Positions 1-64,000 of a stretch of DNA of 64,000 nucleotides are shown here, one piece after another. Location of the stretch: the NCBI GenBank assembly GCA_038087875.1, contig CM075991.1, forward strand, positions 5,890,001 through 5,954,000. The letters run 5' to 3'. The DNA is from Malacoraja senta (taxonomy: Eukaryota). Numbering within the stretch: position 1 is the first letter of the stretch; each line of letters starts with the position of its first letter. The translations under genes and the position numbers were made by a program. The notes below the pieces were generated by a model. That model saw only the letters and a list, made by a program, of their open reading frames with translations, had not been told where the DNA came from and made no database searches.

Positions 1-2111
1 GAGCAGGTCGATTTCGAACCAGCCCGAATACGAGTCAACGAGAACCAGATACTGTTTGCCATGCCACTCGAATATGTCAGTAGCAGGCGTGGACCAAGGC
101 AGAGGAGAAACAGGGTGTGAGAGCAGGGGATGCTTCTGTTCGTGTGGCATCAGGCTGCTGCAGATAGCACAGGCTTAAACTTCCTCACGCATGAATTTGG
201 TAATTCCGGGATAGTAAAAGATGCTCTGTGCTCGGAGTATGGTTGCTTACAAGCCGGGGTGACCCCCTGTGAACGACATCAAATGATTTATCTCATATGG
301 CAGTTGGGATGACAGCTCAGTGACCCTTGATTATGACACCGCCCTGCAGCACCAGTTCATCGCGGACCAGGTAGTATGGGCAAATAGGAAGTGGAGCGTG
401 ATATGGTTTATCCTGCCAGCCACGCCGGATGACAGAAGACAATAGCTGTAAAGTTGTATCCGCAGCCAGATGCTCTGCCAGGTCACTTAAACATTCTGTA
501 GGTGCGTACAACACCATCATTACTGTGAAATGGTAATTTTCAGACAGCTGTTGTTCGCAGGTTGTTCGTGGGGTTGTTGATGTGTCAGCCAGATACATAT
601 CCTTGTCCCTTTTGTAGACTAGGGTGAAATCGAAACTCTGTAGCTGCATCATCATCCGTTGCAGGTGAGCAGGAGCTGCAAGAATGGATTAATTCTGAAT
701 AGTGAGAAACCGTTGGTGGTCTGTTTCGACAACCACGGACTTCCGAAAAATTAAGTCCTTGAATTTTGTGCGGGTAAAAACCACGGCTAGTAATTATTCT
801 TTCGATCTTCAGTCCCAGACAAGGTACGGGAGGCGTAAGCAATAGGTCTGCAGTCTCCTTCGACGGAATTCTGTGGGCAAGCACATCCAAGTCCATATTG
901 GGAAGCATCACACGTGAGTGTCACCGGTAGGTTTAAGGGTAGGGGCACAGGACAATAGTAATTTAAGCATTTCGAATGCCCTCTGGTGTTGTGGGTACCA
1001 AGACCATGTAGCGTCCTTGTGAGTTAGTTGTCGCAGAGGGGCAGATATTTTGTTGAGGTTGGGAATTAATTTCCCCAAGTAGTTAACCGTTCCCAGGAAT
1101 CTCTGCAAACTTGTCACGTCAGTGAGAACTGGTATCTCATTGATGCCAATGGTCTTGGAGAGGTCAGGTCTGTGGCCGTCACTGGTGAATACGTGTCCGA
1201 CATACAGGACCTCCTTGACCTGGAATCTGCTCTTCAGAGTGTTGAGCTTGCGGTGGATGTCTTTTGCACGGTCCAGTACTTTTTTTAATTGGCATCATGT
1301 TCAGCCATGTCGCGTCCAGCAACGAGAATGTCATCAAAAATGATGCCACGAGGATACCCAGTAAATAATTGCTCCATTGTACGCTGGAATACTTCGCTAG
1401 CAGAGTTGAAGTCAAAGGGCACCGCAAGAATTTGTACCGGCCAAACGGGGTGCCGAACGTGGTGAGTTTGGACTAATCGGGGTCCAGCGGGATCTCCCCG
1501 AACGAGCTGTTGGCATCCATAAAAGAAAACGCAGAGGCATTGCCCAGTTGAGCAGCGAATTCCTCCATCGTGCGCATTGGGTAGTGCGGGCGTTTGATCG
1601 CTGAGTTCAGGTCTCTGGTGTTGATACAAATTTGGATTTCTTCTTTAATTTTCTCCGTTGCGACCACCATGGTGGAAATCCAGTTGGTTGGGTCAGTAAC
1701 CGTGGCAATGACACCCAGGGGCACCACCATCTGGTGCTTATTGTGTACTCCGCCACGCATAGCATGTGGCATGCGGTGCGGTGCTCGTACCACAGGTAAG
1801 ACATTTGCATCATTGACGATGTTGCCTCTGATGGGTAGCTTCCTAAACTTATCGTCAAAATGTTCCTTGCACTGGGAAGTATCTGCTGGGTGGTGCCCTC
1901 GGCAGGAGAGATTTGATGGACAGCAGGCCCAAAAGTTACCAGTCCAAGGTCCTGGCATGCGTTAATGCCATGCAGAGTTGCAACTTTCCCACGGAAAGTT
2001 GCAACTCTGTTTCCCACAGAGTTGCAACTTTCCCACAGCCTGTGAAGTTGTGACGCTAGGTGGTATTTCAGCTCAGCTTTTCCAATTGGGTGCACCTCCC
2101 CCCCATCCACC
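1..2111 (-). mobile_element. Degenerate Gypsy/Ty3 LTR retrotransposon pol remnant (protease-RT-RNase H-integrase), cut by the window edge
   Basis: Frameshifted minus-strand fragments: PTNWISTMVV..ICINTRDLNSAIKRPHYPM, IIFDDILV (RT), LQRFLGTVNYLGKLIP (RT connection), MQLQSFDFTLVYK..YLAD (RNase H end), integrase N-terminus. Same sequence as 50154-52264. Confidence 0.9.
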
Positions 2112-3465
2112 ATTGTAAATATTTGCTGTCCCAGCAGCGAGTCATGCGGTACCCCACAAGTCACTGCCTGCCATTCTGAATTGGATCCGTTAATCCCTAC
2201 TCTTTGTTTCCTGTCTGCCAACCAATTTTCTATCCATGTCAGTACCTTACACCAAATAACATGTGATCTAATTGTGCCCACTAATCTCCTATGTGGGACC
2301 TTATCAAAGGTTTTCTGAAAGTCTACGTACACTACATTCACTGACTCTCCCTTGTCCATATTTCCAGTTACATCCTCAAAAATGTCCTGAAGATTAGTCA
2401 AGCATGATTTCCCCTTCATAAATCCATGCTGACTCGGACCGATCCTGTTACTCCTACCCAAATGTGCCGCTTCTTCATCTTTTATAATTAACTCCAGCAT
2501 CTTCCCCACCACCAATGTGAGGTTAACTGGTCTTTAATTCCTTGTTTTCTCTCTCCCTACTTTCTTAAAAGGTGGGATAACATTAGATACCTTCCAATCC
2601 ACAGGAACTGATCCTGAATCTATTGAACATTGGAAAATGATCACCAATGCATTCACGATATCTAGAACATCTTCCTTAAGTGCCCTGGGGTGCAGACCAT
2701 CAGGCCCAGGGGATCTATCACCCTTCAGTCCCATATACGCAACACAATTTCCTGCCTATGTGAATTTCCTTCACTTCCTCAGTCACCCGAGGCCCTCTGG
2801 CCGCTGGTACACAGTGGATAATTGTTTGTGTCTTCCTTAGTGAAGTCATATCCAAAGTACAAGTTCAACTCGTCTGCCATTTCCTTGTTCCCCATTATAA
2901 ATTCACCTGTTTCTGTGTTCAAGGGACCCACTTTTAATATCAAGTCCTACAAGCTCAACTTATTAACTATTTTTCCCTCTTCACATACCCAAAGAAGCTT
3001 TTATAATCCCCCTTCATATTCTTGGCTAGCTTACCTTCCTACCGCATCTTTTCTCCCCGTATTGCCTTTTTAGTTATCTTTTGCTGCTCTTTAAACGTTT
3101 CCCAATCCTCTGGCTTCCCGCTCATCTTTACTATGTTATACTTCTTCTCTTTTATTTTTATACTGTCCTTGAATTCACTTGTCAGCCACGGTCGCCTCTT
3201 ACCACCCTTTAGAATCTTTCTTCCTGTTTGGAATGAACTGATATTGCACCTTCTGTATTATTCCTAGAAATACCCTCCATTGTTGTTCCACTGTCATCCC
3301 TGCTAGGGTCTCTTTCAAATAAACTTTGGCCAGCTCCTCCCTCATGCCGCCATAGTCCCCTTTCCTCAACTGTAATAATGACTCTTCCGATGTTCCCTTC
3401 TCCCTCTCAAATTGCAGATGAAAACGTATCATATTATGGTCACTACCTCCAAATGGCTCTTTTAG
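2112..3465 (-). mobile_element. CR1 LINE ORF2 fragment (degenerate)
   Basis: GSDHNMIRF, SPGPDGLHPRALKE, QHGFMKGKSCLTNL, VYVDFQKTFDKVPH motifs of CR1-type EN/RT; boundaries approximate. Confidence 0.9.
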
Positions 3466-3771
3466 CTTGAGCCAAGAAGTACTTACAAGAGCAACCGCAG
3501 TTCTGGAAAAAGGTCTTGTGGACATATTAGGCGAAGATTGGCATATCAGAGTGATAGCAAGAGCAAAGCATTGAGGAGAGAAGGAACTGCCCAAGATCCA
3601 AAGCATACCACCTCATCTGTGAAACGTGGTGGGGGGTGTGATGACCTGGGCATGTATGGCTCCTGGCTCTCTTATCTGCATTGATGATACAGCTGCCAAT
3701 GGTAGTTGTATAGTGAATTCTGAATGGTATAGACACATCCGATCTGTTCAAGTTCGAACAAATGCCTCAAA

Positions 3772-3915
3772 GAATTGCAGATGCTGGAAAATCGAAGCTA
3801 GACAAAAATGCTGGAGAAACTCTCCGGATGAGGCAACATCTATGTTCGGAGGGAGGAGGAGAACTTTTTCAAGTTGCTGCCTCACCCGCTAAGTTTCTCC
3901 AGCATTTTTGTCTAC
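3772..3915. mobile_element. Short non-autonomous Penelope-derived fold-back element
   Basis: Shares TGCAGATGCTGGAAAATCGAAG..ACAAAAATGCTGGAGAAACT with 28666-28711; 23-bp inverted arms at 3799-3821 and 3892-3914; flanking CCTCAAA duplication at 3765-3771 and 3916-3922. Confidence 0.7.
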
Positions 3916-4125
3916 CCTCAAAACTCATTGGCCGACTTCCGGTTGCGACATGCTCTGCTAGCAGTCGCAAACTTTTTAGCTCCGCTGAAAAAATCGCGAT
4001 TTTTCGCGTTAAAATCGGGTCTGGAGGTCGGGACCGTTTTTAAAAACTTACCGGAGCTTCATGTCGCGGTGCTGATGACGTCATCAGTAAGCGCCGCGAT
4101 TATAACGGAGGGAAAGTCATTTTAA

Positions 4126-5121
4126 ATGAAAAGTACATCTCCAGGTCAGAGCCCACAGAGGAAAATCTCAAAACATCTGCTGAAGACTCTGGAACAGCAA
4201 GAAACTTCAGAACTGACCTCTGGAGATGTCTCTGGAATGGCTACTCGATCTGCAAAAGAGAAAACCGAAATGGAGGACTTAAGAAACTCGGTAAGAGATA
4301 TCAAAAATGATATGGAAGCTGGGAACAGTAAATTGATAGCCGGTAATGATAAAATACTTGAGGGTATTGAGGCTCTCCAAAAAAGAATTGAAGGTGTGGA
4401 AAAAGGACTATCGATAAAAATTGAAAAGGTGGCAGAAGAGACCACAAAGATGTTTGAGGCTGTGCACGAAACTGTGGCTGCAAATGCATCTGCAGTGAAT
4501 GATTTGGAAGCTGTTGTGGAAGTGATGGCTGGAGAGATGCAGACTATGAAGTCAGAAATAGATAGTCTCAAGAACCAAGTCACAAAGGTTTCGAATAAAT
4601 GTGTTGACCTAGAAGCTCGCTCAAGACGCCAAAATATAAGAATACGTGGTGTAAAAGAGGGAGCTGAGGGGGACAATGTTTGTGAGTTCGCTGCCAACCT
4701 AATTAAACACGTACTGAAGCTACCAGAAGTACCTGTAATTGAAGTAGCACATCGACTCCCCAGATTTAAATCAAGATCTCAAGGAGAACGTGCCTACCCA
4801 CGACAGATCATAATTAAACTTCGGGATATCTCAACAATGGAAGCGCTGATGAAAAAAATCAACCACGGAGAGAAGATGATGTACAGAGGTGATACTATTA
4901 AACTCCTACGGGACTACCCTTATGAGATTGAGCAAAAGAGAAGAAAGTTCTCACAGACCAGAGAAGTTCTTTATGGTGTTAAGGGAGTTTTGTGTGGAGT
5001 GTTTTATCCGGCTAGAATGCGTATCACCTTTGAGGGAGTGTCAAAAACATTCACTAATTCGGATGAATCTCTCAAATACGCTCAAGAAATCGCGACTAAG
5101 GCTGCATCAACTGGAGATTGA
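4126..5121 (+). CDS. L1 ORF1p (coiled coil + RRM + CTD), 331 aa
   Basis: Heptad coiled coil followed by DLEARSRRQNIRIRGVKEG, IEVAHR, PRQIIIKL, FYPARMRI: L1 ORF1 (transposase_22-like) motifs. Confidence 0.95.
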   Translation: MKSTSPGQSPQRKISKHLLKTLEQQETSELTSGDVSGMATRSAKEKTEMEDLRNSVRDIKNDMEAGNSKLIAGNDKILEGIEALQKRIEGVEKGLSIKIEKVAEETTKMFEAVHETVAANASAVNDLEAVVEVMAGEMQTMKSEIDSLKNQVTKVSNKCVDLEARSRRQNIRIRGVKEGAEGDNVCEFAANLIKHVLKLPEVPVIEVAHRLPRFKSRSQGERAYPRQIIIKLRDISTMEALMKKINHGEKMMYRGDTIKLLRDYPYEIEQKRRKFSQTREVLYGVKGVLCGVFYPARMRITFEGVSKTFTNSDESLKYAQEIATKAASTGD

Positions 5122-6026
5122 AAACCAAGACGACATGAACAAACGAACTTGCTTATTCTTCCAACAAGAGTATCACAAGGAAAGTGAATTAACTGAACAC
5201 TGATTTTTTATTTTTTATTTGACTTCAAGCAACAGATTCTTAGTGAGACGTGGCTAGACATTATTATCTTCGCTGGAACATTGTGCTATGTAATTCAAGG
5301 ACACTACGTGCTCAAACGAGGAAAACCTGATAACACGGGACGAACTGCTGGGCTGAGAGTGAAAAACATCACATGGCTTATATTGTTTATAAAAAACTGA
5401 AAAAACAGAGAACTAATAATAATTAACAATTAACAATACTAATATAGAAATAGCAATTGAAATAGATAAAAAATGTGCAGTCTGCTCTGTTTAGCAGATA
5501 ACAGCAAGTGCTATGCAGCTCGAGAGTGGAGGGAGGGGGAGACCGGGTACCTGGCATAACTCCAGGAGCCAGACTCCCGTTAACCCTTCCAGCGAACAGC
5601 TCATTTTTAACAATATTAAAATCAATTTAAAATAGTTAAGAGATAATATACACTCGAGGTTGATATGAAAAATATATACGGCTTATATAGTTTTACAAAA
5701 TGCTGAGAATTAATCATAATTAATAATTAACAATACTAATATAGAAATAATATTTGAAACTGATAAAACTGTGGTGCCTGCGTCATAACGCAGACAGCAG
5801 TTATCACCTATGTTCGCAGCTCGTGGAGAGGAGAGGAGATCAGGCACCTGGCACAATTCCAGGAACCTGACTCCGGTTAATCCACTCAGTAAACCGCTCA
5901 CTTTAACAATACTAAATTCATTTTAAAATAGTTAAGAGATAAAGAGTGAGTAGGATATGGAATCGAATACATTTGACATATATATAAATTGTAACTGGGT
6001 GAAATAGAACTGAATTGGAAACGGTA

Positions 6027-6347
6027 ATGACCCCAGAGATTTTGGGTAATAAATACAGCGGGGCTAACTTTATACCAACTACGCCGGAAGCGTTATGGAT
6101 GTCGTACCCCACAGACGAGTGGGCCACTCACTACGGTGTTGAAATTTTAGACACCGTAAATTTATTTGATTTATATATATTTTTTTTAATCACAATATGT
6201 CACATCTGTGTGTTTTTTCTTCAAGGACAATCGCGCAGGAGAACTACCAAGGAAGTCTATAATAGAAATACTCCCAAAATAACCAGAGTCCGGAGGTATG
6301 AACGCACCACAATAATTAAGGTCATTAAAACTGGTAAAAATGCATGA
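6027..6347 (+). CDS. Putative L1 spacer-encoded small membrane protein (106 aa) overlapping the ORF2 start
   Basis: Open frame ATG6027-TGA6347 with hydrophobic LFDLYIFFLITICHICVFFL followed by SRRR; positional homologues in the other two L1s (see findings). Confidence 0.5.
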   Translation: MTPEILGNKYSGANFIPTTPEALWMSYPTDEWATHYGVEILDTVNLFDLYIFFLITICHICVFFLQGQSRRRTTKEVYNRNTPKITRVRRYERTTIIKVIKTGKNA

Positions 6348-9300
6348 CGACAATCAAAAGAAAATAGGAGGAATCACATTATGTAGTTGGAATATAAGGG
6401 GGATTAATGAACCTATTAAAAGGGGCAAGATACTAGCTCAGTTGAAATCATACAACACGGACATTGCGTTTCTACAGGAAACACATCTTAAACAGCAAGA
6501 TCAGACAAGACTGAGGGCGAACTGGATAGGCCAAACATTTCACTCTTCATTTACCTCCAAATCTAGAGGTACTGCAATTATTATTCGTAAAGGAATTCCA
6601 TTTAAATCAAAGAACACTATTTTAGATAAGGAAGGGAGATATCTTATAGTAGCAGGGGAGATCAATAATATGCCAATTACGCTGGTAAACATATATGCGC
6701 CCAACTTTGATAACCCTCAATTTTTTAATAAAATTCTGAATATAATTGCAGAATCTAATTATCAAAATGTTATAATCGGAGGAGATTTTAATTGTGTTTT
6801 AGATCCTTATTTAGATAAATCGATGCAAAAACAAAAAGGTCAGACGAAATCTAAAACCAGTGAACTCTTACACACATATATGGAAAACACAAATATAACA
6901 GATGTATGGAGGATTGCAAACCCGACGGGAAGGGATTACTCGTTTTATTCAATGGTGCATGAAACATATTCACGGATAGACTATTTTCTTGTGGATACAA
7001 AATTAATTTCGCAATCTCTGAATCCTAAATATCATATTAATGCGATCTCAGATCATTCTCCGTTAACTTTTGTTCTAAAACTAGAAGGAATGTCTATGAA
7101 TAAACCGTTCTGGAGGTTTAACTCACAAATTTTAAAAGACCCTCAAGGGAGTATCTATCTAAAAAAACAGATGGATCTATTTTTTGAGTTAAATGATACA
7201 CCAGAGATATCCCCCACGTTATTATGGGAATCCTTCAAAGCATTTATAAGAGGAGTCATTATTTCATTTCAAGCTTATCAAAATAAAAAGAATAAGAATG
7301 AACAAAGACACTTAGAAGATCAAATAAAACAGTTAGATATAGATAATGCTAAAGACCCAACTATGGATAAACATAATAAAATACTACTACTGAAATTTCA
7401 GTTAAATAAATTACTGTCAGAGAAAGTTATAACATTATTTCAAATCACAAAACAAGAACACTTCGAATTCGGGGACAAACCCCACAAACTTCTAGCACGA
7501 CAACTTAAAAAACGGGAAAAAGAGAATGCAATATTAAAGATTAAATCAGATAGAGGGGAAGTATTAACACTACCCAAGGATATTAATAAAAGATTTGCTC
7601 AATTTTACCAGAATCTATACACATCTAAAACGTCAATAGACAATAATAAAATCTCAGAATTTTTAGATAATTGTAATCTACCACAATTAGAACGCAGGGA
7701 ACAAGAGGAACTGGGAGCACAAATTACTTCTAAGGAGATAGAAGACACAATAAAAACACTAAAAAATGGAAAAACACCAGGACCAGACGGATTCAGTAAT
7801 GAATTTTATAAATCTTTTTATGATATAGTTACTCCACGATTACAAAAAATGTATACATATGCTTATAAAGAGCAAAACCTACCTGAAACACTAGCGGAAT
7901 CAACGATCATATTAATACTTAAAAAAGATAAAAATATAGAAGAACCAGGATCATATAGAGCTATTGCTTTGTTAAATACGGATCAGAAAATAATAGCAAA
8001 AACATTAGCCAATAGATTAAGCAAGTATGTTAGTAGACTAATACATGAGGATCAAACAGGATTTATACCTAAGAGACACTCATTTAATAATTTGAGACGT
8101 TTGCTTAACATAATGCATTCACATAAATCTTATGACCAAGAGTTAGCTATCATCTCACTGGACGCAGAAAAAGCGTTTGATCAAGTAGAATGGGACTATA
8201 TGATCAAAGTATTGCAAAAATTCCAATTGGGAGAAAACTTTATTGCATGGATAAAACTACTATATAACAAACCTACGGCTAGAATACTAACTAATAATAT
8301 ATTATCTTCAAAATTCGAATTATCTAGGGGCAACAGACAAGGATGTTCACTATCACCGCTGTTATTTGCTTTGGTAATTGAACCCCTTGCTGAAAAAATA
8401 AGAACACACTCGAATATTCACGGTTATAACACAAAATATTCAAACAACAAACTATCCCTATATGCTGATGATGTACTACTGTACATCACAAAACCACAAA
8501 TTAGTATACCAAATATATTAAACTTAATTGAGGACTTTGGATCCTTTTCAGGATATAGAATAAATTGGAACAAAAGTGAAATTATGTCGATTAAACCAAA
8601 AGACTCAACACATCTCAGGAAATTCCCTTTTAAAATAGCTATGGAAAAATTCAAATATTTAGGAATTGAGATTACTAGAAATTACCATGATATGTTTAAA
8701 GCTAATTATAATCCCCTACTTAAGAAATTAAATAATCTGATTAAATTTTGGAAAACACTTCCGATGTCCTTAATAGGTAGGATAAATGCTATAAAAATGA
8801 TTTTCTTACCACAAATCCTTTACCTATTTCAATCATTACCTATATATCTCCCAAAAAAGTTTTTCAAAAAACTGGACTCAGACATTACAAATTTTATATG
8901 GGATTACAAATCCCACAGAATACAAAGAACACACCTTAACAAACGAAAAGAGTTGGGGGGTCTAGCGCTCCCTAACTTTATGTATTATAACTGGGCAGTA
9001 AATATTAAAAATATGATTCACCTGCTGGACAATTCTGCCCAGCAGGTGGACTGGATTATAATGGAAAAAGGGGATTGCTCCCCGAATAATATAGGAGCGA
9101 TTATTCTCTCTCCAATAAATTTGAATAATAAAAATTATAATAAAAATCCAATTATATATAGCACTATTAGAACATGGAAGCAAATAAAACAGAATCTAAA
9201 ATTAAGAAACCTATCTCTCTTAATACCAATAGTCAATAACCCATCGTTTAAACCTTCAATCATAGATAAAGCATTTATACAATGGGAAAGAATGGGAATT

Positions 9301-10131
9301 AAAACGCTCGAAGATCTGTATGAATTAGAAAAATTACTATCATTCCAACAACTACAACTGAAATATAATTTGAAAAATAATCAATATTTTAAATATCTAC
9401 AAATCTGTGACTATTTGAAAACACACACAAAAGATTATTATAATATGCCTTCCGACTTACTAGATGAAGCAATGAAGACAAAGGCGGAATCAGTTAATTT
9501 AATATCATACTTATATAATATCATCTTAAATATAGAAATACCCACAACAGATGGAATTAGAAGAGATTGGGAACAAGATCTAGGTATAAAAATTTCAAAA
9601 GAGAGTTGGGATAATCATTTATTACAGGTGCATAAATGCTCGATCAACGTACGACATACGCTTATCCAATTTAAAACATTACATAGATTATATTATTCAA
9701 AAACCAAACTAAATAAAATCTTTCCTAACGTCTCACCAATCTGTGATAAATGTATATGTCAAGAAGCTACCATAGCACATTCTTTTGTTTTTTGTACAAA
9801 AATCCAAAAATTCTGGTTTGAAATATTTGATATTTTTTCAAAATTAATCAAAATAAAACTGGTACCAAAACCAGAATGGATTATTTTTGGAATATCGGAA
9901 GGTATTCCTGAATTAAACGTGTATCAGAAGAATTTACTCAATTATGGGCTAATAATGGGAAAAAAGCTTATACTTAAATTCTGGAAAAATGCGCCCACAC
10001 CAACAATAAAAATGTGGACATCAAATATGTTGGAAACATTACATCTGGAAGAGATGAGATTCCTCCTAGTAGGCAAAGTAGATCAATTTCAAAAGACGTG
10101 GTCTACGTTTTTGGACCTATTACAAGCATGA
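6340..10131 (+). CDS. L1 ORF2p (APE endonuclease + RT + CCHC), 1263 aa, uninterrupted
   Basis: SWNIRG, LQETH, GGDFN, SRIDY, SDH (EN); PGPDG, LDAEKAFD, RQGCSLSP, YADD, FKYLG (RT); CDKC-x8-H-x4-C. Confidence 0.98.
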   Translation: MHDDNQKKIGGITLCSWNIRGINEPIKRGKILAQLKSYNTDIAFLQETHLKQQDQTRLRANWIGQTFHSSFTSKSRGTAIIIRKGIPFKSKNTILDKEGRYLIVAGEINNMPITLVNIYAPNFDNPQFFNKILNIIAESNYQNVIIGGDFNCVLDPYLDKSMQKQKGQTKSKTSELLHTYMENTNITDVWRIANPTGRDYSFYSMVHETYSRIDYFLVDTKLISQSLNPKYHINAISDHSPLTFVLKLEGMSMNKPFWRFNSQILKDPQGSIYLKKQMDLFFELNDTPEISPTLLWESFKAFIRGVIISFQAYQNKKNKNEQRHLEDQIKQLDIDNAKDPTMDKHNKILLLKFQLNKLLSEKVITLFQITKQEHFEFGDKPHKLLARQLKKREKENAILKIKSDRGEVLTLPKDINKRFAQFYQNLYTSKTSIDNNKISEFLDNCNLPQLERREQEELGAQITSKEIEDTIKTLKNGKTPGPDGFSNEFYKSFYDIVTPRLQKMYTYAYKEQNLPETLAESTIILILKKDKNIEEPGSYRAIALLNTDQKIIAKTLANRLSKYVSRLIHEDQTGFIPKRHSFNNLRRLLNIMHSHKSYDQELAIISLDAEKAFDQVEWDYMIKVLQKFQLGENFIAWIKLLYNKPTARILTNNILSSKFELSRGNRQGCSLSPLLFALVIEPLAEKIRTHSNIHGYNTKYSNNKLSLYADDVLLYITKPQISIPNILNLIEDFGSFSGYRINWNKSEIMSIKPKDSTHLRKFPFKIAMEKFKYLGIEITRNYHDMFKANYNPLLKKLNNLIKFWKTLPMSLIGRINAIKMIFLPQILYLFQSLPIYLPKKFFKKLDSDITNFIWDYKSHRIQRTHLNKRKELGGLALPNFMYYNWAVNIKNMIHLLDNSAQQVDWIIMEKGDCSPNNIGAIILSPINLNNKNYNKNPIIYSTIRTWKQIKQNLKLRNLSLLIPIVNNPSFKPSIIDKAFIQWERMGIKTLEDLYELEKLLSFQQLQLKYNLKNNQYFKYLQICDYLKTHTKDYYNMPSDLLDEAMKTKAESVNLISYLYNIILNIEIPTTDGIRRDWEQDLGIKISKESWDNHLLQVHKCSINVRHTLIQFKTLHRLYYSKTKLNKIFPNVSPICDKCICQEATIAHSFVFCTKIQKFWFEIFDIFSKLIKIKLVPKPEWIIFGISEGIPELNVYQKNLLNYGLIMGKKLILKFWKNAPTPTIKMWTSNMLETLHLEEMRFLLVGKVDQFQKTWSTFLDLLQA

Positions 10132-10529
10132 GGTGCAATAGTAATTTAGAAAAACAAATAAATAAATAAAAGGTATCTGGACCTGGTAATGGGAGGTAAA
10201 ATAAAAACAGACTTGGTTGGTAGTTCCTTCTCTATGAAGTATGGTATAAGAGTTACAATAGAGCGATTGTTCCTTCTTTCTTTCTCTTTTTTTTTCTAGG
10301 GTCTATTTTCTAACTTTACTTCCTTCTCTAACTTCTTTTCTAAGGGGCTTTCTTTTCCCAACACTCTTTTGCACTTCACAACCTTTGCGCACTTTCTTCA
10401 CTTTTCTTACTTCTTTCTTTTTCTTTCTTAAAGTTTAAAAAAGTGAAGCGGTACAAAAAATGTATTAATATATACGTGTTGTACATTACTGTAATCTACC
10501 GTACTTCTAAAAATAAAAAAAAAATAAAA

Positions 10530-10565
<36 letters not shown>

Positions 10566-11494
10566 ATTGGCCGGAGGTTCATTCTGCAGCAACACAATGA
10601 TCCTGAACATGCCGCTGAAGCAAGAAATGAGTTTTACAAAGGAAAAAACGGTCAATTCTTGAGTAGTCAAGTCAATCACCCAATCTGAAACCAACTGAGC
10701 ATGCCTTCACAGATTTCAAACAGTCATTACATGCAAAGGATATGCAACATAATACAAAACATTACTACTTTCATTTACATGACATTGCTGTGTCCCAAAT
10801 ATTACAGTGCCCTGCAATAGGGGGACTATGTATAATCATTGCTGTAATCTCTACATGGTGAAACCAAATTGTATAAAAATGTCCTTTATTAAAATTATGG
10901 AGTACAGAGGCAAATAAATAAATGATGTCCCAAACATTATGGAGGGCACTGTTCCAGACCCGAACTTAAATCTGAATCAATATGAAACCACATCTCCTCA
11001 ATTAAGAGTGCTCATATTGAAGGCTGATGTGCCACGCGCAATCTTCACCACTGTGTCTCCTTGCATTGCAACTTTAAGGGAATTATGTACATATATTAAT
11101 TGTTCTCGCTGCACTTTCTTTTACAACACTCTGTGTGTCCCTATCATTCACAATGCAGGTCTTGCCATTGGTTATCTTGTAAAATAGCGACGCGACTCAT
11201 TTGCAGGAGTTAAATTCCATCTGCCTTTCCTTGGCCTACTTCCCAGGTCTTTCGGTTCATTTTCTAATTTCAGATAATTCGTCTTACGATATGAACCGAT
11301 TGTTTCACACACGTGATCACAATTTTACAACAGTAAATGATCACAACTTTGTTCCTTGCCACATACTGTGTCGAAATTGGATACCTTAAACCACATAAGG
11401 TAAGCAGCAATGCTCTTCAAAATTATCTTTATCGTGTTCCTTAATCCCTCACCATATGTTTTCCTTGACACGCTGCCTCACATTCCGTATCATT

Positions 11495-12200
11495 AGAAAC
11501 ATAGAAACATAGAAACATAGAAAATAGGTGCAGGAGTAGGCCATTCGGCCCTTACCGCCATTCAATATAATCATGGCTGATCATCCAACTCAGTATCCTG
11601 TACCTGCCTTCTCTCCATACCCCCTGATCCCTCTAGCCACAAGGGCCACATCTAACTCCCTCATAAATATAGCCAATGAACTGGCCTCAACTACCTTCTG
11701 TGGCAGAGAATTCCAGAGATTCACCACACTACGCTTTCCAACGACATCTTCCCCATAAAAAGGTGCCCAGAACTAAACACGGTCTAAATGCGGTGTTATC
11801 AATGTCCTGCATAACTGCAACATGACCTCTCAACTTCTATGTACCTGCATTCCCAGATCCCTCTGCTCTATAACACTCTGCTGAGCCCTGAGTAGGTCAT
11901 GGCCATGTAAGACTTTCCAAAATATACCAACTCACATTTCTGTGTATTAATTTCCATCCACCATTCCTAATCGATTATGATCCCGCTGCAATGTTTGACA
12001 TCCATCTTCGCTATCTGCAATCCAACCTACTTTTGTATCTGCAAACTTTCTAATCTTGCCATGTACATTCTCATACTGTAATTTATATACTTGTGAAACA
12101 GTAATGGGCCAAGCATCGAACTCTGAGGCACACCACAGGCCTCCAGTCCGAGAAACAACCTTCCACCATTACCCTCAGCTTCCTTCCATGAAGCCAATAT
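11495..12200 (-). mobile_element. CR1 LINE fragments, including a 3' end with an (AGAAACAT)n tail
   Basis: Tail at 11495-11522 and reverse complement of the CR1 3' end seen at 26980-27211, followed by older CR1 RT pieces. Confidence 0.8.
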
Positions 12201-12477
12201 TCTATTTGAAATTCATTGTTCAGGTTAGAAATAATATTGTTCGCAGGAATAATTACATTTAAGAAACTCTAACCTCGTGTCATAGAAATAGAGTTTGCAA
12301 CATTCCCTTTTATAAAATGTGACAAAATACATTAAAATTAACAGTTCGTGTAATCCCTTGAGGACAGAAATTGCTTGCGCAATGAGAAAAAAACATTTAC
12401 GGTTGATGTTTGTTCAGTGGGCTGTGGCTGATGTGCCAGAGGTCACGCTAATTGTCTCAGAGGAATGTCCTCTTTTG

Positions 12478-12483
12478 TATAAA
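12478..12483 (+). promoter_or_regulatory. Candidate TATA box of GPCR copy 1
   Basis: TATAAA about 80 nt upstream of the ATG, conserved upstream of all three GPCR copies. Confidence 0.45.
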
Positions 12484-12559
12484 TGTATGCTAAATCAATC
12501 ACCAGTACAGATGGACAGTTGGAAAGTTATGTGTGATTGTTCGCTGCTTCACATAGAAA

Positions 12560-14520
12560 ATGGAATATCCAGCAATTTACTACATAGCCGGCACTTTCTA
12601 CCCTGTACTTGTGGCGGTTGGTATTCCTGGTAAGATACTGGGACGAGTAGGTTTAGTTTTGTACAGAAAAACTGCGCGGAAAGAGGCCCTTCGATCAACC
12701 GAGTCCGCGCCAACCAGCAATCCCCGCACACTGACGGCACACGCTAGGGACAATTTACAATTGTACCAAGCCAATCAGCCTACAAACCTGTGCATCTTTG
12801 GAGTGTGGGCGGATACCGGAGATCCAGGAGAAAAACCCAAGAAGATCACGGGGAGAATGTACAAACTCCGTGCAGGATCAAACCCGGGTGGTTGGCGCTG
12901 TCAGGCAGCACATTTAACGCTGCGCACCGTGCCGTACTGCGTGCAGTTCTCCTTCCTTTCTGTATCTGCTGCTCTGAAGAATAGTCGCTTTGATACCCAG
13001 CCCAGATGCTGCCTCAGCTGACGAGTGTCTTCGGAAGGTTCAGGCTTCAGCGTCTGTTTTATTTCTGGCATTTTGTTCTTATTAATGTGTGGTTCTTTTG
13101 TCAATCGGGTCAGTTAATTTAGAGCTAGTGTTTACATTTTTTCAGCATGTAACCGTATTCAAATTGTTTCTGGCGCATATTCTTCAAGCTCCGGGTCTCA
13201 TTAATACAGACTTTTCCACCAAGATTCAGCGAATGAGAAATGTATACATGTCTGTCAACATGCCTGTTGAATTATCACAACTAGCTGAAACACCTTCCGG
13301 GTTTTCGTTCTCTGATTCATTTGCCAGTTTTGATTTTATGACTGCGTTTCGACTTGCTACGTCTGATATGTCGGAGGAAGCAGTTCTCCCTGATTCTAAT
13401 GCTCTCTGATACAAGCTCATTTCGATTGACGCAACGACTCGAAATGACTGAGGTAATCAGTGCGTCGTAGACTTTAGGAGGCCGACTGTAAATTGCTGCA
13501 AATTACCGACACATCTGCCTCTTCGATCAGCACCGCTCTAAGTATTTCTCCGAACGGAAATTTAGTAAACTGGATCAGGTTTTTGCTCATTGAAACTAAC
13601 GTTCTATTTTGTTTCTTGCAGTTAATTTAACGGCGATTGTGATCCTCTCCCGGGGAAAATGTGGTCTCTCCAAATGCATCACCCGTTACCTAGTGGGAAT
13701 GGCAACAGCGGATCTAATGATAGTTGTCATTGTTGCTGCAATTGAAAAAGTTAATAACATACACGTTTACGCTCGTTCCTTGTTCATTACACCGGTTTGC
13801 GCTCTGACACTAATACTAAGTGTAATAACAATCGACTGTTCCGTTTGGTTCACCGTCAGTTTCACTTGCGATCGTTTTATGGCGATCTGTTGTCAAAAGC
13901 TACGTAAGCGCTACAGCACCGAGAGAGCAGCGTGTGTGATTATGGTGACTGTGGCTGTCGTCAGCTGCGCCCGATCGTTTCCCTTTTACTTTGCCGTGGA
14001 GCCTGCTGTCATAATTGACAATGTGCCTTGGCGTTGCGTCTTCTCAGAGGAGTACGCCACTTTGTCGGAATGGAAAGGTTATGAGTTACTTGACAGCATC
14101 TTAGCACCGTTGTTACCTATCGGTTTAATCCTGTTGTTCAATGGGTTAACTTGCAGACATATCATAGCGGCCAATAGAGTTCGCAGACGACTTCGGAACA
14201 GCCATGAGAACCAGAAAGATACAGAGGTGGAGAACCGGAGAAAATCGATGATTTTGCTCTTCGCTGTATCAGGCAATTTCATATTATTTTGGATACCCTA
14301 TGTGGTTCATTCTCTGACATGGCAAGCACGTAATTTCTTTTACATCGATAGATATTTGAGCAACCCGGTATTTATCCTGCAGCAGTTTGGATATATGTTT
14401 CAGGTTCTCAGTGTGTGCACAAACACGTGTATCTATACACTGACACAGAGGAAATTCAGGGAGGAGCTGAAGAGTGGAGTGAAATATCTACTCACATTGA
14501 ATGGCCGATTATGTAGTTGA
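12560..14520 (+). CDS. GPR139-like: GPR139-like orphan class A GPCR, copy 1; exon 1 12560-12629, exon 2 13622-14520; about 322 aa
   Basis: Phase-1 intron CCTG|GTAAG..TTGCAG|TTAAT joins MEYPAIYYIAGTFYPVLVAVGIP to VNLTAIVILSR (TM1 GxxxN). ADL in TM2, TCDRFMAIC (DRY-like), TM5 LP, TM6 FWIP, TM7 NTCIY..KFREEL. Short N-terminus and intron within TM1 as in the GPR139/GPR142 family; AATAAA at 14556-14561. Paralogue-level call only. Confidence 0.88.
12648..12934 (-). mobile_element. tRNA-derived V-SINE (HE1-like) in the GPCR intron
   Basis: Minus strand reads CGGCACGGTGCGCAG..CCCGGGTTTGATCC (A/B boxes), V-domain GGAGTTTGTACATTCTCCCCGTG..TCCAAAGATG and a CR1-like tail; present in all three introns. 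Confidence 0.75.
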
Positions 14521-15339
14521 CGTGTAACTCTGATAGCAACTTGGATGAAATTTCAAATAAATGTCTTTAACAATTCGTACGTTCGGTAAAATGCCACAAA
14601 GTCAGTGCAGGTATGCGCTTGACAACCGAGAACCCGGTATACTCACTTAAATTGGTCACGTTTGGAAAGTGTAGACACATGCTACCTGTTGCAGTTCTGA
14701 TGTTGCATTGGTGGAATTATATTCCAAACTACTGGATCTTTGATCGCTGCAACATACTTTGTAATATCTGGAGAATATAATATAACTCAGAACTGCAAGT
14801 CTGGTGTCAGATGAATTGAACCGAAATATTTCGGTTTTCCATAGAAATACATAATTCCTGTGGACTAATGGTTCACCGGCGAAACATTTCGCCGCTCATA
14901 ACACAACTAAAATGTAGCAGCTAGTGAAAGAACACTGTAAAGCGGAGATTGTAGTTTTTACTAGTTTTAGTATAAACTAGACTAATTGTGACGCGTTGGG
15001 TCCCATGTTCACACGGGAGGGCTGGTCCCCCAACGCAATATTCCACCTCTCCACCAATTCCAATATTAATTAATGTCTCTGTAACCTTTCATCTTTATCT
15101 TTCCCCAAAGCTAACTTGAAACGTAAGTTTCTTGCTGTTTAGAAATCTCCCTCCTATATATCTAAAATGTATTTACCATAAATGTCCAGATTGAGTCCGC
15201 TCGTAAATTAAGTCGTATGTTGAACTTTGGGAGACTTGCCTGCTAAACACAGTGACCAAGAGCAACTCTAATGCAAAATTGCTTAGAGGAAGGAAGGAAA
15301 GCTTGACAATGGACAACAGAGTAAGGTCAGGGCCAATTG

Positions 15340-17990
15340 CGAGCGGTGCGAGGGGGGATGTGAATACGGAGGTCAAAGTACTGTATATGAATGCGCGAAG
15401 TATATGGAATGAAGTGGAAGAGATTGAGGCTCAGTTAGAAACTGGCAAGTATGTTTTTGTGGGAATTACTGAGACATGGCTGCAAGAGAGCCAGGGCTGG
15501 GAACTGAATATTCAATGGTACACCTCCTGTCGAAAAGACCGACAGGTGGGCAGAGGGGGTAGGGTTGACCTGTTGGTGAGGAATTAAATTCAGTCCCTTG
15601 CAAGGGGTGACATTGAAACAGGAGATGTGGAGTCAGTATGGATAGAACTAAGGAATTGTAAGGGTAAAAAGACCCCAATGGGACTAATCTACAGGCCCCC
15701 AAACAGTAGCTTGGACATAGGGTGTAAGTTGAATCGGGTCTTAAAATTGGCATGCAGCAAAAATAATGCTGTGGCTTTTATGGGAGATTTCAACATGCAG
15801 GTAGACTGGGAAAATCAGGTTGGTACTGGCCCCCTAGAATGGGACATTGTAGAGTGCCTTCGTGATTGATTCTTCAGGCTTGTATTGGAGCCTACCAAGG
15901 AGACGGCAATTCTGGATTTAGTGTTATGTAATGAACCGGATTTGATAAAGGACCTCGAGGTTAATGAGCCATTTGGAGGCAGTGACCATAACATGGTCGG
16001 GTTTAATCTACAATTGGAGAAGGCGAACAGTACATCGGAGGTGTCAGTGTTGCAGTTGGATAAAGGGGACTATGGGACCATGAGGGAGGAGCTGGCCAAA
16101 GTTGACTGGAAAGATACACTAGCAGAGATGACAGTGGAACAAAAATTGCAGGTGTTTCTAGGAATAATACAGAAGGTGCGGGATCAGTTCATTCCAAGGA
16201 GGAAGAATGATTCCAAGGGGAGAAAGGGACGACCATGGCTGATAACGGACGTCAGGGACAGTATAAAAATTAAAGAGAAGAAGTACAAGGTAGCAAAGAT
16301 GAGCGGGAAGCAAGAGGATTGGGTAATGTTTAAAGAACAACAGAAGATAACCAAAAAGGCAATACGGGGAGAAAAGATGAGGTACGAAGGGAAGCTAGCC
16401 AAGAATATAAAGCAGGATAGTAAAAGCTTCTTTAGGTATGTGAAGAGGAAAAAATTAGTTAAGACCAAAGTTGGACCCTTGAATACCGAAAAGGGTGAAT
16501 TTATTATGGGGAACAAAGAAATGGCAGATGAGTTGAACAAGTACTTGGGATCTGTCTTCACTAAGGAGGACACAAACAATCTTCCTGATTTAATAGTCGC
16601 CAGAGGATCTGGGGTGACAGTGGAACTGAAGGAAATCCACATTAGGCAGAAAATGGTGTTGGATAGGCTGATGGGACTGAAGGCTGATAAATCCCCAGGG
16701 CCTGATAGTCAGCATCCCAGGGTACTTAAGGAAGTGGCTCTAGAAATCGTGGATGCATTGGTGATAATTGTCCAATGTTCTATAGACTCGGGATCAGTTC
16801 CTGTGGATTGGACGGTAGCTAATGTTATCCCACTTTTTAAGAAAGGCGGGAGAAAACGGGTAATTATAGACCACTTAGCCTGACATCGGTGGTGAGGAAG
16901 ATGCTGGAGTCAATTATAAAAAATGAGATAGCCGCACATTTGGATAGCAGTAACAGGATCGGTCCGAGTCAGCATGGATTTGCGAATGGGAAATCATGCT
17001 TTACTATTCTTCTGGAATTTTTTGAAGATGTAACGAGGAAAATGGACAATGGAGAGCCAGTGGATGTAGTGTACCTGGACTTTCCGAAAGCATTTGATTA
17101 GGTCCCACATAGGAGATTCAATTATGGCACATGGTATTGTGGGTAGAGTGTTGACATGGGTAGGGAAGTGATTAGCAGACAGGAAACAAAGAGTAGGGAT
17201 TAACTGGTCCCTTTCAGAATGGCAGGCAGTGACAAGTGGGGTACCGCAAGGCTCTGTACTGGGACCGAGGCTATTTACAATATACATCAATGATTTGGAT
17301 GAAGGAATTCAAAGTAACATTAGCAAATTTGCAGATGACACAAAGCTGGGTGGCAGTGTGAAGGGTGGGGAGGATTCTATGAGAATGCAGGGTGACTTGG
17401 GCAGGTTGGGAGAGTGGGCAGATGCATGGCAGATGAAGTTTAATGCGGATAAATGTGAGGTTATCCACTTTGATAGTAAAAACAGGAAGACAGATTACTA
17501 TCTAAATGGTGTCAAGTTGGGAAAAGGGGAAGTACAACGGGATCTGAGGGTCCTTTTATATCAGTCTATGAAAGTAAGCATGCAGTTACAGCAGGCAGTG
17601 AAGAAAGCAAATGGCATGTTGGCCTTTATAACAGGAGGAATCGAATATAGGAGCAAAGAGGTCCGTCTGCAGTTGTACTGAGCCCTAGTGAGACCACATC
17701 TGGAGTATTGTGTGCAGTTTTGGTCCCCAATTTGAGGAAGTACATTCTTGCTATTGAGGGTGTGCAGCGTAGGATTACAAGATAAATTCCCGGGATGGCG
17801 GGACTGTCATATGCTGAGAGAATGGAGCAGCTGGGCTTCTGCACTCTGGAGGATGTGCACACTGAGAAGGATGAGAGGGATTCTCATTGAAACATATAAG
17901 ATTGTTAAGGGCTTGGACAAACTAGAGGCAGAAACATGTTCCCGATGTTGGGGAAGTCCAGAACCAGGGGCCACAGTTTAAGAATAAGAA
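15340..17990 (+). mobile_element. CR1 LINE ORF2 (degenerate, 3' end missing)
   Basis: [40 protein letters not shown] with stops and frameshifts. Confidence 0.92.
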
Positions 17991-18007
17991 TGTTTAAGAA
18001 TTATTTT

Positions 18008-19333
18008 CCTCTGCATTGGTCCACGCTTGCTTCTGACATATTCGAGTAGCGTGGCAAACAGTATCTGGTTTTTGTTGACTCGTATTCGGGCTGGTTCGAA
18101 ATCGACCTGCTCCAAAGCCCAACATCCGCTGCAGTAATCCAAAAGCTGGCGCGCCATTTCGCCATACACGGTGCCCCCGCACGCCACTTGTCAGATAACG
18201 GCAGTCAGTCAACTAGCCAGTGTTTTAGAAATTTTGCTCAACGACGGGATTTTCGCCATGTCACCAGCAGTCCAGAATTCCCACAATCAAGCGTACTTGC
18301 AGAACGGGCTGTCCGGAGCGCCAAGCAATTGATGGAGCGCTCACACTTTGCTAAATCCGATGTTTCACCTGCGAAACCTGCGAAACATCGCCTGTGACCC
18401 AATACTCGGGTCTCCTGCCCAACGCCTGATGTCCCGACATCCCGTGCTATACTTCCTGTGCCCCAACATCTACTGCAGCCACAGGTTCGTTCACCAATTG
18501 CCATCAGAAACAACTCGAACTGAAACGCGATACCCAAACACGATTTTTTGACCACTTAAACCTCTATCCAGTGGCCAAGTCACTCGCCTTCAAACCAACA
18601 AGGATTGGGCCGTTTGGGCTTCATCCACAATTCCGAAAAAGAGTCGCGCTCATGCCTGGTGAGTGCAGAGGGGGGATCTACAGGTGCAACCGTCAACATC
18701 TCCTTCCTGTCAAGGAACCACGTCCTGCTGTCTCGTATCCGGATGCGACACGTTCGATCTACACATCTACTGACCGACTTTCTCCTCTCTCACGACGTGC
18801 AGCTGCAGACCAACCATTGATTGTGACTCCAGCTCCCTCACCACCACGCTCGGTGCTCCGCCTGCCTGCCTCGCCGTGTTTGTCCCCCGGGTCCCCAGTG
18901 CTCCCGCCGCACGGTGAAGGGAGGAGATGCGGATCTGTACCGATGCGCGCGGGATGGGTTTGTAGGCCGCCCCTTAGATATGGGGACTTTGTTTGTATCA
19001 ATAGTACGTATGCGCTATTACCGTTTCGGTTACATTATTAATCAGTCAGCACCTAGTAACGTGCTTCTACATATATATCACTTTTTTGTAGATGTGTTTC
19101 ACTTTATATTCTTACAAGAAAGATGTAGTTTTGTTACTTTACCTACTAACTAATGTAGTGCTTTATTATTTAAAGCCACACCTACTACCACGCCATTAAT
19201 ATTATGGCAACCCGACATGCGCTGTCAGTCAGTACTTCTGCATGATAGGAGTAACATGCTGAAGTGTTTTGTATACGTTTTGTTAATAAATATTGTTAAA
19301 CCAGATCTGTGAGTATGTGTGATTTACTCAACA
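18008..19333 (+). mobile_element. Gypsy integrase 3' remnant with 3' LTR (19124-19333)
   Basis: VDSYSGWFEI, SDNGSQ, SSPEFPQS..AERAVR integrase core; purine tract AAGAAAGA followed by a TGT...ACA LTR with internal AATAAA. Confidence 0.85.
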
Positions 19334-19971
19334 AGCTTTTTGCCTGTTCCGCATCTCCTCCCGCTTACCTCAATGTTTTTCCGACTTGTACCCGGAGCCG
19401 CGCTCCCATCGTTGTTGCCGCGGATCGCTCTCATGATCTCTGCCGGCCATGCTGGATCGGTGAATAAAGTGTCTACAAACAAATGGGTTATGCTAAAGTA
19501 TAAGTTTAAAAGTGTTTTACGGTCGACGAGTGTTAGTGCTGATGTGCTAGTCTGAAAGATATTAAAAATATAACTGATAGTTTAAAAAACTCACAATCTC
19601 CACGGAGCTGCCATGACTGCAACTGGAGCAGGCCGCGCCATCTTGAGAGGGCGTTCCTTCAGGAGCTGACTGTGACTGGACCCGTCGCGCCATCTCTTAT
19701 ACTTCTTTTACTTCGCGCATTCATATATAATACTTTTAATCCATTACTCGCCTCACCTTTCACATCGATTCTTATTTCACTTGGTCATACCTATCCCTTC
19801 GTGAGCTTTCTGCCCCGTTAATTCTGGTGTCTTTCTAAACTTTTCCTATCCTTTCTATCCCTTTAACTCGATCCTTATATTTCCAATATGGCTGCCCCCC
19901 CCCCACACACACACACACACCTCCCCCCACTATTTAGTTTACACCCACGTGTAGCAGTGGCAAACCGTCCT

Positions 19972-20121
19972 GGGATACTGAGTTGGATGAGGGATACTGA
20001 GTTGGATGAGGGATACTGAGTTGGATGAGGGATACTGAGTTGGATGAGGGATACTGAGTTGGATGAGGGATACTGTTGGATGAGGGATACTGAGTTGGAT
20101 GAGGGATACTGAGTTGGATGA
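19972..20121 (+). repeat. Tandem 19-bp repeat (GGGATACTGAGTTGGATGA) x8 at the 5' end of a truncated CR1 3' end (to 20210)
   Basis: Eight units, the sixth 17 bp. The unit matches the CR1 ORF2 stop region at 27108-27125 and continues into the CR1 3'UTR and (TATCTATG) tail; GTCCTG is duplicated at 19967 and 20211. Confidence 0.9.
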
Positions 20122-20210
20122 TCAGCCATGATCATATTGAATGGCGGTGCAGGCTCGAAGGGCCGAATGGCCTACTCCTGCACCTATTTTCTATGTATCT
20201 ATGTATCTAT

Positions 20211-21490
20211 GTCCTGCCAGTATGCTGGTCCACCGCCTGTTAAGGTACAACAAGTGCGTTCTGTACAACTCACCCTTACCTCAAAACAGATACCTGTGGT
20301 CTAAGATTCTACATCCCTGCCTCCTGCATCAGCTCCTCAGCCACACATTCAGATCCCCTATCTCCCTGTTCCCGCCCTCACGAGCACAGGGAACTGGAAG
20401 CAAACCAGACATAACCACCCTGGAGGTCCTGTTTTCAGCCTTCTTCCGCGCTTTCTGAAGTCACGCTGCAGAATCTCTTTCCTCATTTCCCGCCGTCATT
20501 TGTGCCGACATGCACTACCACTTCCGGCTGCTCACTTTCCGCCATGAGGATGCTCTGTAATCGGTCCATGGCGACCTGGATCTTGGCACCAAGGAGGCAA
20601 CACACCTTCCTTGAATCCCGCCTGTTATCGCAGAAACCCCTGTCTGTACCTTTCGCGATCGTTCCCGATTACTACGGCTCTGCCTGACGTCTGTCACTTC
20701 GGCTTTGCTTCAGCGCTACGATTTGACTCGCAGGCCTATCCCCCACTCAGAATGGCTGTCTCTTCTGTCCCGACAGCTTCCAAGAGGGTGAACCTGTTTT
20801 TCAAGAGGTACATCCCCCGGGGTCTCCTATACTCTCCACCTTCCTTCCCTTCGTCATCGTCACCCACCTTCTCTCTTCAGGTACCTTCGGTGTAACGATC
20901 TCGCTGTATGTCCTGTCCAGCAAACCCTAGAGCAAGCCTTGCTTATATTGGCTGATAAATTGACCGATTAGCTAACTTACCATTTTTTGGTAATTACATT
21001 CCTCAGCCAATACCCTCACTCACTCTTTCACCTGCCGCTCCTCTGCCGACCTTGACTAACCTGCGCTTGGTCCCTATCCCTCCAAACCTGTATTAACCTT
21101 GCACCTGTCTAACTGTTTCTTAAAGTATGGGATAGTCCCAGCCTCAACCACCTCTTCTGGCAGCTTGTACCACACACTCACTATCCTTTATGTGAAAAGG
21201 TTACCCCTCGGATTCCGATTCAATCATTTCCTTAAACCTAAGTCTTCTGGCAATCGATAGATCTATTCTGGGCCAGAGACTCTGTGCACCTACCCGATCT
21301 ATTTCTCTCATGATTTTGTACACCTCTATAAGACCACCCGTCATCCTCCTGCTCTGCATGGAATAGACTACTCAACCTCTCCCTAAAGCTCACACCCTCC
21401 ATTCCTAGTAACATCCTCATAAATCTTTTCTGAATATGACAATATCTTTCCTATAACATAGTGCCCAGAAATGGACACAATATTCTAGCT
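20211..21490 (-). mobile_element. CR1 ORF1/5' region and adjacent CR1 RT fragment (degenerate)
   Basis: Reverse complement of 47230-48360; contains the GDVPLE-RFTLLEAV CR1 ORF1 motif and a CR1 RT C-terminal piece. Confidence 0.7.
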
Positions 21491-22430
21491 GCTCAGGTAT
21501 AGGGTGGCATTCAAATGTTCGCTACCCACCAAGTCCCCAATTTGATATCGAATCAACAACTGGAAAAAATGAGTCAAGATATGCAATATGACTGTCACGT
21601 AAGATCGTTGTCTATAGCGAGCAAAATGGATCGGATATACCAAGATGCTCAGGGAACATATATTTTTGGGGTCGTTCTCCATGTCCCACGCCAGCTGAAG
21701 AATAAGACGTTTATCCTATACCAGTTGCATATTATTGGGCAGTATAAACAAGGAGCTTCGATAACAATGCACTATGCTCTTGAAAATAATGTGATAATTG
21801 ATAAAGTATCAAGGGGCATCATAATGTACCGATGTCATCAAACAAGGAATAATGAGTAGGATGGAGTTTGGTTCATCATTTACTCATTATAATAACGGTA
21901 AGCTTTCGATTGATGTAAAACCCAATGCTTCTTTTGCCAGTGTTGCCCATCAATGGGAAAATATGAGGTCGCTGCCTCTGCTAAGTGGCATTGAACGAGT
22001 GGTCGGAAATGTACTCTACGTTGGCATAATATTGTAAACCGGAGTCTTACGAGACAGATCACTATACGAGACAAGAAATTAATGGTACCGTGGGTGGGAA
22101 AATCGATAACAGTAAGCTTCATTGTCGTACGGAATGACTCGGACGAGACATTAAGAAGATTTATCGCAAACATATTTCAACCAATACCACACCTCCATGC
22201 TGATTGGAAGTTACTGACTAAGGAGGGTGAAATGGTTATACATGACTGGGATGAGAGCACTAAGCCTATTCGGATGCATGGCAGAGAAGCAGAGGACATA
22301 TTGGAGAAAATGGACTTGGTGGGAAAGAGCCTGGAACTGGGGACTGAATACTAACGTGCATCCTTTGATTAGTTGTTGTACATAATCATTCATAGCGATT
22401 ACTTTGTTCTTATTTTTGGTTTCACAGGAT
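21490..22430 (+). mobile_element. Possible endogenous retrovirus env (fusion protein) remnant
   Basis: Broken frames FGVVLHVP..FILYQLHIIGQY, then a helical segment and a hydrophobic C-terminal stretch, reminiscent of fish spuma-like ERV Env; pattern recognition only. Confidence 0.4.
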
Positions 22431-22523
22431 AAGTTGAAAACCCTGATGTTAGTTAGGCAGGTGGGAAGAGGGGATAACAGACAACAATTAGTTTCAGTAG
22501 GTGTATTAGTGGGTGCTGTTTAA

Positions 22524-25500
22524 TATGGATTATACTTCGCAGTCACGTGAGTGACTACGTGAAGAACCCGCCAGCCCGCAGGCGCGTATTACGTCTAACG
22601 CATGGCGCAGCGACTAAGTTTAAAGACCTCCAGGTAAGTTCTCGAACTTAGCTTGCGGTTGTTTATCTTCGTTCTTATTACAGGTTAAGAACGAACAACT
22701 ATGGACAAGGCGGGGGTGAAGTCCAGACGGGCCGCGAGGAAAACTGCTACGGAAGACCGCGGCAGTGCGATTAGCGGGCGGTCGTCGGTTTCACCATCAC
22801 GGTCACTGACAGCACACACCCAGCAACCGCGCCTCGCTAAGAGTTCTGGCCGTAAATAGCTCCATTTGTAGTTACATGGGTGGAGGCATAAAGATTCAGG
22901 AGGTTAAACTCCAAAGGATCCTGAGCCTTCTGGCATCCGGGGTCAAGGCCTTCGCCAGGTCAATGGACGGGAGCTCCCTGTCTGAGGTTCAACCGGACGC
23001 ATTGGCACTGATGTGCAATGCACATTTTCAGATAAATTGCTTTTGCAAGAATGCCATTCGTCCTGTCCTCAATCCCAAGTTTGCTGGTTTATGCAGGTCG
23101 AGCAATGTGCAGCCGGCCAATTATTTATTTGGGGAAGACCTGTCCAAACAAGTCAAGGACCTGTAATCTACCAGCAACAGATGGTCTACAGGAGCCAGTA
23201 CCAGCTCAAGGACCGAAAGAACCAGCCAAAGGTCTTTTATAGGACAAGGTTCAGGCCGGCCGACATCGAAGATGCGCAGTTGGCGCACTCCAGTACCCTT
23301 ACCCCTCAAACATCGAGGGCGGATATAAACATCGCAGATCCATCAATATCCATGGAGGTAGGTGGGTCTGGTTCTCTATGGAACATGCGGTGTGTGGGTC
23401 AATCACATGTTGGTGGGAGATTACGTTTCTTTTTGAATGAATGGCGTTCGATAACATCGGATATGTTCATACTGCACAGTATAGATGATTTCCAAATTGA
23501 ATTTTCTGATTCACTTCCACCCACACAGCATACTCCAAACCGTACTTTGGTCCGTCACAACAAGACGGTTTGGATGTACAAATTGAAATTCAATCATTAT
23601 ATCCAAAAGTGTAATTGAGAAGTCGAATCATGAATCTCACCAATTTGTGTCCAATATATTTACAAAACAAAAGAAAGATGGGGGATGCCGAGTCATCCTG
23701 GACTTGACCCGACTCAGCACCTTTGTGCAGTACAGACATTATAAAATGGAAAATGTTGTTACTGCCAAACAATTGATTTCCAAAGGATGTTATATGGCAT
23801 GCATCGATCTTAAAGATGCATACTATTCGGTGCCTATTCATAAGGATCACCGGAAATACTTAAAATTCAACTGGACGGGGCAGCTTCGGCAGTTTAAAGC
23901 ATTGCCTAATAGGTTAACTTCAGCTCCCAGATTATTCACGAAATTATTAAAACCAGTTCTTGCTTTTTTAAGAGCTCAAAAACACATAGTAATGGCGTAC
24001 TTGGACGATATCCTTATTATAGGCAAGACTCTGGAATTGTTTTTTTCAGCGGTCTGAGCCACCAAGCTCTTATTTGAGCGATTGGGATTTCTCATCCATC
24101 CAGTTAAATCCAAGTTGACACCATCCAAAGTTATGGAATATTTGGGATTCACTATTAACTCTGTTCATATGTCTGCAACTCTGCCTTGAAGCAAGATATT
24201 GGAGTTAATAGAGTGCTGTAATTACATCTTTACGAAGCAGCAGCCTTCCATCCGACAAGTGGCCAGTTTAATTGGAAAATTAAATAATTGTATAAGGGGT
24301 AAGAGTGTTGTAAAAACAAGCCTGAAGGCTTTGTGTCTCAATGCAAGGAGTATTTGTAATAAGGTGGATGATTTGAATGTGCTGATAGATATTAATGACT
24401 ATGATATAGTTGGGATCACGGAGACATGGCTCCAGGGTAACCAAGGCTGGGAGCTGAACATCCAGGGATATTCAATATTCAGGAGGGATAGACGGATAGG
24501 AAAAGGAGGTGGGGTAGCATTGATGGTTAGAGAGCAGATTTACGCAATAGAAAGGAAGAACATTAGCTTGGAGGATGTGGAATCGATATGGGTAGAGCTG
24601 CGAAACACTAAGGGGCAGAAAATGCTAGTGGGAGTTGTGTACAGGCCACCTAACGGTAGTAGTGGAGTTGGGGATGGCATCAAACAGGAAATTAGAAATG
24701 CGTGCAACAAAGGTAAAACAGTTATAACGGGTGACTTAAATCTACATATAGATTGGGTGAATCAAATTGGCAAGGGTGATGAGAAAGATGATTTCTTGGA
24801 ATGTATGCGGGATAGTTTTCTAATCCAACATGTAGTGGAACCAACGAGAGAGCAGGCTATTCTAGATTGGGTATTGAGTAATGAGGAAGGGTTAGTTAGC
24901 AGTCTTGTTGTGCGTGGCCCCTTGGGCAAGAGTGACCACAATATGGTTGAGTTCTTCATTAGGATGGAGAGTGATATTGTTAATACAGAAACAAGGGTCC
25001 TGAACTTAAAGAAAGGTAACTCTGAGTGTATGAGAAGTGAATTGGCCAAGATAGACTGGCAATTGATTCTTAATGGGTTGACGGTAGATATGCAATGAAA
25101 GGCATTTAAAGACTGTATGGATGACCTAAACAATTGTTCATCCCAGTTTGGCAAAAAAATAAATCAGGGAAGGTAGTGCATCCATGGATAACAAGGGAAA
25201 TCAGGGATAGTTTCAAAACAAAAGATGAAGCGTACAAATTAGCCAGAAAAAGCAGCCTTCCTGAGGACGGGGAGAAATTCAGAGTCCAGCAGAGGAGGAG
25301 AAATGGCTTAGTTAGGAAAGGGAAAATAGGTTATGAAAGAAAACTGGCAGGGAACATAAAAACTGACTGCAAAAGCTATGTGAAGAGAAAAAGATTAGTT
25401 ATAACAAATGTAGGTCCCTTGCAGTTAGAAACGGGTGAATTGATCATGGGGAACAGGGACATGGCAGACCAATTGAATAACTACTTTGGTTCTGTCTTCA

Positions 25501-27945
25501 CTAAGGAAGACATAAATAATCTGCCGGAAATAGCAGGTGACCGGTGGTCAAATGAGATGGAGGAACTGAGTGAAATCCAGGTTAGCCGAGAAGTGGTGTT
25601 AGGGAAATTGAATGGATTAAAGGCCGATAAATCCCCAGGGCCGGATAGGCTGCATCCCAGAGTACTTAAGGAAGTAGCCCCAGAAATAGTGGATGCATTA
25701 GTGATATTTTTTCAAAACTCTTTAGATTCTGGAGTAGTTCCTGAGGATTGGAGGGTAGTTAATGTAACCCCACTTTTTTAAAAGGGAGAGAGAAAACGGG
25801 GAATTACAGACAAGTTAGTCTAACGTCGGTAGTGGGGAAACTGCTAGAATCAGTTATTAAAGATTGGGTAGCAGCACATTTGGAAAGTGGTGAAATCATT
25901 GGACAAAGTCAGCATGGATATATGAAAGGTAAATCATGTCTGACGAATCTTATAGAATTTTTCGAGGATGTAACTAGTAGAAAGGATAAGGGAGAACCAG
26001 TGGATGTGATATATCTGGACTTTCAGAAGGCTTTCCACAAGGTCCCACATAAGAGATTAGTATACAAAGTTAAAGCACACGGTATTGGGGGTTCAGTATT
26101 GATGTGGGTAGAGACTTGGCTGGCAGACAGGAAGCAAAGAGTAGGAGTAAACGGGTCCTTTTCACAATGGCAGGCAGTGACTAGTAGGGTACCGCAAGGC
26201 TCCGTGCTGGGACGCCAGCTATTTACGATATATATTAATGATTTGGACGAGGGAATTGAATGCAACATCTCCAAGTTTGCGTATGACACGAAGCTGGGGG
26301 GCAGTGTTAGCTGTGAGGAGGATGCTCGGAGGCTGCAAGGTGACTTGGATAGGCTGGGTGAGTGGGCAAATGCATGGCAGATGCAGTATAATGTGGATAA
26401 ATGTGAGGTTATCCACTTTGGTGGCAAACACTGGAAAGTAGACTATTATCTGAATGGTGGCCGATTAGGAAACGGGGAGATGCAACGAGACCTAGGTGTC
26501 ATGGTACACAAGTCATTAAAAGTAGGCATGCAAGTGCAGCAGGCAGTGAAGAAGGCGAATGGTATGTTAGCATTCATAGCAAAAGGATTTGAGTATAGGA
26601 GCAGGGAGGTTCTACTGCAGTTGCACAGGGTCTTGTTGATACCACATCTGGAATATTGCGTACAGTTTTGGTCTCCTAATCTGAGGAAAGATATTCTTGA
26701 CATAGAGAGAGTACAGAGAAGGTTCACCAGACTGATTCCTGGGATGTCAGGACTTTCATATGAAGAAAGACTGGATAGACTCGGTTTGTACTCGCTAGAA
26801 TTTAGAAGATTAAGGGGCGATCTTATAGAAACGTACAACATTTTTAAGGGGTTGGACAGGCTAGATGCAGGAAGATTGTTCCCGATGATGGGGAAGTCCA
26901 GAACAAGGGGTCACAGTTTAAGGATAAGGGGGAAATCTTTTAGGACCGAGATGAGGAAAACATTTTTCACACAGAGAGTGGTGAATCTCTGGAATTCTCT
27001 GCCACAGAAGATAGTTGAAGCCAGTTCATTCGCTATATTTAAGAGGGAGTACGGTGTGGCCCTTGTGGCTAAAGGGACCAGGGGGTATGGAGAGAAAGCA
27101 GGTACAGGATACTGAGTTGGATGATCAGCCATGATCATATCGAATGGCGGTGCAGGCTCGAAGGGCCGAATGGCCTACTCCTGCACATATTTTCTATGTT
27201 TCTATGTTTCTAAATTAGTGGCTGCTTTCCCAGCTGTACAATTTGGACCTTTGTATTATCAACAATTACAATGAGCAATGGTGCAGGCACTCAAACATCA
27301 TTTAGGTCACTTTGACAGGCCCATGCAATTGACGGCTGAAGCCATTTCTGAATTACAGTGGTAGAAGTCCAATATTCAGCATTGCTCTAGCAATATTTCG
27401 GTTGATAGTCGACCAGTTATTTTACAAACGGATGCCAGTGCTCTGGGATGGGGCGCTACTGACACCATCTCTAGCTGCGGTGGCAGATGGAACATGCATG
27501 AGCTATCATTATTTCAGTTACATGGTGTTAATTATTTGGAGTTACTGGCAGCTCTCTGTGGATTGAGGGCTTATTGCGGGTATATGCACATCTGCATGTT
27601 CGATTACAGATTGATAACACCACAGCGGTGGCATACATAAATCACATGGGTGGAATCAAGTCAGTATCCTGTGATAAATTGGCTAACCGCATTTGGCACT
27701 GGTGCATTGCAAGATATATTTGGGTTTCAGCTACCCACCTGCCAGGTAGGTTTAATACGGTGGCGGACAGTAGGTCATGCAAATTCAATGACAACACCGA
27801 ATGGATGTTGAATCATAGAGTGTTTAAGGATATTATTTCTAAGTATGGAACACAGGATATAACTTTGTTTGCATCCAGGCTAAATCATCCGTTACTGAAG
27901 TATGTTGCATGGGAACCAGACCCAGGGGCTGTAGCGGTAGATGCA
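22524..27945 (+). mobile_element. DIRS (tyrosine-recombinase) retrotransposon remnant, split by a CR1
   Basis: RT: KKDGGCRVILDL, IDLKDAYYSVPI, SAPRLFTK, YLDD. After the CR1: RNase H TDASALGWG, NYLELLA, IDNTTAVAYINHMGG, HLPGRFNTVAD, and the MT-domain start LFASRLN..PDPGAVAVDA. Confidence 0.88.
24283..27211 (+). mobile_element. CR1 LINE, near-complete ORF2 with 3'UTR and (TCTATGTT) tail
   Basis: EN and RT motifs in three frames (catalytic FADD mutated to FAYD). TSD AAATTA at 24277-24282 and 27212-27217; removing it restores DIRS IGKL|VAAFP. Confidence 0.95.
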
Positions 27946-28290
27946 ATCCAAACCACTTTTGTCTCATCTGCAAACTTTCTAATCTTGCCATGTACATTCT
28001 CATACTGTAATGTATATACATGCGAAACAGAAATGGGCCAAGCATAGCACTCTGAGGCACACCACGGGCCTCCAGTCCGAGAAACAACCTTCCACTATTA
28101 CCCTCTGTTTCCTTCCATGAAGCCAATTGTCTATACATCCGGTTATTTTTCCTTGAATCCCATGCGATCTAACCTTCCAAAGCAGCTTATCATGTGGAAC
28201 TTTGTCAAATGTTTTGCTGAAGTCCAAATACACTGTATACAACATCTGCAGCTCTGCCCTCGTCAACATTTTTGGTCGCATCTTAAAATA
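27946..28290 (-). mobile_element. CR1 RT fragment
   Basis: YLDFSKTFDKVPH..WLHGRKQRV; paralogous to 12018-12200. Confidence 0.8.
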
Positions 28291-28652
28291 TGAATATTTC
28301 CTATCCTGTGTAACCTATCCCTCAGAATGCTCTCTAGTAACTTTGGAACTGCAGATGTTAAGTTCACTGGCATGTAGTTCCCAGAATTTTCCATCTTTCC
28401 TTTCTTGAGAGCTAAACTCCCCACGTGATTTCTTTTAACAGCCGCTCCGTATTCCTCACAAGTGATTCCAATATCTGCTTGGATGTGTTGATATCATTGG
28501 AAGTCAGGAAATGCATCCATTGGTTAATTAGCATCGTCAGTGACTGTTGATCCTACGAATAATAACTTCCGAGTGGCAAGATGGTGGCGTGAATCATTCC
28601 TTTCAAGGAAGACGTATGTCTAACGTTACTTCCCAAACTAAGATCCTTATTG

Positions 28653-29267
28653 TTAAAGAAGGAACTGCAGATGCTGGAAAATCGAAGGTACACAAAAATG
28701 CTGGAGAAACTCAGCGGGTGCAGCAGCATCTATGGAGCGAAGGAAATAGGTAACGTTTCGGGCCGAAACCCTTCTTCAGACTGATAGGGGGTGGGGAGAA
28801 GAAAGGAAAAAAGGAAAAGGAGGAGGAGGAGCCCGAGGGCTGGGGGAGGGGAGGAGACAACCAGATGGCTGATGAAGGGGAGGGGACAGCCAGGGCTAGC
28901 AGAATTGGGAGAATTCAACGTTCAGGCCAACAGGATGTAGACTGCCCAAGCGGAATATGAGGTGCATTTCCTCCAATTTACGGTGTTGCTCGCTGTGGCC
29001 ATGGAGGAGAAAGTCTACATCCTGTTGGCCTGAACGTTGAATTCTCCCAATTCTGCTAGCCCTGGCTGTCCCCTCCCCTTCATCAGCCATCTGGTTGTCT
29101 CCTCCCCTCCCCCAGCCCTCGGGCTCCTCCTCCTCCTTTTCCTTTTTTCCTTTCTTCTCCCCACCCCCTATCAGTCTGAAGAAGGGTTTCGGCCCGAAAC
29201 GTTACCTATTTCCTTCGCTCCATAGATGCTGCTGCACCCGCTGAGTTTCTCCAGCATTTTTGTGTAC
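28653..29267 (-). mobile_element. 5'-truncated Penelope-like element with inverted pseudo-LTR (fold-back)
   Basis: Minus-strand RKLEEMHLIFRLGSLHPVGLNVEF (PLE GIY-YIG C-terminus); 258-bp inverted arms at 28686-28943 and 29012-29269; TSD CTAAGATCCTTATTG at 28638-28652 and 29268-29282. Confidence 0.85.
29172..29210 (+). ncRNA. Minimal hammerhead ribozyme core in the PLE pseudo-LTR (mirror copy on the minus strand at about 28745-28783)
   Basis: CTGAAGA-A-GGGT-TTCG-GCCC-GAAAC-GTT: CUGANGA/GAAA core, UUCG-capped stem II and palindromic AACGTT stem III, as in PLE minimal hammerheads. Confidence 0.65.
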
Positions 29268-29686
29268 CTAAGATCCTTATTGCTTGATTTGACTAAATCA
29301 CACTGTGCAACTAATGTTATTAATGTTACATATTTGAAGTTCATTGTTCAGGTTAGAAATAATATTGTTCGCAGGAATAATTACATTTAAGAAACCTTTA
29401 ACCTTGTGTCACAGAAATAGAGTTTTCAACATTCCCTTTTATAAAATGTGACAAAAACATTAAAATTAACAGTTCGTGTAATCCCTCGAAGACAGAAATT
29501 CCTTGCGCAATGAAAAAAAACAGTTACGGTTGATGTTTGTTAAGTGGGCTGAGGGTGATGTGCCAGAGGTCACGCTAATTGTCTCAGAGTAATGTCCTCT
29601 TTTGTATAAATCTGTGCTAAATCAATCACCACTACAGATGGACAGTTGGAAAGTTATGTGTGATTGTTCGCTGCTTCACATGGAAG

Positions 29687-31646
29687 ATGGAATATCCAGC
29701 AATTTACTGCATAGCCGCCACTTTCTACCCTGTACTTGTGGCGGTCAGTATTCCTGGTAAGATACTGGGACCAGTACGTTTAGTTTTGTACAGAAAAACT
29801 GCGCGGAAAGAGGCCCTTCGATCAACCGAGTCCGCGCCAACCAGCAATCCCCGCACACTGACGGCACACGCTACGGACAATTTTCAATTGTACCAACCCA
29901 ATCAGCATACAAACCTGTGCATCTTTGGAGTGTGGGCGGATACCGGAGATCCCGGAGAAAACCCAATAAGATCGCGGGGAGAATGTACAAACTCCGTGCA
30001 GGATCAAACCCGGGTGGTTGGCGCTGTCAGGCAGCACATTTAATGCTGCGCACCGTGCCGTACTGCGTGCAGTTCTCCTTCCTTTCTGTATCTGCTACTC
30101 TGAAGAATAGTCGCTTTGATACCCAGCCCACATGCTACCTCAGCTGACGAGTGTCTTCGGAAGGTTCAGGCTTCAGAGTCTGTTTTATTTCTGGCATTTT
30201 TTTCTTGTTAATGTGTGGTTCTTTTGTCAATCAGGTCAGTTAATTTAGAGCTTATGTTTACATTTTTTCAGCATGTAACCGTATTCATATTGTTTCTGGC
30301 GCATATTCTTCAAGCTCTGGGTCTGATTAATACAGACTTTTCCACCAAGAGTCAGCGAATGAGACATGTATACATGTCTGTCAACATGCCTGTTGAATTA
30401 TCACAACTAGCTGAAAAACCTTCCGGGTTTTCGTTCTCTGATTCATTTGCCAGTTTTGATTTTAGGGCTGTGTTTCCACTTGCTAGGTCTGATATGCCTG
30501 AGGAGGCAGTTCTTTCTGAGTTTAATGCTCTCTGATACGAGTTCATTTCGATTGACGCAACGACTCGAAATGACTGAGGTGATCAGTGCATCGTAGACAT
30601 TAGGAGGCCGGCTGTAAATTGCTGCAAATTACCGACACATCTGCCTCTTCGATCAGCACCGCTCTAAGTATTTCTCCGAACGGAAATTTAGTAAACTGGA
30701 TCAGGTTTTTGCTCATTGAAACTAACGTTTTATTTTGTTTCTTGCAGTTAATTTAACGGCGATTGTGATCCTCTCCCGGGGAAAATATGGTCTCTCCAAA
30801 TGCATCACCCGTTACCAAGTGGGAATGGCAACAGCGGATCTAATGGTAGTTGTCATTGTTGCTGCCATTGAACAAGTTAATAACATATACGTTTACGCTA
30901 GTTCCTTGCTCATTACACCGGTTTGCGCTCTGACACTAATACTAAGGGTTGTAACAATCGACTGTTCCATTTGGTTCACCGTCAGTTTCACTTGCGATCG
31001 TTTTATGGCGATCTGTTGTCAAAAGCTACGTGAGCGCTACAGCACCGAGAGAGCAGCCTGTGTGATTATGGTGACTGTGGCTGTCGTCAGCTGCGCCCGA
31101 TCGTTTCCCTTTTACTTTGCCGTGGAGCCTTCTGTCATAATTGACAATGTGCCTTGGCGTTGCGTCTTCTCAGAGGAGTACGCCACTTTGTCGGTATGGA
31201 AAGGTTATGATTTACTTGACAGCATCTTAGCACCGTTGTTACTTATCGGTTTAAACCTGTTGTTCAATGGGTTAACTTCCAGACATATCATAGCGGCCAA
31301 TAGAGTTCGCAGACGACTTCGGAACAGCCATGAGAACCAGAAGGATACAGAGGTGGAGAACCGGAGGAAATCGATGATTTTGCTCTTCGCTGTATCAGGC
31401 AATTTCATATTATTTTCGATACCCAATGTGGTTCATTCTCTGACATGGTAAACACGTAATTTCTTTTACACGGATAGATATTTGAGCAGCTCGGTATATA
31501 TCCTGCAGCAGTTTGGATTTATGTTGCAGATTGGCAGTATATGCACAAACACGTGTATCTATAAACTGACACAGAGGAAATTCAGGGACCAGCTGAAGAG
31601 TGGAGTGAAATATCTACTCACATTGAATGGCCAATTATGTAGTTGA
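29687..31646 (+). pseudogene. GPR139-like: GPR139-like GPCR copy 2; exons 29687-29756 and 30748-31646; premature TAA at 31449-31451 removes TM7
   Basis: Colinear with copy 1; CAA>TAA after TM6. Also GKC>GKY, YLVG>YQVG, TM5 LP>LL and FWIPY>FSIPN. Original TGA retained at 31644-31646. Confidence 0.88.
29775..30060 (-). mobile_element. HE1-like V-SINE in the intron of GPCR copy 2
   Basis: Same intron position and sequence as 12648-12934. Confidence 0.72.
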
Positions 31647-31871
31647 CGTGTAACTCTGATAGCAACTTGGATGAAATTTCAAATAAATGTATTTTACAAT
31701 TCGTACCTTCGGTAAAATACCATAAAGTCAATGCAGGCGTGCGCTTGAGAACCGAGAGCTCGGTATACTCACGTCACGATATTGGTCACGTTTGGAAAGT
31801 GTGGACACATTCTACGTGTTGCAGTTGTGATGTTGCATTGGTGGAATTATATTCCAAACCACTGGATCTTT

Positions 31872-34800
31872 CTTAAATATTTTATTTTATTAGAAGTAAG
31901 TACAGTCATATGGCACCAAAGTGCCTAATATATATTTGCATAATACATTTTATGTACATCTTCTTATTTTTTTAAATTATAATAAAGAAGAACAAGAAAA
32001 AGAAATTAGATAATAAAGAATAGAAAAACGTGAGATATATAGTGTCTGAAAAAGAATAAAATGAGAATGCAAGAAGAAAGTTGAAGAAAAGAGAATAGGA
32101 AAAAGAGAGTAAAAAATACAAATAAAAAAGAAATAAGGAGATCATTATTTATAATCTTGACCATCCCTCACCCAGTCCTGAAACAGTTCGTTTCTACAAT
32201 TATGTTGCACCATATGATTCCAAAAAGACGACAAATGGAGACCAACTCGTTAAGAATTGGTCTGATTTTTCTATTAGGAGGAATCGCATTTCTTCAAGAT
32301 GTGCGGTGTCCAACATGCTTGCGATCCACATTTTAAGCATTGGTATTGGTGTATATTTCCAAAATTTAAGTATTCGTTATTTTGCTATTATTAAACCATA
32401 ATTAAAAAATAAATGTTGAGATAAGTTCAATTTATTCCCATCTTCCATTACTCCAAATATAATCATTTCAGTATTAGGTTCCATTCTTATTGTGAATAAT
32501 TTTGTAAATATATCAAAAAATCACTCCAAAATCTATAAAGTTTTATGCAGGAAACAAAAGAGTATGTTATAGTTGCGTTTTGAGATAGACATTTATCACA
32601 AATGGGGGATATATTTGGATGGAATTTGTTCAAACTTGTTTTTGAATAATATAATCTATGTAAAATGTTTAATTGAATTAGATTATGTCTTGCATTAATC
32701 GAACATTTGTGTATATATATCAAATACTTATCCCATGTAACCTTCGTAATTTTTATCATTAATTCCCGTTCCCACTCTTCTCTAAGTACCTTTGTCGATG
32801 GTAAATCTATATTTAAAATACTATTATATAAATATGATATTAATTTTTGTGAGTCAGCTTTAATATTCATTGCTTCTTCCAATAAGTCAGAAGTTACTTT
32901 TTGATATCCTTGTATGTATTTCTTCATGAAATCGCAAATCTGAAGATATTTAAAATATTGGTTATTTTTCAATTAAAATTTTAATTGTAATTGTTGGAAT
33001 GATAATAGATTTCCCATTTCATACATATCCCCGGTCCTTTTAATTCCTAAACTTTCCCATTGGTTATATATTTTATCAATAAGAGATGGTTTAAATAAAG
33101 TGTTTTTCGCTATAGGCGTTAACAATTATAAATTTCTTAATTTTAAGGATAATTTTATGTGTTTCCAAATTCTTATTGTATCGTGTATAATTGGGTTCTT
33201 CTTATATATTGTGTTGTTCAGTTTTTTCGGAGAGAAGAGGATCGTTCCTATATTACAAGGAAAACAATCCTCTTTCGCCATTGTTATCCATTCTGTCTGT
33301 TGGGTAGAACTGTCCAACCAATAAATTATATTCTTAATATGCGCTGCCCAATAATAATACAAAAAATTCGGGAGTGAGTATCCCCCGACATCTTTTGGTT
33401 TACATAAATGTTTGTTTTAAATTCTATGTGATCTATAATCCCAAATAAAATTGGTAATATTAGTCAAATTTTTTAAAGAAGTATTTTGGTATATATAATG
33501 GTATAGACTGAAATAGGTATAATAATTGTGGTAGAAAGATCATTTTTATAGCATTTATTCTACCTATTAATGATAAAGAAAGTGTTTTCCAAAATTTAAT
33601 CAACATATTGAGTTTATTAGTAAAGGTATAAAATTAGCGTTGAATATTGCTTTATATTTTCTCGTAATTTGAATACCCAAATATTTTTTTTTTTCTGTTG
33701 CAATTTTAAAGGGGAACTTCAGTAAAATTCCTCTATTAAATTTAATAAATTTGGTATTCTCGTTTGTGACTTTGTAACATATAAAATTATATCATCTGCA
33801 TATAATGAAATTTTATTATTTGAGTCCCTAGTGTTGTAGCCATGAATATTCGGATGAATTCTTATACTTTCAGCCAAAGGCTCTATCATAAGGGCAAATA
33901 GCAGGGGTGATAACGCACATCCCTGCGTACTGCCCATTGATAATTGAAAATTTTAAGATAACATATTATTAGTTAATATTCTTGCCATCGGGTTATCATA
34001 TAATAGTTTTAACCGTGTAATAAAATTCTCTCCCATATTAATTTTTTGCAGTACTTTATATAAGTACTGCCACTCTACCTGATCAAATGCTGTCTCTGCC
34101 ACCAGAGAAATAATTGATATATCTGCTTCCTCCCTTTTATGCGAGTACATTATGTTAAACAGGCGTCTCAAATTATTAAATGAGTATCTTTTCTGTATTA
34201 ACCCCGTTTGATCAGGATTTATCAGATTACTAATATATTTGCCTAATCTTCTTGCTAAAGTCTTCTCTAAAATTTTCTGGTCTGTATTTAAAAGTGATAT
34301 AGCTCTATATGAGCCCGGATCGTCTAAATCGTTATCTTTTTTGGAATAAGCGTAATAGTTGATTCTACTAATGTTTCAGGTAGTTTATTTTCTTTAAAAG
34401 CATGAGTATATAAATGAAATAAATAAGGAGTCGTTATCTCATGAATTTTTTTATAAAATTCATTACTAAAACCACCTGGTCCCAATCTTTTACCATTTTT
34501 CAGCGATTTTATTGTTTCACCTATTTATTCAATTGCAATTTGAGCTCCAAGTTCCTCTTGTTCCAAAAGGACAAGTTTTGGAAGATTACAGTTATGAAAA
34601 AAAAATTGTTTTACTATCTTCTATTTTAGATTTAGATGCATATACATTTTTGATAAAATTGAGCAAATCTATTGATAATATCTTTAGGTAGTATTAATAA
34701 TTCACCTTTCTATGATTTAATTTTAGTTATAGTATTTTCCTTTTCTTGTTTTTTCAATTGACGAGCTAAAAGTTTATGTGGTTTGTCACCAAACTCAAAA

Positions 34801-36910
34801 TGTTCCTGTTGTGTAATTTGGAATAGTCTTATTACTCTTGCTGATAAAATTCGATTAAGTTTAAATTTCAGTAACATTATCTTATTATGTTTATCTGTAG
34901 TGGAATCTTTGGCATTATCTAACTCTAACTGTCTAATTTCTTGTTCTAACAGCATTTGTTCTGTCTTATTCTTTATATTTTGAAAAATTTGATATGAAAT
35001 TATAATTCCTCTAATAAATGCCTTTAAAGTTTCCCATAATAAAGAAGGCGAAGGACCTGGTGTATCATTTGTCGCCAAAAAAAAATAAATTGTTGTTTTA
35101 AGAATTGATAACCTTGTAAGTCATTTAAAATATGTGTATTAAACCTCCAAAAAAAGATTTTACCCGGCATTCCCTCAAATTTTACTGAAAATGTCAACGG
35201 AGAGTGATCAGAAATACCACTAATGTGGTATATTGGATTAATTGTATATGGCATTCATTTCATATCCACTAAAAAGTAATCAATTCTTGAATAAGTTTAT
35301 GTACCAAAGAGTAAAACGAGTATTCCCTTCCTACTGGATTAGCAGATCTTCATACATCTGTTATATTAGTATTTTTTATATATGTATTTAGAAGTTCACT
35401 AGTCTTAGATTTTAAATTACTCCTCCTTTGTTTTACTGATTTGTCTAAGTATGGATCTAACACACAGTTGAAGTCACCCCTATTATCACATTTTGGTAAT
35501 TAAACTCTAATATGATATCTATAATTTTACCAAAAAAATTGGGGGTTGTCAAAATTCGGAGCGTAAATATTGATCATAGTTAGTGGGGTTGCATAAATTT
35601 CTCCCGAATCTATAATATACCTTCCCTCTTTATCTGATATAGTATTCTTTAATTTGAAAGGTATACCTTTTCGAATATGAATAGCCGTACCTCTAGATGT
35701 GGAAGTAAATGACGAATAGTATGTTTGACCTATCCACTTCGCCTTTAATCTCATTTGTGTTTGTTGTTTCATGTGGGTTTCCTGTAAAAACATTATGTCG
35801 CTTTTCAAAGATTTTAGTTGAGCAAAAATGTTACCCCTCTTTATTGGTTCATTGGCACCCGTTATATTCCAACTACAGAATGTGATTCCTCCATTCTTTA
35901 TTTGTCTATCGTCTTGCATTATATATCAAAATAGTATTCCTGAATCATATGGTGCAAGCAAATACCTCAGAGTTATGGGTGTTGGGTGGTCATCCCAAGT
36001 TTTTAGATTTATATTACATCTCCTTCTTGAAAAGTACCTTAATAAAAGAGAGAAAAAATGTGATATAAAGTTGAATACAAACAAAATAAGCAAATACAAG
36101 TCTTTCTAGTGATTTAAAAAAAATAGTGATGTTAAGGTATCTAACAAAAGATACCTTAAAGGCAAGTAGCCACCTAAGGTGGCGAAACATTTATGGACTT
36201 CCGTTGATGTTGTTTTACATTGAGCTCCAATCCCTTAATAAAACCTCATAAAAAGCTACAGACCGTTTCATATCTTATTTATTCTTATTTAATTTTATCA
36301 AACTGGCACCAGTGAAAACAGAAAACATTCAGACAAAAATATTTTAAAGAATATATATATATATAAATATAAGTATATATGCCTTTCCAATTTATCTAAC
36401 CTTAATCTAGTCTAAACTTTACCATAAATGTCCACCCAAGATTCTTACGTAATTCTTACCCATCCTTTAACTACCATACAAGCAGGTACCAAGGGGTTAA
36501 ACAAAACCTAATTCCTGGATCTTTTCCAGGTTTATGCTGCGCCTAACTCCTTCCCACACCAGAAAAGTAGGTTAGTAATGTTATAAACATTTTGCTTGGT
36601 TACTATTTATAAGCATATATAATTTATAAGTATATATCATTAATATTAATTCATTTCCCTTTTTGAATATATAAAATCATAATTATATACACTCCCATTA
36701 TCTCCTTCCCCGTCTCATGGTTTATTCATGATTTGTTCATTTTACTACATACATTCACGAGTAATTAGTATTATTAAATTTGTTAAAATAATTGGTTAAT
36801 TATAATTAGAATATAATGGTTAGATATTTTCTTAAATCAACAGTTTTTATATTCCAATTAGTATTATCTCGTTCCATGTCCATTATACATTCCCTCATTA
36901 CTTCTGTATC
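31872..36910 (-). mobile_element. Degenerate 5'-truncated LINE-1 (L1-C): ORF2 from 35919 plus spacer, no ORF1
   Basis: Frameshifted ORF2 pieces (SWNITG, LQETH, SDH, QGCALSP, YADD, CDKC); A-rich 3' end abutting the GPCR copy 2 3' flank; 5' end approximate and no TSD found. Confidence 0.92.
35906..36249 (-). pseudogene. Disrupted spacer micro-ORF of L1-C
   Basis: MRFY*GIGAQCKTTSTEVHKCFATLGGYLPLRYLLLDTLTSLFFLNH*KDLY...SRRRC...RYLLA..IL(frameshift)..NARR*; aligns codon for codon with the L1-B spacer ORF. Confidence 0.55.
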
Positions 36911-37217
36911 TTCAACGTCAATTCAACGTCAACGTCAATCTTCAATGAGATGTTTTTTGTAGCCTCTTCCTGACCCTCCAATTGAACTTGAACTAACTTA
37001 TCAATGGACTTATCAAAACTTATCAAAAGACTTGGAATCTGATGAAGAATATTCAGATGAAGATCAGATGTAATGTAAACAAATAAATTGGGGAAATAAA
37101 TGATTATATAAAGTTTTATTTTAATGTCGATGGTTTCACTGTTTATTTGGTCAAATTATTTAAACAATTAGTGAATTACTTGTGATCATGACGTGCTGGT
37201 GAATGACAGTGCGACAG

Positions 37218-37405
37218 TCCACCCACCCATCCACACATATAAACATACATGCATACATACACACATCCACACACATATCCATCCGTACGTACACTTCCGT
37301 ACATGCACACACACATACATTCATACATACATCCACACATCCATCCACACATCCATCCATCCACATATACATACACACTTAAATCCACACATCCACAGAT
37401 ACACC
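37218..37405. repeat. Degenerate (CATA/CACA/CATC)n microsatellite-like tract
   Basis: Direct inspection. Confidence 0.9.
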
Positions 37406-37795
37406 TTTGATAGTTAATAATAATAATACATTTTATTTGTACAGCGCATTTCTTTTTTTTATTTTTTTTTATTTTATTAGAAGTTAATACAATACAAAAC
37501 AATACAGTGGCACCTAATTTGGGTGCCAACTATGTCATAACGTAATGCATTCTATGTACAACCTCTAGTTTTATGTTTTTGAAAAGGAGGTAAAAAATAA
37601 AAAATAAAAAATAAAAAAATAGAGAAAAGAAAGTGGAAAAATAAATAGTAGAAAATAGAAAAACGTGAAGTGTGTATATAAGAAAAGAAAAAATAGAAAG
37701 TAGAAATAGTAGAAAAAGACCCTTAAAAAAGAAAATTTCAAATCTTTGTTTGGAGATGTAAATCTATCCACGACCTGACCTGAAATCAGTAATCT

Positions 37796-40700
37796 TTACG
37801 GTACTGCTGCATCACATGATTCCAAAAAGTCGATGAAAGGGGACCAACTCCTTAAGAATTGGTCATATTTATCTATTAGGCCGAGTCTCATTTCTTCAAG
37901 GTGTGCTATGTCCGTCATATTCCTAATCAACATTTTAATAGTTGGTATAGCTGTATTTTTCCAAAATTTATGTATCAATTTCTTTCCAATTATTAACCCA
38001 TAATTAAAGAATACTTTTTGGTCTTTGTTTAAATTGATATCTTCTAATATTATTCCAAATATAATCCATTCCATATTAGGTTCTATTCTTGACTTGAAGA
38101 GCTTTGTAAATATATCAAATATATCGCTCCAATTCAACTTTGTACATCCTACAAATGAATGTGTTATATTGGCATTTTGAAACAAACATTTATCGCATCT
38201 GGGAGAGACATTTGGGTAAAATTCATTCAACCTCGTTTTTGAATAATATATTCTATGTAATAATTTAAATTGAATTAAATTATGTCTTGCATTAATGGAA
38301 CAATTATGTGTATTCATCAGATACTTTTCCCATCTATCTTTCGGGATCTTTAACATTAGTTCATGTTCCCAATCTTCTCTTAGTGCCTCTGTTGAGGGTA
38401 ATTCTCTATTTAATATACTATTATAAAAATATGACATTAGTTTTTCTGAATCAGCCTTAATATTCATTGCTTCTTCTAAAGGGTCTAAAAATATAGTTTG
38501 AAATCTATATATATATTTCTTCATAAAGTCACATATCTGTATATATTTAAAATATTGATTATCATTCAGTTTAAATTTTAATTTTAATTGTTGAAATGAT
38601 AACAATTTGCCCAGTTCATACATATCTCCTACTTTCCTAATCCCCAATCTATCCCATTGTTTATATGTTTTGTCGATAAGAGATGGTTTGAATGCAGGAT
38701 TATTCAGAATTGGGGTTAATACTGATAGATTATTTAATTTCAAGGATAATTTTATTTGTTTCCAAATTCTTATTGTATTGTGAATAATTGGGTTCTTCTT
38801 ATATATTATACTATTCAATTTTATTGGTGAGAACAAGATCGTTCCTATATCATACGGGAAACACTCCTCTTTTTCCATTCTTATCCACTCCGACGGGTGA
38901 GTTGAACTATCCAACCAGTACATTATGTTCTTAATATGCACTGCCCAGTAGTAATACGTAAAGTTAGGTAGTGATAAACCCCCAGCTTCTTTAGGTTTAC
39001 ACAAATGCTTTCGTTCAATTCTGTGTGCTCTATAATCCCATATAAAATTAGTGATATTAGAATCTAGTTTTTTGAAAAAATATTTCGGAATATATATTGG
39101 GATCGCTTGAAACAAATATATTAATTGTGGTAAGAAAGTCATTTTTATAGCGTTAATTCTACCTATCAATGAGAGTGGGAGCGTTTTCCAAAATTTAATC
39201 ATAACATTCAATTTATTTAATAGTGGCATAAAATTGGCGCTAAATAATGATTTGTGTCTTCTCGTAATTTGAATACCTAAATACTTGAATTTTTCTGTTG
39301 CAATTTTGAAAGGGAATTTTAATAAGTGTCTCGCATCCTATGGTTTTAAAGACATGATTTCGCTTTTATTCCAATTTATTCTATATCCTGAAAAAGAACC
39401 AAATTCCTCAATTAGTGTTAATAAGGTGGGAATACTCGTTTGTGTATTAGTAATATATAAAAGAATATGATCAGCATATAATGAAATTTTATTCTTTGAG
39501 TCCTTGGTGTTATAACCATGAATATTCGGATGATTTCTAATCCTTTCAGCCAGCGGTTCTATCATAAGGGCAAATAGCAATGGTGATAAGGCACAACCCT
39601 GCCTATTACCCCTTGATAAATAAAAATTTGAAGATAACATATTGTTAGTTAATATTCTTGCCGTAGGTTTATCATAAAGTAGTTTAACCCATCTAATAAA
39701 ATGTTCTCCCGTATTAAATTTTTCGAGTACCTTATATAAATACTGCCATTCTACCTGATCAAATGCCTTCTCTGCATCCAGCGTAACGACTGAAATATCT
39801 TCAATGTCCTCTTTGTGAGAGTTCATTATATTGAAAAGCCTTCTCAAGTTATTAAATGATTGTCTTTTGGGTATAAATCCCGTTTGATCCGGGTTTACCA
39901 ATTTATTAATATAATTATTCAGTCTTCTTGCTAGAATCTTTGCTAAAATTTTCTGATCCGTATTTAAAAGTGATATAGCTCTGTAAGAACCCGGTTCATC
40001 TAAATCTTTATCTTTTTTTGGTACAAGCGTTATTGTTGATTCTGCTAAAGTTTCTGGTAGTTTATTTTCGGTATAAGCCTGCGTGTATAAGTTGAGTAAT
40101 CTTGGTACAAGTGACTCTTGAAAGCGTTTATAAAATTCATTACTAATACCATCTGGTCCTGGGGTCTTCCCAATTTTCAATTAGTTTATTATTTGTTTTA
40201 TTTCTTCACTAGTAATCCGTGCTCCTAATTCCTCTTGTTCTAAACGATCCAATTTAGGGAGGTTGCAAATATCTAAACAATTTGTAATTTTACTATCATC
40301 TGTATTTATTTTAGTTGTGTATAAATTATGATAAAATTGGGCAAACATTTTATTAATATCCTTTGGTAATGTTAGAAGCTCACCCTTATCAGATTTAATT
40401 TTAGTGATAGTATTTGCCTTTTCTTGTTGCTTCAGTTGCCTCGCTAATAATTTATGTGGCTTATCCCCAAATTCGAAGTGTGCCTGTTTTGTAATTTGGA
40501 ATAGTCTTATTACTCTACCCGATAATATTCTATTGAGTTTATATTTCAATAAGGTTATCTTATTATGTTTATCTATAGTTGGGTCACTTGCATTGTCCAG
40601 TTCTAGTAATTTTATTTCCTGTTCTACCCTCTGAAGTTCACTTTTATTTTCTTTATTTTGATAACTTTGATAAGAGATTATAACACTGCGAATGTATGCC

Positions 40701-41598
40701 TTAAAGGTTTCCCATAATAGCGATACAGAAATACCCGGCGTATCATTTGTCTCGAAAAAAAATGGTGTTTCTTCTTTTATATACTCATAACCCTGCGGGT
40801 TATTTAATATTTGTGCTTTGAATTTCCAAAAAGATTTTATACCCGGCATTCCCTCGATTTTAAGTATAAAAGTCAGTGGTGAATGATCGGAAATAATACT
40901 ATTATGATATGATGGTTTAATTGTATACGGGATTAATTTTGTATCCACTAAGAAATAGTCAATTCGTGAATAAGTTTTATGAGGCGACGAGTAAAACGAA
41001 TATTCCCTTCCAATTGAGTTTGCTATTCTCCAAACGTCAGTTATGTTATTATTTTTTATATAAGTATTTAAAAATTCACAGGTCTTAGTTTTAACTAGAC
41101 GCTTCCCTACCTTTATTGATTTATCTAAGTATGGATCTATAACACAATTAAAATCTCCCCCATTATAATATTTTGATAATTATGCTCTGCAATTATATCT
41201 AGTATTTTCTTAAAAAATTGGGGATTATCAAAATTAGGCGCATAAATATTTATCATAGTTAATGGTGTATTGTAAATTTCTCCCGTGACTATAACGTATC
41301 TTCCCTCTTTATCAGATATGGACTTCTTTAATTTAAAAGGTATACCTTTCCGAATTATAATGACCGTGCCTCTTGCTTTAGAAGTGAATGAGGAGTAGTA
41401 GGTTTGACCTATCCAGTTTGCCCTTAATCTGATCTGCGTTTGTTGTTTCAAATGCGTTTCTTGTAGGAAAGCAATATCAATGTTTAATGATTTTAATTGT
41501 GCCAGAATTCTACCCCTCTTAATTGGCTCATTCGCACCTCTAATGTTCCAACTACAAAAAGTGAGACCTCCGGTGTTTATTCGACTATTATCTTGCAT
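37796..41598 (-). pseudogene. L1-B ORF2, with frameshifts, a stop and YADD>YADH
   Basis: Fragments 41598-41137, 40948-40181, 40180-39338 and 39229-37796 are colinear with L1-A ORF2. Confidence 0.93.
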
Positions 41599-41932
41599 TG
41601 GCTATTATTACCAGAATGTATAATTCATGTGATGCAGCCAAGTACCTCGAAATCCCGAGTCCAGGGTTGTCCTTCATAATTTCTGCACTAGTTTTACATC
41701 TCCTGACACTATTAAACATAATTAAGGGAAAAAGAAAAACATAAAATGAAGTGTTCATAAAGATTGTTAAATCATACAACGCATAATAGTGAATAAACAA
41801 AAAAAGTGAATGTAAGTTATCAAAAAGGCGATATCTTACAAAAAAGCCACCTACGGTGGCTAAGATTTGTTTTAAATTGACCTCCGTCGATGGAATTATG
41901 CACTGGGCTTTGTCCCCCTAGTAAAATATCAT
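41588..41932 (-). CDS. Putative L1-B spacer micro-ORF (114 codons, in-frame TAG at codon 5)
   Basis: MIFY*GDKAQCIIPSTEVNLKQILATVGGFFVRYRLFDNLHSLFLFIHYYALYDLTIFMNTSFYVFLFPLIMFNSVRRC...RYLAA..ILVIIANAR*; overlaps the ORF2 ATG at 41598. Confidence 0.5.
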
Positions 41933-42532
41933 CCAACATTAGTTGGTTTCCTCCACTTAACCAAAATTATCATGTCAGGTCGATTAATAGCCAAAAAATT
42001 TAAAATAAAATAGAAGAAAAGCTAGAAGATTTACAATAAAATAAAATAGAATTATTATCGTCATTAATCAGACTTTTCATTAGCCTGTATGTTAGTTGAT
42101 TCGTAATTAGTATTTAGAATATCTGTCTAACCTCCCCCATCCTTCCTACTATATAGTTAGTCATGTTAGTATAATACATTAAACCTTTAGGGTTAATTTA
42201 GTTTATTGCATATATATAATTAATTAGTTAGTTAGTTATATGCTGTATATCTAAATAATAGATCATATAGTACTAAGACAAAGGCAGACCAACAAGACTG
42301 TTATAAATTCAAAAAAGAACAGTCAATAAAACTCAGGGCTGAAAAACTTGGCGCAGAGCCTGCGACCTTGAACTTTCCATCTGTTGAGCCTCAGTTTTTC
42401 AATTCAAGATAAAGTTGGGACTCTGTTATTAAAAAACACATTCTGGCCAAATAAGTATGTCTGAAAACCGTCTAAACAAAGTAAAAAACAAGTTCAGCCG
42501 GCGTAGTGTCTCGTTATTCTTTTCCTTGAATT

Positions 42533-43621
42533 TTATTTAAAATCTCCTGGGCAAGCTGAATCCGGATCCGTGAATGAACGTTGCTTAGCATTGTACGTAA
42601 TTAACATTTTAGCAGGGTAGATAACTCCGTAACGAACTTCAGAATGTCCTTGTACGATACTGCTTGCACTTTTAAACTGGCGTATTTTTGCCAGTATTTC
42701 CCGAGGGTAGTCTCTGTAAAATCTAACAATATTATCAGCGAATGTAAGATTTTCTCCATAAGATATCTTGTTTAATAAATTTTCCAAAGTCGAAATGTCT
42801 AAGAACTTTACAATAATTTGACGTGGTGGAGCATTCGCTCCTCTTTGGAAGCGACCAACACGATGAGCCACATCTATCTTTGGTTTTTCTGGCAGTTTGA
42901 AAACATCTTTACGTAAATTAGTGATAAAATCACCCATTTCAGAGCCGTGCTCTGCCCCCTCTTTAACTCCTATTATTCTCAAATTCTGCCTCCTTGACCT
43001 GGCTTCCAAATCTTGACATTTCTCATTCAGTTTATTCGTCAGCTCCCAATTCGCGTCGTGTTCTTTTTTCAAACCTGTTATTTCCTGGCCCATCTGCTGC
43101 ATTTCACCCTCCATCTCTTCCATCAATGTTTCAGTCTTTGTTAATTGCTTCAGCAGGGAGTCATGTTTATTGTTATAATCTCTCTGCATTCTTTCCAATT
43201 CCTTAGCAGTCCTCGACTCCAAATCTTTGAACTGCTGGTTCAGGGATACGTAAAGTTCCTTTAATTCTCCACAGCTAGTGTCAATTTTCTCAGAGAGATT
43301 ATCCTCCATTGAAGAAAAATTGTTCTGCATTCTGGAATTCATTTTAGCAAATTGCTTCTGAAGATCTTTAGTAATGTCTTTAGTAATATTAACTCTTACC
43401 GATGCTTCCCAGCTTTTCATTTCTTTCTCCCTTTCTTTTAACTCTTTTGTTTCAGCACTTGCAGCCATTTCGACTGTTGGTTGTTGAGATTCTAGCTCCT
43501 CTTCCAAACTTTCAAATGTAGATTCAGGAGTGGTTTCAAGCTCATCCAGAGCTTTTTGGAGCTGGAGCTGGAGACTGATTGTAGTCTTCTTGGGTCCTCT
43601 CTGACCTCTTCCCTTTTTCAT
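42533..43621 (-). CDS. L1-B ORF1p, 362 aa (extreme C-terminus possibly frameshifted)
   Basis: Long coiled coil, DLEARSRRQNLRIIGVKEG, IDVAHR, PRQIIVKF, YPAKMLI. Confidence 0.92.
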   Translation of the reverse strand: MKKGRGQRGPKKTTISLQLQLQKALDELETTPESTFESLEEELESQQPTVEMAASAETKELKEREKEMKSWEASVRVNITKDITKDLQKQFAKMNSRMQNNFSSMEDNLSEKIDTSCGELKELYVSLNQQFKDLESRTAKELERMQRDYNNKHDSLLKQLTKTETLMEEMEGEMQQMGQEITGLKKEHDANWELTNKLNEKCQDLEARSRRQNLRIIGVKEGAEHGSEMGDFITNLRKDVFKLPEKPKIDVAHRVGRFQRGANAPPRQIIVKFLDISTLENLLNKISYGENLTFADNIVRFYRDYPREILAKIRQFKSASSIVQGHSEVRYGVIYPAKMLITYNAKQRSFTDPDSACPGDFK

Positions 43622-43818
43622 CCGATTTCTACCGGTAAAATCGTTTTAAATCCCGATTCCACCGGCACCGTCTGATGACATCAGTACCCACGAGGTTCAG
43701 CAATCCCGGTAAGAGTTTTTAAATCGATCCTGGCGTAGGAACCGAGTTTATACACGATTTGTCGGGAGCAGAGCTCTGTGCAGCTGTCTTACTGCTTCAT
43801 AGCAGCCACCGGAAGTCC

Positions 43819-44960
43819 GTACAGCGCATTTCAAGGACTCAAAGTCGCTTTACATGGAGAGTCAAGAACAAAATATAATAGAACAAAATAGGGCAATAAG
43901 ACAGAGATGAAAAGGAGAGGGGGGCATGGGACTAAGGGTATGCCGAGGTGAAGAGATGGGTCTTGAGGCGGGACTGGAGGATGGTGAGGGACTCAGAATT
44001 TCGGATCAATTGTGAGAGGGAGTTCCAGAGCCTGGGAACTGCCCTGGAGAAGGCTCTGTCTCCAAAAGTGCAGAGGTTGGATTTCGGAATGGAGAGGAGA
44101 CCTACTGATATGGATCTGAGGGACCGAGAGGGTTGGTAGGGGGAGAGGAAGTCAGTGAGATAAGGGGGGGGGGCAAGTGGTTGAGGGCTTTGTAAATGAG
44201 GACCAGGATTTTGTAGATGATCCGGTGGGAAATGGGAAGGCAGTGAAGTTCTTTGAGAACTGGGGTGATGTGGTGCCATGATTTGGTGTGGGTGATGAGT
44301 TGCGCGGCTACATTCTAGAACAGTTGGAGTCTGTTGATGTTGCTGGAATTAATGCGAAAGAGAAGAGAGTTACAGTAGTCCAGTCGGGAGGAGATGAAGG
44401 CATGGATGAGTCTTTCAGCAGCGGGGGGTGTGAGAGCGGGTCTGATTTTGGCAATGATGCGGAGGTGAAAAAATGATGTTTTGATAACATGGCGGATGTG
44501 AGGCTCAAGGGAGAGTGTTGAGTCAAAGATCACGCCAAGGTTGCGGGCCTGAGGAGATGGGGAGACAGTGGTGCCGTCAAATGTGAGAGTGGTGTTGTGA
44601 ATTTTGGTAAGTGTTGATTTGGAGCCAATGAGGAGAAATTCTGTTTTGTTACTGTTTAATTTAAGGAAGTTGAGTTGCATCCAAGATTTGATGGCTGACA
44701 GGCAGGAGTTGATATGGGAGAGAGGGGGTAGTGGGAGGACTTGGTGCTGAGATAGATCTGGGTGTCATCAGCATAGCAATGGAAGTCCACATTGAAGTGA
44801 CGGAGTATATGACCATGGGGGAGGATGTAATGATGAAGAGGAGGGGACCGAGAACGGAGCCTTGGGGAACGCCTTGAGTGACAGTGGCTGTGGCAGAGCT
44901 GTGGTTATGGAGAGAGATGAAGTGGGATCGGTTGGAAAGGTGAGGAACGGAGCCAGCTGA
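43819..44960 (-). mobile_element. L2 LINE, 5'-truncated; its 3' tail is displaced to 37414-37452 by L1-B
   Basis: [58 protein letters not shown]; (TAT)n tail beyond the L1-B TSD. Confidence 0.9.
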
Positions 44961-45230
44961 GAGCAGAACCTTCGTGCCAAGGTCTTTAAGTCTGGTAAGC
45001 ACAGACACACACACAAACTAGATACTCAAACAAAGCAACACTTTTAGGGTTATTTTAGGTTAAAGGTAATAGCCCTCATTTGCAAAGGCACCATCGGTGG
45101 GTCTCTAACATAAATATAGGCTCATTTTAGCTTAAAATGAATACTCATCGAGAAAACATCAGAGCATTCGATTCTTGGTCAGGATTGACATTTATATCAG
45201 AAATCAGACAGGTCTCTTACAGGTCTGTCA

Positions 45231-45600
45231 CCCAGCCTGGCACTGCCCCAGTCCCACTATGGCAGTTAACCCTACACTCCACACTATGGCAGTCAATGGG
45301 GTTCAGTAAACGGGGTAACACAGAGGATCTGCCCTGACCCTTAAATTAGGCAGGTTCATGAACCCTTAAAACCTGGGACCTCTGCTGCAGTCTCATTAAA
45401 TCTCCTATTAAAGCGACAGGAAGATGCCTTGCAGGACTGCCCCCCAGCCTGGAACTGCCGCAGTCCCATCATGGCCGCGACCCCACCTCTGCACAATGGC
45501 AGTCAGTGAGGTTCTGTAAAGAGAGGAAACCACAAGAACTGCCCTCACCCATTAATTAGGCTGGTTCAGGAGCAGGACCTCTGCGACAGTGTCATTAAAA
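45231..45600. repeat. Diverged tandem duplication, period about 212 bp
   Basis: CCCAGCCTGG.ACTGCC.CAGTCCCA...CTGCCCT.ACCC.TTAA.TTAGGC.GGTTCA...GGACCTCTGC..CAGT.TCATTAAA occurs at 45231 and 45443. Confidence 0.8.
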
Positions 45601-46954
45601 AAGTACTCACAATTATATTCATCATATTATTTTTATATTATATTATTATACTTAATTATATATTATTACAGTCATATTTGTCATATATATATATATATAG
45701 GTATAATAATATATAGTTTAAATGGACTGCAACACGGAAATAGGCTGCCCATGGTGTAATATGGGCATTGGCTACTAGATGGCGCTTACTTTGCCGATCA
45801 TATTTTCTATTTAGTTTAATTAATTAATGTGCAACATTTGGCACTGACGAGTTATGACATCCTTCTCAATTATATTTCATCTAAATCTGTGGAAAATTCC
45901 ATGTAGTTCCGTGAGGTGGGTCACGAAAATCGATTTCTAGACACATTTTTGATGCTCGGCCCACAGCCTATATGTGTTTTTATTCCTTTCCACTTCAACT
46001 GTTCTATTAAAAAATATGGAATAATTCCCACGTGGGTGTTGAGCACCATTCCGCAATTTCCAACCCCGGAAGGTTCAACGTCACCAGAATGTGACGGGAA
46101 TGGGGAACAGAAGTTACCTTTTCTTCCTTCGGGGGCATCACGTACCCGTGACCATCTACCACCTTAACATCCTCATCATAGAGGGTTGGGCGTACGGCAG
46201 TTGTGGCTCTGGATAAGGGAGTTGACCATCTATTTAACCACACCATGCCACCTTGATCTCCACATACTACAGTAATGGGGTCTTTGGAATTACTTCGATG
46301 TATAATAAACCGCATTTGACTCTCTCTCCTTTGATCCCCAGGGAGCCCCAAACACTACAATTCCAAAAATTCCACGCAACATTTTTGCCATTCGCAACGC
46401 ACCGCTTGCTCTGTCAATAATGTAGCTCAATTTGTGCAAGTGACTGTATTTACATCATTAACAACCGTACTCATTCCATCAATTTTCAGTTAGGGTTTCT
46501 GATGATTAAATGTTGTGCCGTTGACTCTTAACTCCAGCCTGATGCATGCATTATTTGAATCCCTGTGGAAATAAAAACAAATCCAGCCCCTTGCCAGTTG
46601 TGTTAGTTCAATTCTTCCTTTATGGTTTATACTGTTTCTACTGAGTTCAATGTTTCCGTTTAGCAGTCCTTTTCATGTCCATGAGAAAACATATTTCAAC
46701 TTCCAATTTTACACCATGTAGCCCACCCACCAGGGCTGGAGACCAGCCCATTCCGGGAGAATTCTAACCATTACCTGATTTCCGTTCTTCCACATTTTAG
46801 CTTAAATTCTTACTTTTCCTTTTCCTAATATTTGATCCTCTACTGAACAAATAACTCATAATTAAGTTGAAGACATTTATTTACTAACTCTTGTATGTAC
46901 CCAATATTTTTCCATTTCCATTGCAGGCGTGTGCTCCTATTGTTTTTACATCTT

Positions 46955-48360
46955 CAGTAGGTGGATAACTCACTGATATACAGAGAATTGTGAGCTGTTG
47001 CATTTTGGGACGTCGAACAAGGGAAGGACATACACAGTAAATGGTAGGACTCCGGATAGTGTTGTAGAACAGAGGGATCTAGGAGTACGTGCATCGTTCC
47101 TTGAAGGTCGAGTCGCAGGTAGATAATGTGGTCAAATAGGCTTTTGGCACTTTGGCCTTCATCAGTCAGAGTATTGAATATAGAAGTTGGGAGTTCATGT
47201 TGCAGTTGTATAAGACGTTGGTGCGACCGCATCTAGAATATTATGTTCAGTTCTGGGCACTATGTTATAGGAAAGATATTGTCAAGCTTGAAAATGTTCA
47301 GAAAAGATTTACGAGGATGTTGCTAGGACTGGAGGGTGTGAGTTATAGGGAGAGGTTGAGTAGTCTATTCCATGCAGAGGAGGAGGATGAGGGGTGGTCT
47401 TGTAGAGGTGTACAAAATCATGAGAGAAATAGATCGGGTAGATGCAGAGAGTCTCTGGCCCAGAATAAAGCTATCGATTGCCAGAAGACTTAGGTTCAAG
47501 GAAATGATTTAATAGGAATCCGAGGGGCAACTTTTTCACACAAAGAGTGGTGAGTGTGTGGAACAAGCTGCCAGAAGAGGTAGTTGAGGTTGGGACTATC
47601 CCATATTTTAAGAAACAGTTAGACAGGTTTGGAGGGATAGGGACCAAGCGCAGGTTAGTCAAGTCGGCAGAGGAGCGGCAGGTGAAGGAGTGAGTGAGGG
47701 TATTGGCTGAGGAATGTAATTACCAAAAAACGGTAAGTTAGCGAATTGGTCAATTTATCAGCTAATATAAGCAAGGCTTGCTGTAGGGTAGCGGCCTGTC
47801 GGGGAGCGGCTTTCAATAGCGAATAACCTTGTGAGAAAAGTGGGAGTCGTTTGATCGTGAGTCTTGTGAGAAAAGTACGAGTCTTTGGCTCGAGAGTCTT
47901 CATCGAGGAGGCTGAGTCGCAGCGAAGAAATGTCAGGTACGCTGATTCAGTGCGATGCTTGCACGATGTAGGAGGATAGGGACACTGCTGGTACTTCTGG
48001 CTGTTACAAGTGTGGAAATGTTCTGGTTCAGCTCCTGAAGGACCGTGTTGGGGCACTGGAGAGGCAACTGGATGACCTCAGGATCATCCAGGAAAACGAG
48101 AGTTTGCTGGACAGGATATACAGCGAGATCGTTACACCGAAAGTACCAGAAGAGAGAAGGTGGGTGACGACGAGGAAGGAAAGGAAGCTGGAGAGTATAG
48201 GAAACCCCGGGGGATGTACCTCTTGAAAACAGGTTCACCCTCTTGGAAGCTGTCGGGACAAAAGACACTGCCATTCTGAGTGGGGAACAGGTCTGCGAGT
48301 CAAAACGTAGCGCTGAAGCAAAGCCGAAGTGACAGACGTCAGGCAGAGTAGTCGGGGACG
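46955..48360 (+). mobile_element. CR1 RT C-terminal fragment followed by a CR1 5' region/ORF1 remnant (ATG about 47930)
   Basis: LYKTLVRPHLEY..QKRFTRM; then QCDAC..CYKC zinc finger, LERQLDDLR zipper and ENRFTLLE. Confidence 0.8.
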
Positions 48361-48939
48361 ATCGCGAGAGGTGCCAAGAGAGCCAAATTGGAAATATAAC
48401 AGTGGAATTAAGGAGAAAGATAGGAAAAGTTAAGAAAGTCACCAGAATTAACGGGGCAGGGGCCACACAAAGGGATAGGAGAGTATGACCACGTGAAATA
48501 GGAATCGATGTGACAGGTGAGGTGAGTAATGGATTAAAAGTAATATATATGAATGCGCGAAGTAAAATAAGTATAATGGATGGCGAGGCCGGTTCCAGTC
48601 GCCGTCAGCTCCTGACGAAGCGCCCTCTCAAGATGGCGCGGCCTGGTCCTGTTGCCGTCGTGGCAGTTCCGCGATGATTGTGCGTTTTTTAAACTATTAC
48701 TTTTATTTTTAATATCTTTCAGACTAACACATCAGCACTAACACTCTCCGATCGTAAAACACTTTAAAACTTTTAAAGCATAACCAATTTTTTTGTAGAC
48801 ACTTTATTCACCGATCCAGCATGGCCGGCAGAGAGCATTTGAGCGATCCGCGGCAACAAAGATGGGAGCGCGGCTCCGGGAACAAGTCGGAAAAAAACAT
48901 TGAGGTAAGCGGGAGGAGATGCGGAACAGGGAAAAAGCT

Positions 48940-51900
48940 TATTGAGTAAATCACACATACTCACAGATCTGGTTTAACAATATTTATTAAGACACGTATA
49001 CAAAACACTTCAGCATGTTACTCCTATCATGCAGAAGTTCTGACTGACAGCGCTGGTCGGGTTGCCATAATATTAATGGCGTGGTAGTAGGTGTGGCTTT
49101 AAATAATAAAGCTACATTAGTTAGTAGGTAAAGTAACAAAACTACATCTTTCTTGTAAGAATATAAAGTGAAACACATCTACAATAAAGTGATATATATG
49201 TAGAAGAACGTTACTAGCAGCTGACTGATTAATAATGTAACCGAAACGCTAATAGCGCATACGTACTATTGATACAAACAAAGTCCCCATATCTAAAGGG
49301 CGGCCTACAAACCCATCCCGCGCGCATCGGTACAGATCCGCATCTCCTCCCTTCACCGTGCGGCGGGAGCACTGGGGACCCGGGGGACAAACACGGCGAG
49401 TAAGATGAGCGGAGCACCGAGCGCGGTGGCGAGGGAGCTGTAGTCACAATCAATGGTTGGTCTGCAGCTGCACGTCGTGACAGAGGAGAAAGTCCGTCAG
49501 TAGATGTGTAGATCGGAATCGTCGCATCAGGATACGAGACAGCAGGACGTGGTTCCTTCACAGGAAGGAGATGTTGACGCCTGTAGATCCCTCCGTCTGC
49601 ACTCACCGGGCATGAGCGCGGCTCTTTTTCGAAATTGTGAATGGAGTTCAAACGGTCCTAGCCCTTTTTGGTTTGAACGCGAGCGACTTGGCCACTGGAG
49701 AGAGGTTTATGTGGTCAAAAAATCGTGTTTGGTTATCGCGATTCAATTGATGTTGTTACCGAATGGCTAGTGGTGAACGAACCTGTGGCTGCAGTAGTTG
49801 TTTGGGCACAGGAAGTTCAGCACGGGTCTGTCGGGACATCAGGCGTTGGGCAGGAGACCCCAGTTTTGGGTCACAGGCGATGTTTCTCAGGTTTAGCAGG
49901 TGAGACATCGGATTTAGCGAAGTGTGAGCGCTCCATCAATTGCTTGGCGCTCCGGACAGCCCGTTCTGCAAGTCCACTTGATTGTGGGAATTCTGGACTG
50001 CTGGTGACATGGCGAAAATCCCATCGTTGAGCAAAGTTTCTAAAACACTGGCTAGTGAAATGACTCCGTTGTCTGACAAGTGGCGTGCGGGGGCACCGTG
50101 CACGGTGAAATGGTCGCCAGCTTTTGGATTACTGCAGCGGATGTTGGACTTTGGAGCAGGTCGATTTCGAACCAGCCCGAATACGAGTCAACGAGAACCA
50201 GATACTGTTTGCCATGCCACTCGAATATGTCAGTAGCAGGCGTGGACCAAGGCAGAGGAGAAACAGAGTGTGAGAGCAGGGGATGCTTCTGTTCGTGTGG
50301 CATCAGGCTGCTGCAGATAGCACAGGCTTAAACTTCCTCACGCATGAATTTGGTAATTCCGGGATAGTAAAAGATGCTCTGTGCTCGGAGTATGGTTGCT
50401 TCCAGGACGGGGTGACCCCCTGTGAACGACATCAAATGATTTATCTCATATGGCAGTTGGGATGACAGCTCAGTGACCCTTGATTATGACACCGCCCTGC
50501 AGCACCAGTTCATCGCGGACCAGGTAGTATGGGCAAATAGGAAGTGGAGCGTGATATGGTTTATCCTGCCAGCCACGCCGGATGACAGAAGACAATTGCT
50601 GTAAAGTTATATCCGCAGCCAGATGCTCTGCCAGGTCACTTAAACATTCTGTAGGTGCGTACAACACCATCATTACTGTGAAATGGTAATTTTCAGACAG
50701 CTGTTGTTCGCAGGTTGTTCGTGGGGTTGTTGATGTGTCAGCCAGATACATATCCTTGTCCCTTTTGTAGACTAGGGTGAAATCGAAACTCTGTAGCTGC
50801 ATCATCATCCGTTGCAGGTGAGCAGGAGCTGCAAGAATGGATTAATTCTGAATAGTGAGAAACCGTTGGTGGTCTGTTTCGACAACCACGGACTTCCGAA
50901 AAATTAAGTCCTTGAATTTTGTGCGGGTAAAAACCACGGCTAGTAATTATTCTTTCGATCTTCAGTCCCAGACAAGGTACGGGAGGCGTAAGCAATAGGT
51001 CTGCAGTCTCCTTCGACGGAATTCTGTGGGCAAGCACCTCCAAGTCCATATTGGGAAGCATCACACGTGAGTGTCACCGGTAGGTTTAAGGGTAGGGGCA
51101 CAGGACAATAGTAATTTAAGCATTTCGAATGCCCTCTGGTGTTGTGGGTACCAAGACCATGTAGCGTCCTTGTGAGTTAGTTGTCGCAGAGGGGCAGATA
51201 TTTTGTTGAGGTTGGGAATTAATTTCCCCAAGTAGTTAACCGTTCCCAGGAATCTCTGCAAACTTGTCACGTCAGTGAGAACTGGTATCTCATTGATGCC
51301 AATGGTCTTGGAGAGGTCAGGTCTGTGGCCGTCACTGGTGAATACGTGTCCGACATACAGGACCTCCTTGACCTGGAATCTGCTCTTCAGAGTGTTGAGC
51401 TTGCGGTGGATGTCTTTTGCACGGTCCAGTACTTTTTTTAATTGGCATCATGTTCAGCCATGTCGCGTCCAGCAACGAGAATGTCATCAAAAATGATGCC
51501 ACGAGGATACCCAGTAAATAATTGCTCCATTGTACGCTGGAATACTTCGCTAGCAGAGTTGAAGTCAAAGGGCACCGCAAGAATTTGTACCGGCCAAACG
51601 GGGTGCCGAACGTGGTGAGTTTGGACTAATCGGGGTCCAGCGGGATCTCCCCGAACGAGCTGTTGGCATCCATAAAAGAAAACGCAGAGGCATTGCCCAG
51701 TTGAGCAGCGAATTCCTCCATCGTGCGCATTGGGTAGTGCGGGCGTTTGATCGCTGAGTTCAGGTCTCTGGTGTTGATACAAATTTGGATTTCTTCTTTA
51801 ATTTTCTCCGTTGCGACCACCATGGTGGAAATCCAGTTGGTTGGGTCAGTAACCGTGGCAATGACACCCAGGGGCACCACCATCTGGTGCTTATTGTGTA

Positions 51901-52264
51901 CTCCGCCACGCATAGCATGTGGCATGCGGTGCGGTGCTCGTACCACAGGTAAGACATTTGCATCATTGACGATGTTGCCTCTGATGGGTAGCTTCCTAAA
52001 CTTATCGTCAAAATGTTCCTTGCACTGGGAAGTATCTGCTGGGTGGTGCCCTCGGCAGGAGAGATTTGATGGACAGCAGGCCCAAAAGTTACCAGTCCAA
52101 GGTCCTGGCATGCGTTAATGCCATGCAGAGTTGCAACTTTCCCACGGAAAGTTGCAACTCTGTTTCCCACAGAGTTGCAACTTTCCCACAGCCTGTGAAG
52201 TTGTGACGCTAGGTGGTATTTCAGCTCAGCTTTTCCAATTGGGTGCACCTCCCCCCCATCCCCC
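48940..52264 (-). mobile_element. Degenerate Gypsy element: pol remnant plus 3' LTR (48940-49146)
   Basis: Same RT/RNase H fragments as 1-2111; integrase PLPWSTPATDIFEWHGKQYLVLVDSYSGWFEI; LTR is the reverse complement of 19124-19333. Confidence 0.9.
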
Positions 52265-53618
52265 ATTGTAAATATTTGCTGTCCCAGCAGCGAGTCATGC
52301 GGTACCCCACAAGTCACTGCCTGCCATTCTGAATTGGATCCGTTAATCCCTACTCTTTGTTTCCTGTCTGCCAACCAATTTTCTATCCATGTCAGTACCT
52401 TACACCAAATAACATGTGATCTAATTGTGCCCACTAATCTCCTATGTGGGACCTTATCAAAGGTTTTCTGAAAGTCTACATACACTACATTCACTGACTC
52501 TCCCTTGTCCATATTTCTAGTTACATCCTCAAAAATGTCCTGAAGATTAGTCAAGCATGATTTCCCCTTCATAAATCCATGCTGACTCGGACCGATCCTG
52601 TTACTCCTACCCAAATGTGCCGCTTCTTCATCTTTTATAATTAACTCCAGCATCTTCCCCACCACCAATGTGAGGTTAACTGGTCTTTAATTCCTTGTTT
52701 TCTCTCTCCCTACTTTCTTAAAAGGTGGGATAACATTAGATACCTTCCAATCCACAGGAACTGATCCTGAATCTATTGAACATTGGAAAATGATCACCAA
52801 TGCATTCACGATATCTAGAACATCTTCCTTAAGTGCCCTGGGGTGCAGACCATCAGGCCCAGGGGATCTATCACCCTTCAGTCCCATATACGCAACACAA
52901 TTTCCTGCCTATGTGAATTTCCTTCACTTCCTCAGTCACCCGAGGCCATCTGGCCGCTGGTACACAGTGGATAATTGTTTGTGTCTTCCTTAGTGAAGTC
53001 ATATCCAAAGTACAAGTTCAACTCGTCTGCCATTTCCTTGTTCCCCATTATAAATTCACCTGTTTCTGTGTTCAAGGGACCCACTTTTAATATCAAGTCC
53101 TACAAGCTCAACTTATTAACTATTTTTCCCTCTTCACATACCCAAAGAAGCTTTTATAATCCCCCTTCATATTCTTGGCTAGCTTACCTTCCTACCGCAT
53201 CTTTTCTCCCCGTATTGCCTTTTTAGTTATCTTTTGCTGCTCTTTAAACGTTTCCCAATCCTCTGGCTTCCCGCTCATCTTTACTATGTTATACTTCTTC
53301 TCTTTTATTTTTATACTGTCCTTGAATTCACTTGTCAGCCACGGTCGCCTCTTACCACCCTTTAGAATCTTTCTTCCTGTTTCGAATGAACTGATATTGC
53401 ACCTTCTGTATTATTCCTAGAAATACCCTCCATTGTTGTTCCACTGTCATCCCTGCTAGGGTCTCTTTCAAATAAACTTTGGCCAGCTCCTCCCTCATGC
53501 CGCCATAGTCCCCTTTCCTCAACTGTAATAATGACTCTTCCGATGTTCCCTTCTCCCTCTCAAATTGCAGATGAAAACGTATCATATTATGGTCACTACC
53601 TCCAAATGGCTCTTTTAG
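52265..53618 (-). mobile_element. CR1 ORF2 fragment (duplicate of 2112-3465)
   Basis: Near-identical to 2112-3465. Confidence 0.9.
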
Positions 53619-54465
53619 CTTGAGCCAAGAAGTACTTACAAGAGCAACCGCAGTTCTGGAAAAAGGTCTTGTGGACATATTAGGCGAAGATTGGCATATC
53701 AGAGTGATAGCAAGAGCAAAGTATTGAGGAGAGAAGGAACTGCCCAAGATCCAAAGCATACCACCTCATCTGTGAAACGTGGTGGGGGGTGTGATGACCT
53801 GGGCATGTATGGCTCCTGGCTCTCTTATCTGCATTGATGATACAGCTGCCAATGGTAGTTGTATAGTGAATTCTGAATGGTATAGACACATCCGATCTGT
53901 TCAAGTTCGAACAAATGCCTCAAAGAATTGCAGATGCTGGAAAATCGAAGCTAGACAAAAATGCTGGAGAAACTCTCCGGGTGAGGCAACATCTATGTTC
54001 GGAGGGAGGAGGAGAACTTTTTCAAGTTGCTGCCTCACCCGCTAAGTTTCTCCAGCATTTTTGTCTACCCTCAAAACTCATTGGCCGGAGGTTCATTCTG
54101 CAGCAACACAATGATCCTGAACATGCCGCTGAAGCAAGAAATGAGTTTTACAAAGGAAAAAACGGTCAATTCTTGAGTAGTCAAGTCAATCACCCAATCT
54201 GAAACCAACTGAGCATGCCTTCACAGATTTCAAACAGTCATTACATGCAAAGGATATGCAACATAATACAAAACATTACTACTTTCATTTACATGACATT
54301 GCTGTGTCCCAAATATTATAGTGCCCTGCAATAGGGGGACTATGTATAATCATTGCTGTAATCTCTACATGGTGAAACCAAATTGTATAAAAATGTCCTT
54401 TATTAAAATTATGGAGTACAGAGGCAAATAAATAAATGATGTCCCAAACATTATGGAGGGCACTG
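53619..54465 (+). mobile_element. Tc1 remnant with PLE-derived insert and the L1-empty site
   Basis: Duplicate of 3466-10951 without L1-A. Confidence 0.8.
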
Positions 54466-56073
54466 TTCCAGACCCGAACTTAAATCTGAATCAATATGAA
54501 ACCACATCTCCTCAATTAAGAGTGCTCATATTGAAGGCTGATGTGCCACGCGCAATCTTCACCACTGTGTCTCCTTGCATTGCAACTTTAAGGGAATTAT
54601 GTACATATATTAATTGTTCTCGCTGCACTTTCTTTTACAACACTCTGTGTGTCCCTATCATTCACAATGCAGGTCTTGCCATTGGTTATCTTGTAAAATA
54701 GCGACGCGACTCATTTGCAGGAGTTAAATTCCATCTGCCTTTCCTTGGCCTACTTCCCAGGTCTTTCGGTTCATTTTCTAATTTCAGATAATTCGTCTTA
54801 CGATATGAACCGATTGTTTCACACACGTGATCACAATTTTACAACAGTAAATGATCACAACTTTGTTCCTTGCCACATACTGTGTCGAAATTGGATACCT
54901 TAAACCACATAAGGTAAGCAGCAATGCTCTTCAAAATTATCTTTATCGTGTTCCTTAATCCCTCACCATATGTTTTCCTTGACACGCTGCCTCACATTCC
55001 GTATCATTAGAAACATAGAAACATAGAAACATAGAAAATAGGTGCAGGAGTAGGCCATTCGGCCCTTACCGCCATTCAATATAATCATGGCTGATCATCC
55101 AACTCAGTATCCTGTACCTGCCTTCTCTCCATACCCCCTGATCCCTCTAGCCACAAGGGCCACATCTAACTCCCTCATAAATATAGCCAATGAACTGGCC
55201 TCAACTACCTTCTGTGGCAGAGAATTCCAGAGATTCACCACACTACGCTTTCCAACGACATCTTCCCCATAAAAAGGTGCCCAGAACTAAACACGGTCTA
55301 AATGCGGTGTTATCAATGTCCTGCATAACTGCAACATGACCTCCCAACTTCTATGTACCTGCATTCCCAGATCCCTCTGCTCTATAACACTCTGCTGAGC
55401 CCTGAGTAGGTCATGGCCATGTAAGACTTTCCAAAATATACCAACTCACATTTCTGTGTATTAATTTCCATCCACCATTCCTAATCGATTATGATCCCGC
55501 TGCAATGTTTGACATCCATCTTCGCTATCTGCAATCCAACCTACTTTTGTATCTGCAAACTTTCTAATCTTGCCATGTACATTCTCATACTGTAATTTAT
55601 ATACTTGTGAAACAGTAATGGGCCAAGCATCGAACTCTGAGGCACACCACAGGCCTCCAGTCCGAGAAACAACCTTCCACCATTACCCTCAGCTTCCTTC
55701 CATGAAGCCAATATTCTATTTGAAATTCATTGTTCAGGTTAGAAATAATATTGTTCGCAGGAATAATTACATTTAAGAAACTCTAACCTCGTGTCATAGA
55801 AATAGAGTTTGCAACATTCCCTTTTATAAAATGTGACAAAATACAGTAAAATTAGCAGTTCGTGTAATCCCTTGAGGACAGAAATTGCTTGCGCAATGAG
55901 AAAAAAACATTTACGGTTGATGTTTGTTCAGTGGGCTGTGGCTGATGTGCCAGAGGTCACGCTAATTGTCTCAGAGGAATGTCCTCTTTTGTATAAATGT
56001 ATGCTAAATCAATCACCAGTACAGATGGACAGTTGGAAAGTTATGTGTGATTGTTCGCTGCTTCACATAGAAA

Positions 56074-58034
56074 ATGGAATATCCAGCAATTTACTACATA
56101 GCCGCCACTTTCTACCCTGTACTTGTGGCGGTTGGTATTCCTGGTAAGATACTGGGACGAGTAGGTTTAGTTTTGTACAGAAAAACTGCGCGGAAAGAGG
56201 CCCTTCGATCAACCGAGTCCGCGCCAACCAGCAATCCCCGCACACTGACGGCACACGCTAGGGACAATTTACAATTGTACCAAGCCAATCAGCCTACAAA
56301 CCTGTGCATCTTTGGAGTGTGGGCGGATACCGGAGATCCCGGAGAAAAACCCAAGAAGATCACGGGGAGAATGTACAAACTCCGTGCAGGATCAAACCCG
56401 GGTGGTTGGCGCTGTCAGGCAGCACATTTAACGCTGCGCACCGTGCCGCCCTGCGTGCAGTTCTCCTTCCATTCTGTATCTGCTGCTCTGAAGAATAGTC
56501 GCTTTGATACCCAGCCCAGATGCTGCCTCAGCTGACGAGTGTCTTCGGAAGGTTCAGGCTTCAGCGTCTGTTTTATTTCTGGCATTTTGTTCTTATTAAT
56601 GTGTGGTTCTTTTGTCAATCGGGTCAGTTAATTTAGAGCTAGTGTTTACATTTTTTCAGCATGTAACCGTATTCAAATTGTTTCTGGCGCATATTCTTCA
56701 AGCTCCGGGTCTCATTAATACAGACTTTTCCACCAAGATTCAGCGAATGAGAAATGTATACATGTCTGTCAACATGCCTGTTGAATTATCACAACTAGCT
56801 GAAACACCTTCCGGGTTTTCGTTCTCTGATTCATTTGCCAGTTTTGATTTTATGACTGCGTTTCGACTTGCTACGTCTGATATGTCGGAGGAAGCAGTTC
56901 TCCCTGATTCTAATGCTCTCTGATACAAGCTCATTTCGATTGACGCAACGACTCGAAATGACTGAGGTAATCAGTGCGTCGTAGACTTTAGGAGGCCGAC
57001 TGTAAATTGCTGCAAATTACCGACACATCTGCCTCTTCGATCAGCACCGCTCTAAGTATTTCTCCGAACGGAAATTTAGTAAACTGGATCAGGTTTTTGC
57101 TCATTGAAACTAACGTTCTATTTTGTTTCTTGCAGTTAATTTAACGGCGATTGTGATCCTCTCCCGGGGAAAATGTGGTCTCTCCAAATGCATCACCCGT
57201 TACCTAGTGGGAATGGCAACAGCGGATCTAATGATAGTTGTCATTGTTGCTGCAATTGAAAAAGTTAATAACATACACGTTTACGCTCGTTCCTTGTTCA
57301 TTACACCGGTTTGCGCTCTGACACTAATACTAAGTGTAATAACAATCGACTGTTCCGTTTGGTTCACCGTCAGTTTCACTTGCGATCGTTTTATGGCGAT
57401 CTGTTGTCAAAAGCTACGTAAGCGCTACAGCACCGAGAGAGCAGCGTGTGTGATTATGGTGACTGTGGCTGTCGTCAGCTGCGCCCGATCGTTTCCCTTT
57501 TACTTTGCCGTGGAGCCTGCTGTCATAATTGACAATGTGCCTTGGCGTTGCGTCTTCTCAGAGGAGTACGCCACTTTGTCGGAATGGAAAGGTTATGAGT
57601 TACTTGACAGCATCTTAGCACCGTTGTTACCTATCGGTTTAATCCTGTTGTTCAATGGGTTAACTTGCAGACATATCATAGCGGCCAATAGAGTTCGCAG
57701 ACGACTTCGGAACAGCCATGAGAACCAGAAAGATACAGAGGTGGAGAACCGGAGAAAATCGATGATTTTGCTCTTCGCTGTATCAGGCAATTTCATATTA
57801 TTTTGGATACCCTATGTGGTTCATTCTCTGACATGGCAAGCACGTAATTTCTTTTACATCGATAGATATTTGAGCAACCCGGTATTTATCCTGCAGCAGT
57901 TTGGATATATGTTTCAGGTTCTCAGTGTGTGCACAAACACGTGTATCTATACACTGACACAGAGGAAATTCAGGGAGGAGCTGAAGAGTGGAGTGAAATA
58001 TCTACTCACATTGAATGGCCGATTATGTAGTTGA
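56074..58034 (+). CDS. GPR139-like: GPR139-like GPCR copy 3; exon 1 56074-56143, exon 2 57136-58034; about 322 aa
   Basis: Exon 2 translation identical to copy 1; exon 1 differs by G11A; GT/AG sites intact. Confidence 0.88.
56162..56448 (-). mobile_element. HE1-like V-SINE in the intron of GPCR copy 3
   Basis: Duplicate of 12648-12934. Confidence 0.72.
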
Positions 58035-58853
58035 CGTGTAACTCTGATAGCAACTTGGATGAAATTTCAAATAAATGTCTTTAACAATTCGTACGTTCCG
58101 TAAAATGCCACAAAGTCAGTGCAGGTATGCGCTTGACAACCGAGAACCCGGTATACTCACTTAAATTGGTCACGTTTGGAAAGTGTAGACACATGCTACC
58201 TGTTGCAGTTCTGATGTTGCATTGGTGGAATTATATTCCAAACCACTGGATCTTTGATCGCTGCAACATACTTTGTAATATCTGGAGAATATAATATAAC
58301 TCAGAACTGCAAGTCTGGTGTCAGATGAATTGAACCGAAATATTTCGGTTTTCCATAGAAATACATAATTCCTGTGGACTAATGGTTCACCGGCGAAACA
58401 TTTCGCCGCTCATAACACAACTAAAATGTAGCAGCTAGTGAAAGAACACTGTAAAGCGGAGATTGTAGTTTTTACTAGTTTTAGTATAAACTAGACTAAT
58501 TGTGACGCGTTGGGTCCCATGTTCACACGGGAGGGCTGGTCCCCCAACGCAATATTCCACCTCTCCACCAATTCCAATATTAATTAATGTCTCTGTAACC
58601 TTTCATCTTTATCTTTCCCCAAAGCTAACTTGAAACGTAAGTTTCTTGCTGTTTAGAAATCTCCCTCCTATATATCTAAAATGTATTTACCATAAATGTC
58701 CAGATTGAGTCCGCTCGTAAATTAAGTCGTATGTTGAACTTTGGGAGACTTGCCTGCTAAACACAGTGACCAAGAGCAACTCTAATGCAAAATTGCTTAG
58801 AGGAAGGAAGGAAAGCTTGACAATGGACAACAGAGTAAGGTCAGGGCCAATTG

Positions 58854-61800
58854 CGAGCGGTGCGAGGGGGGATGTGAATACGGAGGTCAAAGTACTGTAT
58901 ATGAATGCGCGAAGTATATGGAATAAAGTGGAAGAGATTGAGGCTCAGTTAGAAACTGGCAAGTATGTTTTTGTGGGAATTACTGAGACATGGCTGCAAG
59001 AGAGCCAGGGCTGGGAACTGAATATTCAATGGTATACCTCCTGTCGAAAAGACCGACAGGTGGGCAGAGGGGGTAGGGTTGACCTGTTGGTGAGGAATTA
59101 AATTCAGTCCCTTGCAAGGGGTGACATTGAAACAGGAGATGTGGAGTCAGTATGGATAGAACTAAGGAATTGTAAGGGTAAAAAGACCCCAATGGGACTA
59201 ATCTACAGGCCCCCAAACAGTAGCCTGGACATAGGGTGTAAGTTGAATCGGGTCTTAAAATTGGCATGCAGCAAAAATAATGCTGTGGCTTTTATGGGAG
59301 ATTTCAACATGCAGGTAGACTGGGAAAATCAGGTTGGTACTGGCCCCCTAGAATGGGACATTGTAGAGTGCCTTCGTGATTGATTCTTCAGGCTTGTATT
59401 GGAGCCTACCAAGGAGACGGCAATTCTGGATTTAGTGTTATGTAATGAACCGGATTTGATAAAGGACCTCGAGGTTAATGAGCCATTTGGAGGCAGTGAC
59501 CATAACATGGTCGGGTTTAATCTACAATTGGAGAAAGCGAACAGTACATCGGAGGTGTCAGTGTTGCAGTTGGATAAAGGGGACTATGGGACCATGAGGG
59601 AGGAGCTGGCCAAAGTTGACTGGAAAGATACACTAGCAGGGATGACAGTGGAACAAAAATTGCAGGTGTTTCTAGGAATAATACAGAAGGTGCGGGATCA
59701 GTTCATTCCAAGGAGGAAGAATGATTCCAAGGGGAGAAAGGGACGACCATGGCTGATAACGGACGTCAGGGACAGTATAAAAATTAAAGAGAAGAAGTAC
59801 AAGGTAGCAAAGATGAGCGGGAAGCAAGAGGATTGGGTAATGTTTAAAGAACAACAGAAGATAACCAAAAAGGCAATACGGGGAGAAAAGATGAGGTACG
59901 AAGGGAAGCCAGCCAAGAATATAAAGCAGGATAGTAAAAGCTTCTTTAGGTATGTGAAGAGGAAAAAATTAGTTAAGACCAAAGTTGGACCCTTGAATAC
60001 CGAAAAGGGTGAATTTATTATGGGGAACAAAGAAATGGCAGATGAGTTGAACAAGTACTTGGGATCTGTCTTCACTAAGGAGGACACAAACAATCTTCCT
60101 GATTTAATAGTCGCCAGAGGATCTGGGGTGACAGTGGAACTGAAGGAAATCCACATTAGGCAGAAAATGGTGTTGGATAGGCTGATGGGACTGAAGGCTG
60201 ATAAATCCCCAGGGCCTGATAGTCAGCATCCCAGGGTACTTAAGGAAGTGGCTCTAGAAATCGTGGATGCATTGGTGATAATTGTCCAATGTTCTATAGA
60301 CTCGGGATCAGTTCCTGTGGATTGGACGGTAGCTAATGTTATCCCACTTTTTAAGAAAGGCGGGAGAGAGAAAACGGGTAATTATAGACCACTTAGCCTG
60401 ACATCGGTGGTGAGGAAGATGCTGGAGTCAATTATAAAAAATGAGATAGCCGCACATTTGGATAGCAGTAACAGGATCGGTCCGAGTCAGCATGGATTTG
60501 CGAATGGGAAATCATGCTTTACTATTCTTCTGGAAACAAAGAGTAGGGATTAACTGGTCCCTTTCAGAATGGAAGGCAGTGACAAGTGGGGTACCGCAAG
60601 GCTCTGTACTGGGACCGAGGCTATTTACAATATACATCAATGATTTGGATGAAGGAATTCAAAGTAACATTAGCAAATTTGCAGATGACACAAAGCTGGG
60701 TGGCAGTGTGAAGTGTGGGGAGGATTCTATGAGAATGCAGGGTGACCTGGGCACGTTGGGAGAGTAATAGTAATAGTAATAGTAATAGTAATAGTAATAG
60801 TAATAGTAATTTTATTGTCAATTCAAATAATGTAACGAGTAGTTACACAGAGGATTGAAATTGTGTTTCTCCATACTCCAATGTGCAAGTAATATTTATA
60901 ACACAGACAGACAGTGTACCAATAAAAATAGACAATGGACATATACATTATATAAAATATTCATTAATAAAAGGTGCAATATAGCATACTGTGCAAGTAC
61001 CATACTGCAGACATTGGGTTAAAGTTAATTTGGCAGTCAGTTGGTCTTTGTGTAATGTTCATGGAATTTTCTTGAGTGTGTTGAGTAGTCTGATGGCCTG
61101 AGGGAAAAAGCTGTTTTTGAATCTTGTGGTTTTGCTCCGCATGCTGCGGTAGCGCTTGCCGGATGGTAGGAGGGTGAACAGTTTGTGTGCTGGGTGGGTG
61201 GTGTCTTTGACGATGTTAGTTGCTCTCTTGCGACAGCGAGATGGATATAAGTCTTGAATTGCTGGTTGGGGTGATCTAGTGATCTTCTCCGCTGTCCTCA
61301 CCACTCTCTGTAGGGCCTTCTGGTCAGCAGCAGAGCAACTGCCATACCAGACTGAGAGACTGCTGGTAAGAATGCTCCCAATGGCACCCCTGTAAAAAGT
61401 TGTGAGGGCAGAAGGGGGGAGGTCGGCTCTCCTCATCCGTCGAAGGAAGTGGAGGCGTTGCTGTGCTTTCTTGACTAGGGAGATGGTGTTGGTGGACCAT
61501 GTCTGATCATCTGTGATGTGTACTCCCAGGAACTTGGTGCTTTTCACAGACTCCACTGCACTGCCATTTATGGTGAGTGGGGTGTGTGCTGCCTGTTTCT
61601 TCCTGAAGTCCACAGTTATTGGGCAGATGCATGGCAGATGAAGTTTAATGCGGATAAATGTGAGGTTATCCACTTTGGTAGCAAAAACAGGAAGACAGAT
61701 TACTATCTAAATGGTGTCAAGTTGGGAAAAGGGGAAGTACAACGGGATCTGAGGGTCAATTTATATCAGTCTATGAAAGTAAGCATGCAGTTACAGCAGG

Positions 61801-62195
61801 CAGTGAAGAAAGCAAATGGCATGTTGGCCTTTATAACAAGAGGAATCGAATATAGGAGCAAAGAGGTCCGTCTGCAGTTGTACTGAGCCCAAGTGAGACC
61901 ACATCTGGAGTATTGTGTGCAGTTTTGGTCCCCAATTTGAGGAAGTACATTCTTGCTATTGAGGGTGTGCAGCGTAGGATTACAAGATAAATTCCCGGGA
62001 TGGCGGGACTGTCATATGCTGAGAGAATGGAGCAGCTGGGCTTGTGCACTCTGGAGGATGTGCACACTGAGAAGGATGAGAGGGGATCTCATTGAAACAT
62101 ATAAGATTGTTAAGGGCTTGGACAAACTAGAGGCAGAAACATGTTCCCGATGTTGGGGGAGTCCAGAACCAGGGGCCACAGTTTAAGAATAAGAA
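58854..62195 (+). mobile_element. CR1 ORF2 (duplicate of 15340-17990) with a 168-bp deletion and a Rex1 insertion
   Basis: Colinear with copy A apart from those indels. Confidence 0.9.
60766..61620 (-). mobile_element. 5'-truncated Rex1/Babar-type LINE
   Basis: VDFRK..TINGSAVE.V..KFLGVHI..KKAQQRLHFLRR..WYG..KALQRVVRTAEKI..LLPSGKRYRS..NSFFPQAIRLLN; (CTATTA)n 3' tail; absent from copy A. Confidence 0.9.
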
Positions 62196-62212
62196 TGTTT
62201 AAGAATGATTTT

Positions 62213-63365
62213 ACTCTGCCTTGGTCCACGCTTGCTTCTGACATATTCGAGTAGCGTGGCAAACAGTATCTGGTTCTTGTTGACTCGTATTCGGGCTGGT
62301 ACGAAATCGACCTGCTCCAAAGCCCAACATCCGCTGCAGTAATCCAAAAGCTGGCGCGCCATTTCGCCATACACGGTGCCCCCGCACGCCACTTGTCAGA
62401 TAACGGCAGTCAGTCAACTAGCCAGTGTTTTAGAAACTTTGCTCAACGATGGGATTTTCGCCATGTCAACAGCAGTCCAGAATTCCCACAATCAAGCTTA
62501 CTTGCAGAACGGGCTGTCCGGAGCGCCAAGCAATTGATGGAGCGCTCACACTTTGCTAAATCCCATGTCTCACCTGCGAAACCTGAGAAACATCGCCTGA
62601 GACCCAATACTCGGGTCTCCTGCCCAACACCTGTTGTCCCGACATCCCGTGCTGCACTTCCTGAGCCCCAACATCTACTGCAGCCACAGTTTCGTTCACC
62701 ACTTGCCATCCAGAAGCAACTCCAAATGAAACGCGATACCCAAACACGATTTTTTGACCACTTAAACCTCTACCCAGTGGCCAAGTCGCTCGCCTTCAAA
62801 CCAACAAGGATTGCGACGTTTGGGCTTCATCCACAATTCCGAAAAAGATTTGCGCTCATGCCTGGTGAGTGCAGAGGAGGGATCTACAGGCGCAACCGTC
62901 AACATCTCCTTCCTGTGAAGGAACCACGTCCTGCTGTCTCGTGTCCTGATGCGACGCGTCCGATCTACACATCTACTGACGGACTTTCTCCTCTCTCACG
63001 ACGTGCAGCTGCAGACCAACCATTGATTTTGACTCCAGCTCCCTCACCACCACCCTCGGTGCTCCGCTCGTCTGCCTCGCCGTGTTTGTCCCCCGAGTCC
63101 CCGGTGCTCCCGCCGCACGGTGAAGGGAGGAAATGCGGATCTGGACCGATGCGCGCGGAATGGGTTTGTAGGCCGCCCTTTAGATATGGGGACTTTGTTT
63201 GTATCAATAGTACGTATGCGCTATTCGCGCTTCGGTTACATTATTAATCAGTCAGCTGGTAGTAACGTGCTTCTACATATATATCACTTTATTGTAGATG
63301 TGTTTCACTTTATATTCTTACAAGAAAGATGTAGTTTTGTTACTTTACCTACTAACTAATGTAGT
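62213..63365 (+). mobile_element. Gypsy integrase remnant and start of the LTR (from about 63330)
   Basis: Homologous to 18008-19160. Confidence 0.85.
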
Positions 63366-64000
63366 ACATAGATACATAGATACATAGAAAATAGGTGCAG
63401 GAGTAGGCCATTCGGCCCTTCGAGCCTGCACCGCCATTCAATATGATCATGGCTGATCATCCAACTCAGTATCCCGTACCTGCCTTCTCTCCATACCACG
63501 TGATCCCCTTAGCCACAAGGGCCACATATAACTCCCTCTTAAATATAGCCAATGAACTGGCCTCAACTACCCTCTGTGGAGAGAGTTCCAGTGATTCACC
63601 ACTCTCTGTGTGAAAAGGTTTTTCCTCATCTCGGTCTTAAAGGATTTCCCCCTTATCCTTTAGCTGTGACCCCTTGTCCTGGACTTCCCCAACATCGGGA
63701 ACAATCTTCCTGCATCTAGCCTGTCCAACCCCATAAGAATTTTGTACGTTTCTATAAGATCCCCTCTCAATCTCCTAAATTCTAGCGAGTATAAGCCAAG
63801 TCTATCCAGTCTTTCTTCATATGAAAGTCCTGACATCCCAGGAATCAGTCTGGTGAACCTTCTCTGCACTCCCTCTATGGGTATAATGTCCTTCCTCAGA
63901 TTTGGAGACCAAAACTGTACGCAATACTCCAGGTGTGGTCTCACCAAGACCCTGTACAACTGCAGTAGAACCTCCCTGCTCCTATGCTCAAATCCTCTTG
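63366..64000 (-). mobile_element. CR1 3' end with (TATCTATG)n tail, inserted in the Gypsy LTR and running off the window
   Basis: YRVLVRPHLEYCVQFW..RRLRGDLIETYK..RTRGHS and CR1 3'UTR; absent at the matching position (about 19160) in copy A. Confidence 0.92.

Follow-up and report, generated by a model that had tools for sequence, protein, structure and literature searches.

In mammalian L1 retrotransposons the translation of ORF2 is proposed to be coupled to an upstream ORF, and the peptide of that ORF is not what matters for the coupling. Termination-reinitiation has been proposed for mammalian L1, SART1 and caliciviruses (PMC5972666); for mammalian L1, as excerpts of three reports present the work of Alisch 2006 (PMC5972666, PMC5381506, PMC4072516), ribosomes ending a nearby upstream ORF reach ORF2, the upstream ORF being ORF1 and the spacer 63 nt long. 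Longer spacers are also on record. Megabat L1 has a long intergenic region with small ORFs, and removal of the spacer AUGs in a megabat-spacer chimera lowered retrotransposition 3.3-fold (PMC4072516); the long pig L1 spacer is described, in the part of the report consulted, without a frame of the kind presented below (PMC6501411). In the consulted portion of a further report, long spacers are treated as non-coding, reinitiation over such a distance is called inefficient and risky, the translation of ORF2 is stated to be an open question, and dicistrovirus-like IRESs in the 3' part of the intergenic region of vertebrate L1 are predicted and proposed as drivers of ORF2 (PMC5381506). Stop and restart lie within a few codons in the TURBS of caliciviruses and influenza B and in the UAAUG of SART1, where the upstream ORF encodes a functional protein and, for SART1, structure 3' of the overlap is needed (PMC5972666). 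As for extra L1 ORFs, the excerpt consulted gives only antisense ORFs and ORF0, a short frame that is antisense, located in the 5' UTR and specific to primates (PMC5203782).

Here we report a leader frame in the ORF1-ORF2 spacer of seven related L1 families (A-E, H and I), extending for 82-101 codons from an ACG or AUG site to a stop near the ORF2 AUG. The frame is open, has a constant 5' register and end point, contains two hairpins and lacks peptide conservation. Judging from sequence comparison, we put at about one half the probability that the last 255-292 nt of the spacer are a cis-acting leader ORF which would deliver ribosomes to ORF2 by termination-reinitiation. The likeness to mammalian L1 is that ribosomes would come from a nearby upstream stop; in contrast to the mammalian case, the ORF1 stop is 0.9-1.2 kb distant, and its place is taken by a separate frame that often starts with ACG and runs over the hairpins. 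Megabat L1 shares a long spacer whose AUGs aid activity, but a frame, start site or structure conserved across families, all present here, is not described in the consulted part of that report (PMC4072516). In families A and I the junction AUGCAUGA is a close overlap like those of TURBS and SART1, whereas the UGGGA motif is not conserved here: within 80 nt, exact UGGGA occurs in two of nine representatives (I at -48, D2 at -79), CGGGA in three and neither in four. The predicted IRESs resemble the present case in being structured RNA in the spacer, but they were predicted sequence by sequence within 10 nt of the ORF2 AUG and, as far as the consulted text goes, with no shared structure (PMC5381506), whereas the hairpins described here covary across families, lie inside the open frame and are placed 170-270 nt 5' of the ORF2 AUG. 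Literature searches, limited to sources other than subscription journals and Repbase reports, gave no account of a frame of this kind or of the hairpins.

The window, that is the whole stretch of 64,000 nt analysed, belongs to an assembly of 1.94 Gb and contains the copies L1-A, L1-B and L1-C, whose ORF2 N-termini are about 75% identical. L1-A (forward strand) consists of an ORF1 of 331 aa at 4126..5121, with only weak, coiled-coil-type matches in Pfam, a spacer of 1218 nt with 14 AUGs at 5122..6339, and an intact ORF2 of 1263 aa at 6340..10131; at least 150 copies are identical over the leader frame. L1-B and L1-C (reverse strand) are broken copies within a tandem duplication whose unit measures about 45 kb (44-46 kb), and because L1-B sits in this duplication, the 30 B loci fetched include 16 array duplicates. 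Families D and E were collected with the B frame as a protein query, which favours open frames (20 matches fetched out of 150), and family C by a frame-blind DNA search. Families G, H and I and old F and J copies came from an ORF2-based search (20 of 150 fetched), the H loci thus sampled from copies with a long or intact ORF2, and 14 further I loci came from a DNA search (out of 40 listed).

The leader frame of L1-A (6081..6347, +) has a candidate ACG at 6081, an in-frame AUG at 6099 and a TGA at 6345-6347 that overlaps the ORF2 start. That of L1-B (41588..41887, -) runs from ACG 41887 to TAA 41590-41588, with an upstream TAG at 41920 and the ORF2 AUG at 41598; that of L1-C (35926..36204, -) runs from ACG 36204 to TGA 35928-35926, 9 nt before the ORF2 AUG at 35919. 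Read from a single aligned site, the frame meets no early stop in 29 of 30 loci of A, in 13 of 14 dispersed loci of B (and all 16 array duplicates), in 12 of 14 of D, 5 of 6 of E, 2 of 3 of H and, as counted from translations, 12 of 15 of I, but it is open in only 3 of 20 C loci. Relative to the ORF2 AUG the stop lies at +6 in A and I, +9 in B and D2, +12 in D1 and -9 in C, E and H, so that an upstream stop is found next to the downstream AUG throughout, the arrangement by which termination-reinitiation is judged. Family I has an AUG-started frame of 87 codons with the same terminal junction as A. The other two frames contain 1-10 stops each across the leader stretch, and the longest stop-free run elsewhere in the spacer is 67 codons in A and 37 in B. 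Five of six indels among B-E are multiples of three, as is the net loss of 30 nt in H. Eight old F and J loci, with runs of 5-143 codons near ORF2, were uninformative.

In dinucleotide shuffles, a run of at least 85 codons ending near the ORF2 AUG was obtained in 40-170 of 5000 trials per family (seven families). When neutral evolution was simulated on the fitted tree (length 2.8), not one of 2000 runs left every tip open, with any of the three taxon sets; in simulations of nine single pairs the frame stayed open in 15-87 of 4000 runs, all of these simulations being run with no indels and one open copy per family. Thus, families C and K excepted, the frame is open beyond chance, and the conclusion is that selection keeps it open. 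Since it is selectively open, the spacer is probably translated, as far as sequence can tell, and is not simply non-coding, which upholds one half of what an earlier note on the window had proposed; the other half, a conserved membrane protein, is unsupported.

That note, made from the letters of the window, had placed a third ORF at 6027-6347 (+) and in the spacers of L1-B and L1-C. In the window itself this is a stop-free AUG frame of 106 codons which ends 8 nt inside ORF2. It owes its existence solely to a GAG in the window copy at a codon that is TAG in the family: the family version is a three-codon ORF ending in TAG (6027..6038, +), the TAG at codon 4 is present in 28 of 30 A loci, position 6036 is T in all four sequencing contig sets read, and G is present there in no copy other than that of the window and a single duplicate. 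Among the 150 best-scoring A copies, 148 have the frame open for 102 codons and not 114. B and C have a stop at codon 5 of the same frame, with CAG in its place in 4 of 30 B loci. AUG 6027 was therefore rejected as the start, and while an open frame does exist, a conserved protein started at that AUG is not a feature of the families. The codon-for-codon alignment of L1-B and L1-C, with indels of +6 and -3, is real, and the TAG at 36108 is, as had been suggested, a lesion private to L1-C, being absent from all 20 other C loci. The 1-nt deletion in L1-C had likewise been read as decay after insertion, but all 20 other C loci, 5 of 6 E loci and all 3 H loci carry it, and in the loci that share it the frame closes at the TGA 9 nt 5' of the ORF2 AUG.

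Constraint on the amino acids is indistinguishable from neutral, an outcome that the earlier note had itself named as counting against its proposal. In-frame pN/pS is 0.56-0.92 and falls within the values from shuffled nucleotide columns in all seven family pairs, so that no synonymous excess was seen in these pairs, while the first 125 codons of ORF2, used as a control, gave 0.15-0.20. A first NG86 table (omega 0.36-0.97) was superseded by this shuffle-controlled test because other frames scored as low. Codon phase at nine nucleotide anchors differs between I and B/D at five, between A and B/D at three and between A and I at two, the first two anchors being in phase in all nine representatives; these anchors were used in place of whole-alignment phase (A and I against the rest, 19-36%), which overstates the shifts because the aligner misplaces some gaps. 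Families A and I thus read the same nucleotides in other frames by way of compensating frameshifts, and the homologous bases are not kept in one frame in all families, as a conserved third ORF would have them; the motifs that the earlier note found common to A and B/C are in part a coincidence of frame. In family I some 110 nt, including the whole hydrophobic stretch, are read in another frame and spell a different peptide, and the register proposed earlier meets a stop in 12 of 15 I loci. B-E and H keep a single frame over 95-100% of aligned bases. Frame-breaking indels, which the earlier note had named as a test of its proposal, do separate families, yet they cancel out, and therefore a role in cis is indicated.

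The hydrophobic stretch follows from a U-rich tract (about 6160..6222, + in L1-A, limits approximate), for the peptide of family I is still hydrophobic there although the tract is translated in a different frame, and hydropathy falls in H, E2 and E3. A 19-residue segment is commonly judged against a hydropathy threshold of 1.6. On this scale, which is not a dedicated predictor of transmembrane segments, the value exceeds 1.7 in A, B, C, D, E1 and I and is 1.26-1.45 in H, E2 and E3, so that a hydrophobic segment is not a property of all families; H, shorter by 30 nt, has lost most of it. Pfam gave no family above cut-off for the six leader peptides tested, the P0001 query gave no match at E<=0.1, and there was no usable match in Atlas and none among viral contigs. 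Profile searches returned one related cluster and one unrelated repeat protein, and a metagenome scan returned two loci, one of them L1-like and apparently truncated just 5' of ORF2.

RNAalifold applied to ten B-E copies predicted two hairpins, with changes on both sides of pairs, beneath the ATxGG and RY..DTL motifs. They are located at 6108..6123 and 6132..6158 (+) in L1-A, at 41845..41861 and 41811..41840 (-) in L1-B and at 36169..36183 and 36132..36159 (-) in L1-C. With A, I and H added, 78 of 81 cells of hairpin 2 are paired and three positions are changed on both sides (two in hairpin 1); L1-A alone has two compensatory pair changes in hairpin 2 relative to B-E and H. Single-sequence folding gave z below -2.9 in eight of nine representatives and -1.3 in A. 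The frame of families A and I crosses the 5' arm of hairpin 2 in the phase that gives TAA in B-E; a compensatory change turns this triplet into TAC, so that structure and frame are both kept. Dicistrovirus IGR IRESs have three pseudoknots immediately 5' of the first codon; Rfam gave no match at E<=1 for the six loci searched, and the hairpins lie downstream of the candidate start. Synonymous divergence is below that of ORF2 (B-C pS 0.43 vs 0.68). The 5' motifs that had been taken for peptide conservation are accounted for by the hairpins and the hydrophobic stretch by the U-rich tract; this alternative, raised in the earlier note itself, holds for those features, and leaves the openness of the frame standing. 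About 45-60 nt before the ORF2 AUG (alignment columns 322-338) there may be a third, short hairpin in which some of the pairs are changed.

Hairpin 1 begins 21-27 nt after the candidate start. ACG can initiate translation. The triplet before GAA/GAG is ATG in all 15 I loci and ACG in all 30 B loci; it is ACG in 6, ATG in 11 and GCG in 1 of 18 parsed C loci, ACG in 11, ATG in 1 and ACA in 2 D loci, and ACG in 4 and ATG in 2 E loci, a mixture that is only suggestive because CpG decay can turn ACG into ATG. In A the ACG at 6081 (30 of 30 loci) stands one codon 5' of the triplet aligned with the ATG of I, and an out-of-frame AUG in strong context at 6095 precedes the in-frame AUG at 6099. Position -3 is occupied by a pyrimidine in B, C, D2, E2 and H. 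A downstream hairpin can aid the choice of a weak or non-AUG start, with its stem about 13-17 nt from it in the excerpt consulted (PMC2001202).

Other ways into the frame were considered. In D and E an AUG-started ORF of the -1 frame (MKR.., about 43-65 codons) extends across the start of the leader; it is interrupted in C, and in B and D its end, TTT TGA, falls within the hairpin 2 loop. In a Logan cluster of four proteins an upstream MKR AUG frame is joined in frame to the same leader. A programmed +1 shift at TTT TGA fits B and D, but the frame is interrupted in A and C, and it would be a minor entry route only. Readthrough from short AUG ORFs is unlikely, as the type and place of the stop vary by family and C mostly has TAA TAA. 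A splice acceptor at the 5' edge of the leader is disfavoured by sequence, the AG phases disagreeing between families; no clean GT..AG joint was found in the four sequencing contig sets, which has no bearing on splicing or expression. In family I a further frame, headed by an upstream AUG of its own and closed 12 nt 5' of ORF2, is nearly open; 3 of 15 loci have it uninterrupted, and in two of these the main frame is lost.

Not all families keep the frame. In C, 12 of 20 loci are interrupted at codons 27-29, within the T/A run that follows hairpin 2, eight of them sharing one TGA together with other variants; as the loci were compared without flanks, these stops may reflect old duplicated copies or an amplified stop-bearing master. 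For the older group K, register across the T/A run, counted from coordinates only, was standard in 19 and shifted in 14 and 7 of 40 loci (15, 12 and 13 of 40 in a second search), and 2 of 9 K loci, fetched with a query that favours a frameshift, were open from the start site. The spacer of family G is unrelated and contains a variable (TA)n and poly-C tract. There the three frames stop at -9, -5 and +23, so an AUG frame, 69-134 codons long, extends to the ORF2 start whatever the length of (TA)n, as it does in 8 of 8 loci; in a test made after the data had been seen, these features were only moderately rare in shuffles (367 and 111 of 5000). Older copies of C, E, I and K have repeatedly turned part of the T run after hairpin 2 into an A run of near-constant length, giving TAA, and old family J has an in-frame stop one codon 5' of its ORF2 AUG.

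It is well supported that the young families carry a selectively open, peptide-neutral leader over conserved hairpins, and the sequence comparisons indicate that selection acts on continuity from a constant start to a stop beside the ORF2 AUG and not on the peptide. In the reading we prefer, ribosomes would initiate at the ACG or AUG about 21-27 nt 5' of the two hairpins, which may help in choosing that site, would translate the 82-101 codons with little relevance of the peptide, would stop no more than about 14 nt from the ORF2 AUG and could then reinitiate at it, the leader stop standing in for the ORF1 stop 0.9-1.2 kb away. Candidate routes to the leader start are internal entry, a spliced or internally started RNA, and a relay of short ORFs. 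In its favour we count, besides the frames kept open in A, B, D, E, H and I, the AUG frames of G, the Logan cluster and the 3.3-fold loss of retrotransposition in the megabat-spacer chimera (PMC4072516). Against ribosome delivery we count the 3 of 20 open loci in C and the mixed register of K, the collection of D and E with a query that favours open frames, the lack of a conserved UGGGA, hairpins placed beyond 13-17 nt, the displaced ACG and the out-of-frame AUG at 6095 in A and the pyrimidines at -3. The same facts also suit an overlapping ORF that represses: leader ribosomes would be removed at or past the ORF2 AUG, keeping ORF2p low, and ORF2 would be made by ribosomes that skip the ACG. 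An out-of-frame overlap of the main AUG is the usual layout of a repressive uORF, and the frame overlaps the ORF2 AUG in this way in A, B, D and I; openness without peptide conservation is explained equally well, and loss in C and K would be tolerated. We nevertheless consider repression unlikely, as the stop is held at -9 to +12 nt in all seven families with no drift into ORF2, access to ORF2 past 14-20 spacer AUGs is left without an account, and removal of AUGs from the megabat spacer lowered activity and did not raise it, as far as the excerpt reports (PMC4072516).

That the spacer acts as RNA only, for example as an IRES for ORF2, with the open frame a by-product of hairpins, U-richness and inheritance, is somewhat harder to credit. 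The compensated and almost fully paired hairpin 2, the low z values, the lowered pS, the mostly broken frames of C and K and the IRESs predicted beside ORF2 in long spacers (PMC5381506, consulted in part) are all consistent with it, but with the hairpin region frozen neutral pairs still remained open in only 77-258 of 4000 runs (nine pairs), the other two frames are interrupted over the same stretch, and the B-E indels and the net loss in H respect multiples of three. Least probable to us is a membrane micro-peptide that needs only a hydrophobic segment followed by basic residues and so tolerates frameshifts. The hydropathy of A, B, C, D, E1 and I, the basic residues that follow in most, and the single frame of B-E and H would suit such a peptide; the missing synonymous excess, the loss of most of the segment in H, hydropathy below 1.4 in E2 and E3, the different peptide over about 110 nt in I and the lack of a Pfam family in all six tests speak against it, and the conserved single-pass protein of the earlier note, which asked for more, is not supported.

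The locus offers a base-level hypothesis for ORF2 translation over a long spacer, consisting of a start site, two covarying hairpins, a frame and a stop. It further provides a clear example from nature in which the continuity of a reading frame is selected and its peptide is not, and it cautions that membrane micro-proteins are mimicked by U-rich spacers. A wider proposal, which we regard as doubtful though worth stating, is that non-mammalian L1s with kilobase spacers use a dedicated peptide-neutral third ORF, with a hairpin-assisted ACG/AUG start, continuity-only selection and compensating frameshifts, reinvented in the unrelated spacer of G; this may have been the mode of ancestral vertebrate L1s, with direct coupling of ORF1 to ORF2 taking over once the spacer was lost in mammals.

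Some further observations concern the copies themselves. By eye, the L1-A spacer contains an imperfect internal duplication of about 220 nt, at about 5420-5640 and 5700-5930, 5' of the leader. Second copies of the B leader region at C15:5879038-5879364 and C1302:110966-111292, about 2.4 kb from the main copy, suggest a local duplication inside some L1-B copies. The tandem duplication is seen over window positions 1-64000, on C15 at 5.65-5.93 Mb and on C1302. Among the array matches L1-A occurs at a single place on C15 and a single place on C1302, and it therefore looks like an insertion later than the array. The duplicated unit also bears receptor-like genes, at 12560-14520, 29687-31451 and 56074-58034.

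Follow-up and report, generated by a model that had tools for sequence, protein, structure and literature searches.

An open reading frame that is led by predicted RNA hairpins and ends at ORF2 is the feature behind a stop/start overlap that a first-pass annotation had reported at the ORF2 AUG of three L1 families in Malacoraja senta. What appears to be preserved is an open frame with its stop near the AUG, rather than a fixed overlap in the −1 frame. The window, that is, the whole stretch of DNA analysed, comprises 64,000 nucleotides of contig CM075991.1 (assembly GCA_038087875.1, positions 5,890,001–5,954,000, forward strand).

Three L1-type elements

The window carries three L1-type elements, L1-A on the plus strand and L1-B and L1-C on the minus strand (Table 1). 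Pfam models detected an APE endonuclease followed by a reverse transcriptase in ORF2 of L1-A, the domain order of the L1 clade. An upstream ORF1, a poly(A) tail and a target-site duplication are present in L1-A and L1-B. The two ORF1 proteins share 47% identical amino acids across 194 residues; that of L1-A had no significant match to an L1 Pfam family. The first-pass annotation placed the end of ORF1 0.9–1.2 kb upstream of ORF2. This holds for L1-A (1218 nt) and L1-B (934 nt) and has no counterpart in L1-C, whose ORF1 is absent from the window.

The ORF2 N-termini of the window elements are 74–76% identical to that of L1-A. Database searches yielded 293 ORF2 relatives at E ≤ 1e-20, the best of them 56–57% identical. 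The named relatives are teleost L1-type proteins with an identity of 49% or less. Other copies of the elements were viewed through contigs of public sequencing runs, which cover copies of L1-A and C-like copies and not L1-B.

The segment 1–17017 is duplicated at 50154–60535 with 99.6% identity. L1-A is present in one copy only, and its insertion is thus recent. The duplicated segment also carries a rhodopsin-type 7TM ORF (13699–14520 and 57213–58034), with a partial third at 30825–31451. The spacer of L1-A has an internal duplication of its own (5360–5646 and 5666–5942, 74% identical). Each duplicate (5520–5600, 5818–5895) folds into a long GC-rich hairpin of −31 kcal/mol, with paired changes between the copies. 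L1-A (from 3935) and L1-B (from 43818) both start with ACTTCCGG, which we take to be an ETS-like motif; its core recurs reversed within hairpin H1 of the spacer.

Table 1. Coordinates of the L1-type elements, their ORFs, spacer frames and predicted hairpins in the window.
Feature	Position	Strand	Details
L1-A, full-length, ORFs intact	3935..10558	+	15-nt target-site duplication 3920-3934 / 10559-10573; empty site 54073-54087
L1-A ORF1	4126..5121	+	331 codons counted from first AUG
L1-A inter-ORF spacer	5122..6339	+	1218 nt, 14 AUGs
L1-A spacer frame (−1 to ORF2)	6039..6347	+	102 codons + stop; in-frame ACG 6081, AUG 6099; upstream stop 6036-6038 in other copies
L1-A predicted hairpins	6081..6158	+	H1 6081-6093, H2 6108-6123, H3 6132-6158; local z −2.4
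L1-A ORF2	6340..10131	+	1263 aa, APE endonuclease + reverse transcriptase; PF03372 + PF00078 on 6340-10128
L1-B, full-length	37453..43818	-	14-nt target-site duplication; ORF1 43621-42533; ORF2 from 41598, frameshift-broken
L1-B spacer frame (−1 to ORF2)	41588..41917	-	109 codons + stop; in-frame ACG 41887, first AUG 41758
L1-B predicted hairpins	41812..41888	-	H1 41888-41879, H2 41861-41845, H3 41839-41812; local z −4.8
L1-C ORF2, several frameshifts	32215..35919	-	more decayed than the other two elements
L1-C homologous spacer frame (frame 0 to ORF2)	35926..36234	-	no AUG; ACG 36204; internal stop 36108
L1-C predicted hairpins	36132..36204	-	H2 36183-36169, H3 36159-36132; local z −4.3

The stop/start overlap at the ORF2 AUG

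The letters quoted by the first-pass annotation are in place: A-ATG-CA-TGA at 6339–6347, A-ATG-CAAGA-TAA at 41599–41588 and A-ATG-CAAGACGA-TAG at 35920–35906. A spacer ORF crossing the ORF2 AUG in the −1 frame, claimed for every element, is found in two of the three, L1-A and L1-B. Counted from the first in-frame AUG, it comprises 82 codons in L1-A, where the TGA (6345–6347) overlaps codons 2–3 of ORF2, and 56 codons in L1-B. A 106-codon form of the L1-A ORF, starting at 6027, needs a G at 6036 that is private to this copy or to the assembly; it was rejected because position 6036 is T, creating a stop, in all read depth of three runs.

In L1-C, the −1 frame is closed by a stop at −28 to −26, downstream of which there is no AUG. 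The homologue of the L1-B frame is ORF2's own frame 0, one base shorter near −12, with its stop at −9 to −7. This spacing is not private damage, since related copies share it and no indel reaches 20% of depth in the C-like contigs. Among the contigs listed that span the AUG to −49 or beyond, four are gap-free, one at a depth of 1984. Two listed pieces have two gaps each, and a third, starting at −9, has one.

The stops start at +5 (L1-A), +8 (L1-B) and −9 (L1-C) relative to the ORF2 AUG and occupy different homologous positions. Within ORF2, 9 of 26 in-frame AUG codons (start codon excluded) have a −1 stop within 4 codons. Synonymous recoding of the N-termini with ORF2 codon usage gave a stop as near in 58% (L1-A), 65% (L1-B) and 83% (L1-C) of trials. 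A near −1 stop after the AUG is therefore weak evidence. The overlap described in the annotation exists in part, and chance would account for most of it.

Conservation of the overlap across families, as proposed in the annotation, breaks down in L1-C, in two relatives known from single contigs and in zebrafish spacers. Both single-contig relatives have the C-type spacing. The first (depth 6.7, read by eye) has a frame-0 stop at −12. The second (depth 3, read by eye, possibly an error) has a −1 stop at −4, and its frame 0 is open over the last ten codons and runs into ORF2. For zebrafish, 17 spacer ends in the supplement of PMC5381506 were read by eye, which gives the sequence above the AUG only, and the lists were assumed to end directly before the AUG. 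Four were left out, two with ends uncertain by one base and two with doubtful starts. Of the 13 remaining spacers of this supplement, 4 have the −1 frame closed by a stop no more than 10 nt above the AUG; two have an AUG-overlapping stop in the other frame, and two a stop immediately before the AUG. Together with the spacing of L1-C, this makes a fixed −1 overlap no general rule.

N-termini of the types MxD and M(Q/H) are likewise not general, with 19 and 11 cases in 115 ORF2 relatives. In the distant fish-like L1 contig L001, a −1 stop lies three codons past the likely ORF2 AUG (1879–1890). In each of the three window elements, folding predicts that the ORF2 start (ATGC) pairs with bases around −37 (6304–6344, 41635–41594 and 35955–35915), a pairing that may explain the shared AATGCA.

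A long open frame above ORF2

What the first-pass annotation called a micro-ORF is a stop-free frame of 102 codons in L1-A and 109 codons in L1-B. The last 300 nt of the spacer have no stop in the −1 frame in either element; the other frames have 5 and 11 stops in L1-A and 12 and 8 in L1-B, and each antisense frame at least 3. Shuffling in 50-nt blocks left any frame stop-free in 0.4% (L1-A) and 0.5% (L1-B) of trials. In the remainder of the spacers and in the 3′ UTRs, all 24 overlapping control windows had at least two stops in each of their frames. The frame is also open below the hairpins: between −210 and −10, none of the 12 (L1-A) and 11 (L1-B) stops lies in the spacer frame. In simulations of neutral drift to 35–50% difference, an open frame survived in 0.5–1.7% of runs. 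The long frame of L1-C has two stops (shuffle P 0.11 for any frame) and ends with TGA at 35928–35926, six bases ahead of the ORF2 AUG. C-type families have the one-base difference near −12 and the stop just ahead of the AUG.

Eight upstream anchors, selected after the alignment was viewed, were compared for codon phase. Five of them, the H1 core, the 5′ arm of H2, the 3′ arm of H3 and two purine motifs, are in one phase across L1-A, L1-B and L1-C, despite length differences of 3, 3 and 30 between L1-A and L1-B. The other three are out of phase in L1-A and resemble local shifts that cancel. By global score, the L1-A spacer significantly resembles those of L1-B and L1-C (z 4.6 and 5.8); the local score is not significant, being reached by 54 and 19 of 300 shuffles.

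Predicted RNA hairpins

Two hairpins, H2 and H3, are predicted to be strong in each element, 180–265 nt above the ORF2 AUG. The small hairpin H1 is predicted in L1-A, weak in L1-B and not predicted in L1-C. The signal is local. Folding of the whole region is ordinary for L1-A (z −0.05) and mildly unusual for L1-B and L1-C (z −1.8 and −2.2).

MAFFT left the L1-A hairpins unaligned with those of L1-B and L1-C, so the register of L1-A H3 was set by hand. In this register, two of the nine H3 pairs change on both sides between L1-A and the other two elements, a further pair changes by wobble, and another is broken in L1-B. A fourth family, similar to L1-C, has the residue changes T>I and G>D within H2, which imply that one predicted pair went from C-G to T-A. 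Among the variants listed for C-like copies between −300 and −200, none of 11 variant sites falls into the 34 stem positions (P 0.008). This count omits three rows that a single low-depth contig contributed, one of them in H2. With the H2 row, 1 of 12 listed variants is in a stem (P 0.04); between −330 and −7 it is 1 of 31 (P 0.14). The read depth of the C-like contigs peaks over the hairpin block, a weak hint that the block is the best-kept part.

Rfam gave no match at gathering score in the window, with only weak unrelated matches by E-value. No IRES family of the dicistrovirus or another type matched the spacers at E ≤ 5 with the Rfam models, which work without pseudoknot modelling; an IRES of the dicistrovirus type has three pseudoknots, with initiation directly behind PKI. 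A hairpin model built on the three elements matched its training sites only and not L001. In the supplement of PMC5381506, reading by eye shows a GGGA...CCCAC motif shared by several zebrafish and frog clade-1 spacers, followed by G-runs and then by a U-rich tract above ORF2.

Database relatives of the frame

A profile search of 1.84 billion proteins gave two matches. One is real, a cluster of four predicted ORFs from sequencing-run assemblies that represents the fourth, C-like family; the other (P0123, E 9e-4) was dropped as a repeat-rich match. The four ORFs are open for 90–92 codons from a TEV motif, and all end exactly at the stop of L1-C. They are known as predicted protein sequences only and were recovered because they are open. 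One of them, P0126, aligns gap-free with L1-C over 92 codons with 57 of 92 residues identical and has N at the internal stop of L1-C.

A word-index search with the L1-A peptide gave no match and with the alignment P0122 only. The ESM Atlas had no usable match for the spacer-frame peptide, and Pfam no family. A scan for related loci found none in viral contigs and one distant element, L001, in metagenome contigs. Three of the 115 ORF2 relatives (P0013, P0052 and P0066) have a hydrophobic in-frame extension of 25–45 residues above the likely start, which looks as if a U-rich spacer frame continues into ORF2. In zebrafish L1-6 (supplement of PMC5381506, by eye), the −1 frame is open for about 63 codons into the AUG.

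Start of the frame

The in-frame AUGs are unshared, located at −241 in L1-A, at −160 in L1-B and nowhere in L1-C. An in-frame ACG is present in H1 of all three elements (Table 1), 18–24 nt above H2. Above the TEV motif, the fourth family reads in a frame other than that of L1-B and L1-C, starting from an AUG that lies five codons further up. This places the start of the shared frame at about the same point, near the ACG. From this arrangement, the shared frame perhaps starts at the conserved ACG. The triplet may also be kept for pairing in H1 rather than as a start. It reads ATG in one third of the C-like depth (two runs of one study), a variant that may be due to CpG decay.

A ribosome scanning from the ORF1 stop would pass ten AUGs in L1-A and twelve in L1-B before the ACG. 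Such scanning is hence unlikely, and some internal entry is inferred. Directly above the long frame and in the same frame is an AUG ORF of 3–4 codons (6027–6038 in other L1-A copies only, 41932–41918, 36249–36235); in L1-B and L1-C it supplies one arm of an additional predicted hairpin, in which two pairs have changed on both sides. Readthrough of the stop after this short ORF (−313 to −334) was considered and rejected, with a second stop there in 58–75% of the C-like depth.

Constraint on the peptide

In the spacer frame, L1-B and L1-C differ at 31, 33 and 40% of the first, second and third codon positions; for the first 130 codons of ORF2, the values are 12, 10 and 45%. The pN/pS of this pair is 0.85 (bootstrap range 0.63–1.12) in the spacer frame, 0.17 in ORF2, and 1.03 and 1.14 in the shifted frames. 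Along the frame it rises from 0.58 (first 42 codons) to 1.32 (final part). All three element pairs have a spacer-frame pN/pS below 1, a value that decayed copies drive toward 1. The constraint on the spacer-frame peptide appears weak.

A proposed relay to ORF2 and alternative explanations

How ORF2 comes to be translated when the spacer measures several hundred bases is left open in the available text of PMC5381506 and PMC3894237. The ancestral vertebrate L1 probably had a long spacer. The first-pass annotation suggested that the ORF above ORF2 relays ribosomes to it. The long open frame, its weak peptide constraint, its end near the AUG and its 5′ hairpins are in line with this idea; the fixed −1 overlap is the part that fell away. 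The favoured but tentative reading, with chances slightly below even, is that the spacer frame is translated and relays ribosomes to ORF2 by reinitiation. Ribosomes would enter internally at or near the hairpins, not by scanning from ORF1, and start at the in-frame ACG within H1. They would translate the frame of about 90–100 codons, terminate no more than 11 nt from the ORF2 AUG and start again at that AUG. The complete two-step route for long-spacer fish-type L1, with hairpin recruitment, ACG start, a peptide-indifferent relay of 90–100 codons and reinitiation, is unlikely as a whole. If true, L1 elements of the fish-type clade would be functionally tricistronic, and entry-site and reinitiation models, so far treated as rivals, would be joined. 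Weak points for the relay are the long frame of L1-C, with two stops and no AUG, and the single-contig relative of depth 3, whose C-type frame is open into ORF2 over its last ten codons. The confinement of the TURBS core UGGGA to L1-C and the net inhibition by the long megabat spacer also speak against it.

Function as RNA only, in which the hairpin block and the U-rich tract either place ribosomes directly on the ORF2 AUG as an internal entry site or act as an export, packaging or stability signal, and in which the frame is a relic or by-product, is rather unlikely. The base-level conservation, with a codon-position pattern different from that of ORF2, and the avoidance of the H2 and H3 stems by the listed C-like variants would suit such a role. 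So would the stem that may pair the −37 bases with the AUG in all three elements and thereby explain the shared AATGCA, and programs predicted entry sites adjoining ORF2 in 31–32 of 36 long spacers (PMC5381506, available text). It leaves unexplained why the frame is stop-free in L1-A, L1-B and the fourth family, also downstream of the hairpins, and why lengths between anchors change by multiples of three. The strongest structure is also 180–290 nt away from the AUG, with 4–8 AUGs intervening. Improbable is a small membrane protein (ORF1.5) as a product that matters. L1-A, L1-B and L1-C all encode a hydrophobic stretch of 19 residues (Kyte-Doolittle 1.8–2.3) followed by S-x-R-R, but other frames of the U-rich tract are similarly hydrophobic in L1-B and L1-C, and the fourth family is polar or charged at this stretch (best window 0.94). 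The pN/pS below 1 in three pairs, lowest in the first 42 codons and compared with values above 1 in the shifted frames, points to the peptide; its bootstrap range spans 1, local frameshifts are tolerated in L1-A and the peptide belongs to no Pfam family.

An ORF that overlaps an AUG usually represses that AUG under scanning. The frame could accordingly be a brake, whose ribosomes overrun or stop short of the ORF2 AUG and keep ORF2 low. A brake requires a separate route to ORF2, and the L1-C frame ends ahead of the AUG and would not block it by overlap, which makes this reading very improbable even though the frame ends past the AUG in L1-A and L1-B, the usual layout of an inhibitory upstream ORF. 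Low ORF2p levels (PMC4091050, available text) and an inhibitory long spacer of megabat L1 (PMC4072516, available text) are in its favour. The remaining explanation, quite improbable, is a shorter RNA for ORF2, transcribed from a promoter inside the element or spliced to an acceptor past the pyrimidine tract, with the conserved motifs as promoter or splice signals. In all three elements, a pyrimidine tract leads up to an AG near −115, and GAG|GTA is present near −48, yet several AUGs lie between the putative acceptor and the ORF2 AUG. H1 contains CGGA(A/G)G, presumably an ETS-like motif, and the same core, reversed, opens both full-length elements; the paired stem changes point instead to RNA structure. 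In the L1-B spacer (42236–41943, minus strand), ACTAAY occurs 8 times where 1.0 would be expected (0 of 300 shuffles), an excess absent in L1-A and L1-C; we assume it to be a motif for a branch point or a STAR protein. No splice-like joint was seen in the public-run contigs, for which the kind of run is unspecified; one joint inside ORF2, in a single contig, is probably another family.

The relay and its alternatives can be separated at this locus. It offers two stems with paired changes, a candidate ACG and a frame that is breakable without touching the stems. Two natural stop layouts are available, after the AUG in L1-A and L1-B and before it in L1-C. L1-A is intact and differs little from its other copies, so its spacer is usable in a reporter unchanged.

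Comparison with known systems

No description of a conserved spacer frame with hairpins in fish L1 was found in the literature covered, which includes few subscription journals. In the available text of PMC5203782, ORF0 and reverse ORFs are the only extra frames named. The L1 elements of zebrafish, frog and lizard (PMC5381506) share with the window elements the long T-rich fish spacer and structure proposed as the driver of ORF2. The entry sites are software-predicted and at most 10 nt from the AUG, and the accessible part of this source reports no structure common to the spacers and describes no spacer ORF.

In SART1, the ORF1 stop lies within UAAUG, with no spacer and an RNA structure downstream (Kojima 2005, as cited in the available text of PMC3894237 and PMC5972666). 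The likeness is a stop adjoining the ORF2 start in a non-LTR element with RNA structure involved. Coupling of this type is absent from the window elements, where ORF1 ends 934–1218 nt upstream. UAAUG occurs in L1-C only, in another frame, at the end of a 9-codon ORF, and is polymorphic (missing in 23–54% of depth).

The TURBS of caliciviruses and influenza B also provide reinitiation after a long ORF, with the stop within a few codons of the restart (PMC5972666, available text). The window elements have such near stops (+5, +8 and −9), a weak likeness by itself. The UGGGA core is not shared by the last 120 nt of the three: L1-A has none, L1-B has CGGGA at −59 and L1-C UGGGA at −78. P0126 has W>R at the UGGGA site, and the core is apparently changed in the fourth family. 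A further difference is that the strongest hairpins of the window elements are 180–290 nt upstream. By analogy, the proposed mechanism resembles termination-reinitiation after a long ORF, with neither the UAAUG of SART1 nor the UGGGA of TURBS as a common element.

Human L1 shares the bicistronic RNA. Its ORF2 depends on a completed upstream ORF, and ORF1 itself is not required (PMC4091050; Alisch 2006, as cited in PMC4091050, PMC5972666 and PMC4072516, available text). In human L1, the spacer has 63 nt and ORF1 is the upstream ORF. In L1-A and L1-B, in contrast, ORF1 is 934–1218 nt away, and the spacer holds 14–20 AUGs, a long frame of its own and a conserved block of predicted hairpins. Megabat L1 likewise has a long spacer; the available text of PMC4072516 describes neither a single conserved long frame to the AUG nor a hairpin block. 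This spacer is inhibitory overall in human cells. Removal of all its AUGs lowered retrotransposition about 3.3-fold and shuffling of the spacer 8.8-fold, which was read as reinitiation from small spacer ORFs (PMC4072516). A relay in the window elements would fit both the rule reported for human L1, that ORF2 requires a completed upstream ORF of whatever kind, and the result of the megabat spacer AUGs.
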